NCBI GenBank assembly: GCA_964016885.1
Contig: OZ024763.1
Span: 5,766,001-5,830,000 of the forward strand
Length of the DNA: 64,000 bases
Direction of reading: 5' to 3'
DNA from: Eledone cirrhosa
Taxonomy: Eukaryota
Each line of letters starts with the position of its first letter. The stretch's first letter is position 1. Positions 1 through 64,000 of the stretch are shown here, one piece after another. A program made the position numbers and the translations under genes. The notes beneath the pieces were generated by a model. That model did no database searches, was not told the DNA's origin, and saw only the letters and a list, made by a program, of their open reading frames with translations.

Positions 1-977
1 TCCTTACAAACTTTTCTTCCCTCTTACCTTAATGCCCGACCCATCTTCCTATAGTCTGCTCTGTCATATACTCTCTATCACACAGTAAACATACACATCA
101 CATTTAAATAATTTACACACACACAATATAAATTTCAACATACATACACACATTAAAATTTATCATGCACTCACACATACTAATCCACACATCTCACGGA
201 CATACGCTAACACTACTAGATACTTTATGCACACACATACATGTCCATTACCACACGGATATACGCATAAACACACTTTGAATAAGGTAATTATTTAACC
301 CATAAATAGGGTCCTAACAGGTACTACTACTCTGTGCCAGAGCAGACCTGGGAGTTATGACCAAGGGGTAACTCCACATTTCCCACAGCCCCACTGGATG
401 TAGTATATCTCTATATATAATATATATTATTATATATTTTACATGTATATGTTTAGTATATACATATATTACATATTAGAAATAGTCAGTTGAACTCTTG
501 CTACTTACAGACTGCCTGAAACTAGACAAGCTGTTGAAATGGCAAGAACTCACCCAACATGCCCAAACTCTTTATATAATCTTACACCATTATCAGGTAC
601 TCTGTTTCATGATGTTCTAACTAGTATAAAACAGGTTTAATCCTGATATATATTGTACATATATATATTTATATAATGTCATATCTTTATTTCACGTTGC
701 TCCAGTAAACTCAGCTGAAAATGAGTACCAGCAGTAGCTGGAGGTTTAACCATGAGATGGACTGGCGTCCTGTCCAGGGGGGTCTTGTACTCTGTCGCTT
801 CACGCAATGAAACCGGGATGAGCCTGCTGGCTTAAGACAGACTTTAGACATATATAATATATACATATACTATCTATCTATCTAGGGCGGGTAAAATTCC
901 TGAGATCCATAGATACATAGGGACATTCCCATGCATGTACTACGTAATACTACATAATATCTTACACATGTATGTAT

Positions 978-1010
<33 letters not shown>

Positions 1011-1240
1011 CACTATATTATAACAGTTTACACAGTTTCATTCAAAAACAAGATATGAAATACCAAAAAAACTGAAGCTAACAACAACATGAAATTTACA
1101 TAAGAAAAATATCTTCAAATTTTAATATTTAGAGTTTTATAAATGGTGTGGAACAAGAAGAAACATAACAGAGCCACCCAGTAACAAGGCTCCCTTTAAG
1201 AGTAAGGCTTGGTGCAGCCAACTGGTCCAACCTCCTTCAT

Positions 1241-1483
1241 AAACTATGGTTCCACTGTGAGAAGTGTTCAGCGCGGCCAACTGGCTGGTCCCTCCTCATA
1301 GAGTGCCATCAAGCTCCGGGCTCCAAAACTATGGTTCCACTGTGAGAAGTGTTCAGCGCGGCCAACTGGCTGGTCCCTCCTCATAGAGTGCCATCAAGCT
1401 CCGGGCTCCAAAACTATGGTTCCACTGTGAGATGGGTTCAGCCCGGACAACTAGCTTGTCCCTCCTCATAATGGTGCCATCCA
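1241..1483. repeat. 85-bp tandem repeat, ~2.8 copies
   Basis: Unit starts 1241, 1326, 1411. Confidence 0.9.
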
Positions 1484-2506
1484 GTCCCACACTGTAAATG
1501 TGGTTGGTATTAGGAAGGGCATCCGGCTTTCGAATCCCCGGCCAAATTTACTGTCCTGTGAGAGCAAGGCACAGCGCGGCCAGTTCTGGCCAGATTTGTC
1601 TCTCGACGTGGATGACCCGTCTAACCCATGCAAACATGGAAAATGGATGCTAAACAGTGATGATGATGATATATATACACCTATACATATATATACTCCC
1701 TTTTGTATCAATGGCCAGCCAGGGAAAGCTGACTAGAAACTGTAGCATCGGCAGCAGTGCCCCAGCATGGCCTCAGCCCCTCAGCTGGAACACATAAAAT
1801 AGAATAATACATACATATATATATATATATAAAATTATAATATAGAGTTAGAAACTCACAATAGTCCCCTATAATCAAGGGAGTTCAAGGAAGATAAACC
1901 GAGCCCTTTATAAATCATAGCAATGAGAGAAGGCACATAATAAATGATGTCAGATAATAAGGGGATAAAGTACCACCGTGGTAAAGAGCATATAAACTAC
2001 GGATGGAGGGGTAAATACAAATTAATAAAATAATAATCAAAATGTAGGAACCTCCACTATAATGATATACACCCAGACATAAGGGGTTCGTACAGTTTGA
2101 TTCCTCTTTTAGTTTTTATGTGCTTTACTAGGGTAGAACTTTATCCTCTATTATCTGACATAATTCATGATGTCCCTTTCTCCCATTGCTATGATTTATA
2201 TATACATATATACATATATATATATACATATATATATAATAATATTATTTATAGATTATTGTGTAATTTATATATATATATATAATTATCACAGCTTAAT
2301 GTCTATTTTTCCATGCATGGGTTAGATGTGTCACCCACATCATGAGATGAGTCTGGCTGGCTGGCTGCACCATGGCTTGCTCAGAGAGAACTGTATTTTG
2401 GCTATGATTATATATATATATATGTGTGTGTGTGCGTGTGGACATATGTTGCTTGTGGCTGGCTGCACCATGGCTTGCTCAGATAGAACTGTATTTTGGC
2501 TATGAT

Positions 2507-2545
<39 letters not shown>

Positions 2546-2659
2546 GGACATATGTTGCTTGTATAGAAATGATGATGATGAAAATGAGAAGATTGCAGAA
2601 GTATTGTTGGTAGGTTTCAGATGTGGTTAGAAGACACAAGAGGATGACTATGGATGACA

Positions 2660-2759
2660 TTAGCAGGCTTCCTGTACAATGGGGTCCCTAACTGTCTGGA
2701 AGGCAGACACTAAGGAACCCAGTTGAATCCTCTCATTGGTTCCTGACATCAAACGGTAC
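2660..2759 (-). CDS. RFC5: RFC5 terminal coding exon 11 (YRLMSGTNERIQLGSLVSAFQTVRDPIVQEAC*)
   Basis: ctttttag acceptor, TAA at 2662-2660; the 11 exons sum to 999 nt with no frameshift. Confidence 0.95.
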
Positions 2760-3564
2760 CTAAAAAGAGACAATGGGGAGAAATGTATAAATATTTAATA
2801 TTACACAACAACCCATCAAACCCCCTACAAAGACAGACAAATGAGTGAATATTTAATAATTGTTTCTACTTGTGGCACAAGGCCAGCAATTTGAAGGGAG
2901 GGTGGAGGAAGTAGATTATATCGACCTCAGTATGTTACTGGTACTTTATTGTATTGACCTCCTGTAAAAATGAAAGGCAAAGCTAACCTCGGTGAAATTT
3001 GAACTCAGGATGTAGGAACATAACTACATGCCACAAAGTATGTTGTCCACCGCTCTACCTATTACTGCCAATCCAAAATCATTGTGAATATTTAATCACA
3101 TTACATAGCAACCCATCAAACCATTATTTTTTGACAGAAATAGGATCCTGAAAGGGTCGCTGTTCCTACAGTTTAACCCTTTCGGTCAGTGTTAGAACCC
3201 TTTTTCTTTTACCAGAGAGTAAAATAGGTCATATGACAAATATCAACTCTTTTCTCAGAATCCAGCCAAAACCAGCTCTGGTTCTATGAAATAAAACCAC
3301 TCATTTTAGAGGTTTCTTATTTAAATTAAAATCTTCCAACATAATTTTATATAAGAATCTTACATTAAGTTACTATCTTAAGAATAAATAATTTTAGTAA
3401 ATCCATCAAAATTCTTCATTAATTAATTAAAATAGAGTCTATTTCATTAGAAATATGATCATGAAAGGGTTAAAAAAAACCATTAAAAAAATCCTAAAAC
3501 CATGTGGTTGTGAAGTGAACTCTTTAACCACACAGCAGTCTTGTCCACCTCTGTAACAACTGTA

Positions 3565-4450
3565 CATCTAACTGACCAAGTCTATAGTTAGACCAGGACT
3601 GCATCTAACTGACCAAATCTATAGTTAGACCAGGACTATATCTAACTGACCAAGTCTATAGTTAGACCAGGACTGCATCTAACTGACCAAGTCTATAGTT
3701 AGACCAGGACTGCATCTAACTGACCAAATCTATAGTTAGACCAGGACTGCATCTAACTGACCAAATCTATAGTTAGACCAGGACTGCATCTAACTGACCA
3801 AGTCTATAGTTAGACCAGGACTGCATCTAACTGACCAAGTCTATAGTTAGACCAGGACTGCATCTAACTGACCAAATCTATAGTTAGACCAGGACTATAT
3901 CTAACTGACCAAATCTATAGTTAGACCAGGACTGCATCTAACTGACCAAGTCTATAGTTAGACTAGGACTGCATCTAACTGACCAAGTCTATAGTTAGAC
4001 TAGGACTGCATCTAACTGACCAAGTCTATAGTTAGACTAGGACTGCATCTAACTGACCAAATCTATAGTTAGACCAGGACTATATCTAACTGACCAAGTC
4101 TATAGTTAGACCAGGACTGCATCTAACTGACCAAATCTATAGTTAGACCAGGACTGCATCTAACTGACCAGGTCTATAGTTAGACCAGGACTGCATCTAA
4201 CTGACCAGGTCTATAGTTAGACTAGGACTGCATCTAACTGACCAAATCTATAGTTAGACCAGGACTGCATCTAACTGACCAAGTCTATAGTTAGACCAGG
4301 ACTGCATCTAACTGACCAAGTCTATAGTTAGACCAGGACTACATCTAGCTGACCAAGTCTATAGTTAGACCAGGACTGCATCTAACTGACCAGGACTACA
4401 TCTAACAGATCAGGTCTATAGTTAGACAAGGACTATATCTAACTGACCAA
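3565..4450. repeat. 37-bp minisatellite, ~24 copies
   Basis: GCATCTAACTGACCAAGTCTATAGTTAGACCAGGACT. Confidence 0.95.
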
Positions 4451-4473
4451 TAAAACCAGACAAATCTACTTAC

Positions 4474-4528
4474 TCTGCTTCTGCCATCTTGTCCAATAAG
4501 TCAATCCGGACTTTTATTGGGAAATCAA
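4474..4528 (-). CDS. RFC5: RFC5 exon 10 (DFPIKVRIDLLDKMAEA)
   Basis: 55 nt, tttttag/gtaagt; phases consistent. Confidence 0.93.
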
Positions 4529-4767
4529 CTAAAAAATGTAAAAAAAGTAAAAAAATCATTAGAAATGAAGATAAAAATTCCTGTGATGTTACTGGGTAGT
4601 ATATGATACCAGTGGTGTTATTGGGTAATATATGATACCAGTGGTGTTATTCGGTAATATATGTCAGAAAACATCTGTATATAGCTTCAGCTACTTGACA
4701 AATGTGAAAGTTATATAAACTGTGTATATACATATAAAACTATGTGTGTATATGTATATATAAAAAA

Positions 4768-5320
4768 GAGTCATAGCACAGTTGATTAGGGACCGGGTAA
4801 AACTAGATGAGATGCAATTAGGGTTTGTGCCAGGAAAAGGCACCACTGATGCCCTCTTCCTTGTGAGGCAGTTACAGGAAAAGTACCTAGCTAAAAGTAA
4901 GCTGCTCTACCTGGCATTTGTCGATCTGGAAAAAGCCTTCAACAGAGTGCCTGGTGCTATAATCTAGTGGGTTCTTAGAAAACTAGGAGTAGATGAATGG
5001 CTTGTGAAAGCTGTACAAGCCATGTATAGGGGAGCAGTCAGCAAAGTTAGGGTTAACAATGACTATAGCGAGGAATTTAGCATACAGGTCGGTGTCCACC
5101 AGGGCTCTGTTCTTAGCTTTCTCCTGTTCATTATAGTATTGCAGGCAATAACGGAGGAGTTTAAGACCGGATGCCCATGGCAACTCCTATATGCGGATGA
5201 TCTCACACTTATAGCTGAATCTATGGTGTAACTAGAAGAAATTTCAAACATGGAAGCCGGGACTAGAAAGAAAGGGTCTCAAAGTCAACCCGACAAAGAC
5301 TAAGGTCCTCATAAGTAATG
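4768..5320 (+). mobile_element. RTE-clade LINE reverse transcriptase fragment (RFC5 intron 9)
   Basis: QLGFVPGKGTTDA, AFVDLEKAF, GVHQGSVLS, LLYADDL; stops and frameshift. Confidence 0.92.
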
Positions 5321-6059
5321 AAAATAGAGAAAGATTGCTGAATGAGAAAACACTACATGTTAGATGATTTCAAAATGTGGAATTCCCGCCAATATAGAGC
5401 TTAACCAGTGAGGTGCATATATATATATATATATATACATATCGAGATATATATATATACATATCGATATATATATATACATACACAGTAAGTCCCCACC
5501 TTACGAACTTCTTCAGATACAAACAGTCTCACGAAAAAAAAAAATTGAGTTTGAAATTTGCATGTTTGCTGTACGATGTTTTCTTCTGAGTTGGTTCGTT
5601 TTTGTGGGTTCTTTCAGGCCCTAGGTTCCTGCTTTTGCAGCATAAAAACAAGCCAAAATAGTACTTACGGTATGGACTACCATTTTGCTTTCACAGAATT
5701 GAAAAAGTACTTTCCTGTCATTAGCTTTACAGTATTTAAATTCATTATTACATGTTATATATACCTCTATATACCGCTCATATGGAAACTTGCAGTATCA
5801 ATGTAACATATACAGGCTTGCTGTATATAGTATATATACGTGTGTCATCAACATCATCGTTTAACGTCCATTTTCCACGCTAGCATGGGTCTGGACGGGA
5901 ATTGTCCCACTTGAAGCAAGATTGGTTGTCTTGCTCAGGACTGTCTGGCGGGTTTTCTACGGCTGGATGCCCTTCCTAACACCAACCACGTTTACAGTGT
6001 GGACTGGGAGGTTTTTACCGTGTTACCTACTGTATATATATATTTAAAAAAATTCTTAC

Positions 6060-6137
6060 TTCGATGGACATAAACATGGACTTCAGTGAGGATGTCTTGG
6101 AGAGCCAAACCTTTGGCAACTTTTAACTGGAGAATAT
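6060..6137 (-). CDS. RFC5: RFC5 exon 9 (ILQLKVAKGLALQDILTEVHVYVHR)
   Basis: 78 nt; KGLALxDIL motif typical of RFC5; phase 1/1. Confidence 0.95.
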
Positions 6138-7178
6138 CTACAGCAAGGTCAAGGTCATATCACATACTACAATGTCAAGATCACATTATTGCTATATACA
6201 AACCTTCGTATATACGCTATACACACCCTCGTATATAAGCTATATACATATATATATAGCTATATACATACGCTCGTATATAAGCTATATACATACACAA
6301 ACCTACGTATAGTGCTATATACACATCCATATATATATATAAGCTATTCACACATACATACACTCATATACACACCTTCGTATTTAAACTATACACATAC
6401 AAACCCTCATGTACAGTGACATATACACACACCCAGTAGACACATACACACAACTGTACAGACATACACATTCCCAGTCACACACACAGCTATACATACA
6501 TACTCAGACACATATAACCATACACACAGACAGCTACATATACCCAGATACACAGACAGCTATATATACCCAGATACACAGACAGCTATATATACCCAGA
6601 TACACAGACAGACAGACATACAGCTATATATACCCAGATACAGACAGACAGACAGCTATATATACCCAGATACACAGACAGACAGACAGCTATATATACC
6701 CAGATATACAGCTATATATACCCAGATACAGACAGACAGACAGCTATATATACCCAGAGACAGACAGACAGCTATATATACCCAGATACACAGACAGACA
6801 GCTATATATACCCAGATACAGACAGACATACAGCTATATATACCCAGATACCCAGATACACAGACAGACATACAGCTATATATACCCAGAGACAGACATA
6901 CATACCCAGATACACAGCTATATATACCCAGATACACAGACAGACATACAGCTATATATACCCAGAGACAGACAGACATACAGCTATATATACCCAGAGA
7001 CAGACATACATACCCAGATACACAGCTATATATACCCAGATACACAGACAGACATACAGCTATATATACCCAGAGACAGACAGACAGACAGACAGCTATA
7101 TATACCCAGAGACAGACATACATACCCAGATACACAGCTATATATACCCAGATACACAGACAGATCAGTGAAGGATAC
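6138..7178 (-). other. U12-type (minor spliceosome) GT-AG intron, RFC5 intron 8
   Basis: 5'ss GTATCCTTCA; branch motif CCTTGAC (6154-6148) with branch A 12 nt from the 3' end; no polypyrimidine tract. Confidence 0.9.
6525..7163. repeat. Compound minisatellite (CAGCTATATATACCCAGA + CAGA/CATA) in the U12 intron
   Basis: Direct inspection. Confidence 0.9.
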
Positions 7179-7308
7179 TTTTATAAGCTTCTGTGAAGGT
7201 GGAGTTTAACAGCCACTGTACAATATTTTCAATATCTTTTCGGAGCGGATGTCCTACACAAAGATACACATTATCTTCTGTGACGTTGTCAAAGGCCATG
7301 GAAGAACT
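7179..7308 (-). CDS. RFC5: RFC5 exon 8 (SSSMAFDNVTEDNVYLCVGHPLRKDIENIVQWLLNSTFTEAYK)
   Basis: 130 nt, gcag acceptor; donor GTATCCTT (U12 type). Confidence 0.95.
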
Positions 7309-7699
7309 CTGCAATAATAATAATAATAATAATAATAATTGTTTCTACTTTAGGCACAAGGCCAGCAATTACCCCCCCAGTGCATTACTGGTACTTTATT
7401 TTATCGACACCGTAAGGATGAAAGGCAAAGTTAACCTCGGCGGGATTTGAACTCAGACCGTAAAGGGACGTAACTATGCTGGAAAGCATGCCGTCCGACC
7501 CTCTCCCGATTAAATAGACCTCAGTGCTTTATTTTATCGACCCCATAAGGATGAAAGGTAAAGTTAACCTTGGCGGGATTTGAACTCAGACCGTAAAGGG
7601 CCGTAGCTCGATGCTGCAAAGCATGTTGTCCGACGCTCTATCAATTCTGCCAATCCACTGCCCTAACAATAATAATAATAACTAGACAAGTATTGTAAG

Positions 7700-8050
7700 T
7701 ATTTGTTCACTGTGGTACCACAGGGTGAATGAGAAGGAAAGTGAGAAAGTTGAGGAAACCAGGAAACCAGGAAACTGGAGAATTAGAGACATAAAAGTGG
7801 TAGCGATTGTGGTTGATGCACTGAGAGCAGTTAGTAGAAGGTTAGATGCATGGCTTGAGAAGCTAGGAATTACCTTCAGGACAGGATTGTTGCTGAAAAC
7901 AGCCTTGCTGGGAACAGAAAGGATTTTAAGGAGGTTGTTGGAAAGTTGAAGAAGGAATGATCCAATAGAGCTTTGGCCATTGGCTGTAACTTGTCCTTTT
8001 GGTATAGTGTTGCTATAACATCTGCCAGGACAAAAGCATTACTAATGATA
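7700..8050 (+). mobile_element. 3' fragment of an R4/Dong-like non-LTR element
   Basis: KVVAIVVDAL...KTALLGTERILRRLL resembles the R4-clade C-terminus; flanked by TAA repeats. Confidence 0.55.
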
Positions 8051-8516
8051 ATAATTGTTTCTACTTTAGGCACAAGGCCAGCAATTACCCAGTGCATTAC
8101 TGGTACTTTATTTTATCGACCCCGTAAGGATGAAAGGCAAAGTCAACCTCGGCGGGATTTGAACTCAGATCGTAAAGAGACGTAACTATGCTGCAAAGCA
8201 TGGCGTCCGACCCTCTACCGATACTGCCAATCCACAATGATAATAATAAAGTGGTCATGTATGAGTCACGACAAAAAACACCCAGCACACACTGTAAAGT
8301 GGTCGGCGTTAGGAAGGCATCCAGCCATTGAAACTTAGCCAGAAACAGTTCTATATGAGCGAGACACAGTCCCCCCAACTTGGCTGTCTAACAATGGAAC
8401 AACTCATCTAAACCATGCTAGTGTGGAAAATGGACGTTATACAAAGATGGTGATGATATATATATATATATAAGTGTTTTTACTGTTATATATATGTACC
8501 AGAGAGTGTCACTTAC

Positions 8517-8598
8517 CTGGAGTATATTCAGGGAACGTCTCATGTCCCCACATGCCAGGGTGACAATAGCTTTCATGCCATCTAGGGACACATTCACT
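8517..8598 (-). CDS. RFC5: RFC5 exon 7 (VNVSLDGMKAIVTLACGDMRRSLNILQ)
   Basis: 82 nt, tag/gtaagt; sensor-2 GDMR motif. Confidence 0.96.
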
Positions 8599-8681
8599 CT
8601 AGAAACACAACAAAATGACAATATTAGGTTACAGTAACTCTTAACATCCTGTACCACAATAAATCACATTAGCAAGGCATT

Positions 8682-9020
8682 CTATAAACATTTAGTACAA
8701 AACAACACTATGACTACATCGCATTAAATATCAAAGTCTTTACTGTAATACTGTAAACTTTCACAACAATCTGTCCACCAGTAAAGATACTATAAACATT
8801 TAGTACAAAACAACACTATGACTACATCACATTAAATATCAAAGTCTTTACTATAATACTGTATATTTTCACAATTTGTCCACCAGTAAAGATACTATAA
8901 ACATTTAGAACAAAAACAACACTGTACTACATCACATTAAATATTAAAGACTTTAGTGTAATACTACAAATTTTCACAACAATCTGTCCACTAATAAAGA
9001 TACTATAAACATTTAGTATA
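8682..9020. repeat. ~107-bp tandem repeat, ~3 copies
   Basis: CTATAAACATTTAG recurs at ~8682, 8789, 8895, 9004. Confidence 0.85.
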
Positions 9021-9108
9021 AACTACAACACCATATTAACTCTTACACTACAACATCATATTAATCCTTACACTACAACAGCAACAACAATTCTATATTA
9101 ACCCTTAC

Positions 9109-9268
9109 CCTTCTTGTTTAATGACATATTCCAATCGTGGCATCATCTGTTCCACAGAGATGGGAGCAAACCTAAACCTTGTACATCGAGACTGTAAAGC
9201 TGGAATAATCTTGGACAGGTAATTACAAATGATACAGAACCGAGTATTCTCTGTGAATTTCTCAATAA
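9109..9268 (-). CDS. RFC5: RFC5 exon 6 (IEKFTENTRFCIICNYLSKIIPALQSRCTRFRF...)
   Basis: 160 nt, gcag/gtaagg; SRC arginine-finger motif. Confidence 0.97.
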
Positions 9269-9318
9269 CTGCAAATAAATAATATAAATAACTTTAATAA
9301 TAAAATAACAGAACCCTC

Positions 9319-9598
9319 TTAACCCTTTCATTACCATATTTCTAATGAAAGACACAGTCTATATCTTTAACCCTTTCATTACCATATTTCTAATGAAAGA
9401 CACTGTCTATGTCTTTAACCCTTTCATTACCATATTTCTAATGAAAGACACAGTCTATATCTTTAACCCTTTCATTACCATATTTTTAATGAAAGACACA
9501 GTCTATGTCTTTAACCCTTTCATTACCATATTTCTAATGAAAGACACAGTCTATGTCTTTAACCCTTTCATTACTATATTTCTAATGAAAGACACTGG
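9319..9598. repeat. 48-bp minisatellite from a MITE terminus
   Basis: TTAACCCTTTCATTACCATATTTCTAATGAAAGACACAGTCTATATCT x~6. Confidence 0.9.
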
Positions 9599-10079
9599 CT
9601 AGGATTTTTCAAATAAATTTTAGGAATAATCAAGGATTTGAAAGGATTTAGCAATACAACTAACTTTGTCATTATAAAGCTGGCATTTTGAACATAATTT
9701 AACCCTTTACCATTTACATTACTCTATATTTACTATTATATTTTCATGTTAAAGGCTTTACCTCATAATCATCTCACATAATATCGAATCTACGAGATTT
9801 TGATATTATTTATTTGGAGAACAATACGTTAACAGCAGTATGAGCAGACAGTTATGGCCAGTTTGAACAGAAAGAGGTGAGAGAATTATGGCTGGATACG
9901 ACCGGTTTAAATGCTAAAGTGTTAAAGGTTGCATAAAATTATGAAAGAAGGATTTTAAATAAATATAAATACTTAAAACCATTTTGTATTGTATAACTAA
10001 GGGCTATACAATAACATTTGTAAGTCATAGAATTGACCTAGGGCTAAATAATACTGTAACCAGTGGTGCCAATATTTAC

Positions 10080-10153
10080 CTCTACGAAGTGCATTCTGAG
10101 CGTCTCGTGTCATGGCGTCAGCTTCATCCAAAATCACCAACTTAAATCCAGAT
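10080..10153 (-). CDS. RFC5: RFC5 exon 5 (Walker B, GFKLVILDEADAMTRDAQNALRR)
   Basis: 74 nt, cag/gtaaat; DEAD motif. Confidence 0.97.
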
Positions 10154-10211
10154 CTGTGAGATGACAGAATGGAAAACATATAAATAATTATATTTGTTAA
10201 CTGATGTCAGA

Positions 10212-10642
10212 CATTAGACTGTGGCCTTGCTGCAGCACTGCCTCCTTCTTTTACTGGTGTCAATCATTAGACTATGGCCATACTGGGGCAATGCCTCCTT
10301 TTACTGGGGTCAGTCATTAGACTGTGGCCATACTGGGGCAATGCCTCCTTTTACTGGTGTCAATCATTAGACTATGGCCATACTGGGGCAATGCCTCCTT
10401 TTACTGGGGTCAGTCATTAGACTGTGGCCATACTGCGGCAATGCCTCCTTTTAATGGTGTCAATCATTGGACTGTAGCCATGCTGGGGCAATGCCTCCTT
10501 TTACTGGTGTCAATCATTAGACTATGGCCATACTGGGGCAATGCCTCCTTTTACTGGGGTCAGTCATTAGACTGTGGCCATACTGCGGCAATGCCTCCTT
10601 TTAATGGTGTCAATCATTGGACTGTAGCCATGCTGGGGCACC
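10212..10642. repeat. 50-bp minisatellite with 150-bp higher-order unit
   Basis: CATTAGACTATGGCCATACTGGGGCAATGCCTCCTTTTACTGGGGTCAGT variants. Confidence 0.9.
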
Positions 10643-10780
10643 ATACTCTTACTGGTTTCAGTCATGGTGGTAGTAGTAGTAGTAGTAGTAGCAGCAGCAA
10701 CAGTAGTAGTAGTAGTAGTTGTAGTAGTAGTAGTAGCAGCAGCAACAGTAGTAGTAATAGTAGTAGTAGTAACAACTTAC

Positions 10781-10860
10781 TTGAAAATTGTTCTGGTGCT
10801 GGCAAAACTTAGAATGTTTTCTCGGACAATTCCTATTCCACGATCATCTGAGGCATTTAA
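10781..10860 (-). CDS. RFC5: RFC5 exon 4 (LNASDDRGIGIVRENILSFASTRTIF)
   Basis: 80 nt, cag/gtaagt; RFC LNASD motif. Confidence 0.97.
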
Positions 10861-11765
10861 CTGGGGACACACAGACAGAAATATAACATAGAAGAATTAG
10901 TAGGGGTCATTTGAGGTGTTGTAACCCTTTAGCATTTACATTACTCTATATATACTATTGTATTTTCACAGTAAAGACTTTATCTTGCATAATATCGAAT
11001 CTATGAGATTTTGATATTATTTATTTTGAGAACAATACCTTAACATCAGTATGAGTGGTCAGTTACACCCGGTTTGAAGAGAAAGATGAGAAAATTGAGG
11101 TCAGATATGGCCGGTTTAAATTCTAAAGAAATAAATGTTTTTATTGGATACTGAAACATAACATGTTTCACAGAGTAAATTGGTAGTGTCATGATAAAAT
11201 ACACCCAGTACACTCTGTAAAGTGGTAGTGTTGGTGCAGTGATAAAATACATCCAGTATACTCTGTAAAGTGGTAGTGCTAAAGACATGATGTCATGATA
11301 AAATACACCCAGTACACTCTGTAAAGTGTTAGTGCTGGTGTCATGATAAAATACACCCAGTACATGTAAACTAGTAGTGCTGGTGTTGTTATAAAATACA
11401 CCCAGAACACCCTGTAAAGTGGTACTTCTGGTGTCACGATAAAATACACCCAGTACACCCTGTAAAGTGGTAGTGCTGGTGTCATAATAAAATACATCGA
11501 GTACACACTGTAAAGTAATAACTGATTCTACTTTTGGCACAAGGCCAGCAATTACTCCAGTGCATTACACTGGTGCTTTAATTTATCGACCTCGTAAGGA
11601 CCTCAGCAGGATTTGAACTCAGAACGTAAAGGGCCATAACTCTATGCTGCGTAGCATGGTGTCTGATGCTCTACCAATACTGCCAATCCACTGTAAAGTG
11701 CTAATAGTGGTTTGTATTTTACCATTGAGACTTCAGGATAGTTGACTTAAACAAGAATGACTCAC

Positions 11766-11902
11766 CTCAAGAACCATTGAATTAACCTCTTTAGAAGAAT
11801 ATATTTGTTTAGCAACGGCAAGAATGGTGCTGGTTTTCCCTGTCCCAGGAGGGCCATAGAACAGCAAGTGGGGCAGACGATCCTCGTTCACAAATTTCTT
11901 AA
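11766..11902 (-). CDS. RFC5: RFC5 exon 3 (Walker A, PHLLFYGPPGTGKTST)
   Basis: 137 nt, tttcag/gtgagt; AAA+ P-loop visible in ORF 11733..11939. Confidence 0.97.
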
Positions 11903-13119
11903 CTGAAATAATAATAATAATGATTTCTAGTATAAGCACAAGGCCAGTAATTTGGTGGAAGGCGAAAGTCGATTAAATCGACCCCCAGTTCGTTACTGGT
12001 GCTTTATTTTATCGACCCCGTAAGGATGAAAGGCAAAGTTAATCTCGGCGGGATTTGAACCCAGAACGTAAAGGGCCATAACTCTATGCTGCAAAGCATG
12101 ACGTCTGACACTCTCAAGAAGCTTAACATTTTCATATTTCTAACAGGTTTATAATACAAGATTATATCAGCAGCTTCCACCAGTAAGCGAAGTGATAAGC
12201 CAGAGGAGAATGAAAGTCGCAGGTAACCGGTTTCGATGAGAAGATAGCAAGTAATCTTGCTGTGTGGGTACCCTCGGATGAATATAGAAATACAGTGGTA
12301 GAAGGACAAGAAATTAAATTCACCCCGTCCCACCACCACCACCCCCACCCCATCCACACCACCCCGTTCTATGTAAAGTTATGTTGGTGCCGCGCCATCG
12401 AGGCCGAAACAAATGAGATCGTGTAGGTGTCACGACAAAAAAACACACAGTCCACGCTGTAATGTGGCCGTGTAGGTAACACGGTAAAAACCTCCCAGAC
12501 CCACACTGTAAATGTGGTTGGTGTTAGGAAGGGCATCCAACTGTAGAAAACCTGCCAGACAGTCCTATGCGAGCAAGACAATCACTCTTGCCTCAAGTGG
12601 GACTACCCCCGTCCAAACCCATGCAAGCGTGGAACACGGACGTTAAACGTTGATGATGATGATGATGAACCTGCTGGAAGGTACTAGAATGGACAGTATA
12701 GGAGAGCTGACAACACTGATGGTGATGATGGCTAGAGAACTGTGGATGGCAGGTGTAAAGACAGATTGGTGACACGGCAGTTGGCATAGATAGATAGATA
12801 GATAGCTTCCAATTGTTCCACAATGCTGATGGTTGATAAAGACCTTTGCAGGGCAGGTGTAAAGATTGATGGGTGACCCTGGGTATTGGCATAGATAGAT
12901 AGCTTCCACTAAAATACTGATGATGGAAGGAGAGCTTTGGGGGTCAGGTGTAAAGATAGATCGGATATATATATAGATGAAAAAAATAATGTTATCTCTG
13001 ATCGAGACAAAGCAAGAGTCTATTTGAATACATATAAAAATGAGAAAACTCATCGTTAGAACAGCCATTAAAACAGCTAGATGTTGTCAAAGACAATTAT
13101 GGGCAAAAATGCCTCAGAG

Positions 13120-13345
13120 GACAGAGACTAGCGACCAGTGGTTCAACAGAGAGACAATCCACAAGGTGGGTGACAGGCAGATGATATATAATGTCTCAGA
13201 GGATAGAGACCAGGGGCCAGTGGTCAACAGAGAGACAATCCACAAGGTGGGTGACAGGTAGATGATATATAATGTCTCAGAAGACAGAGACCAGTGGTCA
13301 GTGGTCAACAGAGAGACAATCCACAAGGTGGGTGACAGGCAGATG
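13120..13345. repeat. 81-bp tandem repeat
   Basis: CAACAGAGAGAC at 13144, 13225, 13306. Confidence 0.85.
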
Positions 13346-13533
13346 AAATAAAGAAACGGTTGGAGGAGGACAAGGAGAATTGTGTTGGCTCACAGAAGTG
13401 ACTGGAAAAAGGAAACAAAGAAAGACGATGTACAAGACAAGTCTACACACAAATATCTTCCCCCACCACCTTTTTACAGTATAAAAAGTGGAGGGGTGGT
13501 GATGGTGGCGGTATTAGAGAAAGTAACACTTAC

Positions 13534-13598
13534 TTGTATTAATAATATCACCATGGGAAATTAATTCTTCAAGATTCTGGGGTCGGTATTTTTCGATC
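13534..13598 (-). CDS. RFC5: RFC5 exon 2 (IEKYRPQNLEELISHGDIINT)
   Basis: 65 nt, ag/gtaagt boundaries, RFC box II PWxEKYRP motif; phases match neighbours. Confidence 0.95.
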
Positions 13599-13770
13599 CT
13601 TAGAAATAAGTAAAGAAAAAAATATAAATATATTATATTGAGTAGATGAAACGTGTGCGCGTGTGTGTGTGTGTGTGTGTATTATATTTAAACAGATGAA
13701 AGATTTTTCAAACCTTTTTCCCTCACAAAGAGATAGATATAAAGAGGGAGGTAGACAGACAGACAGGTAG

Positions 13771-13809
<39 letters not shown>

Positions 13810-14096
13810 ATGGGAAGTAGAGGTAGGTAGGTAGAGAGATATATAAATAAAAGAAGAGAGAGACAAATAGAGAGTGCCATATTCAGACCAGCAGATAGGA
13901 AGAGAGAGACAGAGAGTGTGTGTGTATGTGTGCCAGTGTTGGGGAGGAGGGTCATCAGAAGGAAAGATAGGAAGTTTGTTGTTATAGTGAGAGTATAAAA
14001 CACAATTTCATACCAAGAGCAGACAACTCTTGGAATACCTTTTTAAGGGGTCTCTGAAAAAAAAAATTACATAGCTATATTTGTATGTCTCTCTCC

Positions 14097-14146
<50 letters not shown>

Positions 14147-14604
14147 AATAAATATGCTTTACAAAAGAGACAAATCAATAAAAATTAGAGTAGAAAAAGG
14201 ACAAACACTTTACTACATACATATATGTGCATGTATATATATATATATATATATATATAACGAAGGAAGTGTGGTAAAGAACCAGATGGACCATAACCCA
14301 CCATAGTACTCAAGACTTAGGTTAGTCGAGTGGGTAATAGGAAAATGTTTAACCCCGACGGCATAGCTCAAGCCGTTTCGAAGGCTATTTCTGGACTATA
14401 TATATATACATACATGGGCATGTATATATCAAAACATGTGAATGTATATATATATATACACACACACATGTATGTATATATAACTTTGATAGGTTTCGAC
14501 CAGTATTGGCCCAGGTCATGTCTAACTTTAGAGCACCACCAGGCGAAGTCTTTCAAATCAGGATTTGGGCACCATGGCCCACTCAAGTAGAAAGTTATTG
14601 TTTA

Positions 14605-15400
14605 CGAAGACATATACAGGATTTCTTGGAGGAATTTGTCCAAAGACCTTTTTAATTTCATGGGATTTGTTTCTGTTTTAATGTAGTTTTGTGTAATATT
14701 AAAGAGAGTGGGACCAATTGAGATGAAATAATTTTGCCATAAAGTTGTTATGAGATGAGGGTTTGAGTTTTGTTGTGTGTGGATAGCACAGAGCCCAAGC
14801 CTTGGGTGTACTTTAAAGGTGATACCAACATCATTTGGGCAATGCTGATGGAATATTTTCCACATCATGCAAATAATGTAGCGCTCATGGCAGTGTTGGA
14901 GAGAAGAGAGTTTGAACTTTTTTAGTCGACCTCAATAGTCAAGGCCTGCCATGCCATATATCTTTTTGTGATTGACCTTTGAGGTGCTTCAAATTTCATA
15001 ATACTTTGTTTTGTGTGGGGAGACCACAGTGGACAACAGTATTTAAGGTGGGGTTGGGTAAAAATAGAGAAGAGAAGGATATCTCTCAACTGGAAAGTTC
15101 TGAGAATCCAGGAACACATGCTGCAGACTATGTCAACTTTGCTGTTTATATGAATGACCCAGCTTATGTTGTTATCAAAACAATTACTCCCAGGTCTCAG
15201 ATGCAGTTGGATGGCACGAGCAAAGGGATTATGAGAGTTTCAATGCATCCTCTTTTCCAAAGTGGATTAGTTCTAATTTATCCTCGTTCAGCAGCATATT
15301 GTTCTTGGATAATAGCAAGTAGATCTGATTGAAGGCATGTCAGGTTTCCCACTCCATTCATGACCTTCTGGAGCTTGAATCATCTGCAAAGATTCTTATG
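14605..15400 (-). mobile_element. CR1/L2-type LINE 3' relic
   Basis: QPHLKYCCPLWSPH...QRSITK; GPTLFN...KRSLDKFL. Confidence 0.8.
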
Positions 15401-16121
15401 GTTCCTGTGCTTGATGCAGGCCTGTCAACTGTGCCCGTCCGACAGGGAGATCTCCCACCCACTTTCGGGTGGGTGAGAGATGTCTTCTTTTGTGAAAATG
15501 CGTATAACTTTCATTATGTAAAATTTCCCCATTTTTGCCTCATTTCTCCCAGTTTGGGGTACTTTCTTTTCATGGTACTCTCCGTTTGGGTTTCTAGAAG
15601 TTGACAGGTCTGTTGACGGCGTCAATGATCTCATTGATATTGTTAATGAAGAGACGTGGGCCCAACATACACATGTATACATATAATGTAAAGTCTGTGT
15701 CAAGACACAATGCATCATCCGAGCTTGGAATTGAACTCACAACCTCCCATTGCAAGCCCAATGCTCTAAACACTAAGCCATGCACCTTCAGACACATATA
15801 TATATATACACTAATTTTACCGAGTCCTTGTATTGTATAATGGTATTATTACGGATTGGCAGTATCGGTAGGTCGGACGCCATGCTTTCCAGCATAGAGT
15901 TACGCCCCTTTACATTCTGAGTTCAAATCCCGCCGAGGTTAACATTGTCTTTCATTCTTACGCAGTCCATAAAATAAAGTACCAGTAATGCACTGAGGTA
16001 ATTGCTGGCCTTGTACCTATATATATATATATATTATATATATACACACACACATAAAATAAATATAAATACATATAAATATATAATAACTACATATAAA
16101 GTAATATAAATATATATTTAC

Positions 16122-16159
16122 CAGGGTAGGTTTGATTTCTCCTTGCTGCTTACTTCCAT
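16122..16159 (-). CDS. RFC5: RFC5 coding exon 1 (MEVSSKEKSNLP-W)
   Basis: ATG at 16159; ends CCC TG|gtaaat; the NLPW motif continues into IEKYRP of exon 2. Confidence 0.88.
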
Positions 16160-16715
16160 AGCTGTTTATTATAGATAAATAATAATTAAAAACAACAACT
16201 CAATAATATATATATATATATTGATACGTGAAGAAGAAAACTATATAAAGGACATAAATATACAATAGTTTGAATCAATCGATACAATGAATGGATCGTC
16301 TCTGGTCTTCGATCACTAACAGAAGGATTTATAAATTATATAAGTTTTGCTCTGTGGTTTACAGAACAAATTAATTTTTATTTTATGATATTAAAAAAAA
16401 TATATCATTATTATTACTTTTCTATGAATATACATAATGTTTCTTACAGAACGAAAATATAGAATATATATTGATGCGAATAACAGATACAATTAATTAT
16501 TGCTAGGAACCTTATAAATATAATGCACAGGAAAAAATAATATATATGTGAAGGTATCAATACCTATTTAATATGTATGGTTGTGTTTCTCAATAAATAA
16601 ACTCAATGGATCTGTGTGATTCTCTGTGATATATGAATCTCTCTCTATATATGTATCTTCTAATTTTGAAGTATATGTGTATATATATAAATATATATTA
16701 TATACATATATAATA

Positions 16716-16747
<32 letters not shown>

Positions 16748-16844
16748 TATCTATATATTATATATATTATATATATTATTTATATATATGTGTGTATATA
16801 TCATATACATATATGTGAGCAAGTGCTTGTTTTGTAATTTTTTC

Positions 16845-16985
16845 TTCTTTTTTCCCGGTAAAACTTTAGCCAAGTCTCGTTCAAGTGGCGCAACACGTTC
16901 TCGTTCTCGCGAGAAGTGACAATTTCCAACATGGCGTATTTACTAAGTGCAGACTTTATGTCAAGCTGCACTACACTCTTCTCTT
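16845..16985. promoter_or_regulatory. Candidate bidirectional promoter core for RFC5/KSR
   Basis: CpG-dense patch between divergent ATGs; palindrome TTCTCGCGAGAA 16904-16915; YY1-like CAACATGGCG 16927-16936. Confidence 0.65.
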
Positions 16986-17666
16986 GAAAATTATTTTAGT
17001 TTATTTTTTATCTGTGTGTGTTGTGTTGTGGTTGGTGTTGTTGTGGTGTGGTGTGTTGTTGGGGGTGGTTTCTAGCTAATTGCTTTTTGGATTCTTTTTA
17101 CAAAAAAAAAAAAAAAAAAAGAGAAACAACACGACACACCTCTCCTCCTTTTACAACCTCCGGGGCCTCCTTTTTATATCTTATTTTATTGTATCCAGTT
17201 TGGGGCAGGAGGTGGCCACCCGACCAAACCAAACATGACTTATATGACACACAGGCTTTGAACTGATCGTATATATATTATACATACACATATATATATG
17301 TATATATATGTGTATATATATGTATCTATATATATGATTTAGCCACACATACACACACATATATATATATATACATATATATATTTATATATATATATAT
17401 ATATATATGTGTGTATATAATATATATATATATGACAACACAACACACATATCTACATATATTTATATATATATGACACAACACAACATATATTCATATA
17501 TATCTACATATATTTATATATATATGTAAAATATATGATATATATATAAGACACAGCGCAACACAATATATATATCTATCTATATATATATATATATATC
17601 TACCAGTGGAGATCAGATACTGTGAGACTTGTAATGGCATGTTGAAGCTGGGAGAGAAAGAAGACA

Positions 17667-17828
17667 ATGTCTTGTAAATCTACAGAGGAGGGGTCGGTCG
17701 AACACGCCATTCAGACGTGTAGTACCGTTCAAAGTATGATAGATTTTACAGCTAAACATTTGTACGGCCTTCGTACACAGTGTGCTCCCAATGAACAAAT
17801 TACACAGAAGGAAATACGTGATACTGAG
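17667..17828 (+). CDS. KSR: KSR coding exon 1, CC-SAM/CA1 (MSCKSTEEGS...GLRTQCAPNEQITQKEIRDTE)
   Basis: VQSMID-x7-GLRTQC-x6-TQKEIR matches the KSR1/2 coiled-coil N-terminus; donor GAG|gtaaga, phase 0. Confidence 0.92.
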
Positions 17829-18561
17829 GTAAGAGAATCAAAACATATTATATACTATATACACCACATCTTATCATAAACATACTATACCACCGATCAT
17901 ATCATATCATATATATATATATATACATACATACTATATCATATCATATCATAAACATACTACTCCACATCAATTCAGATACTACATAATATCACATCAT
18001 ATCATATATCAGATCACATCATATAAACATACTACACCACATCATATCATATATACACACACACTACACTACACTACATCTTAAACCATACCACACACAT
18101 CATATACACACACTTCACTACACCACATCTTAAACATACTACACCACATCATATCATGTACACATACTACACTACACCACATCTTAAAGATACTACACAC
18201 ATACTACTTACTACACATCACATCATATATCATATACACATACTATATACCCTACATCATATCGTATATACTACACCACATCACCTCATAACATATACTA
18301 CACTACACCACATCATGTATACACACACTCCACCTCATCATATATACACACACTACACCAAACCACATCATACACACTACATCACATCTTACTCGCCACA
18401 CCACATATATTTATGTATATATCATGTCGTACACTACACTATATCTTACTACACCACATATATTTATGTATATATATATATATATATACGTGTGTATATA
18501 CCATACTACACAACTCAACTATATATACATATCACGCACCAAACATAACGCACCACACACA

Positions 18562-18613
<52 letters not shown>

Positions 18614-18779
18614 ATACACAATAGATAGTTCTTAAAAAAGCACTGAATTATATATATTTGCAAATTGGTGATCGTTGCAAGCTTTTTTTTTTTATTATTT
18701 AGATATATATATATATATACGTGTGTATATAGAAATATATAAACCCTTCTTTCTCATCACACACACATATACGTCTGTG

Positions 18780-18833
<54 letters not shown>

Positions 18834-19119
18834 CACGGATGTATGTATGATGTATAATTATTTCCTTTGCTTCCAACACAGTTACGATGTTTCAGCAAAG
18901 CGAGTGTATTTCTGGCTAAGCTAAAACATCGTAGCTCTGCTATGCTATATATCTATATATATATATAGATATATATATATGCACACATACATACTGTATA
19001 TATATATATGCACACACAACTACTATATATATGTATGTATGTATATATATATTATATATGTCGAAACGGCCGTATTTCAGCCATCAGGGTCCTGAATCTT
19101 TTCATATGTGTGTGTACTC

Positions 19120-19150
<31 letters not shown>

Positions 19151-19189
19151 CGTACTCTGTATATATACACATCCTATATATATACGTAC

Positions 19190-19225
<36 letters not shown>

Positions 19226-19308
19226 TACTGTAGTGGTGTTTTCTCTGCCCCAGTCTGTGAAATGTCTAATCTAGTTGTTGCCAAAACTATCTTGAGAAAG
19301 AAGACTGG

Positions 19309-19572
19309 AGAGTATTAATGTATGAGGTTGGTCTTCTCCTCCCAGAACTTGTTGATCTGTGGTTGTGTTTCGTAAGACTGGAGAGTATTAATGTATGAGG
19401 TTGGTCTTATCCTCCCAGAACTTGTTGATCTGTGGTTGTGTTTCGTAAGAGAGGAAAGTATTAATGTATGAGGTTGGTCTTCCCCTCCCAGAACTTGTTG
19501 ATCTGTGGTTGTGTTTGGTGTTTCGTAAGAGAGGAAAGTATTAATGTATGAAGTTGGTCTTCTCCTCCCAGA
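19309..19572. repeat. ~72-bp tandem repeat, ~3.5 copies
   Basis: AGTATTAATGTATGAGGTTGGTCTT...CAGAACTTGTTGATCTGTGG. Confidence 0.85.
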
Positions 19573-19945
19573 AAACTGCTGCAGTGATGAAGAATGATGC
19601 AACTCTGCTATAGTTAGAGATGTAGAAAGCCTCATATATATGCATAAATGTGTATATATATATATAAATATGTTTAGATATATGTATATATATATATATG
19701 TATGCATATATGTGTATATATATATATATAAATATGTTTAGATATATGTATATATATATGTATGCATATATGTGTATATATATATAAATATGTTTAGATA
19801 TATGTATATATATATGTATGCATATATGTGTATATATATATATATAAATATGTTTAGATATATGTATATATATATATGTATGCATATATGTGTATATATA
19901 TATATATGTGTGTCTGCATATATATATGCAATATATGTATGTATA

Positions 19946-19993
<48 letters not shown>

Positions 19994-21477
19994 TGCATAT
20001 AAAATGTGTGTATATACACACACACACACATTTACGTACATATATATGTATACGTACCTACACACACACACTCATACACACATATATATTAACTTAAGTA
20101 GTATTATTTTCGTATTTTCGTTTCGTTTTTTTATTTATATACATACATGTATATATATATATGTGTGTATATAAATATATATACACACACATGATATATA
20201 TATATATAGAGTCTCTATGCATTGTCCATCTCCAAGGTAGTCTTTGTTGAACCACCCAGCCCAACTGGAAATTACTACAATAATGGTTTATGATTTAGGC
20301 ACAAGGCCAGCAATTCTACGGGAAAAATCGATTTAATCCACACCCAGTGCATTACTGGTACTAAAAGTCGATTATATCGACTCCAGTACTTGACTGGTAT
20401 TTTATTATTATTTCACCGATCCCGGAAGGATGAAAGAGGCAAAGTTGATGACCTCGGCCGGATTTGAACTCAGAGCGCAAAGGGCCGTAACTAAATACAG
20501 CAAATCCTTTTGACCGACTCCTCTCAACTGCGATTCTTGCCAATCCAACACTCACACCTTGATCATAATAATAATTTCTACTATGGGCACAAGGCCAGCA
20601 ATTTTGGGAGAGGGAGGAAAGTCGATTAAATCGACACCAGTGAGTTATTGGTACTTTATTTATCGACCCTGCACGGATGAAAGGCAAAGCTAACCTCGGT
20701 GGGATGTGAACTCAGAACGTAAAGGGCCGTTACGAAGTATTTTGTCCGTATTTTCTGATTTAGGCACGAGGCCAACAATTTTTTTGGGAGATGGCAAAGT
20801 CGATTAAATCAACCCCAGTAGGTTACAGGTATTTATTTTATCAACCCCTATAAGAATGAACTTTGAGGGGAGTTAAAGTCGATTAAATCAACCCCAGTAG
20901 GTTACAGGTATTTATTTTACCAACCCCTATAAGAATGAACTTTGAGGGGAGTTAAAGTCGATTAAATCAACCGCAGTAGGTTACAGGTATTTATTTGATC
21001 GTCCCACTGTAAGGATGAACTAATAATTGTTTCTACTTTAGGCACAAGGCCAGCAATTACTCAGTGCATTACTGGTACTTTATTTTATCGACCCCGTAAG
21101 GATGAACTAATAATAACAGTAATGATATTAGTAGTGTACTCGTGTTCTCCCTGAAGCAGTGCCTCACACCTTACAGTGACATATGAGAAGCCAGTGTGAG
21201 GGTTTCTTCATATTTTAGTGGATTTCATTTTATTTTAGGTTTAAATTTCACTTTTGACTTGCTCCATTTCAAAATGAAATATTTGAAACTGTTACTATAT
21301 ATATATACTTGTGTGTGTGTGTATATAGAGAGAGAAGCACGTAGATACACATGCACATATATACATACATATGTGTATGTATATATATATATATACGTTA
21401 TTCCGGGTTGAATCGGAGGTAACCACAGTAAGTAAGGTACTCAATACATTGCAGAGTATAAAAGTTTTAATATAGAT

Positions 21478-21526
21478 GAGATTCTACAGGACTAGAACTG
21501 TTTCATTCTTTAGAAATCATCAGGAA

Positions 21527-21530
<4 letters not shown>
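21478..21530 (-). ncRNA. Type I hammerhead ribozyme-like motif
   Basis: GAGATTC-CTGATGA-TTTCTAAAGAAT-GAAA-CAG[TTCTAGTC]CTG-TA-GAATCTC; perfect 7-bp stem I; first pair of stem II is U.U (degenerate). Confidence 0.65.
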
Positions 21531-21559
<29 letters not shown>

Positions 21560-21898
21560 GAATAAATTTAGTCCTTCATCAGTGATCTTCCAGCCTTCAT
21601 TGGTATTTCATCGCTTTAAAGACTATATACCTCTGGCTGGTGCGAGCAACGGCTAAAGAAAGTCGTTGGGACACGTAAATAGGGGGAACGAGCGAGACTG
21701 TAAACAAACAAAGATGGTAATGCAACGAAAAGTGAGGAAGAAGGAGTCAAGTCCCTGAAATCGATGAACATAAGTTCTGTGAAATCGTGGACGAGAAAGA
21801 ATAAAGACCAAGATCACTGATGAAGGACTAAATTTATTCATATGTAACCCATTTACAACCACGCAGCACGCCATGTTTTCATATTATATATATATTTA

Positions 21899-21939
<41 letters not shown>

Positions 21940-22306
21940 AGGGGTATATTTTTATTTTTTTAATATCCGTCACTCCTCGTCCCCGACTCAGTTTCCGTTT
22001 CACTGCACGCACATCTATATGTTATATATGTGTGTGTATATACATTCACACACACACACACACACATATCTATCTATCTATCTATATATACACACACACA
22101 CATACAAACCTCTTCTTCCGCCAGTTCGTGTCATGCTACAGTAAACATAACACAACTCTCTCTATCTTTCGTCTCTCTCTCGCTCTCTGTGTCCCACCCT
22201 AGTTTTATTTTGTGTATTTTTACAAAAATACATATACTATATACACACATACACACGCATATATATATATGTATATACAGAGAGTTCGTGTGTGTGTATA
22301 TAGTTT

Positions 22307-22354
<48 letters not shown>

Positions 22355-22461
22355 ATAAACGAACGGAGCATGCGAAATGAATACGAGATATTTTCAGTTT
22401 CCTATTTTGAGATCTATTGTCAATGATACCCGACATATATATATTCATAAGTATACACACA

Positions 22462-22497
<36 letters not shown>

Positions 22498-22646
22498 TGT
22501 GTGTATATATATATATTTAAAAGTTAAACAAGGTTCAATGAATACATCAAAGAATGAGTTTTACAATAGATTGGAAGCACTCAACAGAAAAAGGTTTTCC
22601 AGAGTTATTAATATTAATTCAAAATATTAAACAAAATAGATATTCT

Positions 22647-22713
22647 TATTTTATCTGATGAGGACGTACTGTTGAACTTAACTCAGTACCTCTGAAATAT
22701 GTATAATAAAATA
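22647..22713 (+). ncRNA. Minimal type I hammerhead ribozyme-like motif
   Basis: TATTTTAT-CTGATGA-GGACGTACTG..CAGTACCTCT-GAAA-TATGTA-TA-ATAAAATA. Confidence 0.7.
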
Positions 22714-22753
22714 TAATTGATCACAAGAATATCTATTTTGTTAATATTTTGAA

Positions 22754-22801
<48 letters not shown>

Positions 22802-23192
22802 ACCCTGTAATTTTCGTTCTATCGAGAGGCTTAACACAAAACATTTTTAAGACGTCAATTACAAAGCTATGGTTGTGTTGTTGTTGTTGTTGTTGTTTAA
22901 TCCCAGGTCAACCTTCGCCTAGCCTCTCTATGATAGTCTAACCTTTCCTTAACTTTACTAAAGACGGTTGGTGATAAATTTGGCTGCTATTTCTAGCAAG
23001 TAATGCTGCCACATTGAGTCTTCCCCTACCCCTGGACATATTTTTGTCTCCTGTTGTTCTTTGTCTCTGCTCCACCCCCTCCTTTGTTCTTTGGTTGTGT
23101 ACCGTGGATATATATATATATAGAGAGAGAGAGGAAAAAGTATGACCCCGACGGCAGAGCTCAAGCCGTTTCGAGGGCTATTTCTGGACTGT

Positions 23193-23233
<41 letters not shown>

Positions 23234-23839
23234 ATATATATGTTATAACGAATCGGGATCCCGATTGCTGAGCTCTTGACGTTTCAACAGCTAGTTCCAG
23301 AGAAGTCTTGAACTAACTGCTAAAAGGGCAACAGCTCAGCCGTCTGGGTCCCGGCTCTTTACAATATAACCATACTCTACTACCCCAAGTATCCAGTACT
23401 CTGTTGAGTAATGGTCTAACCAGTTTCAAACTGAATCTATCCTGAGATATATATATATATATATATATATAACGAAGGAAATGTGGTAAGGAACCAGGTG
23501 GACCATAACGCACCAAAGTACTCAATACTTAGGGTAGTAGAGTGGGTAATAGGAACAAGTAGGACCTACTCGTTCCTATATATATATATATATATATATA
23601 TAACGAAGGAAATGTGGTAAGGAACCAGGTGGACCATAACGCACCAAAGTACTCAATACTTAGGGTAGTAGAATTAGCCGTCGAAACGGCTTGAGCTCAG
23701 CCGTCGGGGTCTTACTTGTTCCTATATATATATATATATATATATATTTCTATATCTATCTATGCTTCTGCCTCCCTCTTTCCAGCTATCTATCTGCCTA
23801 TATACCTACCTCTGTATCTCTCAATTTCCCACTCTCTCC

Positions 23840-23880
<41 letters not shown>

Positions 23881-25249
23881 ACGAAGTTATATCCGTCGAA
23901 ACGGCTTGAGCTCTGCCGTCGGGGTCATACCTTTTCCTATATCTATCTATATATATATTTATATATCTCAATGCCTCACTACCTTTCTACTTCACACTAT
24001 ATATACCTACCTCTCACTCTCTCTCTCTCTATATATATATATGTATCTCTCCTCCTAATAAAGGGTCACATTGTGCTATGAATTATGAACCCTATGACCC
24101 CTACCTCTTCTTTCCTGACATGAACTAGGTGAGGAGGTCACAGTTGTTTGTCCCTATTGTTTGAAGCTACCTTCAGGGAAACTCAACACCTCTCTCTCTC
24201 TCTCTCACACACAATGATCCTCACACTCTGTCCCTACCCCCCCCCTCTTGTCTCTTACTCTCTCTCTCTCTCTCACACAACACACATTGCCACCCCCACC
24301 TTGTCATCTCTGCAATGTATGACTGGCTACCATGTTACAACCCTTTCATTACCAGTGAAACTGTGTGTGTCCTTGTTGTTCAAAATCATGTAAATAATCA
24401 AAGATTTTAATATAATACACACAATATTCATTATAGAAGAAAAATCTGCCTCTAGCTGAGCCTGGAGGCTCATCAGGTCAGTTTACCCTCCGCCCCCTGG
24501 ACAGTCCATTGCAGGGTTAACGCCCCAGTTATTGCTGGTACTCATTTTCAGCTGAGTATTATTGGTGTAACATGAAATGAAGTATTTTGCTCAAGAACAC
24601 AACACACAACCCAGTCCAGGAATTGAACCTGCAACATTATCATGGATTGGGAGGGTGGTGGATTGGCAGTATCGGTGGAGGGTCGGCTGCCATGTTAGGG
24701 TGGTGGATTGGCAGTATCGGTGGAGGGTCGGACGCCATGCTTTCCAGCATAGTTACGTCCCTTTACGATCTGAGTTCAAATCCCGCTGAGGTTGACTTTG
24801 CCTTTCATCCTTATGGGGTCGATAAAATAAAGTACCAGTAATGCACTGGGTAATTGCTGGCCTTGTGCCTAAAGTAGAAACAATTATCATTGTAAGCACA
24901 CTTACCAGTAAGCCACTTACTGCCATTATAAAATGGTATCTACTATTATAAAAGTGTATTTAGTATTTATCGACATTTGCATTACCATCATCATCATCAT
25001 TTTCTTACAATATTCATCATCATCATCATCACTGGTTAATGTCCATTTTTCCCCTGCTGGCATGGGTTAGACGAGTTGTCCCATTGTGATACAAGCCACA
25101 AGCTAGATTAGATGACCGTGTCTTACTCATACAGAACTGTGTCTGGTTTGGTTTCTACAGCTGGATGCTCTTCCTAACCCCAACCCCATTTACAATGTGT
25201 ACTGGGTGCTTTTTATCATGACCACTTTATAGTGTAAACTGGGTGTTTA

Positions 25250-25842
25250 TTATCATGGCACCAAAACAGCCACTTTACTTTGTACTGGGGTCTTTTTATT
25301 GAGGCACCAAAACAGCCACTTTACTTTGTACTGGTAACTTTTTATCATGGCACCAAAACAGCCACTTTACTTTGTACTGGGGTCTTTTTATCATGGCACC
25401 AAAACAGCCACTTTACTTTGTACTGGGGTCTTTTTATCATGGCACCAAAACAGCCACTTTACTTTGTACTGGGGTCTTTTTATCATGGCACCAAAACAGC
25501 CACTTTACTTTGTACTGGGGTCTTTTTATCATGGCACCAAAACAGCCACTTTACTTTGTACTGGGGTCTTTTTATCATGGCACCAAAACAGCCACTTTAC
25601 AGTGTGTACTGGGGTCTTTTTATCATGGCACCAAAACAGCCACTTTACTTTGTACTGGGGTCTTTTTACCATGGCACCAAAACAGCCACTTTACAGTGTG
25701 TACTGGGGTCTTTTTATCATGGCACCAAAACAGCCACTTTACTTTGTACTGGGGTCTTTTTATCATGGCACCAAAACAGCCACTTTACTTTGTACTGGGG
25801 TCTTTTTATCATGGCACCAAAACAGCCACTTTACAGTGTGGG
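25250..25842. repeat. 46-bp minisatellite
   Basis: ATCATGGCACCAAAACAGCCACTTTACTTTGTACTGGGGTCTTTTT. Confidence 0.92.
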
Positions 25843-27111
25843 CTGGGTGTACTACCACATCACAGAGTGGACTGTGTGCTTTTTACACATGGCACCAGTA
25901 TGTCCACATTACAGGGTGTGTATGCAAGAAGGGATAGGACAGGTCTTCACAGACCAACCCAGTAGTCAGTGGGTCTACTAACCTCTAAGGGGCCAGCTAG
26001 GCTCGTTTACACACTATCCCACTTTCTAAGTGCATTTTATCGTGACACCAGCACTAGGGAGGGTGTCAAGTCTTTGACACAACTGAAGGGTCCTCCCAAT
26101 CCTTTGTTTGGCATGCTTTCTACAGCTGGGTACCTTTCCTATCATCAACCACTTTACAGCATATACTGGATGCATTTATTGTGTAGATCAGCAACACTAG
26201 AGAAGGTGCCACACCGTTGGCATAACTGAAGGGTCCTCTTGACCCTTTCTGGTATGGTTTCTACTTCTACAGCAGGGTGCCCTTCCTATCACTAACTCTA
26301 TGGAGGTTACCATGTCCTTAACACAACTGAGGGGGTCCTCATAACCCTTTGTTTGACAACTTTCTACAGCTGGACACCCTTCCTATCACTAACCATGTTA
26401 CAGGGTGTACTGGGTGTGTTTACCATGGCACCAACTCTTGTGAGGTGGTTGGTTATTGTCCCAACAGAAGAGCCCTCTCTGCCCTGAGGTAAGGGTGGGC
26501 AGAGAGAGAGAATCTATATCTCACCCTCACTCTATATATCTCCTTTCCTCTGTCTCTCCTTATGTCTCTATCTCTCTTCCTCTCTATCTATCTCAAGACG
26601 TACCTCCACATACCACCACAATAACAACAATACCACCACTACCATCCCCACAGCAACAACAATAACACCACCACAACAACAGTAACACCACTACTACCAC
26701 CACCACAACAACACTACCCAGCTGTTGCTACTCACACTTTCTACTAACAAACATGTTGTACTCCAATCTTTCTTCCTCACTTTATTACATCTCTCCTCAT
26801 CTTCCCTCCTTCCTCTCTCTATCTCTCTCCATCTCCCTCTCCACCTCTCTCTATCTCTCTCCATCTCCCTCTCCACCTCACTCCCCCCTCTCTCCATCTC
26901 TCCCTACACCTCTCTCCTCACCTCTAACTTATACAAACCAATCAATAAGACAGGGTGGTAGTGTTGGTGGAGAAGTAGTGATGGTGGTGAAGGTGGTGGT
27001 GGTGCAGGACACTTAAGTTGTGGTGTTTATGTTTGTGTTTTATGAAGATTTTCTTTCTTTTAAGTTTAAAGCTACCTATGTCTTTATGCACCTGAGAGTG
27101 TGTGTGACTAT

Positions 27112-27560
27112 ATATTAAGTTGGACTGAAAGTTTTCAAATTATTGACTTTGGCGTTTTTAACCCTAGGAAAATTTTCCAAGTCAAAATAATCACCATCAT
27201 TTGCGATAATCGTCTGCAATCATTTAGGAAGGCACATGATTCCATCCCTATAGAATTCTTCTGGTTTTGATGCAAAAAATTCCGTCCGCCTCTGATTTAA
27301 CTGGTCTTCATTGGCGAAAGTCTATGACTGCATTGCATTGCTCATTCAGAGAAAACAAAAGGTGATAGTCTGTAGGTGGGAGGTCGGATAATATGACGGG
27401 TGGGGCAGAACCTCCCAACATAGTTCCTGCAGTTTCTCATGGGTCATCCTTGATGTGTGTGACCAACTGTTATCATGAAGGAATCAAACGACCGTGGTGC
27501 GAGTGCACCTGTGAGATTTTCACTGTTAATCTGTCAAGTTGTTGGCAATAGACATGAGAG
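27112..27560 (-). mobile_element. mariner transposase 3' relic with one TIR
   Basis: LHDN...KLQELCWEVLPHP...FFASKPEEFYRDGI...NDGDYF with frameshifts and stops; TATTAAGTTGG end. Confidence 0.8.
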
Positions 27561-28964
27561 GTTATGCTGGTGTTTGTTGTGAGCAGCTTGTAATGGATAA
27601 TTCCTTTCCAGTCCCACCAGCTGGATCAGTTGGAGACAGTTGCTCCTGATAGGTCCCATTGGAAGGGATGCTTGAGGACTCTGCCCTTATGAGCATCCCA
27701 AGAATAAGTGGGTGAAGATTTATACACACACACAGATAGGATATGGATGTAGAATTGGCACAGCCGATAGAGTTTAGGGAAAAAGAAAAGACATAAAATC
27801 TTTTAAGATGTATTGAAAATTCAAGATACACGAAGTTACTGGAACTAAAACACCATCATCCTCATAATTTTTACATCTGTTTTTGCACCCTTGCATGAGT
27901 TGAACAGGTCCTTCTCAGCACAGCATCTCTTCATGCTTTGTGTTCCTTCATCACCTTCGTCAACTCCTCTGTGAGTCTCAGTGATTTGAGGTTAGCTCTT
28001 ACTGCCTCTGCCCAGGTCCTTCCCTGTCTACCTCTAACGCAGCTTCCTTCCACTGGGATTTCCTGCCACTTCTTCACCTAGTGATTATTGTCCATGCTCA
28101 TCACATGTCCGAACCAACACAGTCTTCTCTCATGCACAACACCCCAGACTCCTCTTAATGTATATTACATAATTATTCAATATTACTCCTGCCAGCTTTA
28201 ATAATCTCCTCAGGGCGACGCTGGAATCAAGTTCAGGTGTGTTTCATGGTTACAGCTGACATATCTTGGAATGCCTAACAAATGTGCTGCTTCATCTCAT
28301 CCTTGGTGTTGCGGGCAGCCTTGTTGGTGACTCTCTCTATTTCTTCATTGTACTGTGTCGTTTGCTTTGTTATTTCTGTTTACCTTTTACACACACACAC
28401 ACACACACATATATTATATACTCAGTCCACACTGTAAAGTGGTCGTGTAGGTGACATGACAAAAAGGCATCCAGTACTCACTGTAAATGAGGTTGGTGTT
28501 AGGAAGGGCACCCAGCTGTAGAAATCAAGCCAGAATCAGTTCTGTATGAGCAAGACATGGTCACCTGACCTAACATTGCCCTCAACATGACAACCCGTCT
28601 AACCCATACTAGCGTAGAAAATGGACATAAAATGGTGATGATGATATGATCGATATTACTGTGTATTGATTAAAATTATCGTTATCATCATCACTATTTT
28701 ACGTTCATTTTCCATGCTAGCATGAGTTAGATGAGTTGTCCTGTTGTGGGCAATGCCAGGTCAGGTGACCATGTCTTGCTCATACAGAACTGATTTTGGC
28801 TAGAGTTCTACAGCTGGATGCCCTTCGTGACTCCTACATGACCACTTTACAGTGTGGGCTGGGGGCTTCACAGGAGGCATTTACTTTAGCCTGTCCTCAT
28901 GGGGGATGTATGAGGGGGTCATACTTTATATATGCTTCAGCTTTGGCCTGTACCCGTAGGAAGT

Positions 28965-30350
28965 CAGGTCTTCTGTATTACTATGTCATCGCCTTTGAGA
29001 GGGGCAATTGGGCATGGTCGGCTTTTATCACCTCATCCCAAGTTTTCCTGGGTCTCCCCACTCTACAGCTTCCATCGACTTTGAGCGCTCTGCATCTTGT
29101 TATGCAGTTGTTCTCCTTTATACGCATCAGATGTTTGTACCAACCTAATCTCCTCTCCTGCCCACAGCATTTGATTCCTCTTATGCCTAGTTTGTCTCTC
29201 AGTTCGTTTATGCTTCGCCATTGTCATAAGTTACTATTACACATCTATTGGAGCATGCAAGCTTCATTCTTTCCAATCCATGCAAGTCTTCTACACACAG
29301 CATGCAGGTCTCGCTACCATGCAACATTGCTGTTCATATGCATGCATCATACAGTTTGCCTTCCATTTTGAGGGGAAAGCCTTTGCAGCTAGCAGTGGTA
29401 CTAGCTCCCTGAACTTCTTCCATGCTGTTCTTACTCTGGCTACTGTACTTTCAGAACTCGCACCTCCGCTGCTAATTCAGTCACTTAGCTAGCAGAAGCT
29501 GTCTACTGTTTCTATCAAGCTCTCCCAGAATTTGGCAGCGCTTGTTTTCTGTGGTCGTTTGCTGCTTACTGTCCCGGTGCAGCTGCTACATGTAAAGCCT
29601 ACATTCTTAACTAAACTTCCTGAGATCCCATTACATCTCTTGTGCACCCATAGTTTGCATTTGGGGCAGAGGATGGAATTTCTACCTACACCTTTCCTAC
29701 ATACTAAGCAGGGCCATTTCCCTGAGGGGATCTGGGTTCTGTTCTCTCTTCTACTTACTAAGATCTTAGTCTTTGCCAGGTTGACTTTAAGACCCCTTCT
29801 TTCTAGGCCCTGCTTCCATGTTTGGAATTTCTTCTCTAGTTCTGCCATAGATTCAGCTATGAGTGTAAGATCAGCTGCCTACAGGAGTTCCCATGGGCAG
29901 CCGGTCTTAAACACCTCTGTTACAGCCTGCAATACAATGATAAACAGGAGAAGGCTTACAACAGTGCCTTGGTGGACACCAACCTGTATGCTAAATTCCT
30001 CGCTATAGTCATTGCTAACCCTAACTTTGCTGACTGCTCCTCTATAATGTACCCTCTTCCCTCGTTCTTCCATTGTTTCCATGCCTGTCTCTTAGCCTTA
30101 ATTTTTCTCATCTATCTTATTGTTCCACCTTCTTTCTTCCTGTAGTCTTGCTCCAACCACTGATCTCATCTTTCGCCTTTAGTAGGTTATTTTTTAGGAA
30201 CTCCCAGTGCTGTTCTATATTGAGTGTCTCTATCTGTTCTTTACTGTTGTAAGCGTCAAGTAAAATGTTTCTTAATCTGTTTCTAGCTGAGGGCTCTTAC
30301 AGCTTCCAGATCTTTCTTCTCCAGGTTGCCTTCTGTTTCCAAGTTCGTCT
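28965..30350 (-). mobile_element. RTE LINE relic (RT + PHD-like finger + 3' part)
   Basis: GVHQG, GLKVNLAKTK, CLVC..CPKC..WVHKRC..CSSC; stops. Confidence 0.9.
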
Positions 30351-30659
30351 ATCTCTGATAATGAAGTCACTAACTACTAGTTTATGTTGGGAGGTACATT
30401 CCTCGCCAGGGAAGGCTTTTGTCTTCACAACCGTCGATCTCTCTCGTCCTCTGGTAAGGATAAAATCAACTGACTATATATATATATATATATATAGCCA
30501 GAATCAGTCCTGTATGAGCAAGACATGGTCACCATGCTAGTGAGGAAAATGGACGTAAGACGGTGGTGGTGATGATATATGTATATATACGCAAATATAT
30601 ATGAGCGAGACACGGTCACCCGACCCAACTTGCCTCTAAATGGGACAAACCCATATTGG

Positions 30660-31470
30660 TAGGCGTGTCTTCTGTATTACTACATAACGCCAAAGATCTC
30701 GATTCTGTGTCATCTTTAAGAGGTGCAATTACCCAAGGTCAGCTTTTATCATCTCATCCTGGGTCTTCCTACTCCATTGCTACCATCAATTTTGATCACC
30801 CTGCACCTTTTTATTCAACTGTCATCCTTCATACGCATCACATGACCCTACCAACGCAATCTCCTCTCTCAATTACTGCATCTGATCCCTAATTTCTCTC
30901 TTAGTTCAATTACACTTTGCTGTTCATGTATATTACAAATCCATCGGAGAATGCATGCTTCATTTCTTTCGAATCTTCACAGGTCCTCTGCACACAGCTC
31001 TCACTACCATGTAACATTGCTGTTAATATACATGCATCGTACAATCTGCCCTTCATTGTTAGAGAAAAACCTTTTGTAGCTAACAGCGGTTTTAGCTCTT
31101 TGAATTTTCTCCATCCCATTTTTACTGTGGCTACTGTACATTTGGAACACCCCCCTCCACTGCTGATTTCATCACCCAGGTAACGGAAAGTGTCAACGAT
31201 TTCTATAGAGCCGTCAGGGCATTTGAAGAAGCTAGTATCCTGTGGGCACTTGCTACTTACTGCACCTGAGCATCGGCCACATATAAAATCTACGTTCTTT
31301 GATAGCTTGCCTGTGATCCCACTACATCTTTTATGTACCAATAGCTTGCATTTGGGACATAGAATGGAATTTCTACCAACTCCTTTCCTACATATTGAGC
31401 AAGACCATTTCCCAGTGGGAATCTGGGCCCTATTTTCCTTTCTACATACTAGAATTTTATATAGTGGTAA
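30660..31470 (-). mobile_element. Second RTE LINE relic of the same family
   Basis: CSIC..CPKC..HKRC..CGRC, FRYLG, KGRLYDAC..MLHGSE. Confidence 0.9.
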
Positions 31471-32070
31471 GAAACGTTCAGGAGAGCTGGACAGCAGGTC
31501 TTCAGTGAAGAACCACCCTAAGTGAGTATTTTGGCCTTTAACTATATAGTTATATATATCAGTAATTTGGCTGCCACTGCTGACCAACCAGCAGAGAGGG
31601 CATTTGGTTAAGTGTCGAAACACCCAATGAATGTTGGACACCATCAGATGACATCAACGCCTCCTGACTAAGAGAGAGAGAGATTAGCTGGGAAATATCT
31701 TGCGGATCTCACCTGGTGAGACATTGTTTAATGTGTTAGAAATAGCAGCCAAATACCACCTGGTGAGACATTGTTTAATGTGTTAGAAATAGCAGCCAAA
31801 TACTACCTGGTGCTTGGCCAGCAGCTTAGAAAGAGGTGGTGGTGAGGATGGAGGACGAGGTGAGAACTGACAAGTAAATTTCAAACCTAATGTGTGTGTG
31901 TCAGCTCTACATATGATTGAGAAAATAACCTTGTATATTATAACCAATAATAATAATTGTTTCTACTTTTGGCACAAGGCCAGCAATTGCCCAGTGCATT
32001 ACTGGTATAATAATGATAGCAGCTATTGGGGTCTTGTGGAATGTAAGAATTCTGTGGTGTGTGACTATAT

Positions 32071-32113
<43 letters not shown>

Positions 32114-32783
32114 ATGTATATGTGTGTGTCTGTTAGGTCTGGTGGACTGTGTGTGTGTTTATATACACACACACACACACGTGTTTGAGAGAGAGTAGGG
32201 GTGTATAGACAATATATATATGGTGTGTATGGTCTCTATATAATGTGTGTTAGGTCTGGTAGACTGTGTGTGTATATATATACACACACTCACACACATG
32301 TATGTGAGAGAGTGGCTGTGGGGTGTATGGACCATATATATATATAGGTGTGTGTGTGAGGGAGAGGTGTAGTGCGGTGTTGAATGTGGGGGTTTACAAA
32401 TTATGTGTGGGTGTGAGGGAGAGGTGTGAAGATGGAGACATTGACAAAGGTCAGAAACCAGAATGACACCCTCGGGTTTAATAGTTTAGAGAGAGAGAGA
32501 GAGAGAGAGAGAGGTGAAGGTATCTTAAGATTGTTGCCCCCTTTCATCCACCCACCAACCAACACTTGTTAGGTCCATTACTGGGGGGAGGAGGAGTCCT
32601 TAATTAAATTGCTCCTTCAGAACTTGACAGAACAAATGGCAACGATAATAATTGTTTCTACTTTTGGCACAAGGCCAGCAATTACCTCAGTGCATTACTG
32701 GTACTTTATTTTATCGACCCCGTAAGGATGAAAGGCAAAGTTGAACTCAGAATGGCAAGGACCGTAACTCGATGCGTCAAAGC

Positions 32784-33457
32784 ATGGCGTCCGACCCTCT
32801 ACCGATACTGCCAATATACCACCCAAACATGGCGTCCGACCCTCTACCGATACTGCCAATCCACCACCCAAACATGGCGTCCGACCCTCTACCGATACTG
32901 CCAATCCACCGCCCAAACATGGCGTCCGACCCTCTACCGATACTGCCAATCCACCGCCCAAACATGGCGTCCGACCCTCTACCGATACTGCCAATCCACC
33001 GCCCAAACATGGCGTCCGACCCTCTACCGATACTGCCAATCCACCGCCCAAACATGGCGTCCGACCCTCTACCGATACTGCCAATCCACCGCCCAAACAT
33101 GGCGTCCGACCCTCTACCGATACTGCCAATCCACCGCCCAAACATGGCGTCCGACCCTCTACCGATACTGCCAATCCACCGCCCAAACATGGCGTCCGAC
33201 CCTCTACCGATACTGCCAATCCACCGCCAAAACATGGCGTCCGACCCTCTACCGATACTGCCAATCCACCGCCCAAACATGGCGTCCGACCCTCTACCGA
33301 TACTGCCAATCCACCGCCCAAACATGGCGTCCGACCCTCTACCGATACTGCCAATCCACCGCCCAAACATGGCGTCCGACCCTCTACCGATACTGCCAAT
33401 CCACCGCCCAAACATGGCGTCCGACCCTCTACCGATACTGCCAATCCACCGCCCAAA
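32784..33457. repeat. 45-bp minisatellite from a SINE head, 15 copies
   Basis: ATGGCGTCCGACCCTCTACCGATACTGCCAATCCACCGCCCAAAC, nearly invariant. Confidence 0.95.
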
Positions 33458-34338
33458 TGGCAACAATAATAACGATGATGACTTCATTTATTGGCCACAA
33501 GGGCTGACATATAGGGGTCAATGAAAAGACAGGGACAATGGGGGGGGTGGGGGTTACAATAAAATTGACTGGAAATACACAATAACAAAACCAATTTAGC
33601 AATGAAAAAATAAAAAAAATATAATATATATAAATATAACAAAATAAATCCCCCAATAGGGGGGTGAACCACCAATTCTGAACACCCGACACCTCAAGTT
33701 CAAATCCTGCTGAAGTTAGCTTTGCCTTTCACCCTTACGGGGGTCGATAAAATAAGGTACCAGTAACACACTGGGGTAGATTTAATCGACTTTCTCTCTT
33801 CCCCCAAAATTGTTGGCCTTGTGTCTAAATCAGAAACATAAAACAATGATGATGATGTTTCTGATTTAGGTACAAGGCCAACAATTTTGGGGGAAGAGAA
33901 AGTTGATTAAATCTACCCCAGTGTGTTACTCGTACTTTATTTATTGACCCCTGTAAGTATGAAAGGCAAAGCTAACCTCGGCTGAATTTGAACTGAGAAC
34001 ATAAAGGGCTGTAACTCTATGCCGCTAAGTATATTGTCCAACGCTCTACCGATTACTGCCAATCCACTGCCCTTTTATATTGATTTCTAATTTAGGCACA
34101 AAGCCAATAAATTTGGGGCAAGGGCAAAGTTGAACAAGTCAACTCCAGTATGTAACTGGTACTATATTTTATCAACCATGGAAGGAGGAAAGGTAAAACA
34201 AACTTCGGTGGGATTTGAACTCCGAACATTAAGGGCTGTAACTACAGTAGCAATCAAAATAAGGGAACAATAAATTATCTTTTCATTATTTATTTTATTT
34301 GACAAAATTTTCCCTTTAGAATTAGGATATTTGTAGTA

Positions 34339-34506
34339 CAGGTAAAATTCTGTTATAACGAATACCATTGTAACAAAATGTTTTTCGATCCCCGAGGTAA
34401 TAAACAAATGCTTGATTTGTTTTGGTCAATCTTGTTATAAAGAATTTTTCCTTATAACAAATTCTTTTTTATACTCTGTCAATTTCGTTATTATGGAAGT
34501 TCACTG
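34339..34506. mobile_element. Tigger/pogo-like MITE nested in the left Tc1 TIR
   Basis: TA|CAGGTAAAATTCTGTTATAACGA ... TCGTTATTATGGAAGTTCACTG|TA. Confidence 0.65.
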
Positions 34507-36241
34507 TATATATACGTCTTGTGCTAAACTATTTTCTAAATAATCAAGGATATTAAAAAGATATTAATGATATACCTTTAATTTTAAAAAAATACAATGA
34601 TCAAAATAAAAGACCTCTAGTGATTTTTTTTTTTTTTTTTTTTTTTAATATTTTCGGGTAATTACCTGAATTTTCTAGAAATATCTGGTAACACTTGTCA
34701 ACAGGGTCACGTTACCAATATGTTCCATTTTCCTATCAACTCACGCAAGCTGTTGACCCATTCCAAGGTAATTGAAGCCCTCTGACTTCAGCTCGTTCAG
34801 ATTAAGAGTGATGGACTCTCTTACGGCCATTGAAGGGAAGTTAGCAGTTCTAAATGTGTAATAGCGAGGATATTGAAATTGCATAATGAAACCAACTCAT
34901 TCGTGTCTACAAAGAAGGCCAACCATCCACGTCAACGAGAGGCCCATATGATCCACAGAATGTCTATAGGGAACCACTTTGACACTGCAGCTGGAATATC
35001 TCGACAAATCAGAGCTAATTTGTGCAAGGAAATGTCTTGGGTGTACAGTCATCGTCTGGCAGAAGTTGGATTGAAAGCCCACTCTTCAGCGATGAAACCT
35101 CTTATCAGCAATAAAACTAAAACTGATAGACTTGCCTTTGCTGAGAAGAATGTTGTGTGGACTGAAAAAAAATTGGTCCAAAGTTCATTTTAGTGATGAA
35201 AGCAAGTTTAATTTGGTTGGTTAAGTAGGTAACCAATATGTAAGACGTAAAACTGGGGGAAGACTTCTAAGTCTCAAAAAGTGTGTAACATTCAGAGGAG
35301 GCAGTGTCATGGTTTGGGGAATGTTCTCAGCAGCCAGAGTGGGGCCTCTCATATGCTTAAATGGTACTGTTAATGCTAATGTGTACCAGAACCGCCATCA
35401 GCAACATGTCATTCCCTCTTTACAGGTTTCTCCCAATCAACCAGCCATTCTTATGCAAGATAATGCTCCGTACCACACTACAAAGCAACTGAAGAAATTT
35501 CTCGAAGAAGAGGAAACAGAAGTTTTGAAATGGCCAGCCCAGAGTCCCGATTTAAATCCAATACGTTTGGAAGATCAATAGGGAAAAAGTCATGGCGAAA
35601 AAACCAGCTAAAACCACTGAAATTTGGAAGAAACTGGAGGAAGGGTGGAATAATATCTCTCCAAAACTGTGCAATACGATGGTGACTTCATATGGATGCA
35701 GATGAGCCGAAGTCATCCAAAGCAAGGGCCTATACACTTCCTATTAATGTTTGGGAATACATAAACCCTAGTTTGTAGACCAAATCTCATGTTTAATTGT
35801 GTTTTCATAAAGATTATGTTTCCGTTCTCTTATTTTGATGACTGTATTATTTCAAAATTAAAGGTATATCATTAATATCTTGTTTATACCTTGATTATTT
35901 AGAAAATATTTTAGACAGATATCATCAGCATTAACGCCTATCTTCCATGATAGTATGGGTTAGACGGGTTTGTCCTAATTAGAGGCAAGTTGGGTCGGGT
36001 GACCATGTCTTGCTCATATAGGAGAGTTTCTGGCTGGTTTTCTACGGCCGGATGCCCTTCCTAACGCCAACCACAGTGACTGTGTGCTGGGTGCTTTTTG
36101 CCGTGTCTTTTACACGTCCACTTTACAGTGTAGGCCGGGTGTTTTGGGGCTGGTTTTCTACTGCTGGATGCCCCTCTTAATGCCAACCACATTGACAGTG
36201 AGTGCTGGGTGCTTTTTGTCGTGACACCTACACGATAGGAA

Positions 36242-36361
36242 ATGCTTACAGCACCTAGGTTTCCCAAGCGGTCACTCATCTAAATACTAACTAGGCTGGA
36301 TGTTGCTTAACTTCAGTGATTGGACAAGAACCGGTGTTTTCAACGTGATATGGCCGTAAAC
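36242..36361 (-). rRNA. 5S rRNA: Dispersed 5S rRNA copy, probably a pseudogene
   Basis: GTTTACGGCCATATCACGTTGAAAACACCGG...GAAGTTAAGC...TTAGTA...GTGACCGCTTGGGAA...GTGCTGTAAGC; several CpG-type transitions; only TTT at the 3' end. Confidence 0.9.
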
Positions 36362-37211
36362 AAATATATATAAAAACAGATATATATACTACAAATATTC
36401 TTTCAAATTTTAAAGGAAAAATGTTGTCAAATAAGAAAAATAATGAAAAATTAATTTATCGTTCTCTTATTTTGATCTCTACTGTATATGACACAAAGCA
36501 TGTTGTCTGGCGCTCTACTGATTACTGCCAATATACAGAAGGTAGAAGGTGGTAATGGTGGTTGATAAATGTAACAATAAGGTTGGGTACATAATTCTTT
36601 AATAACTTTCAACTATCTAGAACAGTTAATAGCAGTAATTTTAATGTGGCTATCATTGGGACATGTCTGTTTGTGTGGTGTTAATGTTGGTATGTTTGAG
36701 ACGTGTGTGTATGACATGTGAGGTGTGTGTGTGTGTGTGTATATGTTGTATGTGTTTCTTGTTGCGTGTGTGTAATGTGAGGTGTGGTATATCTGTGTGT
36801 ATGTTGTATATATATATATGTGTGTGTGGTGTATGTGTTATGGTATATGTGTGTGTGGTGTATGTGTTATGGTATGTGTGTGGTGTGGTATATGTGTTAT
36901 GGTATGTATGTGATGTGGTATTATGGTATGTATATGATGTGGTGTATGTATGTGTATAGAGTGTGTTTGAGGGGAGGGGGAACTAACCCCTACTTCCCTA
37001 AAGTACCTCAAATCAATTATATAGGAAATATTGCTGTCATTTTTCTGTCAAAATGGAGGACATGTGGTGGGGCTGTGTATGTGTCTGTATATGTTTGTGT
37101 GTCTATATAAATATGTGTGTCTGTATATGTATGGGAAGGTGTGTGGCTAAGTGGTAACAGTGTTTTCATCTGACAATTCTAAGGTTGTAAGTTCAATTCC
37201 TGACAGTGCAT

Positions 37212-38455
37212 TGTGTCCTTGAGCAAGCCACTCTATTTTATGTTGCTCCAGTCCACTATGTCCTGAGCAAGACACTTTATTTCACATTGCTCCAGTCCAC
37301 TATGTTGTTGAGCAAGACACTTTATTTCACATTGCTCCAGTCCACTATGTTGTTGAGCAAGACACTTTATTTCACATTGCTCCAGTCCACTATGTTGTTG
37401 AGCAAGACACTTTATTTCACATTGCTCCAGTCCACTATGTTGTTGAGCAAGACACTTTATTTCACATTGCTCCAGTCCACTATGTTGTTGAGCAAGACAC
37501 TTTATTTCACATTGCTCCAGTCCACTATGTTGTTGAGCAAGAGACTTTATTTCACATTGCTCCAGTCCACTATGTTGTTGAGCAAGACACTTTATTTCAC
37601 ATTGCTCCAGTCCACTATGTTGTTGAGCAAGAGACTTTATTTCACATTGCTCCAGTCCACTGTCCTTGAGCAAGACACTTTATTTGACATTGCTCCAGTC
37701 CACTGTCCTTGAGCAAGACACTTTATTTTATGTTGCTCCAGTCCACTGTCCTTGAGCAAGACACTTTATATCACATTGTTCCAGTCCACTGTGTCCTTGA
37801 ACAAGACACTATTTTATGTTGCTCCAGTCCACTGTGTCCTTGAGCAAGACACTCTATTTTATGTTGCTCCAGTCCACTATGTCCTTGAACAAGACACTTT
37901 ATTTTATGTTGCTCCAGTCCGCTGTCCTTGAGCAAGACACTTTATTTCACATTGCTCCAGTCCACTATGTCCTTGAGCAAGACACCTTATTTGACATTGC
38001 TCCAGTCCACTATGTCCTTGAGCAAGAGACTTTATTTCACATTGCTCCAGTCCGCTGTCCTTGAGCAAGACACTTTATTTCACATTGCTCCAGTCCACTA
38101 TGTCCTTGAGCAAGACACCTTATTTGACATTGCTCCAGTCCACTGTCCTTGAGCAAGACACTATTTTATGTTGCTCCAGTCCACTGTCCTTGAGCAAGAC
38201 ACTTTATTTTATGTTGCTCCAGTCCACTGTGTCCTTGAACAAGACACTCTATTTTATGTTGCTCCTGTTCACTGTGTCCTTGAGCAAGACACTTTATTTC
38301 ACATTGCTCCAGTCTACTGTGTCCTTGAGCAAGACACTTTATTTCACATTGCTCCAGTCCACTATCTCCTTGAGCAAGACACTTTATTTCACATTGCTCC
38401 AGTCCACTATGTCCTTGAGCAAGACACTTTATTTTATGTTGCTCCTGTCCACTCA
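37212..38455. repeat. 45-47-bp minisatellite from a SINE body
   Basis: TTGAGCAAGACACTTTATTTCACATTGCTCCAGTCCACTATG, preceded by the SINE head at 37137-37210. Confidence 0.93.
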
Positions 38456-38559
38456 GCTGGCAAAAAGGAATGTCCCTGAGAACTACACTAAGGATTCACG
38501 TCTCTGTGTACTCCAGATGGATGGGTGGAGCCAGAGTCCTTTGTTAAGTTATGTTCCAT

Positions 38560-38600
<41 letters not shown>

Positions 38601-38734
38601 CCCAGGTCTTTTGTTAAGTTATGTTCCCAACAACAACCTAATGAGAGAGTTAGTGTTATATATTGATATATCTGTTGATTTAGGAAGACGTGGAATTAAC
38701 AATATTACAACTACATCATCATCATCATCATCAT

Positions 38735-38950
38735 TTAACCCTTTAACATTTACATTACTCTATATTTACTATTATATTTTCATGGTAAAGGTTTTATCTC
38801 ACATAATATCGAATCTATGAGATTTTGATATTATTTATTTTGAGAACAATACCTTAACATCAGTATGAGTGGTCAATTTTGGCTGGTTTGAATAGAAAGA
38901 GTTGAGAGAATTCTGACTGGATACAGCCAGTTTAAATGCTAAAGGATTAA
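38735..38950. mobile_element. piggyBac-like TTAA MITE
   Basis: TTAA-CCCTTTA..CATTTA ... TAAATGCTAAAGG.-TTAA ends; copies at 9.7-9.9, 10.9-11.1, 44.25-44.67, 44.78-44.99 kb. Confidence 0.7.
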
Positions 38951-38953
38951 TAT

Positions 38954-39822
38954 CTGTTGTGGTGCAGGTCACTGTTGTGGTATAGGCCACTGTTATGGTG
39001 CAGGTCTCTGTTGTGGTATAGGCCACTGTTGTGGTGCAGGTCTCTGTTGTGGTATAGGCCACTGTTGTGGTACAGGTCACTGTTGTGGTATAGGCCACTG
39101 TTGTGGTGCAGGTCTCTGTTGTGGTATAGGCCACTGTTGTGGTATAGGCCACTGTTGTGGTGCAGGTCTCTGTTGTGGTATAGGCCACTGTTGTGGTGCA
39201 GGTCTCTGTTGTGGTATAGGCCACTGTTGTGGTGCAGGTCTCTGTTGTGGTATAGGCCACTGTTGTGGTGCAGGTCTCTGTTGTGGTATAGGCCACTGTT
39301 GTGGTACAGGTCACTGTTGTGGTATAGGCCACTGTTGTGGTGCAGGTCTCTGTTGTGGTATAGGCCACTGTTGTGGTACAGGTCACTGTTGTGGTATAGG
39401 CCACTGTTGTGGTGCAGGTCACTGTTGTGGTATAGGCCACTGTTGTGGTACAGGTCACTGTTGTGGTATAGGCCACTGTTGTGGTGCAGGTCTCTGTTGT
39501 GGTATAGGCCACTGTTGTGGTGCAGGTCACTGTTGTGGTATAGGCCACTGTTATGGTGCAGGTCTCTGTTGTGGTATAGGCCACTGTTGTGGTACAGGTC
39601 ACTGTTGTGGTATAGGCCACTGTTGTGGTGCAGGTCACTGTTGTGGTATAGGCCACTGTTATGGTGCAGGTCTCTATTGTGGTATAGGCCACTGTTGTGG
39701 TGCAGGTCTCTGTTGTGGTATAGGCCACTGTTGTGGTATAGGCCACTGTTGTGGTGCAGGTCTCTGTTGTGGTATAGGCCACTGTTGTGGTATAGGCCAC
39801 TGTTGTGGTGCAGGTCTCTGGT
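38954..39822. repeat. 18-bp minisatellite with 36-bp dimer structure
   Basis: CTGTTGTGGTATAGGCCA / CTGTTGTGGTGCAGGTCT. Confidence 0.95.
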
Positions 39823-39977
39823 GGTGTCGACACAGTATGTTATGTGTGATCTATATTGTGTTGTGATGCTGTGTTGACACACTGTTGTGATACCAGTGTC
39901 TCTAGTTATATTGTGTCATTGTATGTCCTGGTGGACAACAACACAGCATCAATACACCAACTACCACCACTACATCG

Positions 39978-40262
39978 ATACAACTACCACTACAACAATA
40001 CAACAACTATCACTTCATCAATACAACTACTACCACTACAATACAACAACTAACACTTCATCAATACAACTACTACCACTACAATACAACAACTAACACT
40101 TCATCAATACAACTACTACCACTACAATACAACAACTAACACTTCATCAATACAACTACTACCACTACAATACAACAACTAACACTTCATCAATACAACT
40201 ACTACCACTACAATACAACAACTAACACTTCATCAATACAACTACTACCACTACAAAAACTA
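39978..40262. repeat. 43-bp minisatellite
   Basis: ATACAACTACTACCACTACAATACAACAACTAACACTTCATCA. Confidence 0.9.
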
Positions 40263-40366
40263 CAACACACGTTCTGAAAAGGAGGATGTGTTGTAGATGG
40301 TAACAGCTTTTTTATAGTCTTGGAATGAATACCTTTAAACATACATACATATATATATATACATAC

Positions 40367-40416
<50 letters not shown>

Positions 40417-41021
40417 TTCTTGCTACAATCATTTCTATACTTTTCATTTATATATATATACATATATATATATAGTAATGATAATAAATTTGAAGACTAA
40501 AATCCAAAGAGGGCTCGATAAGGATAAAAATATATCAAATATAAGAACCGTAGAGCAAATATTTATTAAAATAACAGATTAAAGTTTAAGCAAAGAATCG
40601 CTGCTTTCACCTTAAGGGTGAAAGCAGCAATTCTTTGCTTGTTATATATATATATATCATCATCATCATCATCATCATCGTTTAACGTCCATATTCCACG
40701 CTTGCATGGGTTTGGACGGGAGTTTTCCCACTTGGGGCAAGAGTGGTTGTCTTGCTCGCATAGGACTGTCTGGCGGGTTTTCTACAGCTGGAATACCCTT
40801 CCTAACACCAACCACATTTACAGTGTGGGACTGGGAGATGTTTACCGTGTTACCTACCTATATATATATATATATAGATAGATATATACAACACACACAC
40901 ATATATACATGTATATATAGACACACACACATATATATATAGTGTAGGTAGTAGGGTGAAATACTGGTGTTGGTAGCAAATCAAACACTCTCTGCACAGG
41001 CAGAGTGTATATAATGGAAGA

Positions 41022-41332
41022 AGCAAGGAAGTTTCCCTTACATATGAAAAATATTTATTGTATATCAACCTGTTACATGTGTTTCACAGAGGGTTGGGCT
41101 CAAGGTGACCTATAGGAGTTTATGGACCTGACTCCAGTATAAATCTACTCCTCAGACTGGTGATGTGACAACAAAAAGATATCTTTTGTAGCATCACCAG
41201 TCTGACGAGCAGATCGATACTGGAGTCAGGTCCATAAACTCCTATAGGTCACCTTGAGCCAACCCTCTGTGAAACACGTGTACAGGTCGATACACTAAAT
41301 ATTTTTCATATGTAAATGAAACTTCCTTGTTT
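41022..41332. mobile_element. Fold-back (Penelope-like) element with mirrored hammerhead cores
   Basis: ~155-bp inverted arms centred at GAT|ATC 41180/41181; + core CTGACGA 41202 ... GAAA-CACGTG-TA 41271; mirror core on minus strand 41065-41160. Confidence 0.7.
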
Positions 41333-41546
41333 TTTCTATTATGTACATATATATATATATAATATATATAATATATATATATATACTGGTGTTGTACTTC
41401 AGACATAAGCGTATATAAATATATATATATGCACACATACACACACATATATGTACACACACACACACACGTATGCAATCACATATATGTACACACACAC
41501 GAATATATATATATATATTTATACACACACACACACACATGCACAC

Positions 41547-41582
<36 letters not shown>

Positions 41583-42039
41583 TCAAATACACAGACTATA
41601 ATAGTTAGCCTACTGACCTACAATCCATTGTTTAATTAGGTTAGGGTTTATCTTAAACACAGCAGTGGTTGTTATGGTGGTAGATTGAGTGGTGGTGGTG
41701 GTGGTAGATTGAGTGGTGGTGGTGGTGGTCTCTTTTATAGATGGATGGATTGGTGGGCGGTTGGGGGGTGTGGATAGTTGTGTGTGTGGGTGGATGGTTG
41801 TGTGCGTGGGTGGATGTTGGGGGCGGGGGTTGTGTGTGTGTGGATGGTTGTGGGTGTGTGTGGATTGTTGTGTGTGTGTGGATGGTTGTGGGTGTGTGTG
41901 GATGGTTGTGGGTGTTGTGTGGATGGTTGGGTGTGTGGGTGGGTGGTTGCCAGAATCTGTAAAGCATCTATCAAACAAAATACCTTCTCATAAACCAGGT
42001 ACATCCATCATCTAAGGTCCATTGTTCCTTGCTAATAGG

Positions 42040-42465
42040 GGTTGAGTCCTCATAGACCCGGTCTGGGGTTAGATGGGTCCCACAGACCCGGTCTGGGGTT
42101 AGATGGGTCCTCACAGACCCAGTCTGGGGTTAGACGGGTCCTCATAGACCCGGTCTGGGGTTAGACAGGTCCTCAAAGACCCTGTCTGGGGTTAGACGGG
42201 TCCTCATAGACCCGGTCTGGGGTTAAATGGGTCCACATAGACCCAGTCTGGGGTTAGACGGGTCCTCATAGACCCAGTCTGGGGTTAGACAGCTCCTCAC
42301 AGTCCCAGTCTGGGGTTAGATGGGTCCTCACAGACCCGGTCTGGAGTTAGACGGGTTCTCACAGACCCGGTCTGGGGTTAGACGGGTCCTCACAGACCCG
42401 GTCTGGGGTTAGACATTTCCTCACAGACCCAGTCTGGGGTTAGACGGGTCCTCACAGTCCCAGTT
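42040..42465. repeat. ~31-bp minisatellite
   Basis: CAGACCCGGTCTGGGGTTAGACGGGTCCTCA. Confidence 0.9.
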
Positions 42466-44442
42466 GGTACTTTATCAGAGCTACTGATTTCTTTGGGAGG
42501 TCAGGGGTTATGACTCATTTCTGTTCATTCTAGTTTTAGTAGGGTTTCTACAACTGGATCTCCCTGACACAACTGAAGGGTCCTCCTGACCCTTTATTTC
42601 ACACACTTTCTATAGTTGAATACGCTTCTACAACTGGATCTGCCTGACACAACTAAAGAGGGTCCTCTTGACCCTTTGTTTCGTATGGTTTCTATAGCTG
42701 GAGGTCCTTCCTATCACTAACCACTTTACAGAGTGTACTGGGTGCATTTTATCACAGTGTCAGTACTAGTAATGTTGTCATTCTTGACACAAGTGAAGGG
42801 TCCTCTCTACTCTTTGGTTTAATTTTTTTTCTACAGTGGGATGTTATTCATATAAGTAACCACTTTACAGAGTGTACTGGGTGTATTTTATCATGGTACC
42901 ACCACTAAGGAGATTGTCAGGTATAAGACACAGGGTGTTCTGCTGGGCCTTTCTGTGGCATAGTGTCTATGTTTGATAAAATAAGTATCGGTATCAATGT
43001 AAGCAACTGTACCCTAGAAGTAAAATGCATGTGTGTTTTATGTGGAGGCATGTGGCCTAGTGGTAAGGGTGTTGGGCTAACAATCATAATGTTGTGGGTT
43101 TGATTCCTGGATTGGGTTGTGTGTTGTGTTCATAAGCAAAATAATTCATTTCACGTTGCTCCAATATACTAAGCTGAAAATGTGTACCAGCAATAGCTGG
43201 GGGTTAAACTCATCAATGGACTGGTGTCCTGTCCAAGGGGAAGTCTTGTACTCTCAGTCGCTTCACACCACAAAAGCTAGGATAAGCACAAATCTGATGA
43301 GCCTCCAGGGTTGAGACAGCTTTAACCCTGTGATGGACTGGTGTCCGGTCCAGTGGGGAGACTTTTACTTTGCCACTTCACACCACGGAAACCAGGAAAA
43401 GCACCGGCCTGATGACCCTCAGGACTTGAGACAGACTTTATCCCTATGATGGACTGGTGTCCTGTCCAGTGGGAGTCTTCTACTCTGTCGTTTCACACCA
43501 CGGAAACCAGGATAAGCACAGGCCTGGTGAGCCTCCAGGCTCAAGACAGACTTATTAGTGTTTCATGGGGTGCAGGGATGGCCGTGTGGTTAAGAAGCTT
43601 GCCTCAGAACTGTGTGGACCCAGTTTGAAGATTAAGACTGTTAAATACACCCTCCTCCCCACCGCAGTCCATAATCTCAACAAACCTGACATTGCTCTGT
43701 GTACAGCTGTTACATTCAATATTGACTCTGTCCTACATTGAAATATAGGACACTCTTGCTGCTTTTAGTTTATCTCTCTCTCTCTTTCTCTTATATATAT
43801 ATATGTGTGTGTATGTATGTGTGTATGTGTATATGTGTGTGTATGTATATATATGTGTGTATATGTATGTGTGTATGTATATATGTGTGTATATGTATAT
43901 GTATATGTGTGTGTATATGTATATGTGTATATATATATGTGTGTGTATATGTATATGTGTGTGCATATATATATGTGTATGTATATGTATGTATATGTGT
44001 ATATCACATGCATATGTGTATATATGTGTGTGTATATGTATATATGTGTGTGCATATATATGTGTGTATATGTATATGTGTGTGCATATGTATATGTGTA
44101 TGTATATGTATGTATATGTGTATATCACATGTATATGTGTATATATGTGTGTGTATATGTATATATGTGAGTGAGTATATATATATGTATAAAATGATGT
44201 GCTCGTGCATGGAGATGCTATAAAATAGGTTGAAGACCCTTTACTTTGACCCTTTAGCATTTAAACCGCCCATATCCAGCCACAATTCTTTCACCTCTTT
44301 CTGTTCAAACTTGCCATAACCGGCTGCCCATACTTATGTTGAGATTTTTTTCTCAAAATAAATAACATCAAACTCTCATAGATTCGATGTTATGTGAGAT
44401 AAAGCCTTTACTGTGAAGATACAATAGTAAATATAGAGTAAT

Positions 44443-44629
44443 TGTTTCTACTTTAGGCACAAGGCCAGCAACTACCCAATGCATTACTGGTACTTTATTT
44501 TATCGACCCCCGTAAGGATGAAAGGCAAAGTCAACCTCGGCGGGATTTGAACTCAGATCGTAAAGGGACGTAACTATGCTGGAAAGCATGGCGTCCGACC
44601 CTCTACCGATACTGCCAATCAACCGCCCT
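44443..44629 (-). mobile_element. Full-length tRNA-headed SINE (Deu/Nin-like core) with 19-bp TSD, inserted in a TTAA MITE
   Basis: A box TGGCAGTATCGG, B box GAGTTCAAATC, core GCCTTTCATCC..GGTCGATAAAATAAAGTACC; TSD ATAGTAAATATAGA(G/A)TAAT 44424-44442/44630-44648; other copies near 2.9, 7.3-7.7, 8.1, 11.5, 11.9, 15.9, 20.3-21.1, 24.7, 32.7, 33.7-34.2 kb. Confidence 0.88.
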
Positions 44630-45034
44630 ATAGTAAATATAGAATAATGTAAATGGTAAAGGGTTAAAGACGGAAAAAGGAGTTGTCATCAGTCGCTATG
44701 AAGAATTGACCTTCATATCGCCCAAATACTGGCTAAACACTTTTAACCAAGCAACCATGACAACATTTACTGTCTTACCTTTTACCATTTACATTACCTT
44801 ATATTTACTATTGTATTTTCACGGTTTAACACTTTACCTCACATAATTATTTCACATAATATTGAATCTATGAGATTTTGATATTATTTATTTTGAGCAC
44901 AATACCTTAACATAAGTATGAACAGCCAGTTTGAACAGGAGGTGAGAGAATTCTGGCCAGATATGGCCGGTTTAAATGCTAAAGGGTTAAATTAGATAGA
45001 TAGCTGAATCACAGCTTTTTAGATGTCAACAAAT

Positions 45035-45067
<33 letters not shown>

Positions 45068-45614
45068 CTGATCTCTTATACTTTCATACAGCAACTGAAA
45101 AGCTAGAGCTGTGAAATCTTGTATGCATAAATTTCAACACTTCTTACTAATAGATGCAGTTACTTTCCAGGGACTATGTTGAAAAATAAACCTCATTTGG
45201 TCATTCCATGAGAGTATCTTATATCTTGGCCAGATTATGAACTTTTCAGTCGACCCCGATAAGTTAATATAGAGAATTAAACTAGCTTATAAAATATAGA
45301 CCCTTTAAACTATTGAGTGCCGCGTATGTTTTTCACAGCTACAGTTGTTGTGCTGGTGTTTTTCTCAGTAAAATGAAGTTATGAACTGTTGGAAACGAGT
45401 TATCTCATTTGTGGCACTGGAATTCATGCACGTTAAGGATGAGTTATCTCGTCTACGGCATTGAAGAGGTTGAAGGCGAGAAAATAGTTTCTGTTTTCGT
45501 GCCACCCGTGTGTGTGAGGGACATCAAGTGATTGTGGGTCTCAAAATCTAGATGCAGCCATCATGGATATATTTCCTGCGAAATCATTACAGGTTATCAA
45601 CAGGTCAATATATT

Positions 45615-45656
<42 letters not shown>

Positions 45657-45716
45657 ATATCAGTCTCCGATGTGGGGTGACATTGTATATATATGTATAT
45701 ATATATATATATATAT

Positions 45717-46000
45717 ACAATGATATTAAATAAATGGAAACTATATTTATAAAACCATATTTATTCTATCATATATATTTCAAGGGTAAAAAAATTTTAT
45801 CATCAGATAAAATTTAATCTGATGAAAGCGTACCAAAGATTTTTGGTACCCTTGCAATATATATAATAGAATAAATATGGTTTTATAAATATAGTTTCTA
45901 TTTATTTAATATCATTGAATATTTACTCCAGAAATCTGTCGAGTGCTCTGAATCAGTTATAAACATTTATATTTGTTGGATTTCCAACAAATTGAATATC
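45717..46000. mobile_element. Fold-back element, decayed hammerhead pair
   Basis: Inverted arms homologous to the 49.5 and 60.6 kb elements; CTGATGA 45819, GAAA mutated to GCAA at 45854. Confidence 0.7.
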
Positions 46001-46292
46001 CCTTCTACATGGGATTTGCACCTAGAAAGTTCCCCTCTGAGGCACAAGCCTGGGTAAGGTTTGTTAATGAAGACCAGCAGTCACCCATGCATACCAGTTT
46101 CCGATGTGGGGTGACTGAAGACAATGGCCAATACAGGCATGTCGCAACTCATTTCTACAGCTGAGTAAATTGGAGAAACCTGTAATAAAGTGTCTTGTTC
46201 AAGGACACAATACATCACCCGGTCCGAGAATCGAACTCACAAACTTTCAATTGCAAGCCCAACGCTCTAACCACTAAGCCATGCTGTGTGTG

Positions 46293-46327
<35 letters not shown>

Positions 46328-46478
46328 ACAATCCATGGAAAAGGGGATATAAAAACGCTGATGATGATGATATATTTGTATATGTATATGACAGTGCCCC
46401 AGCATGGCCTCAGCCTGTTGGCAGGAACACATAATAGAGTAATATAAATATATATATATTCTTTCTTTCTAATTTCAG

Positions 46479-46610
46479 AGCAAGTTAATCAAGCTGTTTA
46501 GCCAGCAGTTAGTAATTAAGGCCGAACTAGCTAACGACCAGCGTCTTGCTGAGTTTCCCAAGATTGAGAAATGGCTCAATATATTTGGGATCAATGAACA
46601 AGCAATCTCT
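46479..46610 (+). CDS. KSR: KSR exon 2 (SKLIKLFSQQLVIKAELANDQRLAEFPKIEKWLNIFGINEQAIS)
   Basis: 132 nt, tttcag/gtaagt; SKLxKxFSxQL and FPxxxxW of KSR CC-SAM; not in ORF track. Confidence 0.92.
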
Positions 46611-47179
46611 GTAAGTTAACCTTTTATATTTATCTAGAAACCTTTGTTAAGTTATGTTCCAAACGCCCCTGCTTCTATGATACAAAACTGTTTTAAAGTG
46701 TTTATATTTATCTGGAAACCTTTAAGTTATGTTCCAAACACCAGCTTAAACTACCCCTGGTTCTATGATACAAAGCTGTTAATATATATCTAGAAACCTT
46801 CCTTTGTAATTTTATGTAAGAATCCTTAAGTTATGTTCCAAACCCCCCTGCTTCCATCATGCAAAACTCTTTATTTTAAATTTATCTAGAACCCTTTGTT
46901 AAGTTATATTCCAAACACCAGCTTAATAATGAGAAAATTAGCTATATTACTAAATCCTGCCAAATATGGTAATAAAAGGGCTAAAGTGTTTATATTTATC
47001 TAAAAACCTTCCTTTGTAATTTTATGAAAGAACCTTTATGTTCCAAACACACCTGTAATACAAAACTTGTAATTTTAAAGTGTTTGTTTAGAAACCTTCC
47101 ATCATAATTATGTGTAAGAATCTTTAAGTTATGTTACAAACACCATCTTAATAATGAGAAAGACATTATAAAATCCCTT

Positions 47180-47575
47180 CAAGTGCAGTTGAGTTCCTTC
47201 TCCTTTATGGATGTGAGTTATGGACACTGACAAAAACACTCGAAAAGAGGATTAAGGATACATTTATCCAGGTGCTGAAAAAGGTCCAGAACATATCCTG
47301 GAGAATATACATAGCAAAGAAATCACTCTGTGGCTCACACCTTCACCTTTCTGCCATCACAAGGCGTAAGAGGCTCGCATTAGCTGGACATGTGAAATGT
47401 CACAATGAACCTGCTGGCAGAGCTCCTTTCTGGAAACCTGATATGTGCAGAGGAGACGGGAGACCAACCATCACACTGAAGGATGTTCTTGAAGATGGAC
47501 ACTGGGTTGGAGGCAGGGGAACTTCAGACGGCAATGCTGAACAGGGTGAGCTGGAGGAGGAACAGGTAACTGATG
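47180..47575 (+). mobile_element. RTE-type LINE 3' fragment in KSR intron 2
   Basis: VESFLLYGCELWTLTK...RKRLALAGHV..GRP motifs. Confidence 0.75.
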
Positions 47576-47910
47576 TATAAAAGAAGAATATATCATTCAT
47601 TTCATTTCATTTTCGTCCGCTTTTTCCCTGCTTGCAAGGGTGGGACGGGAACTGATTCTGGCTTGATTTCTACAGCCGGATGCCCTTCCTAACACCAACC
47701 TCATTTACAGTGAGTGCTGGGTGCTTTTTTGCCGTGGCACCTCCACGCCCACTTTGCAGTGGAATGATAGGGACCCCAGTCCCTATCATCTCATTTCTAC
47801 AGCTGAGTAGACTGGAGCAATGCGAAATAAAGTGTCTTGCTCAAGGAAACAACAATATATATATATATATATATAGTGTGTGTTATTAATGTTTTGTTGT
47901 TGTGTTTCAG

Positions 47911-48055
47911 GTGATTGTAAATAAAGGGATTCTCTTAACATCCCTGTTGAAGATGAATGAGGAACAGGTGCATTCTCTCTTCCGTGATAACAATGCTGAG
48001 AAGGAAGCTATCCAGGAACTTACAACGGCCTTAAAACATTTGAATGCTTGGACAG
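47911..48055 (+). CDS. KSR: KSR exon 3, SAM part (VIVNKGILLTSLLKMNEEQV...LTTALKHLNAWT)
   Basis: 145 nt, tttcag/gtgagg; LLxMxxEQV motif. Confidence 0.9.
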
Positions 48056-48063
48056 GTGAGGAT

Positions 48064-48149
<86 letters not shown>

Positions 48150-48277
48150 CACACTCACTCACTCACTCACTCACTCACTCACTCACACACACACACACAC
48201 ACACACTCACTCACTCACTCACTCACTCACTCACTCACTCACTCACTCACTCACTCACTCACTCACTCACTCACTCA

Positions 48278-48353
<76 letters not shown>

Positions 48354-48605
48354 AATATACATCATCATCATAATTGTTTAACGTCTATCTTCCACGCTAG
48401 CATGGGTTTAGACGGTATATATATGTATGTATGTACGTCTCATGTACGTCAATACTCAACTTTTTGGCCATTTCTCCGAGGGTTATTAACCCCACTATCA
48501 GGCTAAATAATTTCTTTAATTTCTTTAGTCAAAATACGGCGATAGCTGACATTTCTAATAATTTCAAACCCACTCGCTGTTTCGAAAATATTCTTACTTG
48601 ATATA

Positions 48606-48638
<33 letters not shown>

Positions 48639-49436
48639 CATCATCACATATATACACACACCAATCCAATGTGTTCGCTTTTTGCATGAAGATGTGTTCA
48701 TGGACACGGCACATAAGGAAAATTCGCATAATTCAAGTTGCGTATTGCTGATAAGTTAAAAAATTAAAAACCACATGCATTATAATAATAATCATAATAA
48801 TAATAATAATTAAATTATTGTGTACAGTGCTCAGGTGCACTACAACTCATCAAAGCTGCATGTATAGTACATAGAATAATGTACAAATGTCAGGAAAATG
48901 TGTTATTTGCGCAAAGTGAATAATTAATAACATTTTTTCAAGAGGTCTTAAAGTGAATTCACGTATTTCAAGTTCGCGTAAAATGTGAACAGACTTTATG
49001 TGTGTATATATATATATATATATATGGTTTTTATTTTCATTTTGCATGATTTCTTACCTGAAAATATGTGTTGAAACAGAGAGCCATGCTGCTAATAAAA
49101 AACACGCGCACATGTTGGGTTTCACTTGAATTTATTATTACAATTTCCCAGTCAGTTAGTTTAATAACTGGATGGTTGCCTAGTTGAAACAGAACAAAGG
49201 AGAGATTCCAAGTGACAACAAAGTAACTGAGGAGGTCACAGAATGTGTGACGAAAGAGCTTTGAGAATCGACAACTAAACAACCGTCCGGTTATTAAACT
49301 AACCAACTGGGAAGTTATAATAATAAATTAAAGTGAAGCCCAACAGATGTGTGTGGTTTTTATTGCCAGCATGGCCTTCCTAATGTATAACAATATATAT
49401 ATATATATATATAACAATATATATATATATATATAC

Positions 49437-49887
49437 ATGGAAAGTTATATTTAAAATTGTTGGGTTACAACTAGTAAATATTTATAACTGATATAAAAGC
49501 ACTCGACAAATATTTGGAGTATATTTACAATATTAAATAAATGGAAACTATATTTATAAAACCATATTTATTTCATTATATATATTTCGGGGATATCATA
49601 TTAACAATATGCTACGCCTTCCTCAGACAAAATACAATATAAACAGTTTTATAGATAAATAGATTTGACATACCGTTCAACATTTGAAGAGGTTAAGCTG
49701 GCAGCTTAACCTCTTCAAATGCAAGTCGGTGTTATAACGGTATGTCGAATCTATTTATCTATAAAACTGTTTATATTGTATTTTGTCTGAGGAAGGCATA
49801 GCATATTGTTAATATGATATCCCCGAAATATATATAATGAAATAAATATGGTTTTATAAATATAGTTTCCATTTATTTAATATTGTA
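49437..49887. mobile_element. Fold-back element with hammerheads at 49569-49634 (-) and 49779-49844 (+)
   Basis: Near-perfect inverted arms between (TA)n tracts; TATTTTGT-CTGAGGA-stem II-GAAA-TATATA-TA-ATGAAATA. Confidence 0.75.
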
Positions 49888-49932
49888 TATATATATATAT
49901 ATATGTATTTTTTTTTTCTTTCCTATTTGCAG

Positions 49933-50638
49933 ACAAGCAGATCAAAGGAGATTCCTGTGATGAAAACGATGTGGAACTGCATTGGTCTCGATACACACCG
50001 TCTCAGTCGACAAACGTCAGTAGTGGCGGTGGTGGTGGTAGCATGAGTAGCAGCATCACCACCGCCACCACCACAGAGGGAGGGCCCGATGGTGAAGGGA
50101 ATAGTAATGGGGGTGAGGGTACTGCGGGAGGTGCTGTCCATGAGGGCGGCAGTGGTGGTGGTGGTGGTGGTGTTGGCAGCAGTAGTAGTAGTACCACTGG
50201 TGGTGGTGGAGGTGGTGGTGGTGCTGGTGGCAATGTTGGTGGTGGTGGTGGTGGTGGTGTTGTTGGTGGTGTTAGTGGTGGTGTAGGTAGCAGTGGTGGT
50301 GGTGGTGGTGGCGTGTTTGCCGACACCGGGTCCCCGAAATACTTCCCCTGTCCCTCGACTTCGTCTCTTCCGTCGGAAAACTTTCAGCCACTGCACATCC
50401 CCACGTCCCCACAAAGCACCCCTTCGTCTCCGGTGCCGCGTAACCCAAAGGAGCGACATCGGGGCACCCCTCCTCCGACGCCGCCCCTAGTTAGAGCCAA
50501 GCCCATGGGCAGCAAATACCCAAGTACACCTCCCCCCAAGAAAAAGATCCAATTATTCCCAGACGCTTCATCGCTGAAGAAGAGTCGTTCATGTGAATCT
50601 CAGTTGGCCAGTCGTGTCACCAACATCGACCCAGTCCG
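49933..50638 (+). CDS. KSR: KSR exon 4: poly-Gly tract, Pro-rich CA2 (TPPPTPP, PSTPPPKKK), KSRSCESQL
   Basis: 706 nt open, ttgcag/gtgagt, phases 1/2 fit neighbours; matches KSR PxTPPP and RSKSHESQL-type motif. Confidence 0.92.
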
Positions 50639-50653
50639 GTGAGTACAGCTCTT

Positions 50654-51010
50654 CTGGGTGGTTTTATAGGGTACAGGCAGCTGGGTGGTTTTATAGGGTA
50701 CAGGCAGCTGGGTGGTTTTATAGGGTACAGGCAGCTGGGTGGTTTTATAGGGTACAGGCAGCTGGGTGGTTTTATAGGGTACAGGCAGCTGGGTGGTTTT
50801 ATAGGGTACAGGCAGCTGGGTGGTTTTATAGGGTACAGGCAGCTGGGTGGTTTTATAGGGTACAGGCAGCTGGGTGGTTTTATAGGGTACAGGCAGCTGG
50901 GTGGTTTTATAGGGTACAGGCAGCTGGGTGGTTTTATAGGGTACAGGCAGCTGGGTGGTTTTATAGGGTACAGGCAGCTGGGTGGTTTTATAGGGTACAG
51001 GCAGCTGGGT
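50654..51010. repeat. 27-bp minisatellite, 13 copies
   Basis: CTGGGTGGTTTTATAGGGTACAGGCAG. Confidence 0.95.
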
Positions 51011-51269
51011 ACATTTGTTAGGTTTATATGGTACCAGACAGGGATTCAGTCTAACTACGAGGGTTGGATGACTATAAAGGAGTGATGCTGGAGCTGTGAA
51101 ATCTTGCATACCAATAATTTTTCACTCTTCTTAGTATTAACGGAATTGTTTTTTTCTAGAGACTGTTGAAAAATAAACATCATTTGGTCATTCCATGAGA
51201 GTATCTTGGTCATCCTACAAACTTCTCAGTTGATCCTCGTATGTTGGTTTTATAAATTACAGGTATACT

Positions 51270-51620
51270 TAGAGATATGGTAACTAAGGAGTTAATTAGA
51301 GTCATGGTAATGAAGGAGTTAATTAAAGATATGGTAACTAAGGTGTTAATTAGAGATATGGTAATGAAGGTGTTAATTAGAGATATGGTAACGAAGGTGT
51401 TAATTAAAGATATGGTAACTAAGGTGTTAATTGGAGATGTGGTAACGAAGGAGTTAGAGATATGATAACAAAGGTGTTAATTTGAGATATGGTAACGAAG
51501 GTGTTAATTTGAGATATGGTAACGAAGGTGTTAATTAGAGATATGGTAATGAAGGAGTTAGAGATATGGTAACGAAGGTGTTAATTAATTAGAGATATGA
51601 TAACGAAGATATTAATTAAT
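51270..51620. repeat. 27-bp minisatellite related to a MITE terminus
   Basis: AGAGATATGGTAACGAAGGTGTTAATT. Confidence 0.88.
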
Positions 51621-51647
51621 TACTGTTTTTATTGCTATTATTTCCAG

Positions 51648-51835
51648 ACAGAAGAAGAAACCTGGCAACAACAAGCTAGGAGGCAGTTTTGAAATCTTAA
51701 TAAATCGCCGTCCTTCAACAGAAGGTTCTGAAGCTGGGTATAACAGCCAAGGTCCCTCACCTGTGCTGTCCCCTGCTATGAGATCTCCTCCCTATAAAGC
51801 TGATTCAAGTATTTTGAAAGAATATTACAAAACAA
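51648..51835 (+). CDS. KSR: KSR exon 5 (QKKKPGNNKLGGSFEILINRRPSTEG...EYYKT)
   Basis: 188 nt, ttccag/gtgagt, in frame with exon 4; weaker homology; downstream exons not seen in window. Confidence 0.8.
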
Positions 51836-52364
51836 GTGAGTTAAGCTGTCTTTATTATTCTCTACTACGTGTTCCATCTGACAGACTAAGGCCATGCTGG
51901 GGCACCGCCATTATCTTCTTCTTCGCCCACTTATTCCTGAGAGGGGGGGGGGCAGAGTCCTTAAACACTCCTTCCAGTGAGTCCTGTCAGAAGCAACCGT
52001 CTCCAACTGATCCAGCTGGATCCCCCAAGCAAGACCAATCAAGCTCATGGATGTTATCCAACCATCTTGCTCACAGTCTACCCCTGGGTCTCCTATCTAT
52101 TGGTTTTGCCCGAAAACCGCCATTATTACTTTATTACTAATTACCAGAAAACAAACATGCTTTTTATTTTGGGTCCACATATGTATATTATATTTTATCA
52201 TTTCATCATCATTTCATTTTACGTCCACTTTTCCCTGCTTGCAAGGGTGGGACGGGAACTGATTTGGCTTGATTTCTACAGCTGGATGCCCTTCCTAACA
52301 CCAACCTCATTTACAGTGAGGACTGGGTGCTTTTTGGCAGTGGAATGATAGGGACCCTAGTCCC

Positions 52365-52512
52365 TATCATCTCATTTCTACAGCTGAGTAAACTGGAGCA
52401 ATGTGAAATAAAGTGTCTTGCTCAAGGAAACAACACATCACCCGGTCTGAGAATTGAACTCACAACCTTTCGATTGCAAGGCCAATGCTCTAACCACTAA
52501 GCCATGTGCTTC
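52365..52512 (-). mobile_element. Second tRNA-headed SINE family
   Basis: TGGCTTAGTGGTTAG / GAGTTCAATTC head then CCTTGAGCAAGACACTT body; copies near 0.7, 15.7, 24.5, 37.1, 43.0, 46.1, 47.8, 54.2 kb. Confidence 0.8.
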
Positions 52513-53041
52513 CATTTTATCTTACATATAAACATTTGTGAAGGTCTGAGACTCTCAGAGAACTCCTCAATGGTCCACATCTATATTATATATATAGTAA
52601 AATATCGGTGGATGTGAAAAAAGTAAAAGGAAAACTCTGCTCAACCATGTACGAGAGCTGATATATAATATATAATTTATTTATATTCATACACGAAACA
52701 AAAAGCCCAATTTTGACTATCATCCCAGATTGTAAGAGGGATCAAATTTGTGACCTATATATAATTCTGCCCCTGCTCACTTTCTATCTTGCTATTTCTT
52801 CGTTAATTTCTCATTCTGATAAAGGACTACTGTATGAAACATCAAGACACCTCCTAGTATATTATGCATGAAACTAATATATATCATTTATACATCTGAT
52901 GTAAAACCTTTCTTTGGTATATTTTTTATTTGTATAGATACTCTTCCAGTTCCTAAATCACCCATAACACCAGACCAGAATATTATGGTACCTTCGAACC
53001 ACAGGTAAATACTACATTTATTGCTATATATATCTATTGAA

Positions 53042-53098
<57 letters not shown>

Positions 53099-53503
53099 GC
53101 ACACACAACAATAATACACTTTCAAACCTCAGGTAAATACTACATTTATTGCTATATATATCTGTTGAATATATTGAATATATATATATATCTATTGAAT
53201 ATATGTGTATATATATATATATATACACACACACACGCACACACAATAATAATACACTTTCAAGCCACAGGTAAATAGTACATTTATTGCTATATATATC
53301 TGTTGAATATATTGAATATATATATATATCTATTGAATATATACCGTCCCACCCTTGCAAGCAGGGAAAAGCGGACTTAAAATGATGATGATGATGATAT
53401 GTATATATATATATACACACACGCACACACAATAATAATACACTTTCAAACCATAGGTAAATACTACATTTATTGATATATATATCTGTTGAATATATGT
53501 ATG

Positions 53504-53551
<48 letters not shown>

Positions 53552-53715
53552 GTAATAATAATAAATTTGAAGACTAAAATCCAAAGAGGGCTCGATAAGG
53601 ATAAATATATATCAAATATATAAGAACCGTAGAGCAAATATTTATTAAAATAACAGATTAAAGTTTAAGCAAAGAATCGATTCTTTGCTTAAACTTTAAT
53701 CTGTTATTTTAATAA

Positions 53716-53748
<33 letters not shown>

Positions 53749-54359
53749 CTCACACATACATACACACATGACGATGAGACACCTTCAAACCACATGTAAA
53801 AATTACATTTATTTTCATATCTATTGAATATATATATATATGTATACATACACACACATATATATATATCCACACACACATATATATATCATCATCACCG
53901 TGTTACGTCCATTCTTCGATGCTAGTATGGGTTAGACTAGTTGTCTTGTTGTGGGCAATGCCAGGTCAGAGACCGTGTCTTATATATACACACATACCAT
54001 ATAAGATAGGTCCATTTGAGCTACACGCTGTTATATCGTCAGGAGTTTGTCTACTTTTTGGGGGTTTTTTGGCGATTTCTTCTGCATATTTCATTCCATT
54101 GTTTGGAAAATGAAACTGTCCTGACACCTGGAAAACATTTCTGTCACAGATGCAACAGTAAAGTACTTTTTCTCAATTTTGACATTTTGGCACCAGTGAC
54201 GTCGCAACTCATTTCTACAGCTGAATAAACTGAAGCAACGTGAAATAAAATGTCTTGCTCAAGAACACAATGCAAAGCCCAGTCCGAGAATCGAACACAC
54301 AACCTCACAATTGCAAGCTCAATGCTGTAAACGCTAAGCCATGCGCCTTCACAGACGAT

Positions 54360-56790
54360 ATACGGTCAACGAAAGTAGGAAACAAATTAAAAAGAATAAC
54401 AAAAAACCAAGAGGAATTCTTTAAGCACAAATTGCGGAAATCTTTGTAGATGGTGGATTAACTCTTATCCAACCATCACATTCAATTGGGATATGCAATG
54501 TCCGCAAGGACATAGATGAACACTCCCTACAGACATTTTAACAATAGAACCTCAACAATAGACCACTTGTCGTCTTCTCTCCCAATCTCTCCGTTTATAG
54601 AAAACTGGGAATTAAGCCACAATATGGATCTAGGGTCGGATCATACCACCAACACTTTTAATATTGCAATTCCTATAACCAACAAAAACCTGAGCTATTG
54701 TCAAACACACCAAAGAAAATATCAATTTCACAGAACTGCCTGGATTAAGTTTACTATTTATTTAGAAGCAGAAGTATCACCCCACAACAAATATTACAAT
54801 GTCCAATCAGCTAAAGAACTATAACAAATCTACAAATATTTCTCAACAAAGTACAGGATACAATCACTGAGAAAGTACCTTTTACATATTCTGTTCCAAA
54901 TAGAAATAACAGCAATAAGGTATGGTGGGGTGCAGGACTAAAACAACTAAGAAGTGAAATGACTCAGTCATTACAAAAAGGGAAATACGATTCTACAGAT
55001 TACAATTATGAAATATATAAAGGACTAAGAAAAAGTTTAACAGGCAAATAAAACAAGCCAAAAGTGATTTCTGGCAAAGCTAACCTAGAGTCCATGGGTG
55101 ATATATGCTCCATATATCACCCATTTAGTAGTATAATTAAATTCCAACACCATCCAGATATATGGAGATTAACTCATATCTCAGTAATACCAAAACCAAA
55201 TAAGGATAACTACCACTCTACCAGATCATACCATCTAATAGCTTTACTAAGCAATCTTTCTAAAATGCTAGAAAAAATGTTTAGGCAATAGATTATCTTA
55301 CTTAGGAGAGACAATGAACATTTTTCCCAAATCCGAGTTTGGATTTCCACTGAGAACTGTGTACATTCATCAGAAACAAAAAAAGCAAAAATATTTACCT
55401 TTTAAAGGGTCTCCCACAGGGATCGCCAGTCTCACTCATTCTCTTTCTATATTACACAACAAATTTGTTTACATCTCTAAATAAAATTGTAGAAGTATCA
55501 GGTTTTGCAGATATCAACTTACATACTTCTAGTATCATCAACAACAACAAAACCAAATTATTCACAGCCTTATCAACTGCAACTGAATGGTCAAAAGAAA
55601 ATGGCCAACAATTTCATCCCTCTAAAAAACACAACTGGTTCAATTCCATAATCCTGAACCCATCAATTATCAATGTGATGAAAAATACTTGATGAACCAA
55701 CTATTGATACCACAAAAATCCATCAAGATACTAGGCATTTGGTTACGATCTGACTTGAAATATGAAACTCATCTCAAACACACACTGAAAAAAATGACTT
55801 CAACAAGGCATACAATTAAAGTAATCTCAAAGAAATTCCACTGCCTAACATACAACCACTTCAGACTGTATAATAGGGGAGTCATCAACACTCAATTGTT
55901 GTATGGAAGCTGGGTTTGTGGACACACAGATACTAGCTATTTTCAAGCTATTGAGAGATTCCGTACCCAAATTGGTAAAACCATATTGAAATGTCTAAAA
56001 TCTACTCCCAGGATAGCAATTTTTCATGAAGCTGGGTTAACCCCAACTTATTTGTTGATAGAAGAGTCCAGGAAATGCAAATTGCTAACTGCTCAGTTTA
56101 AATGCAAAAGAAAACAGCATGATACTTGGCTTCCTCCATGAGTAGAATAATTAAAATCATTTAAAATAATGATTAAAAACACAAAAGAGGAAGCAAAAGA
56201 ACTCCATAACACCATGACAAAGTCAATCTCTTTTAACAGCTGGCTCTGCTACACAGATGGGGGACATTAAGACAAGGGAGTGGGTTGTGGAGCTACTTGG
56301 TCTTTCAAATATAATTATAAGGATATGAACTTCAGATTACATCAGGAATACATTATATTTCATGCAGAATGGTGGGAAATTACATTATCTACAGATTCAG
56401 CTATGGAATTGCCCTGGAAATATGGTTTTCTATTTACTGATAGTCTATCAAACCTAGAACTGCTTCAGTCAAGAAAAAGGGGTTGAGTTAGAGATATTGA
56501 GAACGCTCTACTAAAAATAGATAACTACCTCTCAGAAATTGATAAAGAAATAACATTTATTTGGATACTGTGCCATACAGATATTAGAGGAAATAGGAAA
56601 ACAGACGAATTGAGGGAGCACAAAGGGAAATAATAGATATCGACTTCATCCCAAATCTTTCACAGGTAAAATCATTTAGCAAACATATAATTAGTCAAGG
56701 GTGGGAAACATTTTGGGAAGATTCCCGAGATAAGCTCACAAATTTCAATACCCCACTTTCTCAACCAGTTTTGACAACATTCAAAACTCA
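54360..56790 (+). mobile_element. Decayed I/Nimb-like LINE (endonuclease, RT, RNase H)
   Basis: TIDH/GSDH; IPKPNKD..SYHLIALLSNLSKMLEK; PQGSP; KILG; RNase H YTDG/IFHAE/FTDSLS/RGN; many stops. Confidence 0.85.
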
Positions 56791-57064
56791 TATGGTCCAT
56801 TTTAGCTTGGTTTATTTTTTATGGCTAGATGCCCTTCCTGGGGTCAACCACTTCAGTGTGTACTGGGTGCCTTTTATAATGGCACCAGCTCTACCACCTT
56901 ACAGGATGGACTGCATGTTTTGTATTGTGGCCTCAGCACTACCACCTTACAGGGTAGACTAGGTGCTTTTCATCATGGCCCCAGCACTACCATCTTACAG
57001 GGTGGACTGGGAGCTTTTATATATGCCGTAAATATGTCCCCATTGATGAGTATGAAACCAATCA

Positions 57065-59465
57065 TGTGGTTATGGGGATGATGATGGTTGTTAAAGTTAT
57101 GGTGGTTATAAGAATGTTGGCGATAGTGATGATGGTGGTGGTAGTGGTGAGGACAATGATGGTGGTGTGGTAATGATAGTGATGATGGTGGTGTGGTAAT
57201 GATGGTAATGGTGATAGTGATATTGGTGGTATTGGTGTTGATGGTGATATTGGTGGTATTGGTGTTAATGGTGATGGTGGTATTGGTGGTGATGGTGGTA
57301 TTGGTGGTATTGATGGTGATATTGGTGGTATTGGTGATAGTGATATTGGTGGTGTTGATGGTGATATTGGTGGTATTGGTGGTGATGGTGATATTGGTGG
57401 TATTGGTGATAGTGATATTGGTGGTGTTGATGGTGATATTGGTGGTATTGGTGGTATTGGTGGTAGTGATATTGGTGTTAATGGTGATTGTGGTATTGGT
57501 GGTGATATTGGTGGTATTGGTGATAGTGATATTGGTGGTATTGGTGGTGATGGTGATATTGGTGGTATTGATGGTGATATTGGTGTTATTGGTGATTGTG
57601 GTATTGGTGGTGATGGTGGTATTGGTGGTATTGGTGATAGTGATATTGGTGGTATTGGTGATAGTGATATTGGTGGTATTGATGGTATTGGTGGTATTGG
57701 TGATAGTGATATTGGTGGTGTTGGTGTTGATGGTGATATTGGTGGTATTGATGGTATTGGTGGTGATGGTGATATTGGTGTTAATGGTGATTGTGGTATT
57801 GGTGGTATTGGTGGTGATGGTGATATTGATGGTGATATTGGTGGTATTGGTGATAGTGATATTGGTGGTGATGGTGATATTGGTATTGGTGGTATTGGGG
57901 ATGGTGGTATTGGTGGTGTTGGTGATGGTGATAGTATTGGTGGTGATGGTGATGGTGGTATTGGTGATGGTATTGGAGATGGTGGTGTTGGTGATGGTGG
58001 TATTGGTGGTATTGGGGATGGTGGTATTGGTGGTGTTGGTGATGGTGATAGTATTGGTGGTGATGGTGGTATTGGTGGTGTTGGTGATGGTATTGGAGAT
58101 GGTGGTGTTGGTGATGGTGGTATTGGTGGTGTTGGTGATGGTATTGAGATGGTGGTGTTGGTGATGGTGGTATTGGTGGTGTTGGTGATGGTATTGAGAT
58201 GCTGCTATAAATCCAGTTGGGACTGTAGACCCAATCACTGTTAGTTGCCCACTCACAACAATTCATAATATTGGGATGACGTCAAACAGCATTGATCTAT
58301 GGTAGTGGTGGTGGTGGTGATGGTGGTGGTGGTGGTGATAGTGTGGAGTGGTGGTGGAGGTGATAGTGTGGAGTGGTGGAGGTGATGTGTAGTGGTGGTG
58401 ATGGTGTGGAGTAGTGGTGGTGGAGGTGATAGTGTGGAGTGGTGGAGGTGATGTGTAGTGGTGGTGGTGATAGTGTGGAGTGGTGGTGGTGGAGGTGATA
58501 GTGTGGAGTGGTGGTGGTGGAGGTGATAGTGTGGAGTGGTGGTGGTGGTGGTGATAGTGTGGAGTGGTGGTGGAGGTGATAGTGTGGAGTGGTGGAGGTG
58601 ATGTGTAGTGGTGGTGGTGATAGTGTGGAGTGGTGGTGGAGGTGATAGTGTGGAGTGGTGGAGGTGATGTGTAGTGGTGGTGGTGATAGTGTGGAGTGGT
58701 GGTGGTGGTGATAGTGTGGAGTGGTGGTGGTGGAGGTGATAGTGTGGAGTGGTGGAGGTGATGTGTAGTGGTGGTGGTGATAGTGTGGAGTGGTGGTGGA
58801 GGTGATAGTGTGGAGTGGTGGAGGTGATGTGTAGTGGTGGTGGTGATAGTGTGGAGTGGTGGTGGAGGTGATAGTGTGGAGTGGTGGTGGTGATGTGTAG
58901 TGGTGATGGTGGTGATAGTGTGGAGTGGTGGTGGAGGTGATAGTGTGGAGTGGTGGAGGTGATGTGTAGTGGTGATGGTGGTGATAGTGTGGAGTAGTGG
59001 TGGTGGTGTGGTGGAGGTGGTGGTGGTGTGGCAGTGTTGTTGGTGTTACTGATGTTCTTAGTGGTGGTGGTGGTGGTGTGTAATGTTATTAATGGTGGTG
59101 CTTGGTGGTGTGTAGTGTTATTAGTGGTGGTGGTGGTGTGTAGTGTTATTAGTGCTGGTGGTGGTGGTGGTGGTGTGTAGTGTTATTAGTGCTGGTGGTG
59201 GTGGTGGTGGTGTGTAGTGTTATTAGTGCTGCTGGTGGTGGTGGTGGTGTGTAGTGTTGTTATTAGTGGTGGTGGTGGTGGTGTGTAGTGTTATTAGTGC
59301 TGGTGGTGGTGGTGGTGTGTAGTGTTATTAGTGCTGGTGGTGGTGGTGGTGTGTAGTGTTATTAGTGCTGGTGCTGGTGGTGACAGTGGTGCTAATATGT
59401 AATGGTGGTAGTGTTGGTGGTGGTGTGTAACATTATAGTAGTAGTAGTAGTAGTAGTAGTAGTAA
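57065..59465. repeat. GGT/GAT/ATT-rich low-complexity and minisatellite block
   Basis: Trinucleotide-derived arrays split by a short unique island at ~58200-58300. Confidence 0.92.
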
Positions 59466-59662
59466 TGGGGATTGGGTGGTGGTGGTCAGTTCTGTCTGAT
59501 GTCATCAACCACTGATCTCCCTCCCCTCCCGCCGTCTTATGACGTCAAAGCCATGACACGTGACAATCGATTTGAGGCGTGGTGGTGGTGGGGGAAGGAG
59601 AGGGGTGCCAAGGAAAGTACGTAATAACAGAAAAGTTTTCATTAGTTTTAACGGAGTTAACT

Positions 59663-60145
59663 ATGTGTGTGTATATATATATGTACTTGTGTGTGTATAT
59701 ATATATGTACTTGTGTGTATATATATATATGTACTTGTGTGTGTATATATATGTACTTGTGTGTGTATATATATATGTACTTGTGTGTGTATATATATAT
59801 GTACTTGTGTGTGTATATATATATGTACTTGTGTGTGTATATATATATGTACTTGTGTGTGTATATATATATGTACTTGTGTGTGTATATATATATGTAC
59901 TTGTGTGTATATATATATATGTACTTGTGTGTATATATATGTACTTGTGTGTGTATATATATATGTACTTGTGTGTGTATATATATATGTACTTGTGTGT
60001 GTATATATATATGTACTTGTGTGTGTATATATATATGTACTTGTGTGTGTATATATATATGTACTTGTGTGTATATATATATATGTACTTGTGTGTGTAT
60101 ATATATATGTACTTGTGTGTATATATATAAATGTACTTGTGTGTA
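59663..60145. repeat. ~24-bp GTACTT(GT)n(AT)n minisatellite
   Basis: Direct inspection. Confidence 0.9.
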
Positions 60146-60273
60146 TATATATATATATATATATATGTACTTATATATATATATAAATATATATGTACTT
60201 ATATATATATATAAATGTATATGTACTTATATATATATGTACTTATACTTATATATATACTTATATATGTACT

Positions 60274-60334
<61 letters not shown>

Positions 60335-60466
60335 GTACTTATATATATATGTACTTATATATATATATATATATATATGTACTTTATATATATATACTTA
60401 TCATCATCATCATTATCATCATCATCATCATTTTACGTCCGCTTTTCCCTGCTTGCAAGGGTTGTA

Positions 60467-60540
<74 letters not shown>

Positions 60541-60674
60541 GAGGTTATATTTAATTTGTTGGGATTCAACAAGCTTATTAAAAAATTTTATAACTGATAT
60601 AAAGCACTCAACAGTTTAGTGGAGTAAATACACAATATATTAATAAATGTAAACTATATTTATAAAACCATATT

Positions 60675-60740
60675 TATTTTATTATATATATTTCAAGGGC
60701 AACCAAGGCAAATTATGGTGCGCTTTCATCAGATAAAATA
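60675..60740 (-). ncRNA. Minimal type I hammerhead ribozyme, mirror copy
   Basis: Reverse complement of 60874-60939. Confidence 0.75.
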
Positions 60741-60873
60741 CAGATTTATTTTATAAATAAATATTGACATACCCGGATAAAAGACAACCTTAACGGTTGG
60801 CTATTCAGGAAGCTCCAACCATTAAGGTTGTCTTTTTCCGGGTATGTCAATATTTATTTATAAAACAAATCTG

Positions 60874-60939
60874 TATTTTATCTGATGAAAGCGCACCATA
60901 ATTTGCCTTGGTTGCCCTTGAAATATATATAATAAAATA
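60874..60939 (+). ncRNA. Minimal type I hammerhead ribozyme, intact core
   Basis: TATTTTAT-CTGATGA-AAGCGCACCA..TGGTTGCCCTT-GAAA-TATATA-TA-ATAAAATA; perfect 8-bp stem I. Confidence 0.75.
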
Positions 60940-60979
60940 AATATGGTTTTATAAATATAGTTTCCATTTATTAATATAT

Positions 60980-61030
<51 letters not shown>

Positions 61031-61087
61031 CAATAGATATAAATACAGCTATTCTGTTGTAAACACAAGACGACTGACAATAAACAC

Positions 61088-64000
61088 GTTGTTGTTGGTG
61101 TTATTGCTTCTGTTGTTGTTGGTGTTATTGCTTCTGTTGTTGGTGGTGTTATTGCTTCTGTTGTTGTTGGTGTTATTGCTTCTGTTGTTGTTGGTGTTAT
61201 TGCTTCTGTTGTTGGTGGTGTTATTGCTTCTGTTGTTGGTGGTGTTATTGCTTCTGTTGTTGTTGGTGTTATTGCTTCTGTTGTTGTTGGTGTTATTGCT
61301 TCTGTTGTTGGTGTTATTGCTTCTGTTGTTGTTGGTGTTATTGCTTCTGTTGTTGGTGTTATTGCTTCTGTTGTTGTTGGTGTTATTGCTTCTGTTGTTG
61401 GTGGTGTTATTGCTTCTGTTGTTGGTGGTGTTATTGCTTCTGTTGTTGTTGGTGTTATTGCTTCTGTTGTTGTTGGTGTTATTGCTTCTGTTGTTGGTGG
61501 TGTTATTGCTTCTGTTGTTGTTGGTGTTATTGCTTCTGTTGTTGGTGGTGTTATTGCTTCTGTTGTTGGTGGTGTTATTGCTTCTGTTGTTGGTGGTGTT
61601 ATTGCTTCTGTTGTTGGTGGTGTTATTGCTTCTGTTGTTGTTGGTGTTATTGCTTCTGTTGTTGTTGGTGTTATTGCTTCTGTTGTTGGTGTTATTGCTT
61701 CTGTTGTTGTTGGTGTTATTGCTTCTGTTGTTGTTGGTGTTATTGCTTCTGTTGTTGGTGGTGTTATTGCTTCTGTTGTTGTTGGTGTTATTGCTTCTGT
61801 TGTTGGTGTTATTGCTTCTGTTGTTGTTGGTGTTATTGCTTCTGTTGTTGTTGGTGTTATTGCTTCTGTTGTTGTTGGTGTTATTGCTTCTGTTGTTGTT
61901 GGTGTTATTGCTTCTGTTGTTGGTGGTGTTATTGCTTCTGTTGTTGTTGGTGTTATTGCTTCTGTTGTTGTTGGTGTTATTGCTTCTGTTGTTGGTGGTG
62001 TTATTGCTTCTGTTGTTGGTGGTGTTATTGCTTCTGTTGTTGGTGTTATTGCTTCTGTTGTTGTTGGTGTTATTGCTTCTGTTGTTGTTGGTGTTATTGC
62101 TTCTGTTGTTGGTGTTATTGCTTCTGTTGTTGTTGGTGTTATTGCTTCTGTTGTTGTTGGTGTTATTGCTTCTGTTGTTGTTGGTGTTATTGCTTCTGTT
62201 GTTGTTGGTGTTATTGCTTCTGTTGTTGTTGGTGTTATTGCTTCTGTTGTTGTTGGTGTTATTGCTTCTGTTGTTGTTGGTGTTATTGCTTCTGTTGTTG
62301 GTGGTGTTATTGCTTCTGTTGTTGGTGGTGTTATTGCTTCTGTTGTTGTTGGTGTTATTGCTTCTGTTGTTGGTGGTGTTATTGCTTCTGTTGTTGTTGG
62401 TGTTATTGCTTCTGTTGTTGGTGTTATTGCTTCTGTTGTTGTTGGTGTTATTGCTTCTGTTGTTGTTGGTGTTATTGCTTCTGTTGTTGTTGGTGTTATT
62501 GCTTCTGTTGTTGTTGGTGTTATTGCTTCTGTTGTTGTTGGTGTTATTGCTTCTGTTGTTGTTGGTGTTATTGCTTCTGTTGTTGTTGGTGTTATTGCTT
62601 CTGTTGTTGTTGGTGTTATTGCTTCTGTTGTTGTTGGTGTTATTGCTTCTGTTGTTGGTGGTGTTATTGCTTCTGTTGTTGGTGGTGTTATTGCTTCTGT
62701 TGTTGTTGGTGTTATTGCTTCTGTTGTTGGTGTTATTGCTTCTGTTGTTGTTGGTGTTATTGCTTCTGTTGTTGTTGGTGTTATTGCTTCTGTTGTTGTT
62801 GGTGTTATTGCTTCTGTTGTTGGTGGTGTTATTGCTTCTGTTGTTGTTGGTGTTATTGCTTCTGTTGTTGTTGGTGTTATTGCTTCTGTTGTTGTTGGTG
62901 TTATTGCTTCTGTTGTTGGTGTTATTGCTTCTGTTGTTGTTGGTGTTATTGCTTCTGTTGTTGTTGGTGTTATTGCTTCTGTTGTTGGTGTTATTGCTTC
63001 TGTTGTTGTTGGTGTTATTGCTTCTGTTGTTGGTGTTATTGCTTCTGTTGTTGTTGGTGTTATTGCTTCTGTTGTTGTTGGTGTTATTGCTTCTGTTGTT
63101 GTTGGTGTTATTGCTTCTGTTGTTGTTGGTGTTATTGCTTCTGTTGTTGGTGTTATTGCTTCTGTTGTTGTTGGTGTTATTGCTTCTGTTGTTGGTGTTA
63201 TTGCTTCTGTTGTTGTTGGTGTTATTGCTTCTGTTGTTGGTGTTATTGCTTCTGTTGTTGTTGGTGTTATTGCTTCTGTTGTTGTTGGTGTTATTGCTTC
63301 TGTTGTTGGTGTTATTGCTTCTGTTGTTGTTGGTGTTATTGCTTCTGTTGTTGGTGTTATTGCTTCTGTTGTTGTTGGTGTTATTGCTTCTGTTGTTGTT
63401 GGTGTTATTGCTTCTGTTGTTGTTGGTGTTATTGCTTCTGTTGTTGTTGGTGTTATTGCTTCTGTTGTTGGTGTTATTGCTTCTGTTGTTGTTGGTGTTA
63501 TTGCTTCTGTTGTTGTTGGTGTTATTGCTTCTGTTGTTGGTGTTATTGCTTCTGTTGTTGTTGGTGTTATTGCTTCTGTTGTTGGTGGTGTTATTGCTTC
63601 TGTTGTTGGTGGTGTTATTGCTTCTGTTGTTGTTGGTGTTATTGCTTCTGTTGTTGGTGTTATTGCTTCTGTTGTTGTTGGTGTTATTGCTTCTGTTGTT
63701 GGTGGTGTTATTGCTTCTGTTGTTGGTGGTGTTATTGCTTCTGTTGTTGTTGGTGTTATTGCTTCTGTTGTTGTTGGTGTTATTGCTTCTGTTGTTGGTG
63801 GTGTTATTGCTTCTGTTGTTGGTGGTGTTATTGCTTCTGTTGTTGTTGGTGTTATTGCTTCTGTTGTTGTTGGTGTTATTGCTTCTGTTGTTGGTGTTAT
63901 TGCTTCTGTTGTTGTTGGTGTTATTGCTTCTGTTGTTGTTGGTGTTATTGCTTCTGTTGTTGTTGGTGTTATTGCTTCTGTTGTTGGTGGTGTTATTGCT
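61088..64000. repeat. 24/21-bp satellite, >2.9 kb, runs off the window
   Basis: GTTGTTGGTGTTATTGCTTCTGTT. Confidence 0.97.

Follow-up and report, generated by a model that had tools for sequence, protein, structure and literature searches.

Penelope-like elements (PLEs) are retrotransposons already known to show pLTRs in inverted orientation, a tail on one side, targeting of (TA)n and pairs of hammerheads on opposite strands. How the inverted repeats and the one-sided tail come about is a matter on which PMC8557442 asks for mechanistic work, and for which PMC3846280 invokes self-priming on an antisense template. The protein of PAc cleaves and extends both strands and is predicted to be a dimer, and reverse transcription begins at two internal sites, between which the tail lies (PMC11167929). 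As to numbers, minimal hammerheads have been quoted at roughly 2,000-9,000 per genome (PMC4209133).

Here we describe fold-back elements of Eledone cirrhosa that are, judged by their sequence, head-to-head pLTR pieces of hammerhead-bearing, Hydra-like Penelope retrotransposons. Such head-to-head pairs probably form when the RT-endonuclease nicks both (TA)n strands and primes two cDNAs, which are then joined at their upstream ends. These PLE families may already be catalogued; a literature search that took in few subscription papers and drew on neither Repbase nor Dfam returned nothing on them or on a PLE fold-back start-site cap.

Fold-back elements in the KSR gene

The window, a stretch of 64,000 nucleotides, carries on its + strand the host gene KSR, an identification made in an earlier note on this DNA and upheld by a Pfam profile match to PF20406 at 17646-17876 (E 6.8e-13) together with kinase-type exons 19-23 kb beyond the window end. 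The three homologous elements reported there at 45717-46000, 49437-49887 and 60540-60985 (hereafter E1, E2 and E3) are present, with pairwise identities of 73-87% in local matches, and all three possess inverted arms and a one-sided tail of ~90 nt. Their inverted spans cover 45710-45925, 49520-49893 and 60630-60984, with self-complementarity of 83%, 92% and 96%, respectively, and the folding z of -38 for E3 is far beyond chance. The (TA)n flanks hold in general but not on the tail side of E1, which is devoid of (TA)n and where the tail reaches ~46008. A copy at 22.6 kb (E4) belongs to a second, diverged PLE family. The features are as follows:

17646..17876, + strand: frame containing the KSR N-terminal helical hairpin exon (PF20406)
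22515..22608, - strand: E4 tail
22611..22647, - strand: E4 tail-bearing arm, truncated to ~37 bp and devoid of a ribozyme
22644..22760, + strand: tail-less arm of E4; its hammerhead, at 22655, has an intact core, runs sense to KSR and is predicted to be largely unmasked
45717..45811, - strand: E1 tail-less arm, an inverted pLTR end, core at 45806 with stem II collapsed, (TA)n outside
45812..45917, + strand: E1 tail-bearing arm, core at 45819 with GCAA for GAAA, predicted inactive
45918..46008, + strand: E1 tail, in the parents the stretch between pLTR end and ORF leader
49437..49525, - strand: E2 tail, adjoining (TA)n
49526..49700, - strand: E2 tail-bearing arm, core at 49626, with a short deletion near the apex
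49701..49701, no strand: single unpaired base at the E2 apex, in flip or flop state depending on the copy
49702..49887, + strand: tail-less arm of E2, with its core at 49787 and cleavage predicted after 49836
49933..50498, + strand: putative KSR exon just 3' of E2, a Gly/Ser/Pro-rich open frame with inferred limits
60538..60629, - strand: E3 tail, with two hairpin loops hypervariable among copies
60630..60800, - strand: E3 tail-bearing arm, core at 60732
60801..60815, no strand: E3 head-to-head junction, varying from copy to copy
60816..60984, + strand: tail-less arm of E3 with (TA)n outside; its core is at 60882 and cleavage is predicted after 60931

A Pfam search with the putative exon at 49933..50498 gave no match. 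The E2 tail-less arm ends 45 nt before the putative KSR splice acceptor (AG at 49931-49932); this proximity is only a lead, and nothing special is shown for KSR itself. A window-wide repeat search was dominated by microsatellites.

Hammerhead motifs and their covariation

The earlier claim of a hammerhead core in every arm stands for E2 and E3 but not for E1, in which the sense core reads GCAA and the stem II of the other arm is unable to pair; E4 has one core only, situated in the loop between its 37-bp arms. The stem II triplets AAG/CTT, AGG/CCC and GGA/TCT are as had been read, except that the first "pair" of E2 is an A.C mismatch. The C.C at position 4 of stem II was confirmed in the window copies and recurs in 130 of 147 distinct hammerhead sequences that we collected, which are mostly close relatives. 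The covariation that had been proposed is supported for stems I and II. Thus, core, stems I-III and covariation describe a type I hammerhead lodged in a pLTR with a short palindromic stem III; read by eye, stem I is extended further past an internal loop, which makes these hammerheads more complete than minimal ones. As the Rfam hammerhead family was absent among the 150 of 213 window matches listed and among 10 matches at E4, the ribozyme call rests on core motif, stems and covariation.

Parental Penelope-like retrotransposons

The kinship with Penelope-like elements, which had been put forward in the earlier note, is corroborated by ORF-bearing parents of the E1, E3 and E4 types and ORF-bearing relatives of E2: a search for parents combining GIY-YIG and RT recovered elements with arm/tail identities of 88-99%. 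Two elements that combine an RT with a GIY-YIG at the C terminus end in the E4 arm (L091, 99%; L092, 93%), L091 being a full-length element whose 3' end is 99% identical to the tail-less arm of E4. In L192 and L193 the E1 arm and tail (96%) stand directly before the leader of an RT/EN ORF, L214 has an E3-type pLTR plus tail on either side of its ORF (88% identity), and L208, L211 and L201 link E2-type ends (96%, 89% and 88%) to ORF pieces. The E4 tail is located between pLTR and ORF leader in L095, L099, L100, L112 and L119, and the repeat occurs both before and after the ORF in L091, L192 and L214. The ORFs of L092, L154, L211 and L214 display YRDD/YHDD and YIGAT/YVGST motifs. Atlas look-alikes have scores of 0.96-0.98, with clusters of GIY-YIG, RVT_1 and HTH_animal among them, and Pfam and PDB sequence searches of the parent ORFs gave nothing significant. 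The elements thus have the hallmarks of EN+ PLEs, namely an RT+GIY-YIG ORF linked to the repeat, tandem or inverted pLTRs and a one-sided tail.

Pattern searches found no ORF downstream of the exact E2 or E3 tail. The E3 tail plus a non-TA pattern had 51 matches, and 0 of 23 distinct downstream stretches (30 loci) entered an ORF leader, the gap in this pattern being too short for the leader seen in E1 parents; a tail-plus-leader pattern, which as written is informative for E2 only, had zero matches. The ORF of L093, which lies near an E2 copy, was considered as an E2 parent and set aside, its element having its own, different direct repeat. The short fold-backs, and E2 in particular, might instead act as non-autonomous, SINE-like masters, in which case apex or read-through RNA would be mobilized in trans by the PLE protein and the hairpin rebuilt each time. 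The absence of an ORF after the exact E2 tail would fit this, as would the youth and abundance of E2 (tail divergence of 0.2% among the 30 top copies; 1462 first-look candidates) and its fixed A.C at the first stem II pair. There is also precedent in the internal promoter of the Drosophila virilis Penelope (PMC2377424), in the sufficiency of pLTRs in trans (PMC3846280) and in animal retrozymes, which 10.64898/2026.07.22.740005 presents as non-autonomous PLE derivatives. Against it, the E2-type ends (88-96%) on ORF-bearing insertions, together with the same stem II on the longer 3' UTR of L207, mean that a longer source exists, and the short arms of E4 types do not include the TATA box. We regard such masters as quite improbable, though the idea is partly compatible with two joined cDNAs.

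Genome-wide distribution and neighborhoods

The earlier note had treated the elements as a family of KSR introns; this does not hold, for the same hammerhead pattern has 51,356 exact matches across the genome, as opposed to 0 for a reversed control. The elements are neither KSR-specific nor a stand-alone family. This count, a lower bound, corresponds to one match per 58 kb and is far above the range given in PMC4209133, though the search methods differ.

Neighborhoods were sampled in the first 100 of the 51,356 matches, which cover the first 14.6 Mb of one contig. Within 4 kb there were 23 neighbors, of which 18 were head-to-head, 3 on the same strand and 2 tail-to-tail; 17 of the 18 head-to-head neighbors were of the same family, and both tail-to-tail ones were cross-family. 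A same-family mirror core was found within 4 kb for 34 of these 100 first-listed cores and for the other 66 there was none. All 17 same-family head-to-head pairs have exactly one tail match. Six of the 17 contain ORF pieces; in these the tail is found equally often on the long arm (3) and the short arm (3). The size of the head-to-head elements is continuous, from about 0.1 to 3.7 kb. Sets of E2 and E3 copies were taken as the best 30 of 40 scored among 1462 (E2) and 2241 (E3) candidates, and, being best-scoring copies, are biased toward complete hairpins; in these sets (TA)4 lies within 60 nt on both sides of 28/30 E3 and 30/30 E2 copies, compared with 197 of 1200 background windows (16%). 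In sequencing contigs from four runs of one study, an E2 half-element was covered deeply, with no piece spanning it.

Long inverted repeats, high copy number and TA flanks would suit a DNA transposon of the MITE or foldback type, with duplicated TA targets and a hammerhead carried by chance, and annotation pipelines could take these short hairpins for MITEs. Such an origin is scarcely credible: the tail lies outside one repeat in 17/17 pairs, the interior ranges from almost nothing to whole RT ORFs, and the arms are the 3' ends of RT-encoding elements, which contradicts a DNA-transposon reading.

How the fold-backs form

Within copies, E3 and E2 each show 24 variants mirrored on both arms, where 1000 shuffled arm pairings yielded at most 10 and 13, respectively; these are outnumbered by unmirrored changes (84 versus 24 in E3; 29 versus 24 in E2). 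Of 17 pairs, 14 have a partner arm closer than any non-partner, 2 show a tie and in 1 a non-partner is closer; pairs 1-3.7 kb apart are included. Among 24 E3 loci found by the tail alone, both arms are complete in 3, and in 8 one arm is complete while the other is cut. The apex base of E2 is G in 21 of 30 copies and C in 7, with 1 duplicated and 1 unparsed. The arms of L054 differ from each other at a haplotype site.

Post-insertion cruciform repair or self-priming of cDNA could likewise have produced the mirrored variants, the apex flip/flop and the one-sided deletions at the center. In the latter scenario, a single cDNA (or antisense template) of the same PLE origin folds back on a small palindrome and primes itself to generate the inverted arm, after which cruciform repair erodes the center and homogenizes the arms. 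It was put forward for the PLEs of Adineta on account of palindromes at inverted junctions (PMC3846280), it accounts for the mirrored variants, and the centers are more eroded in sets of greater divergence, E2 apexes being nearly constant and E3 apex deletions ranging from a few to about 30 nt. However, in many copies the second arm contains sequence that is missing from the first, and this occurs in both directions; a single cDNA folding back could not provide it. The even distribution of the tail between long and short arms in the six ORF-bearing pairs and the lack of a long palindrome at the apex position of the parents also speak against self-priming, and we consider it unlikely.

With two cDNAs, as we prefer, one would likely start at the tail end and the other at the arm end. 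For the short fold-backs, priming would take place on the 5' pLTR of the element's mRNA, and both cDNAs would run out at its transcription start, putatively the A of a CACT motif 64-95 nt upstream of the core, which would fix the position of the apex; longer pairs would stem from longer RNAs. The short arms do often end at the A of a start-site-like TATA(-31)/CACT motif. Of the 47 arms of the E4 family, 13 have their end 51-64 nt upstream of the core (in 4 it coincides with the A of CACT), none ends at 65-80 and 10 reach the TATA box or beyond; arms in L198, L206, L051 and L135 also start at this A. Only E4-type families showed a TATA box at -30/-31; in the E1-E3 types none was seen. Nor does every arm obey the cap, as the short arms of long pairs (L201, L204, L205, L208 and L211) often pass CACT. 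Separately, hammerhead cleavage was considered as the origin of the arm ends and rejected, there being no pile-up of arm starts at the predicted cut site (5 of 158 E3-type arm starts in the +50 bin).

Taken as a whole, we tentatively propose, with slightly less than even confidence, that the fold-backs are a genome-wide record of PLE insertion, in which a dimeric RT-endonuclease makes two cDNAs at the tail-bounding start sites near the 5' end of a capped mRNA and these are joined head-to-head at the transcription start. If true, the inverted pLTRs and the one-sided tail would be explained without an antisense template, and short mirror-hammerhead hairpins would be the default insertion product. 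It would also mean that a 3-Gb genome has been seeded with many thousands of near-perfect hairpins, some of them intronic and possible substrates of A-to-I editing. Tens of thousands of young insertions with identifiable parents render this model of twin priming and a start-site cap open to sequence statistics.

Masking of the ribozymes

A different significance had been attached to the mirror symmetry in the earlier note, namely that active ribozymes masked in dsRNA are thereby permitted to reside in introns, with A-to-I editing or unwinding releasing cleavage. The geometry of masking is borne out by predicted folding for E2 and E3, with hammerhead stem probabilities of 0.0 in the full hairpin versus 0.4-0.9 in a single arm, but not for E4, whose hammerhead is largely unmasked (stem II p 0.6-0.96, stem I p about 0.2). 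The notion of persistence through masking and of an ADAR- or unwinding-dependent switch is not supported, nor is masking needed, as E4 is a largely unmasked, sense hammerhead with an intact core in the same gene. Beyond the vanishing stem probabilities, the idea could draw on the 180-bp hairpin of E2 lying so near a putative splice acceptor, on the extended stem I and on the exclusion of tandem, dimer-competent retrozymes from Xenopus introns reported in 10.64898/2026.07.22.740005. In addition to E4, it is opposed by E1, both of whose ribozymes are broken, by the 66 of 100 sampled cores devoid of a nearby same-family mirror core, and by the failure of a single PLE hammerhead to cleave in vitro (PMC4209133); editing of the many core A residues would more likely be harmful. 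We hold this switch to be highly improbable; a literature search taking in few subscription papers found nothing on ribozyme masking in introns. With mirror cores on opposite strands, a dimer is impossible within one transcript, and another PLE hammerhead required the PLE protein and was dispensable for insertion (PMC11167929). The hammerhead is likely kept under selection in active parents, and the inserted ones are likely passengers, inactive without a tandem partner and PLE protein, be they masked or not.

Comparison with known systems

A close match is to the Hydra clade of EN+ PLEs (PMC8557442), with which the parents share the C-terminal GIY-YIG, DKT, the CxCX5C linker and an RW-type N-terminal motif, and further a canonical hammerhead near the 3' end, (TA)n insertion, an inverted 5'-truncated copy and a one-sided tail. 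Specifically, SDKT (DKT for DKG) is present in L092, L154, L211 and L214 and was not found in L093; the linker precedes the C-terminal EN in L154, L211, L214, L093 and L091, and in L092 with F at the third cysteine; and (TA)4 flanks both sides of 58/60 copies. In a reading by eye, CxH was seen in L092, L154, L211 and L214 and CCHH was not noticed. The N-terminal motif is RWR in L091, L211 and L214 and RWC in the mutated L154, in contrast to the RWK of Hydra, which was seen only in L093 with its unrelated pLTR. Other differences are the length of the parents (~4.5-4.7 kb with a long AT-rich 3' UTR, versus generally <3 kb), a tail of ~90 nt as against 30-40 bp in described PLEs, and a hammerhead unlike that listed for Hydra-1_Obim (PMC8557442 supplement). 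Given the difference in length, the families are filed as Hydra-like on the basis of their motifs.

The Cercyon PLEs of Schistosoma (PMC4209133) likewise feature two opposite-strand hammerheads separated by about 100-700 bp, motifs dispersed in their thousands and linked to truncated PLEs, between-family covariation and a palindromic loop 3. Unlike their minimal hammerheads, those described here have a stem I of 8 bp plus the extension, a stem II that conserves a C.C at position 4 and lacks an extra base before 10.1, and a pair 10.1-11.1 that is often A-U, G.U or A.C rather than G-C.

Poseidon PAc of Anolis (PMC11167929) and the Penelope elements of Drosophila virilis and Adineta (PMC2377424, PMC3846280) share the order of pLTR with hammerhead, tail and ORF start, the tail between two RT start sites, AT-rich targets and head-to-head inverted pLTRs; the ORF starts ~90 nt after the tail in our elements and inside the hammerhead in theirs. 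By eye, TA-rich microhomology with the target is visible at both the arm and the tail ends here, unlike the non-homologous start sites of PAc, and the upstream TATA box of E4-type parents contrasts with the TATA-less internal promoter of D. virilis Penelope (PMC2377424).

Animal non-LTR retrozymes (10.64898/2026.07.22.740005; PMC7229834) are also short, non-coding, type I hammerhead-bearing derivatives of PLEs. They are, however, head-to-tail tandems able to form dimeric ribozymes and circles, which the head-to-head fold-backs cannot do in cis; an identity with retrozymes was rejected, as 18 of 23 close neighbors are head-to-head against 3 on the same strand, and all four window elements are inverted. 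What these families add to the PLEs described to date is mechanistic: variants shared between arms, independent truncation of the arms, one tail per pair and short arms that often end at a start-site-like motif.

Fold-back elements in the introns of KSR

Four fold-back elements, E1–E4, were recovered in the window, and the three homologous ones claimed by the earlier note are present at their places:

E1, 45717-46008: fold-back homologous to E2 and E3
E2, 49437-49887: fold-back homologous to E1 and E3
E3, 60538-60984: fold-back homologous to E1 and E2
E4, 22515-22760: fourth member, more distant from E1–E3

The host gene on the plus strand is KSR, with a PF20406 match in the window and kinase-type exons downstream; thus, all four elements are intronic, provided that the gene model inferred from the exons holds. 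Each element combines inverted arms, which are pieces of the terminal repeat (pLTR) of Penelope-like elements (PLEs), with a one-sided tail of ~90 nt. The arms bear a type I hammerhead with an 8-bp stem I, a CUGANGA box, stem II, GAAA, a 2-bp stem III whose 4-nt loop is palindromic, and the cut site. The idea of a hammerhead core on every arm holds for E2 and E3, which have one on both arms, but not for E1, where one arm's core reads GCAA and the other's stem II is unpairable, leaving it broken on both arms, nor for E4, which has a single core.

The 180-bp hairpin of E2 stops 45 nt short of a putative KSR splice acceptor; nothing but (TA)n and a pyrimidine tract fills the gap (49887-49933). 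Editing or a change in splicing might occur here. A 15-nt direct repeat (45667 and 46101) brackets E1 plus ~90 nt of other sequence, and the tail side of E1 is without (TA)n. A fifth family member within KSR, ~6 kb beyond the window end (L195:5527-6192), carries a core on each of its two arms, the cores being separated by 366 nt.

Other repeats and genes accompany these elements. Immediately left of E2 lies a second fold-back (49083-49375; 104-nt arms, 84% complementary) enclosing a single hammerhead-like core at 49227, in which stem II is preceded by an additional base; as locus L085 has a similar core downstream of RT/GIY-YIG frames that include a CCHH-type motif, this fold-back probably belongs to another PLE family. 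A cluster of short inverted and tandem repeats between (TA)n tracts (23108-23962) probably represents the ends of a further PLE family, since locus L050 has its repeat ahead of the start of a PLE-type ORF. A nearly intact PLE ORF of another family (L093:2254-5863; RWK, CxCX5C) is accompanied by 296-bp direct repeats (98%). In the window itself there are a 5S rRNA-like copy scoring above the Rfam gathering threshold (36243-36361, minus strand), an inverted repeat of 260 nt belonging to a common family of repeats (33715-33976), and, upstream of KSR on the opposite strand, P-loop ATPase-type exons (8421-11972, minus strand) that resemble those of a replication factor C subunit.

Penelope-like parents

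The proposed Penelope link, with a GIY-YIG and RT parent, was borne out by ORF-bearing PLEs. Translation of flanks showed PLE ORFs adjoining E4-type copies, the sequence upstream of the ORF running hammerhead, arm, tail, leader and ATG; this order was complete and unbroken by eye in five of 30 ORF-ascertained loci (L095, L099, L100, L112 and L119) and partial or absent in the rest. A second family, with ~65% protein identity, carries the E1 arm and tail at 96% (L192 and L193), E3-type repeats occur on both sides of the L214 ORF (88%), and E2-type ends are tied to ORF pieces in L208 (96%), L211 (89%) and L201 (88%). The parent ORFs had no match in Pfam or PDB searches; an Atlas search returned matches at 0.96-0.98, including GIY-YIG and RVT_1 clusters.

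Hammerhead covariation and abundance

From 147 distinct hammerheads plus the window and parent copies, 18 representatives, including two from unrelated families, were hand-picked and aligned. Their stems are paired in 93% of cells (35–52% in slid controls), and covariation, which the earlier note claimed for stem II, is seen as two-sided changes in 12 of 18 pairs (stem II 7/8, stem I 5/8), a level reached by 0/500 shuffles; as the structure was derived from the same sequences and relatedness was uncontrolled, these figures are read as support, with no p-value. The C.C at stem II position 4 is kept in 130 of the 147 sequences, and the first stem II position is A.C in E2 and A-U in its ORF-linked relatives.

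First-look DNA searches of the 3.0-Gb genome, whose size and (TA)n content would suit an octopod, gave 2241 (E3), 1462 (E2), 1842 (E4) and 4248 (E1) candidates, and hits of a degenerate hammerhead pattern numbered 25,813 + 25,543 (control, 0). Given this abundance, four core-bearing elements in the window and one 6 kb downstream are unremarkable. Among the 30 best copies each, (TA)4 lies within 60 nt on both sides in 28 (E3) and 30 (E2), against 197/1200 background windows.

Paired arms appear to share a template

Among the first 100 matches listed on contig C1 (0-14.6 Mb), there are 23 neighbouring pairs within 4 kb (~2.7 expected by chance); 18 of these 23 are head-to-head, 17 of them joining cores of the same family. 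In all 17 same-family pairs, fetched together with three same-strand pairs, there is exactly one tail match each (17/17), and the cores are ~0.1 to 3.7 kb apart, with the window elements forming the short end of this range. ORF pieces lie inside six of the 17, the tail being on the long arm in three and on the short arm in three.

In E3, 24 variants are mirrored between the arms, 12 of them private, and E2 likewise has 24, of which 6 are private; shuffling reached at most 10 and 13, respectively. Changes lacking a mirror counterpart come to 84 in E3 and 29 in E2, recurring at 5 sites in E3 and one in E2, each in only 2–3 copies. The closest sequence to an arm is its partner in 14/17 pairs (tied in two, not in one). 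The arms thus seem to be rebuilt off one template at every insertion.

A tail-only search for E3, biased to copies without clean (TA)n after the tail, found 24 loci: three with both arms full, eight with one full arm and one cut arm, one with both cut, five with the inverted arm fused directly to part of the tail, and seven with no mirror arm, interrupted, or with the tail alone. The E2 apex, where the arms meet head-to-head, is a flip/flop base (21 G, 7 C, one duplicated, one unparsed). Two small hairpin loops of the E3 tail (60538-60629; L001-L030) are hypervariable, with near-random 3–4 nt and short inversions, unlike the arms in these loci, which differ by only 1.4%; the equivalent loop also varies in E4 parents, and bases beside the E2 apex show mirrored variation. 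Such loops and apex-side bases may mark single-stranded hairpin intermediates.

Arm ends and a possible insertion mechanism

Hammerhead positions are numbered, and Inr and TATA spacing judged, by the usual rules. Among 47 E4-family arms, 13 end 51-64 nt upstream of the core (four exactly at the A of a start-site-like CACT), none at 65-80 nt, and 10 reach or pass the TATA box, which starts 30-31 nt upstream of that A; the other 24 are shorter matches, mostly from diverged subfamilies, indels or deeper truncation. CACT recurs at the matching place in E1, E2 and E3 types, and the arms of L198, L206, L051 and L135 start at its A. Against a fixed start-site cap, the short arms of several long pairs run beyond CACT, and no TATA box was seen in E1–E3 types.

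PAc, the Poseidon PLE of Anolis, cuts and extends both target strands, is a predicted dimer, and its RT starts at two internal sites that lie close to the pLTR-ORF junction and delimit the tail (PMC11167929). By analogy, we infer two-strand priming here: two cDNAs, one begun at the tail end and one at the arm end, would be primed on the two strands of a (TA)n target. With the 5′ pLTR of the mRNA as template, both would terminate at the transcription start site, and their joining would leave either small deletions or an apex with a mismatch, the latter yielding the E2 flip/flop. Less probable rivals are self-priming followed by cruciform repair, and short masters that spread in the manner of SINEs.

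Masking of the ribozyme

The earlier note proposed that mirrored ribozymes would be masked in dsRNA and could thereby persist in introns. The geometry stands for E2 and E3, where predicted folds retain the ribozyme stems in a single arm and lose them in the full hairpin; a role as a survival device is not supported. E4, sense to KSR, is largely unmasked, with an intact core (folding p 0.6-0.96 for stem II, ~0.2 for stem I), E1 is broken, and 66 of the 100 cores sampled (first matches listed) lack a mirror core of their own family within 4 kb. One PLE motif alone gave no in vitro cleavage (PMC4209133), and the PAc ribozyme required protein while insertion did not depend on it (PMC11167929). Moreover, mirror cores cannot dimerise inside a single transcript. 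Masking is thus a by-product rather than a demonstrated survival device. Favouring the earlier view, tandem retrozymes are reported to be excluded from Xenopus introns (10.64898/2026.07.22.740005). What gives the finding its worth is a testable insertion mechanism and the great abundance of ribozyme motifs rather than a masked switch within introns.

Comparison with known systems

Our literature search turned up neither these families nor a start-site cap. Earlier papers already describe PLEs with truncated copies in inverted orientation, tails on one side and a preference for (TA)n (PMC8557442), opposite-strand hammerhead pairs 100-700 bp apart (PMC4209133), and palindromes at head-to-head junctions (PMC3846280). 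A Hydra family of Octopus bimaculoides given in the supplement of PMC8557442 has a hammerhead different from the one here. By the features that define the Hydra clade in that paper, the parents are Hydra-like: they agree in DKT, CxCX5C, (TA)n and the hammerhead, but differ in mostly having RWR where the clade has RWK, and in their greater length.
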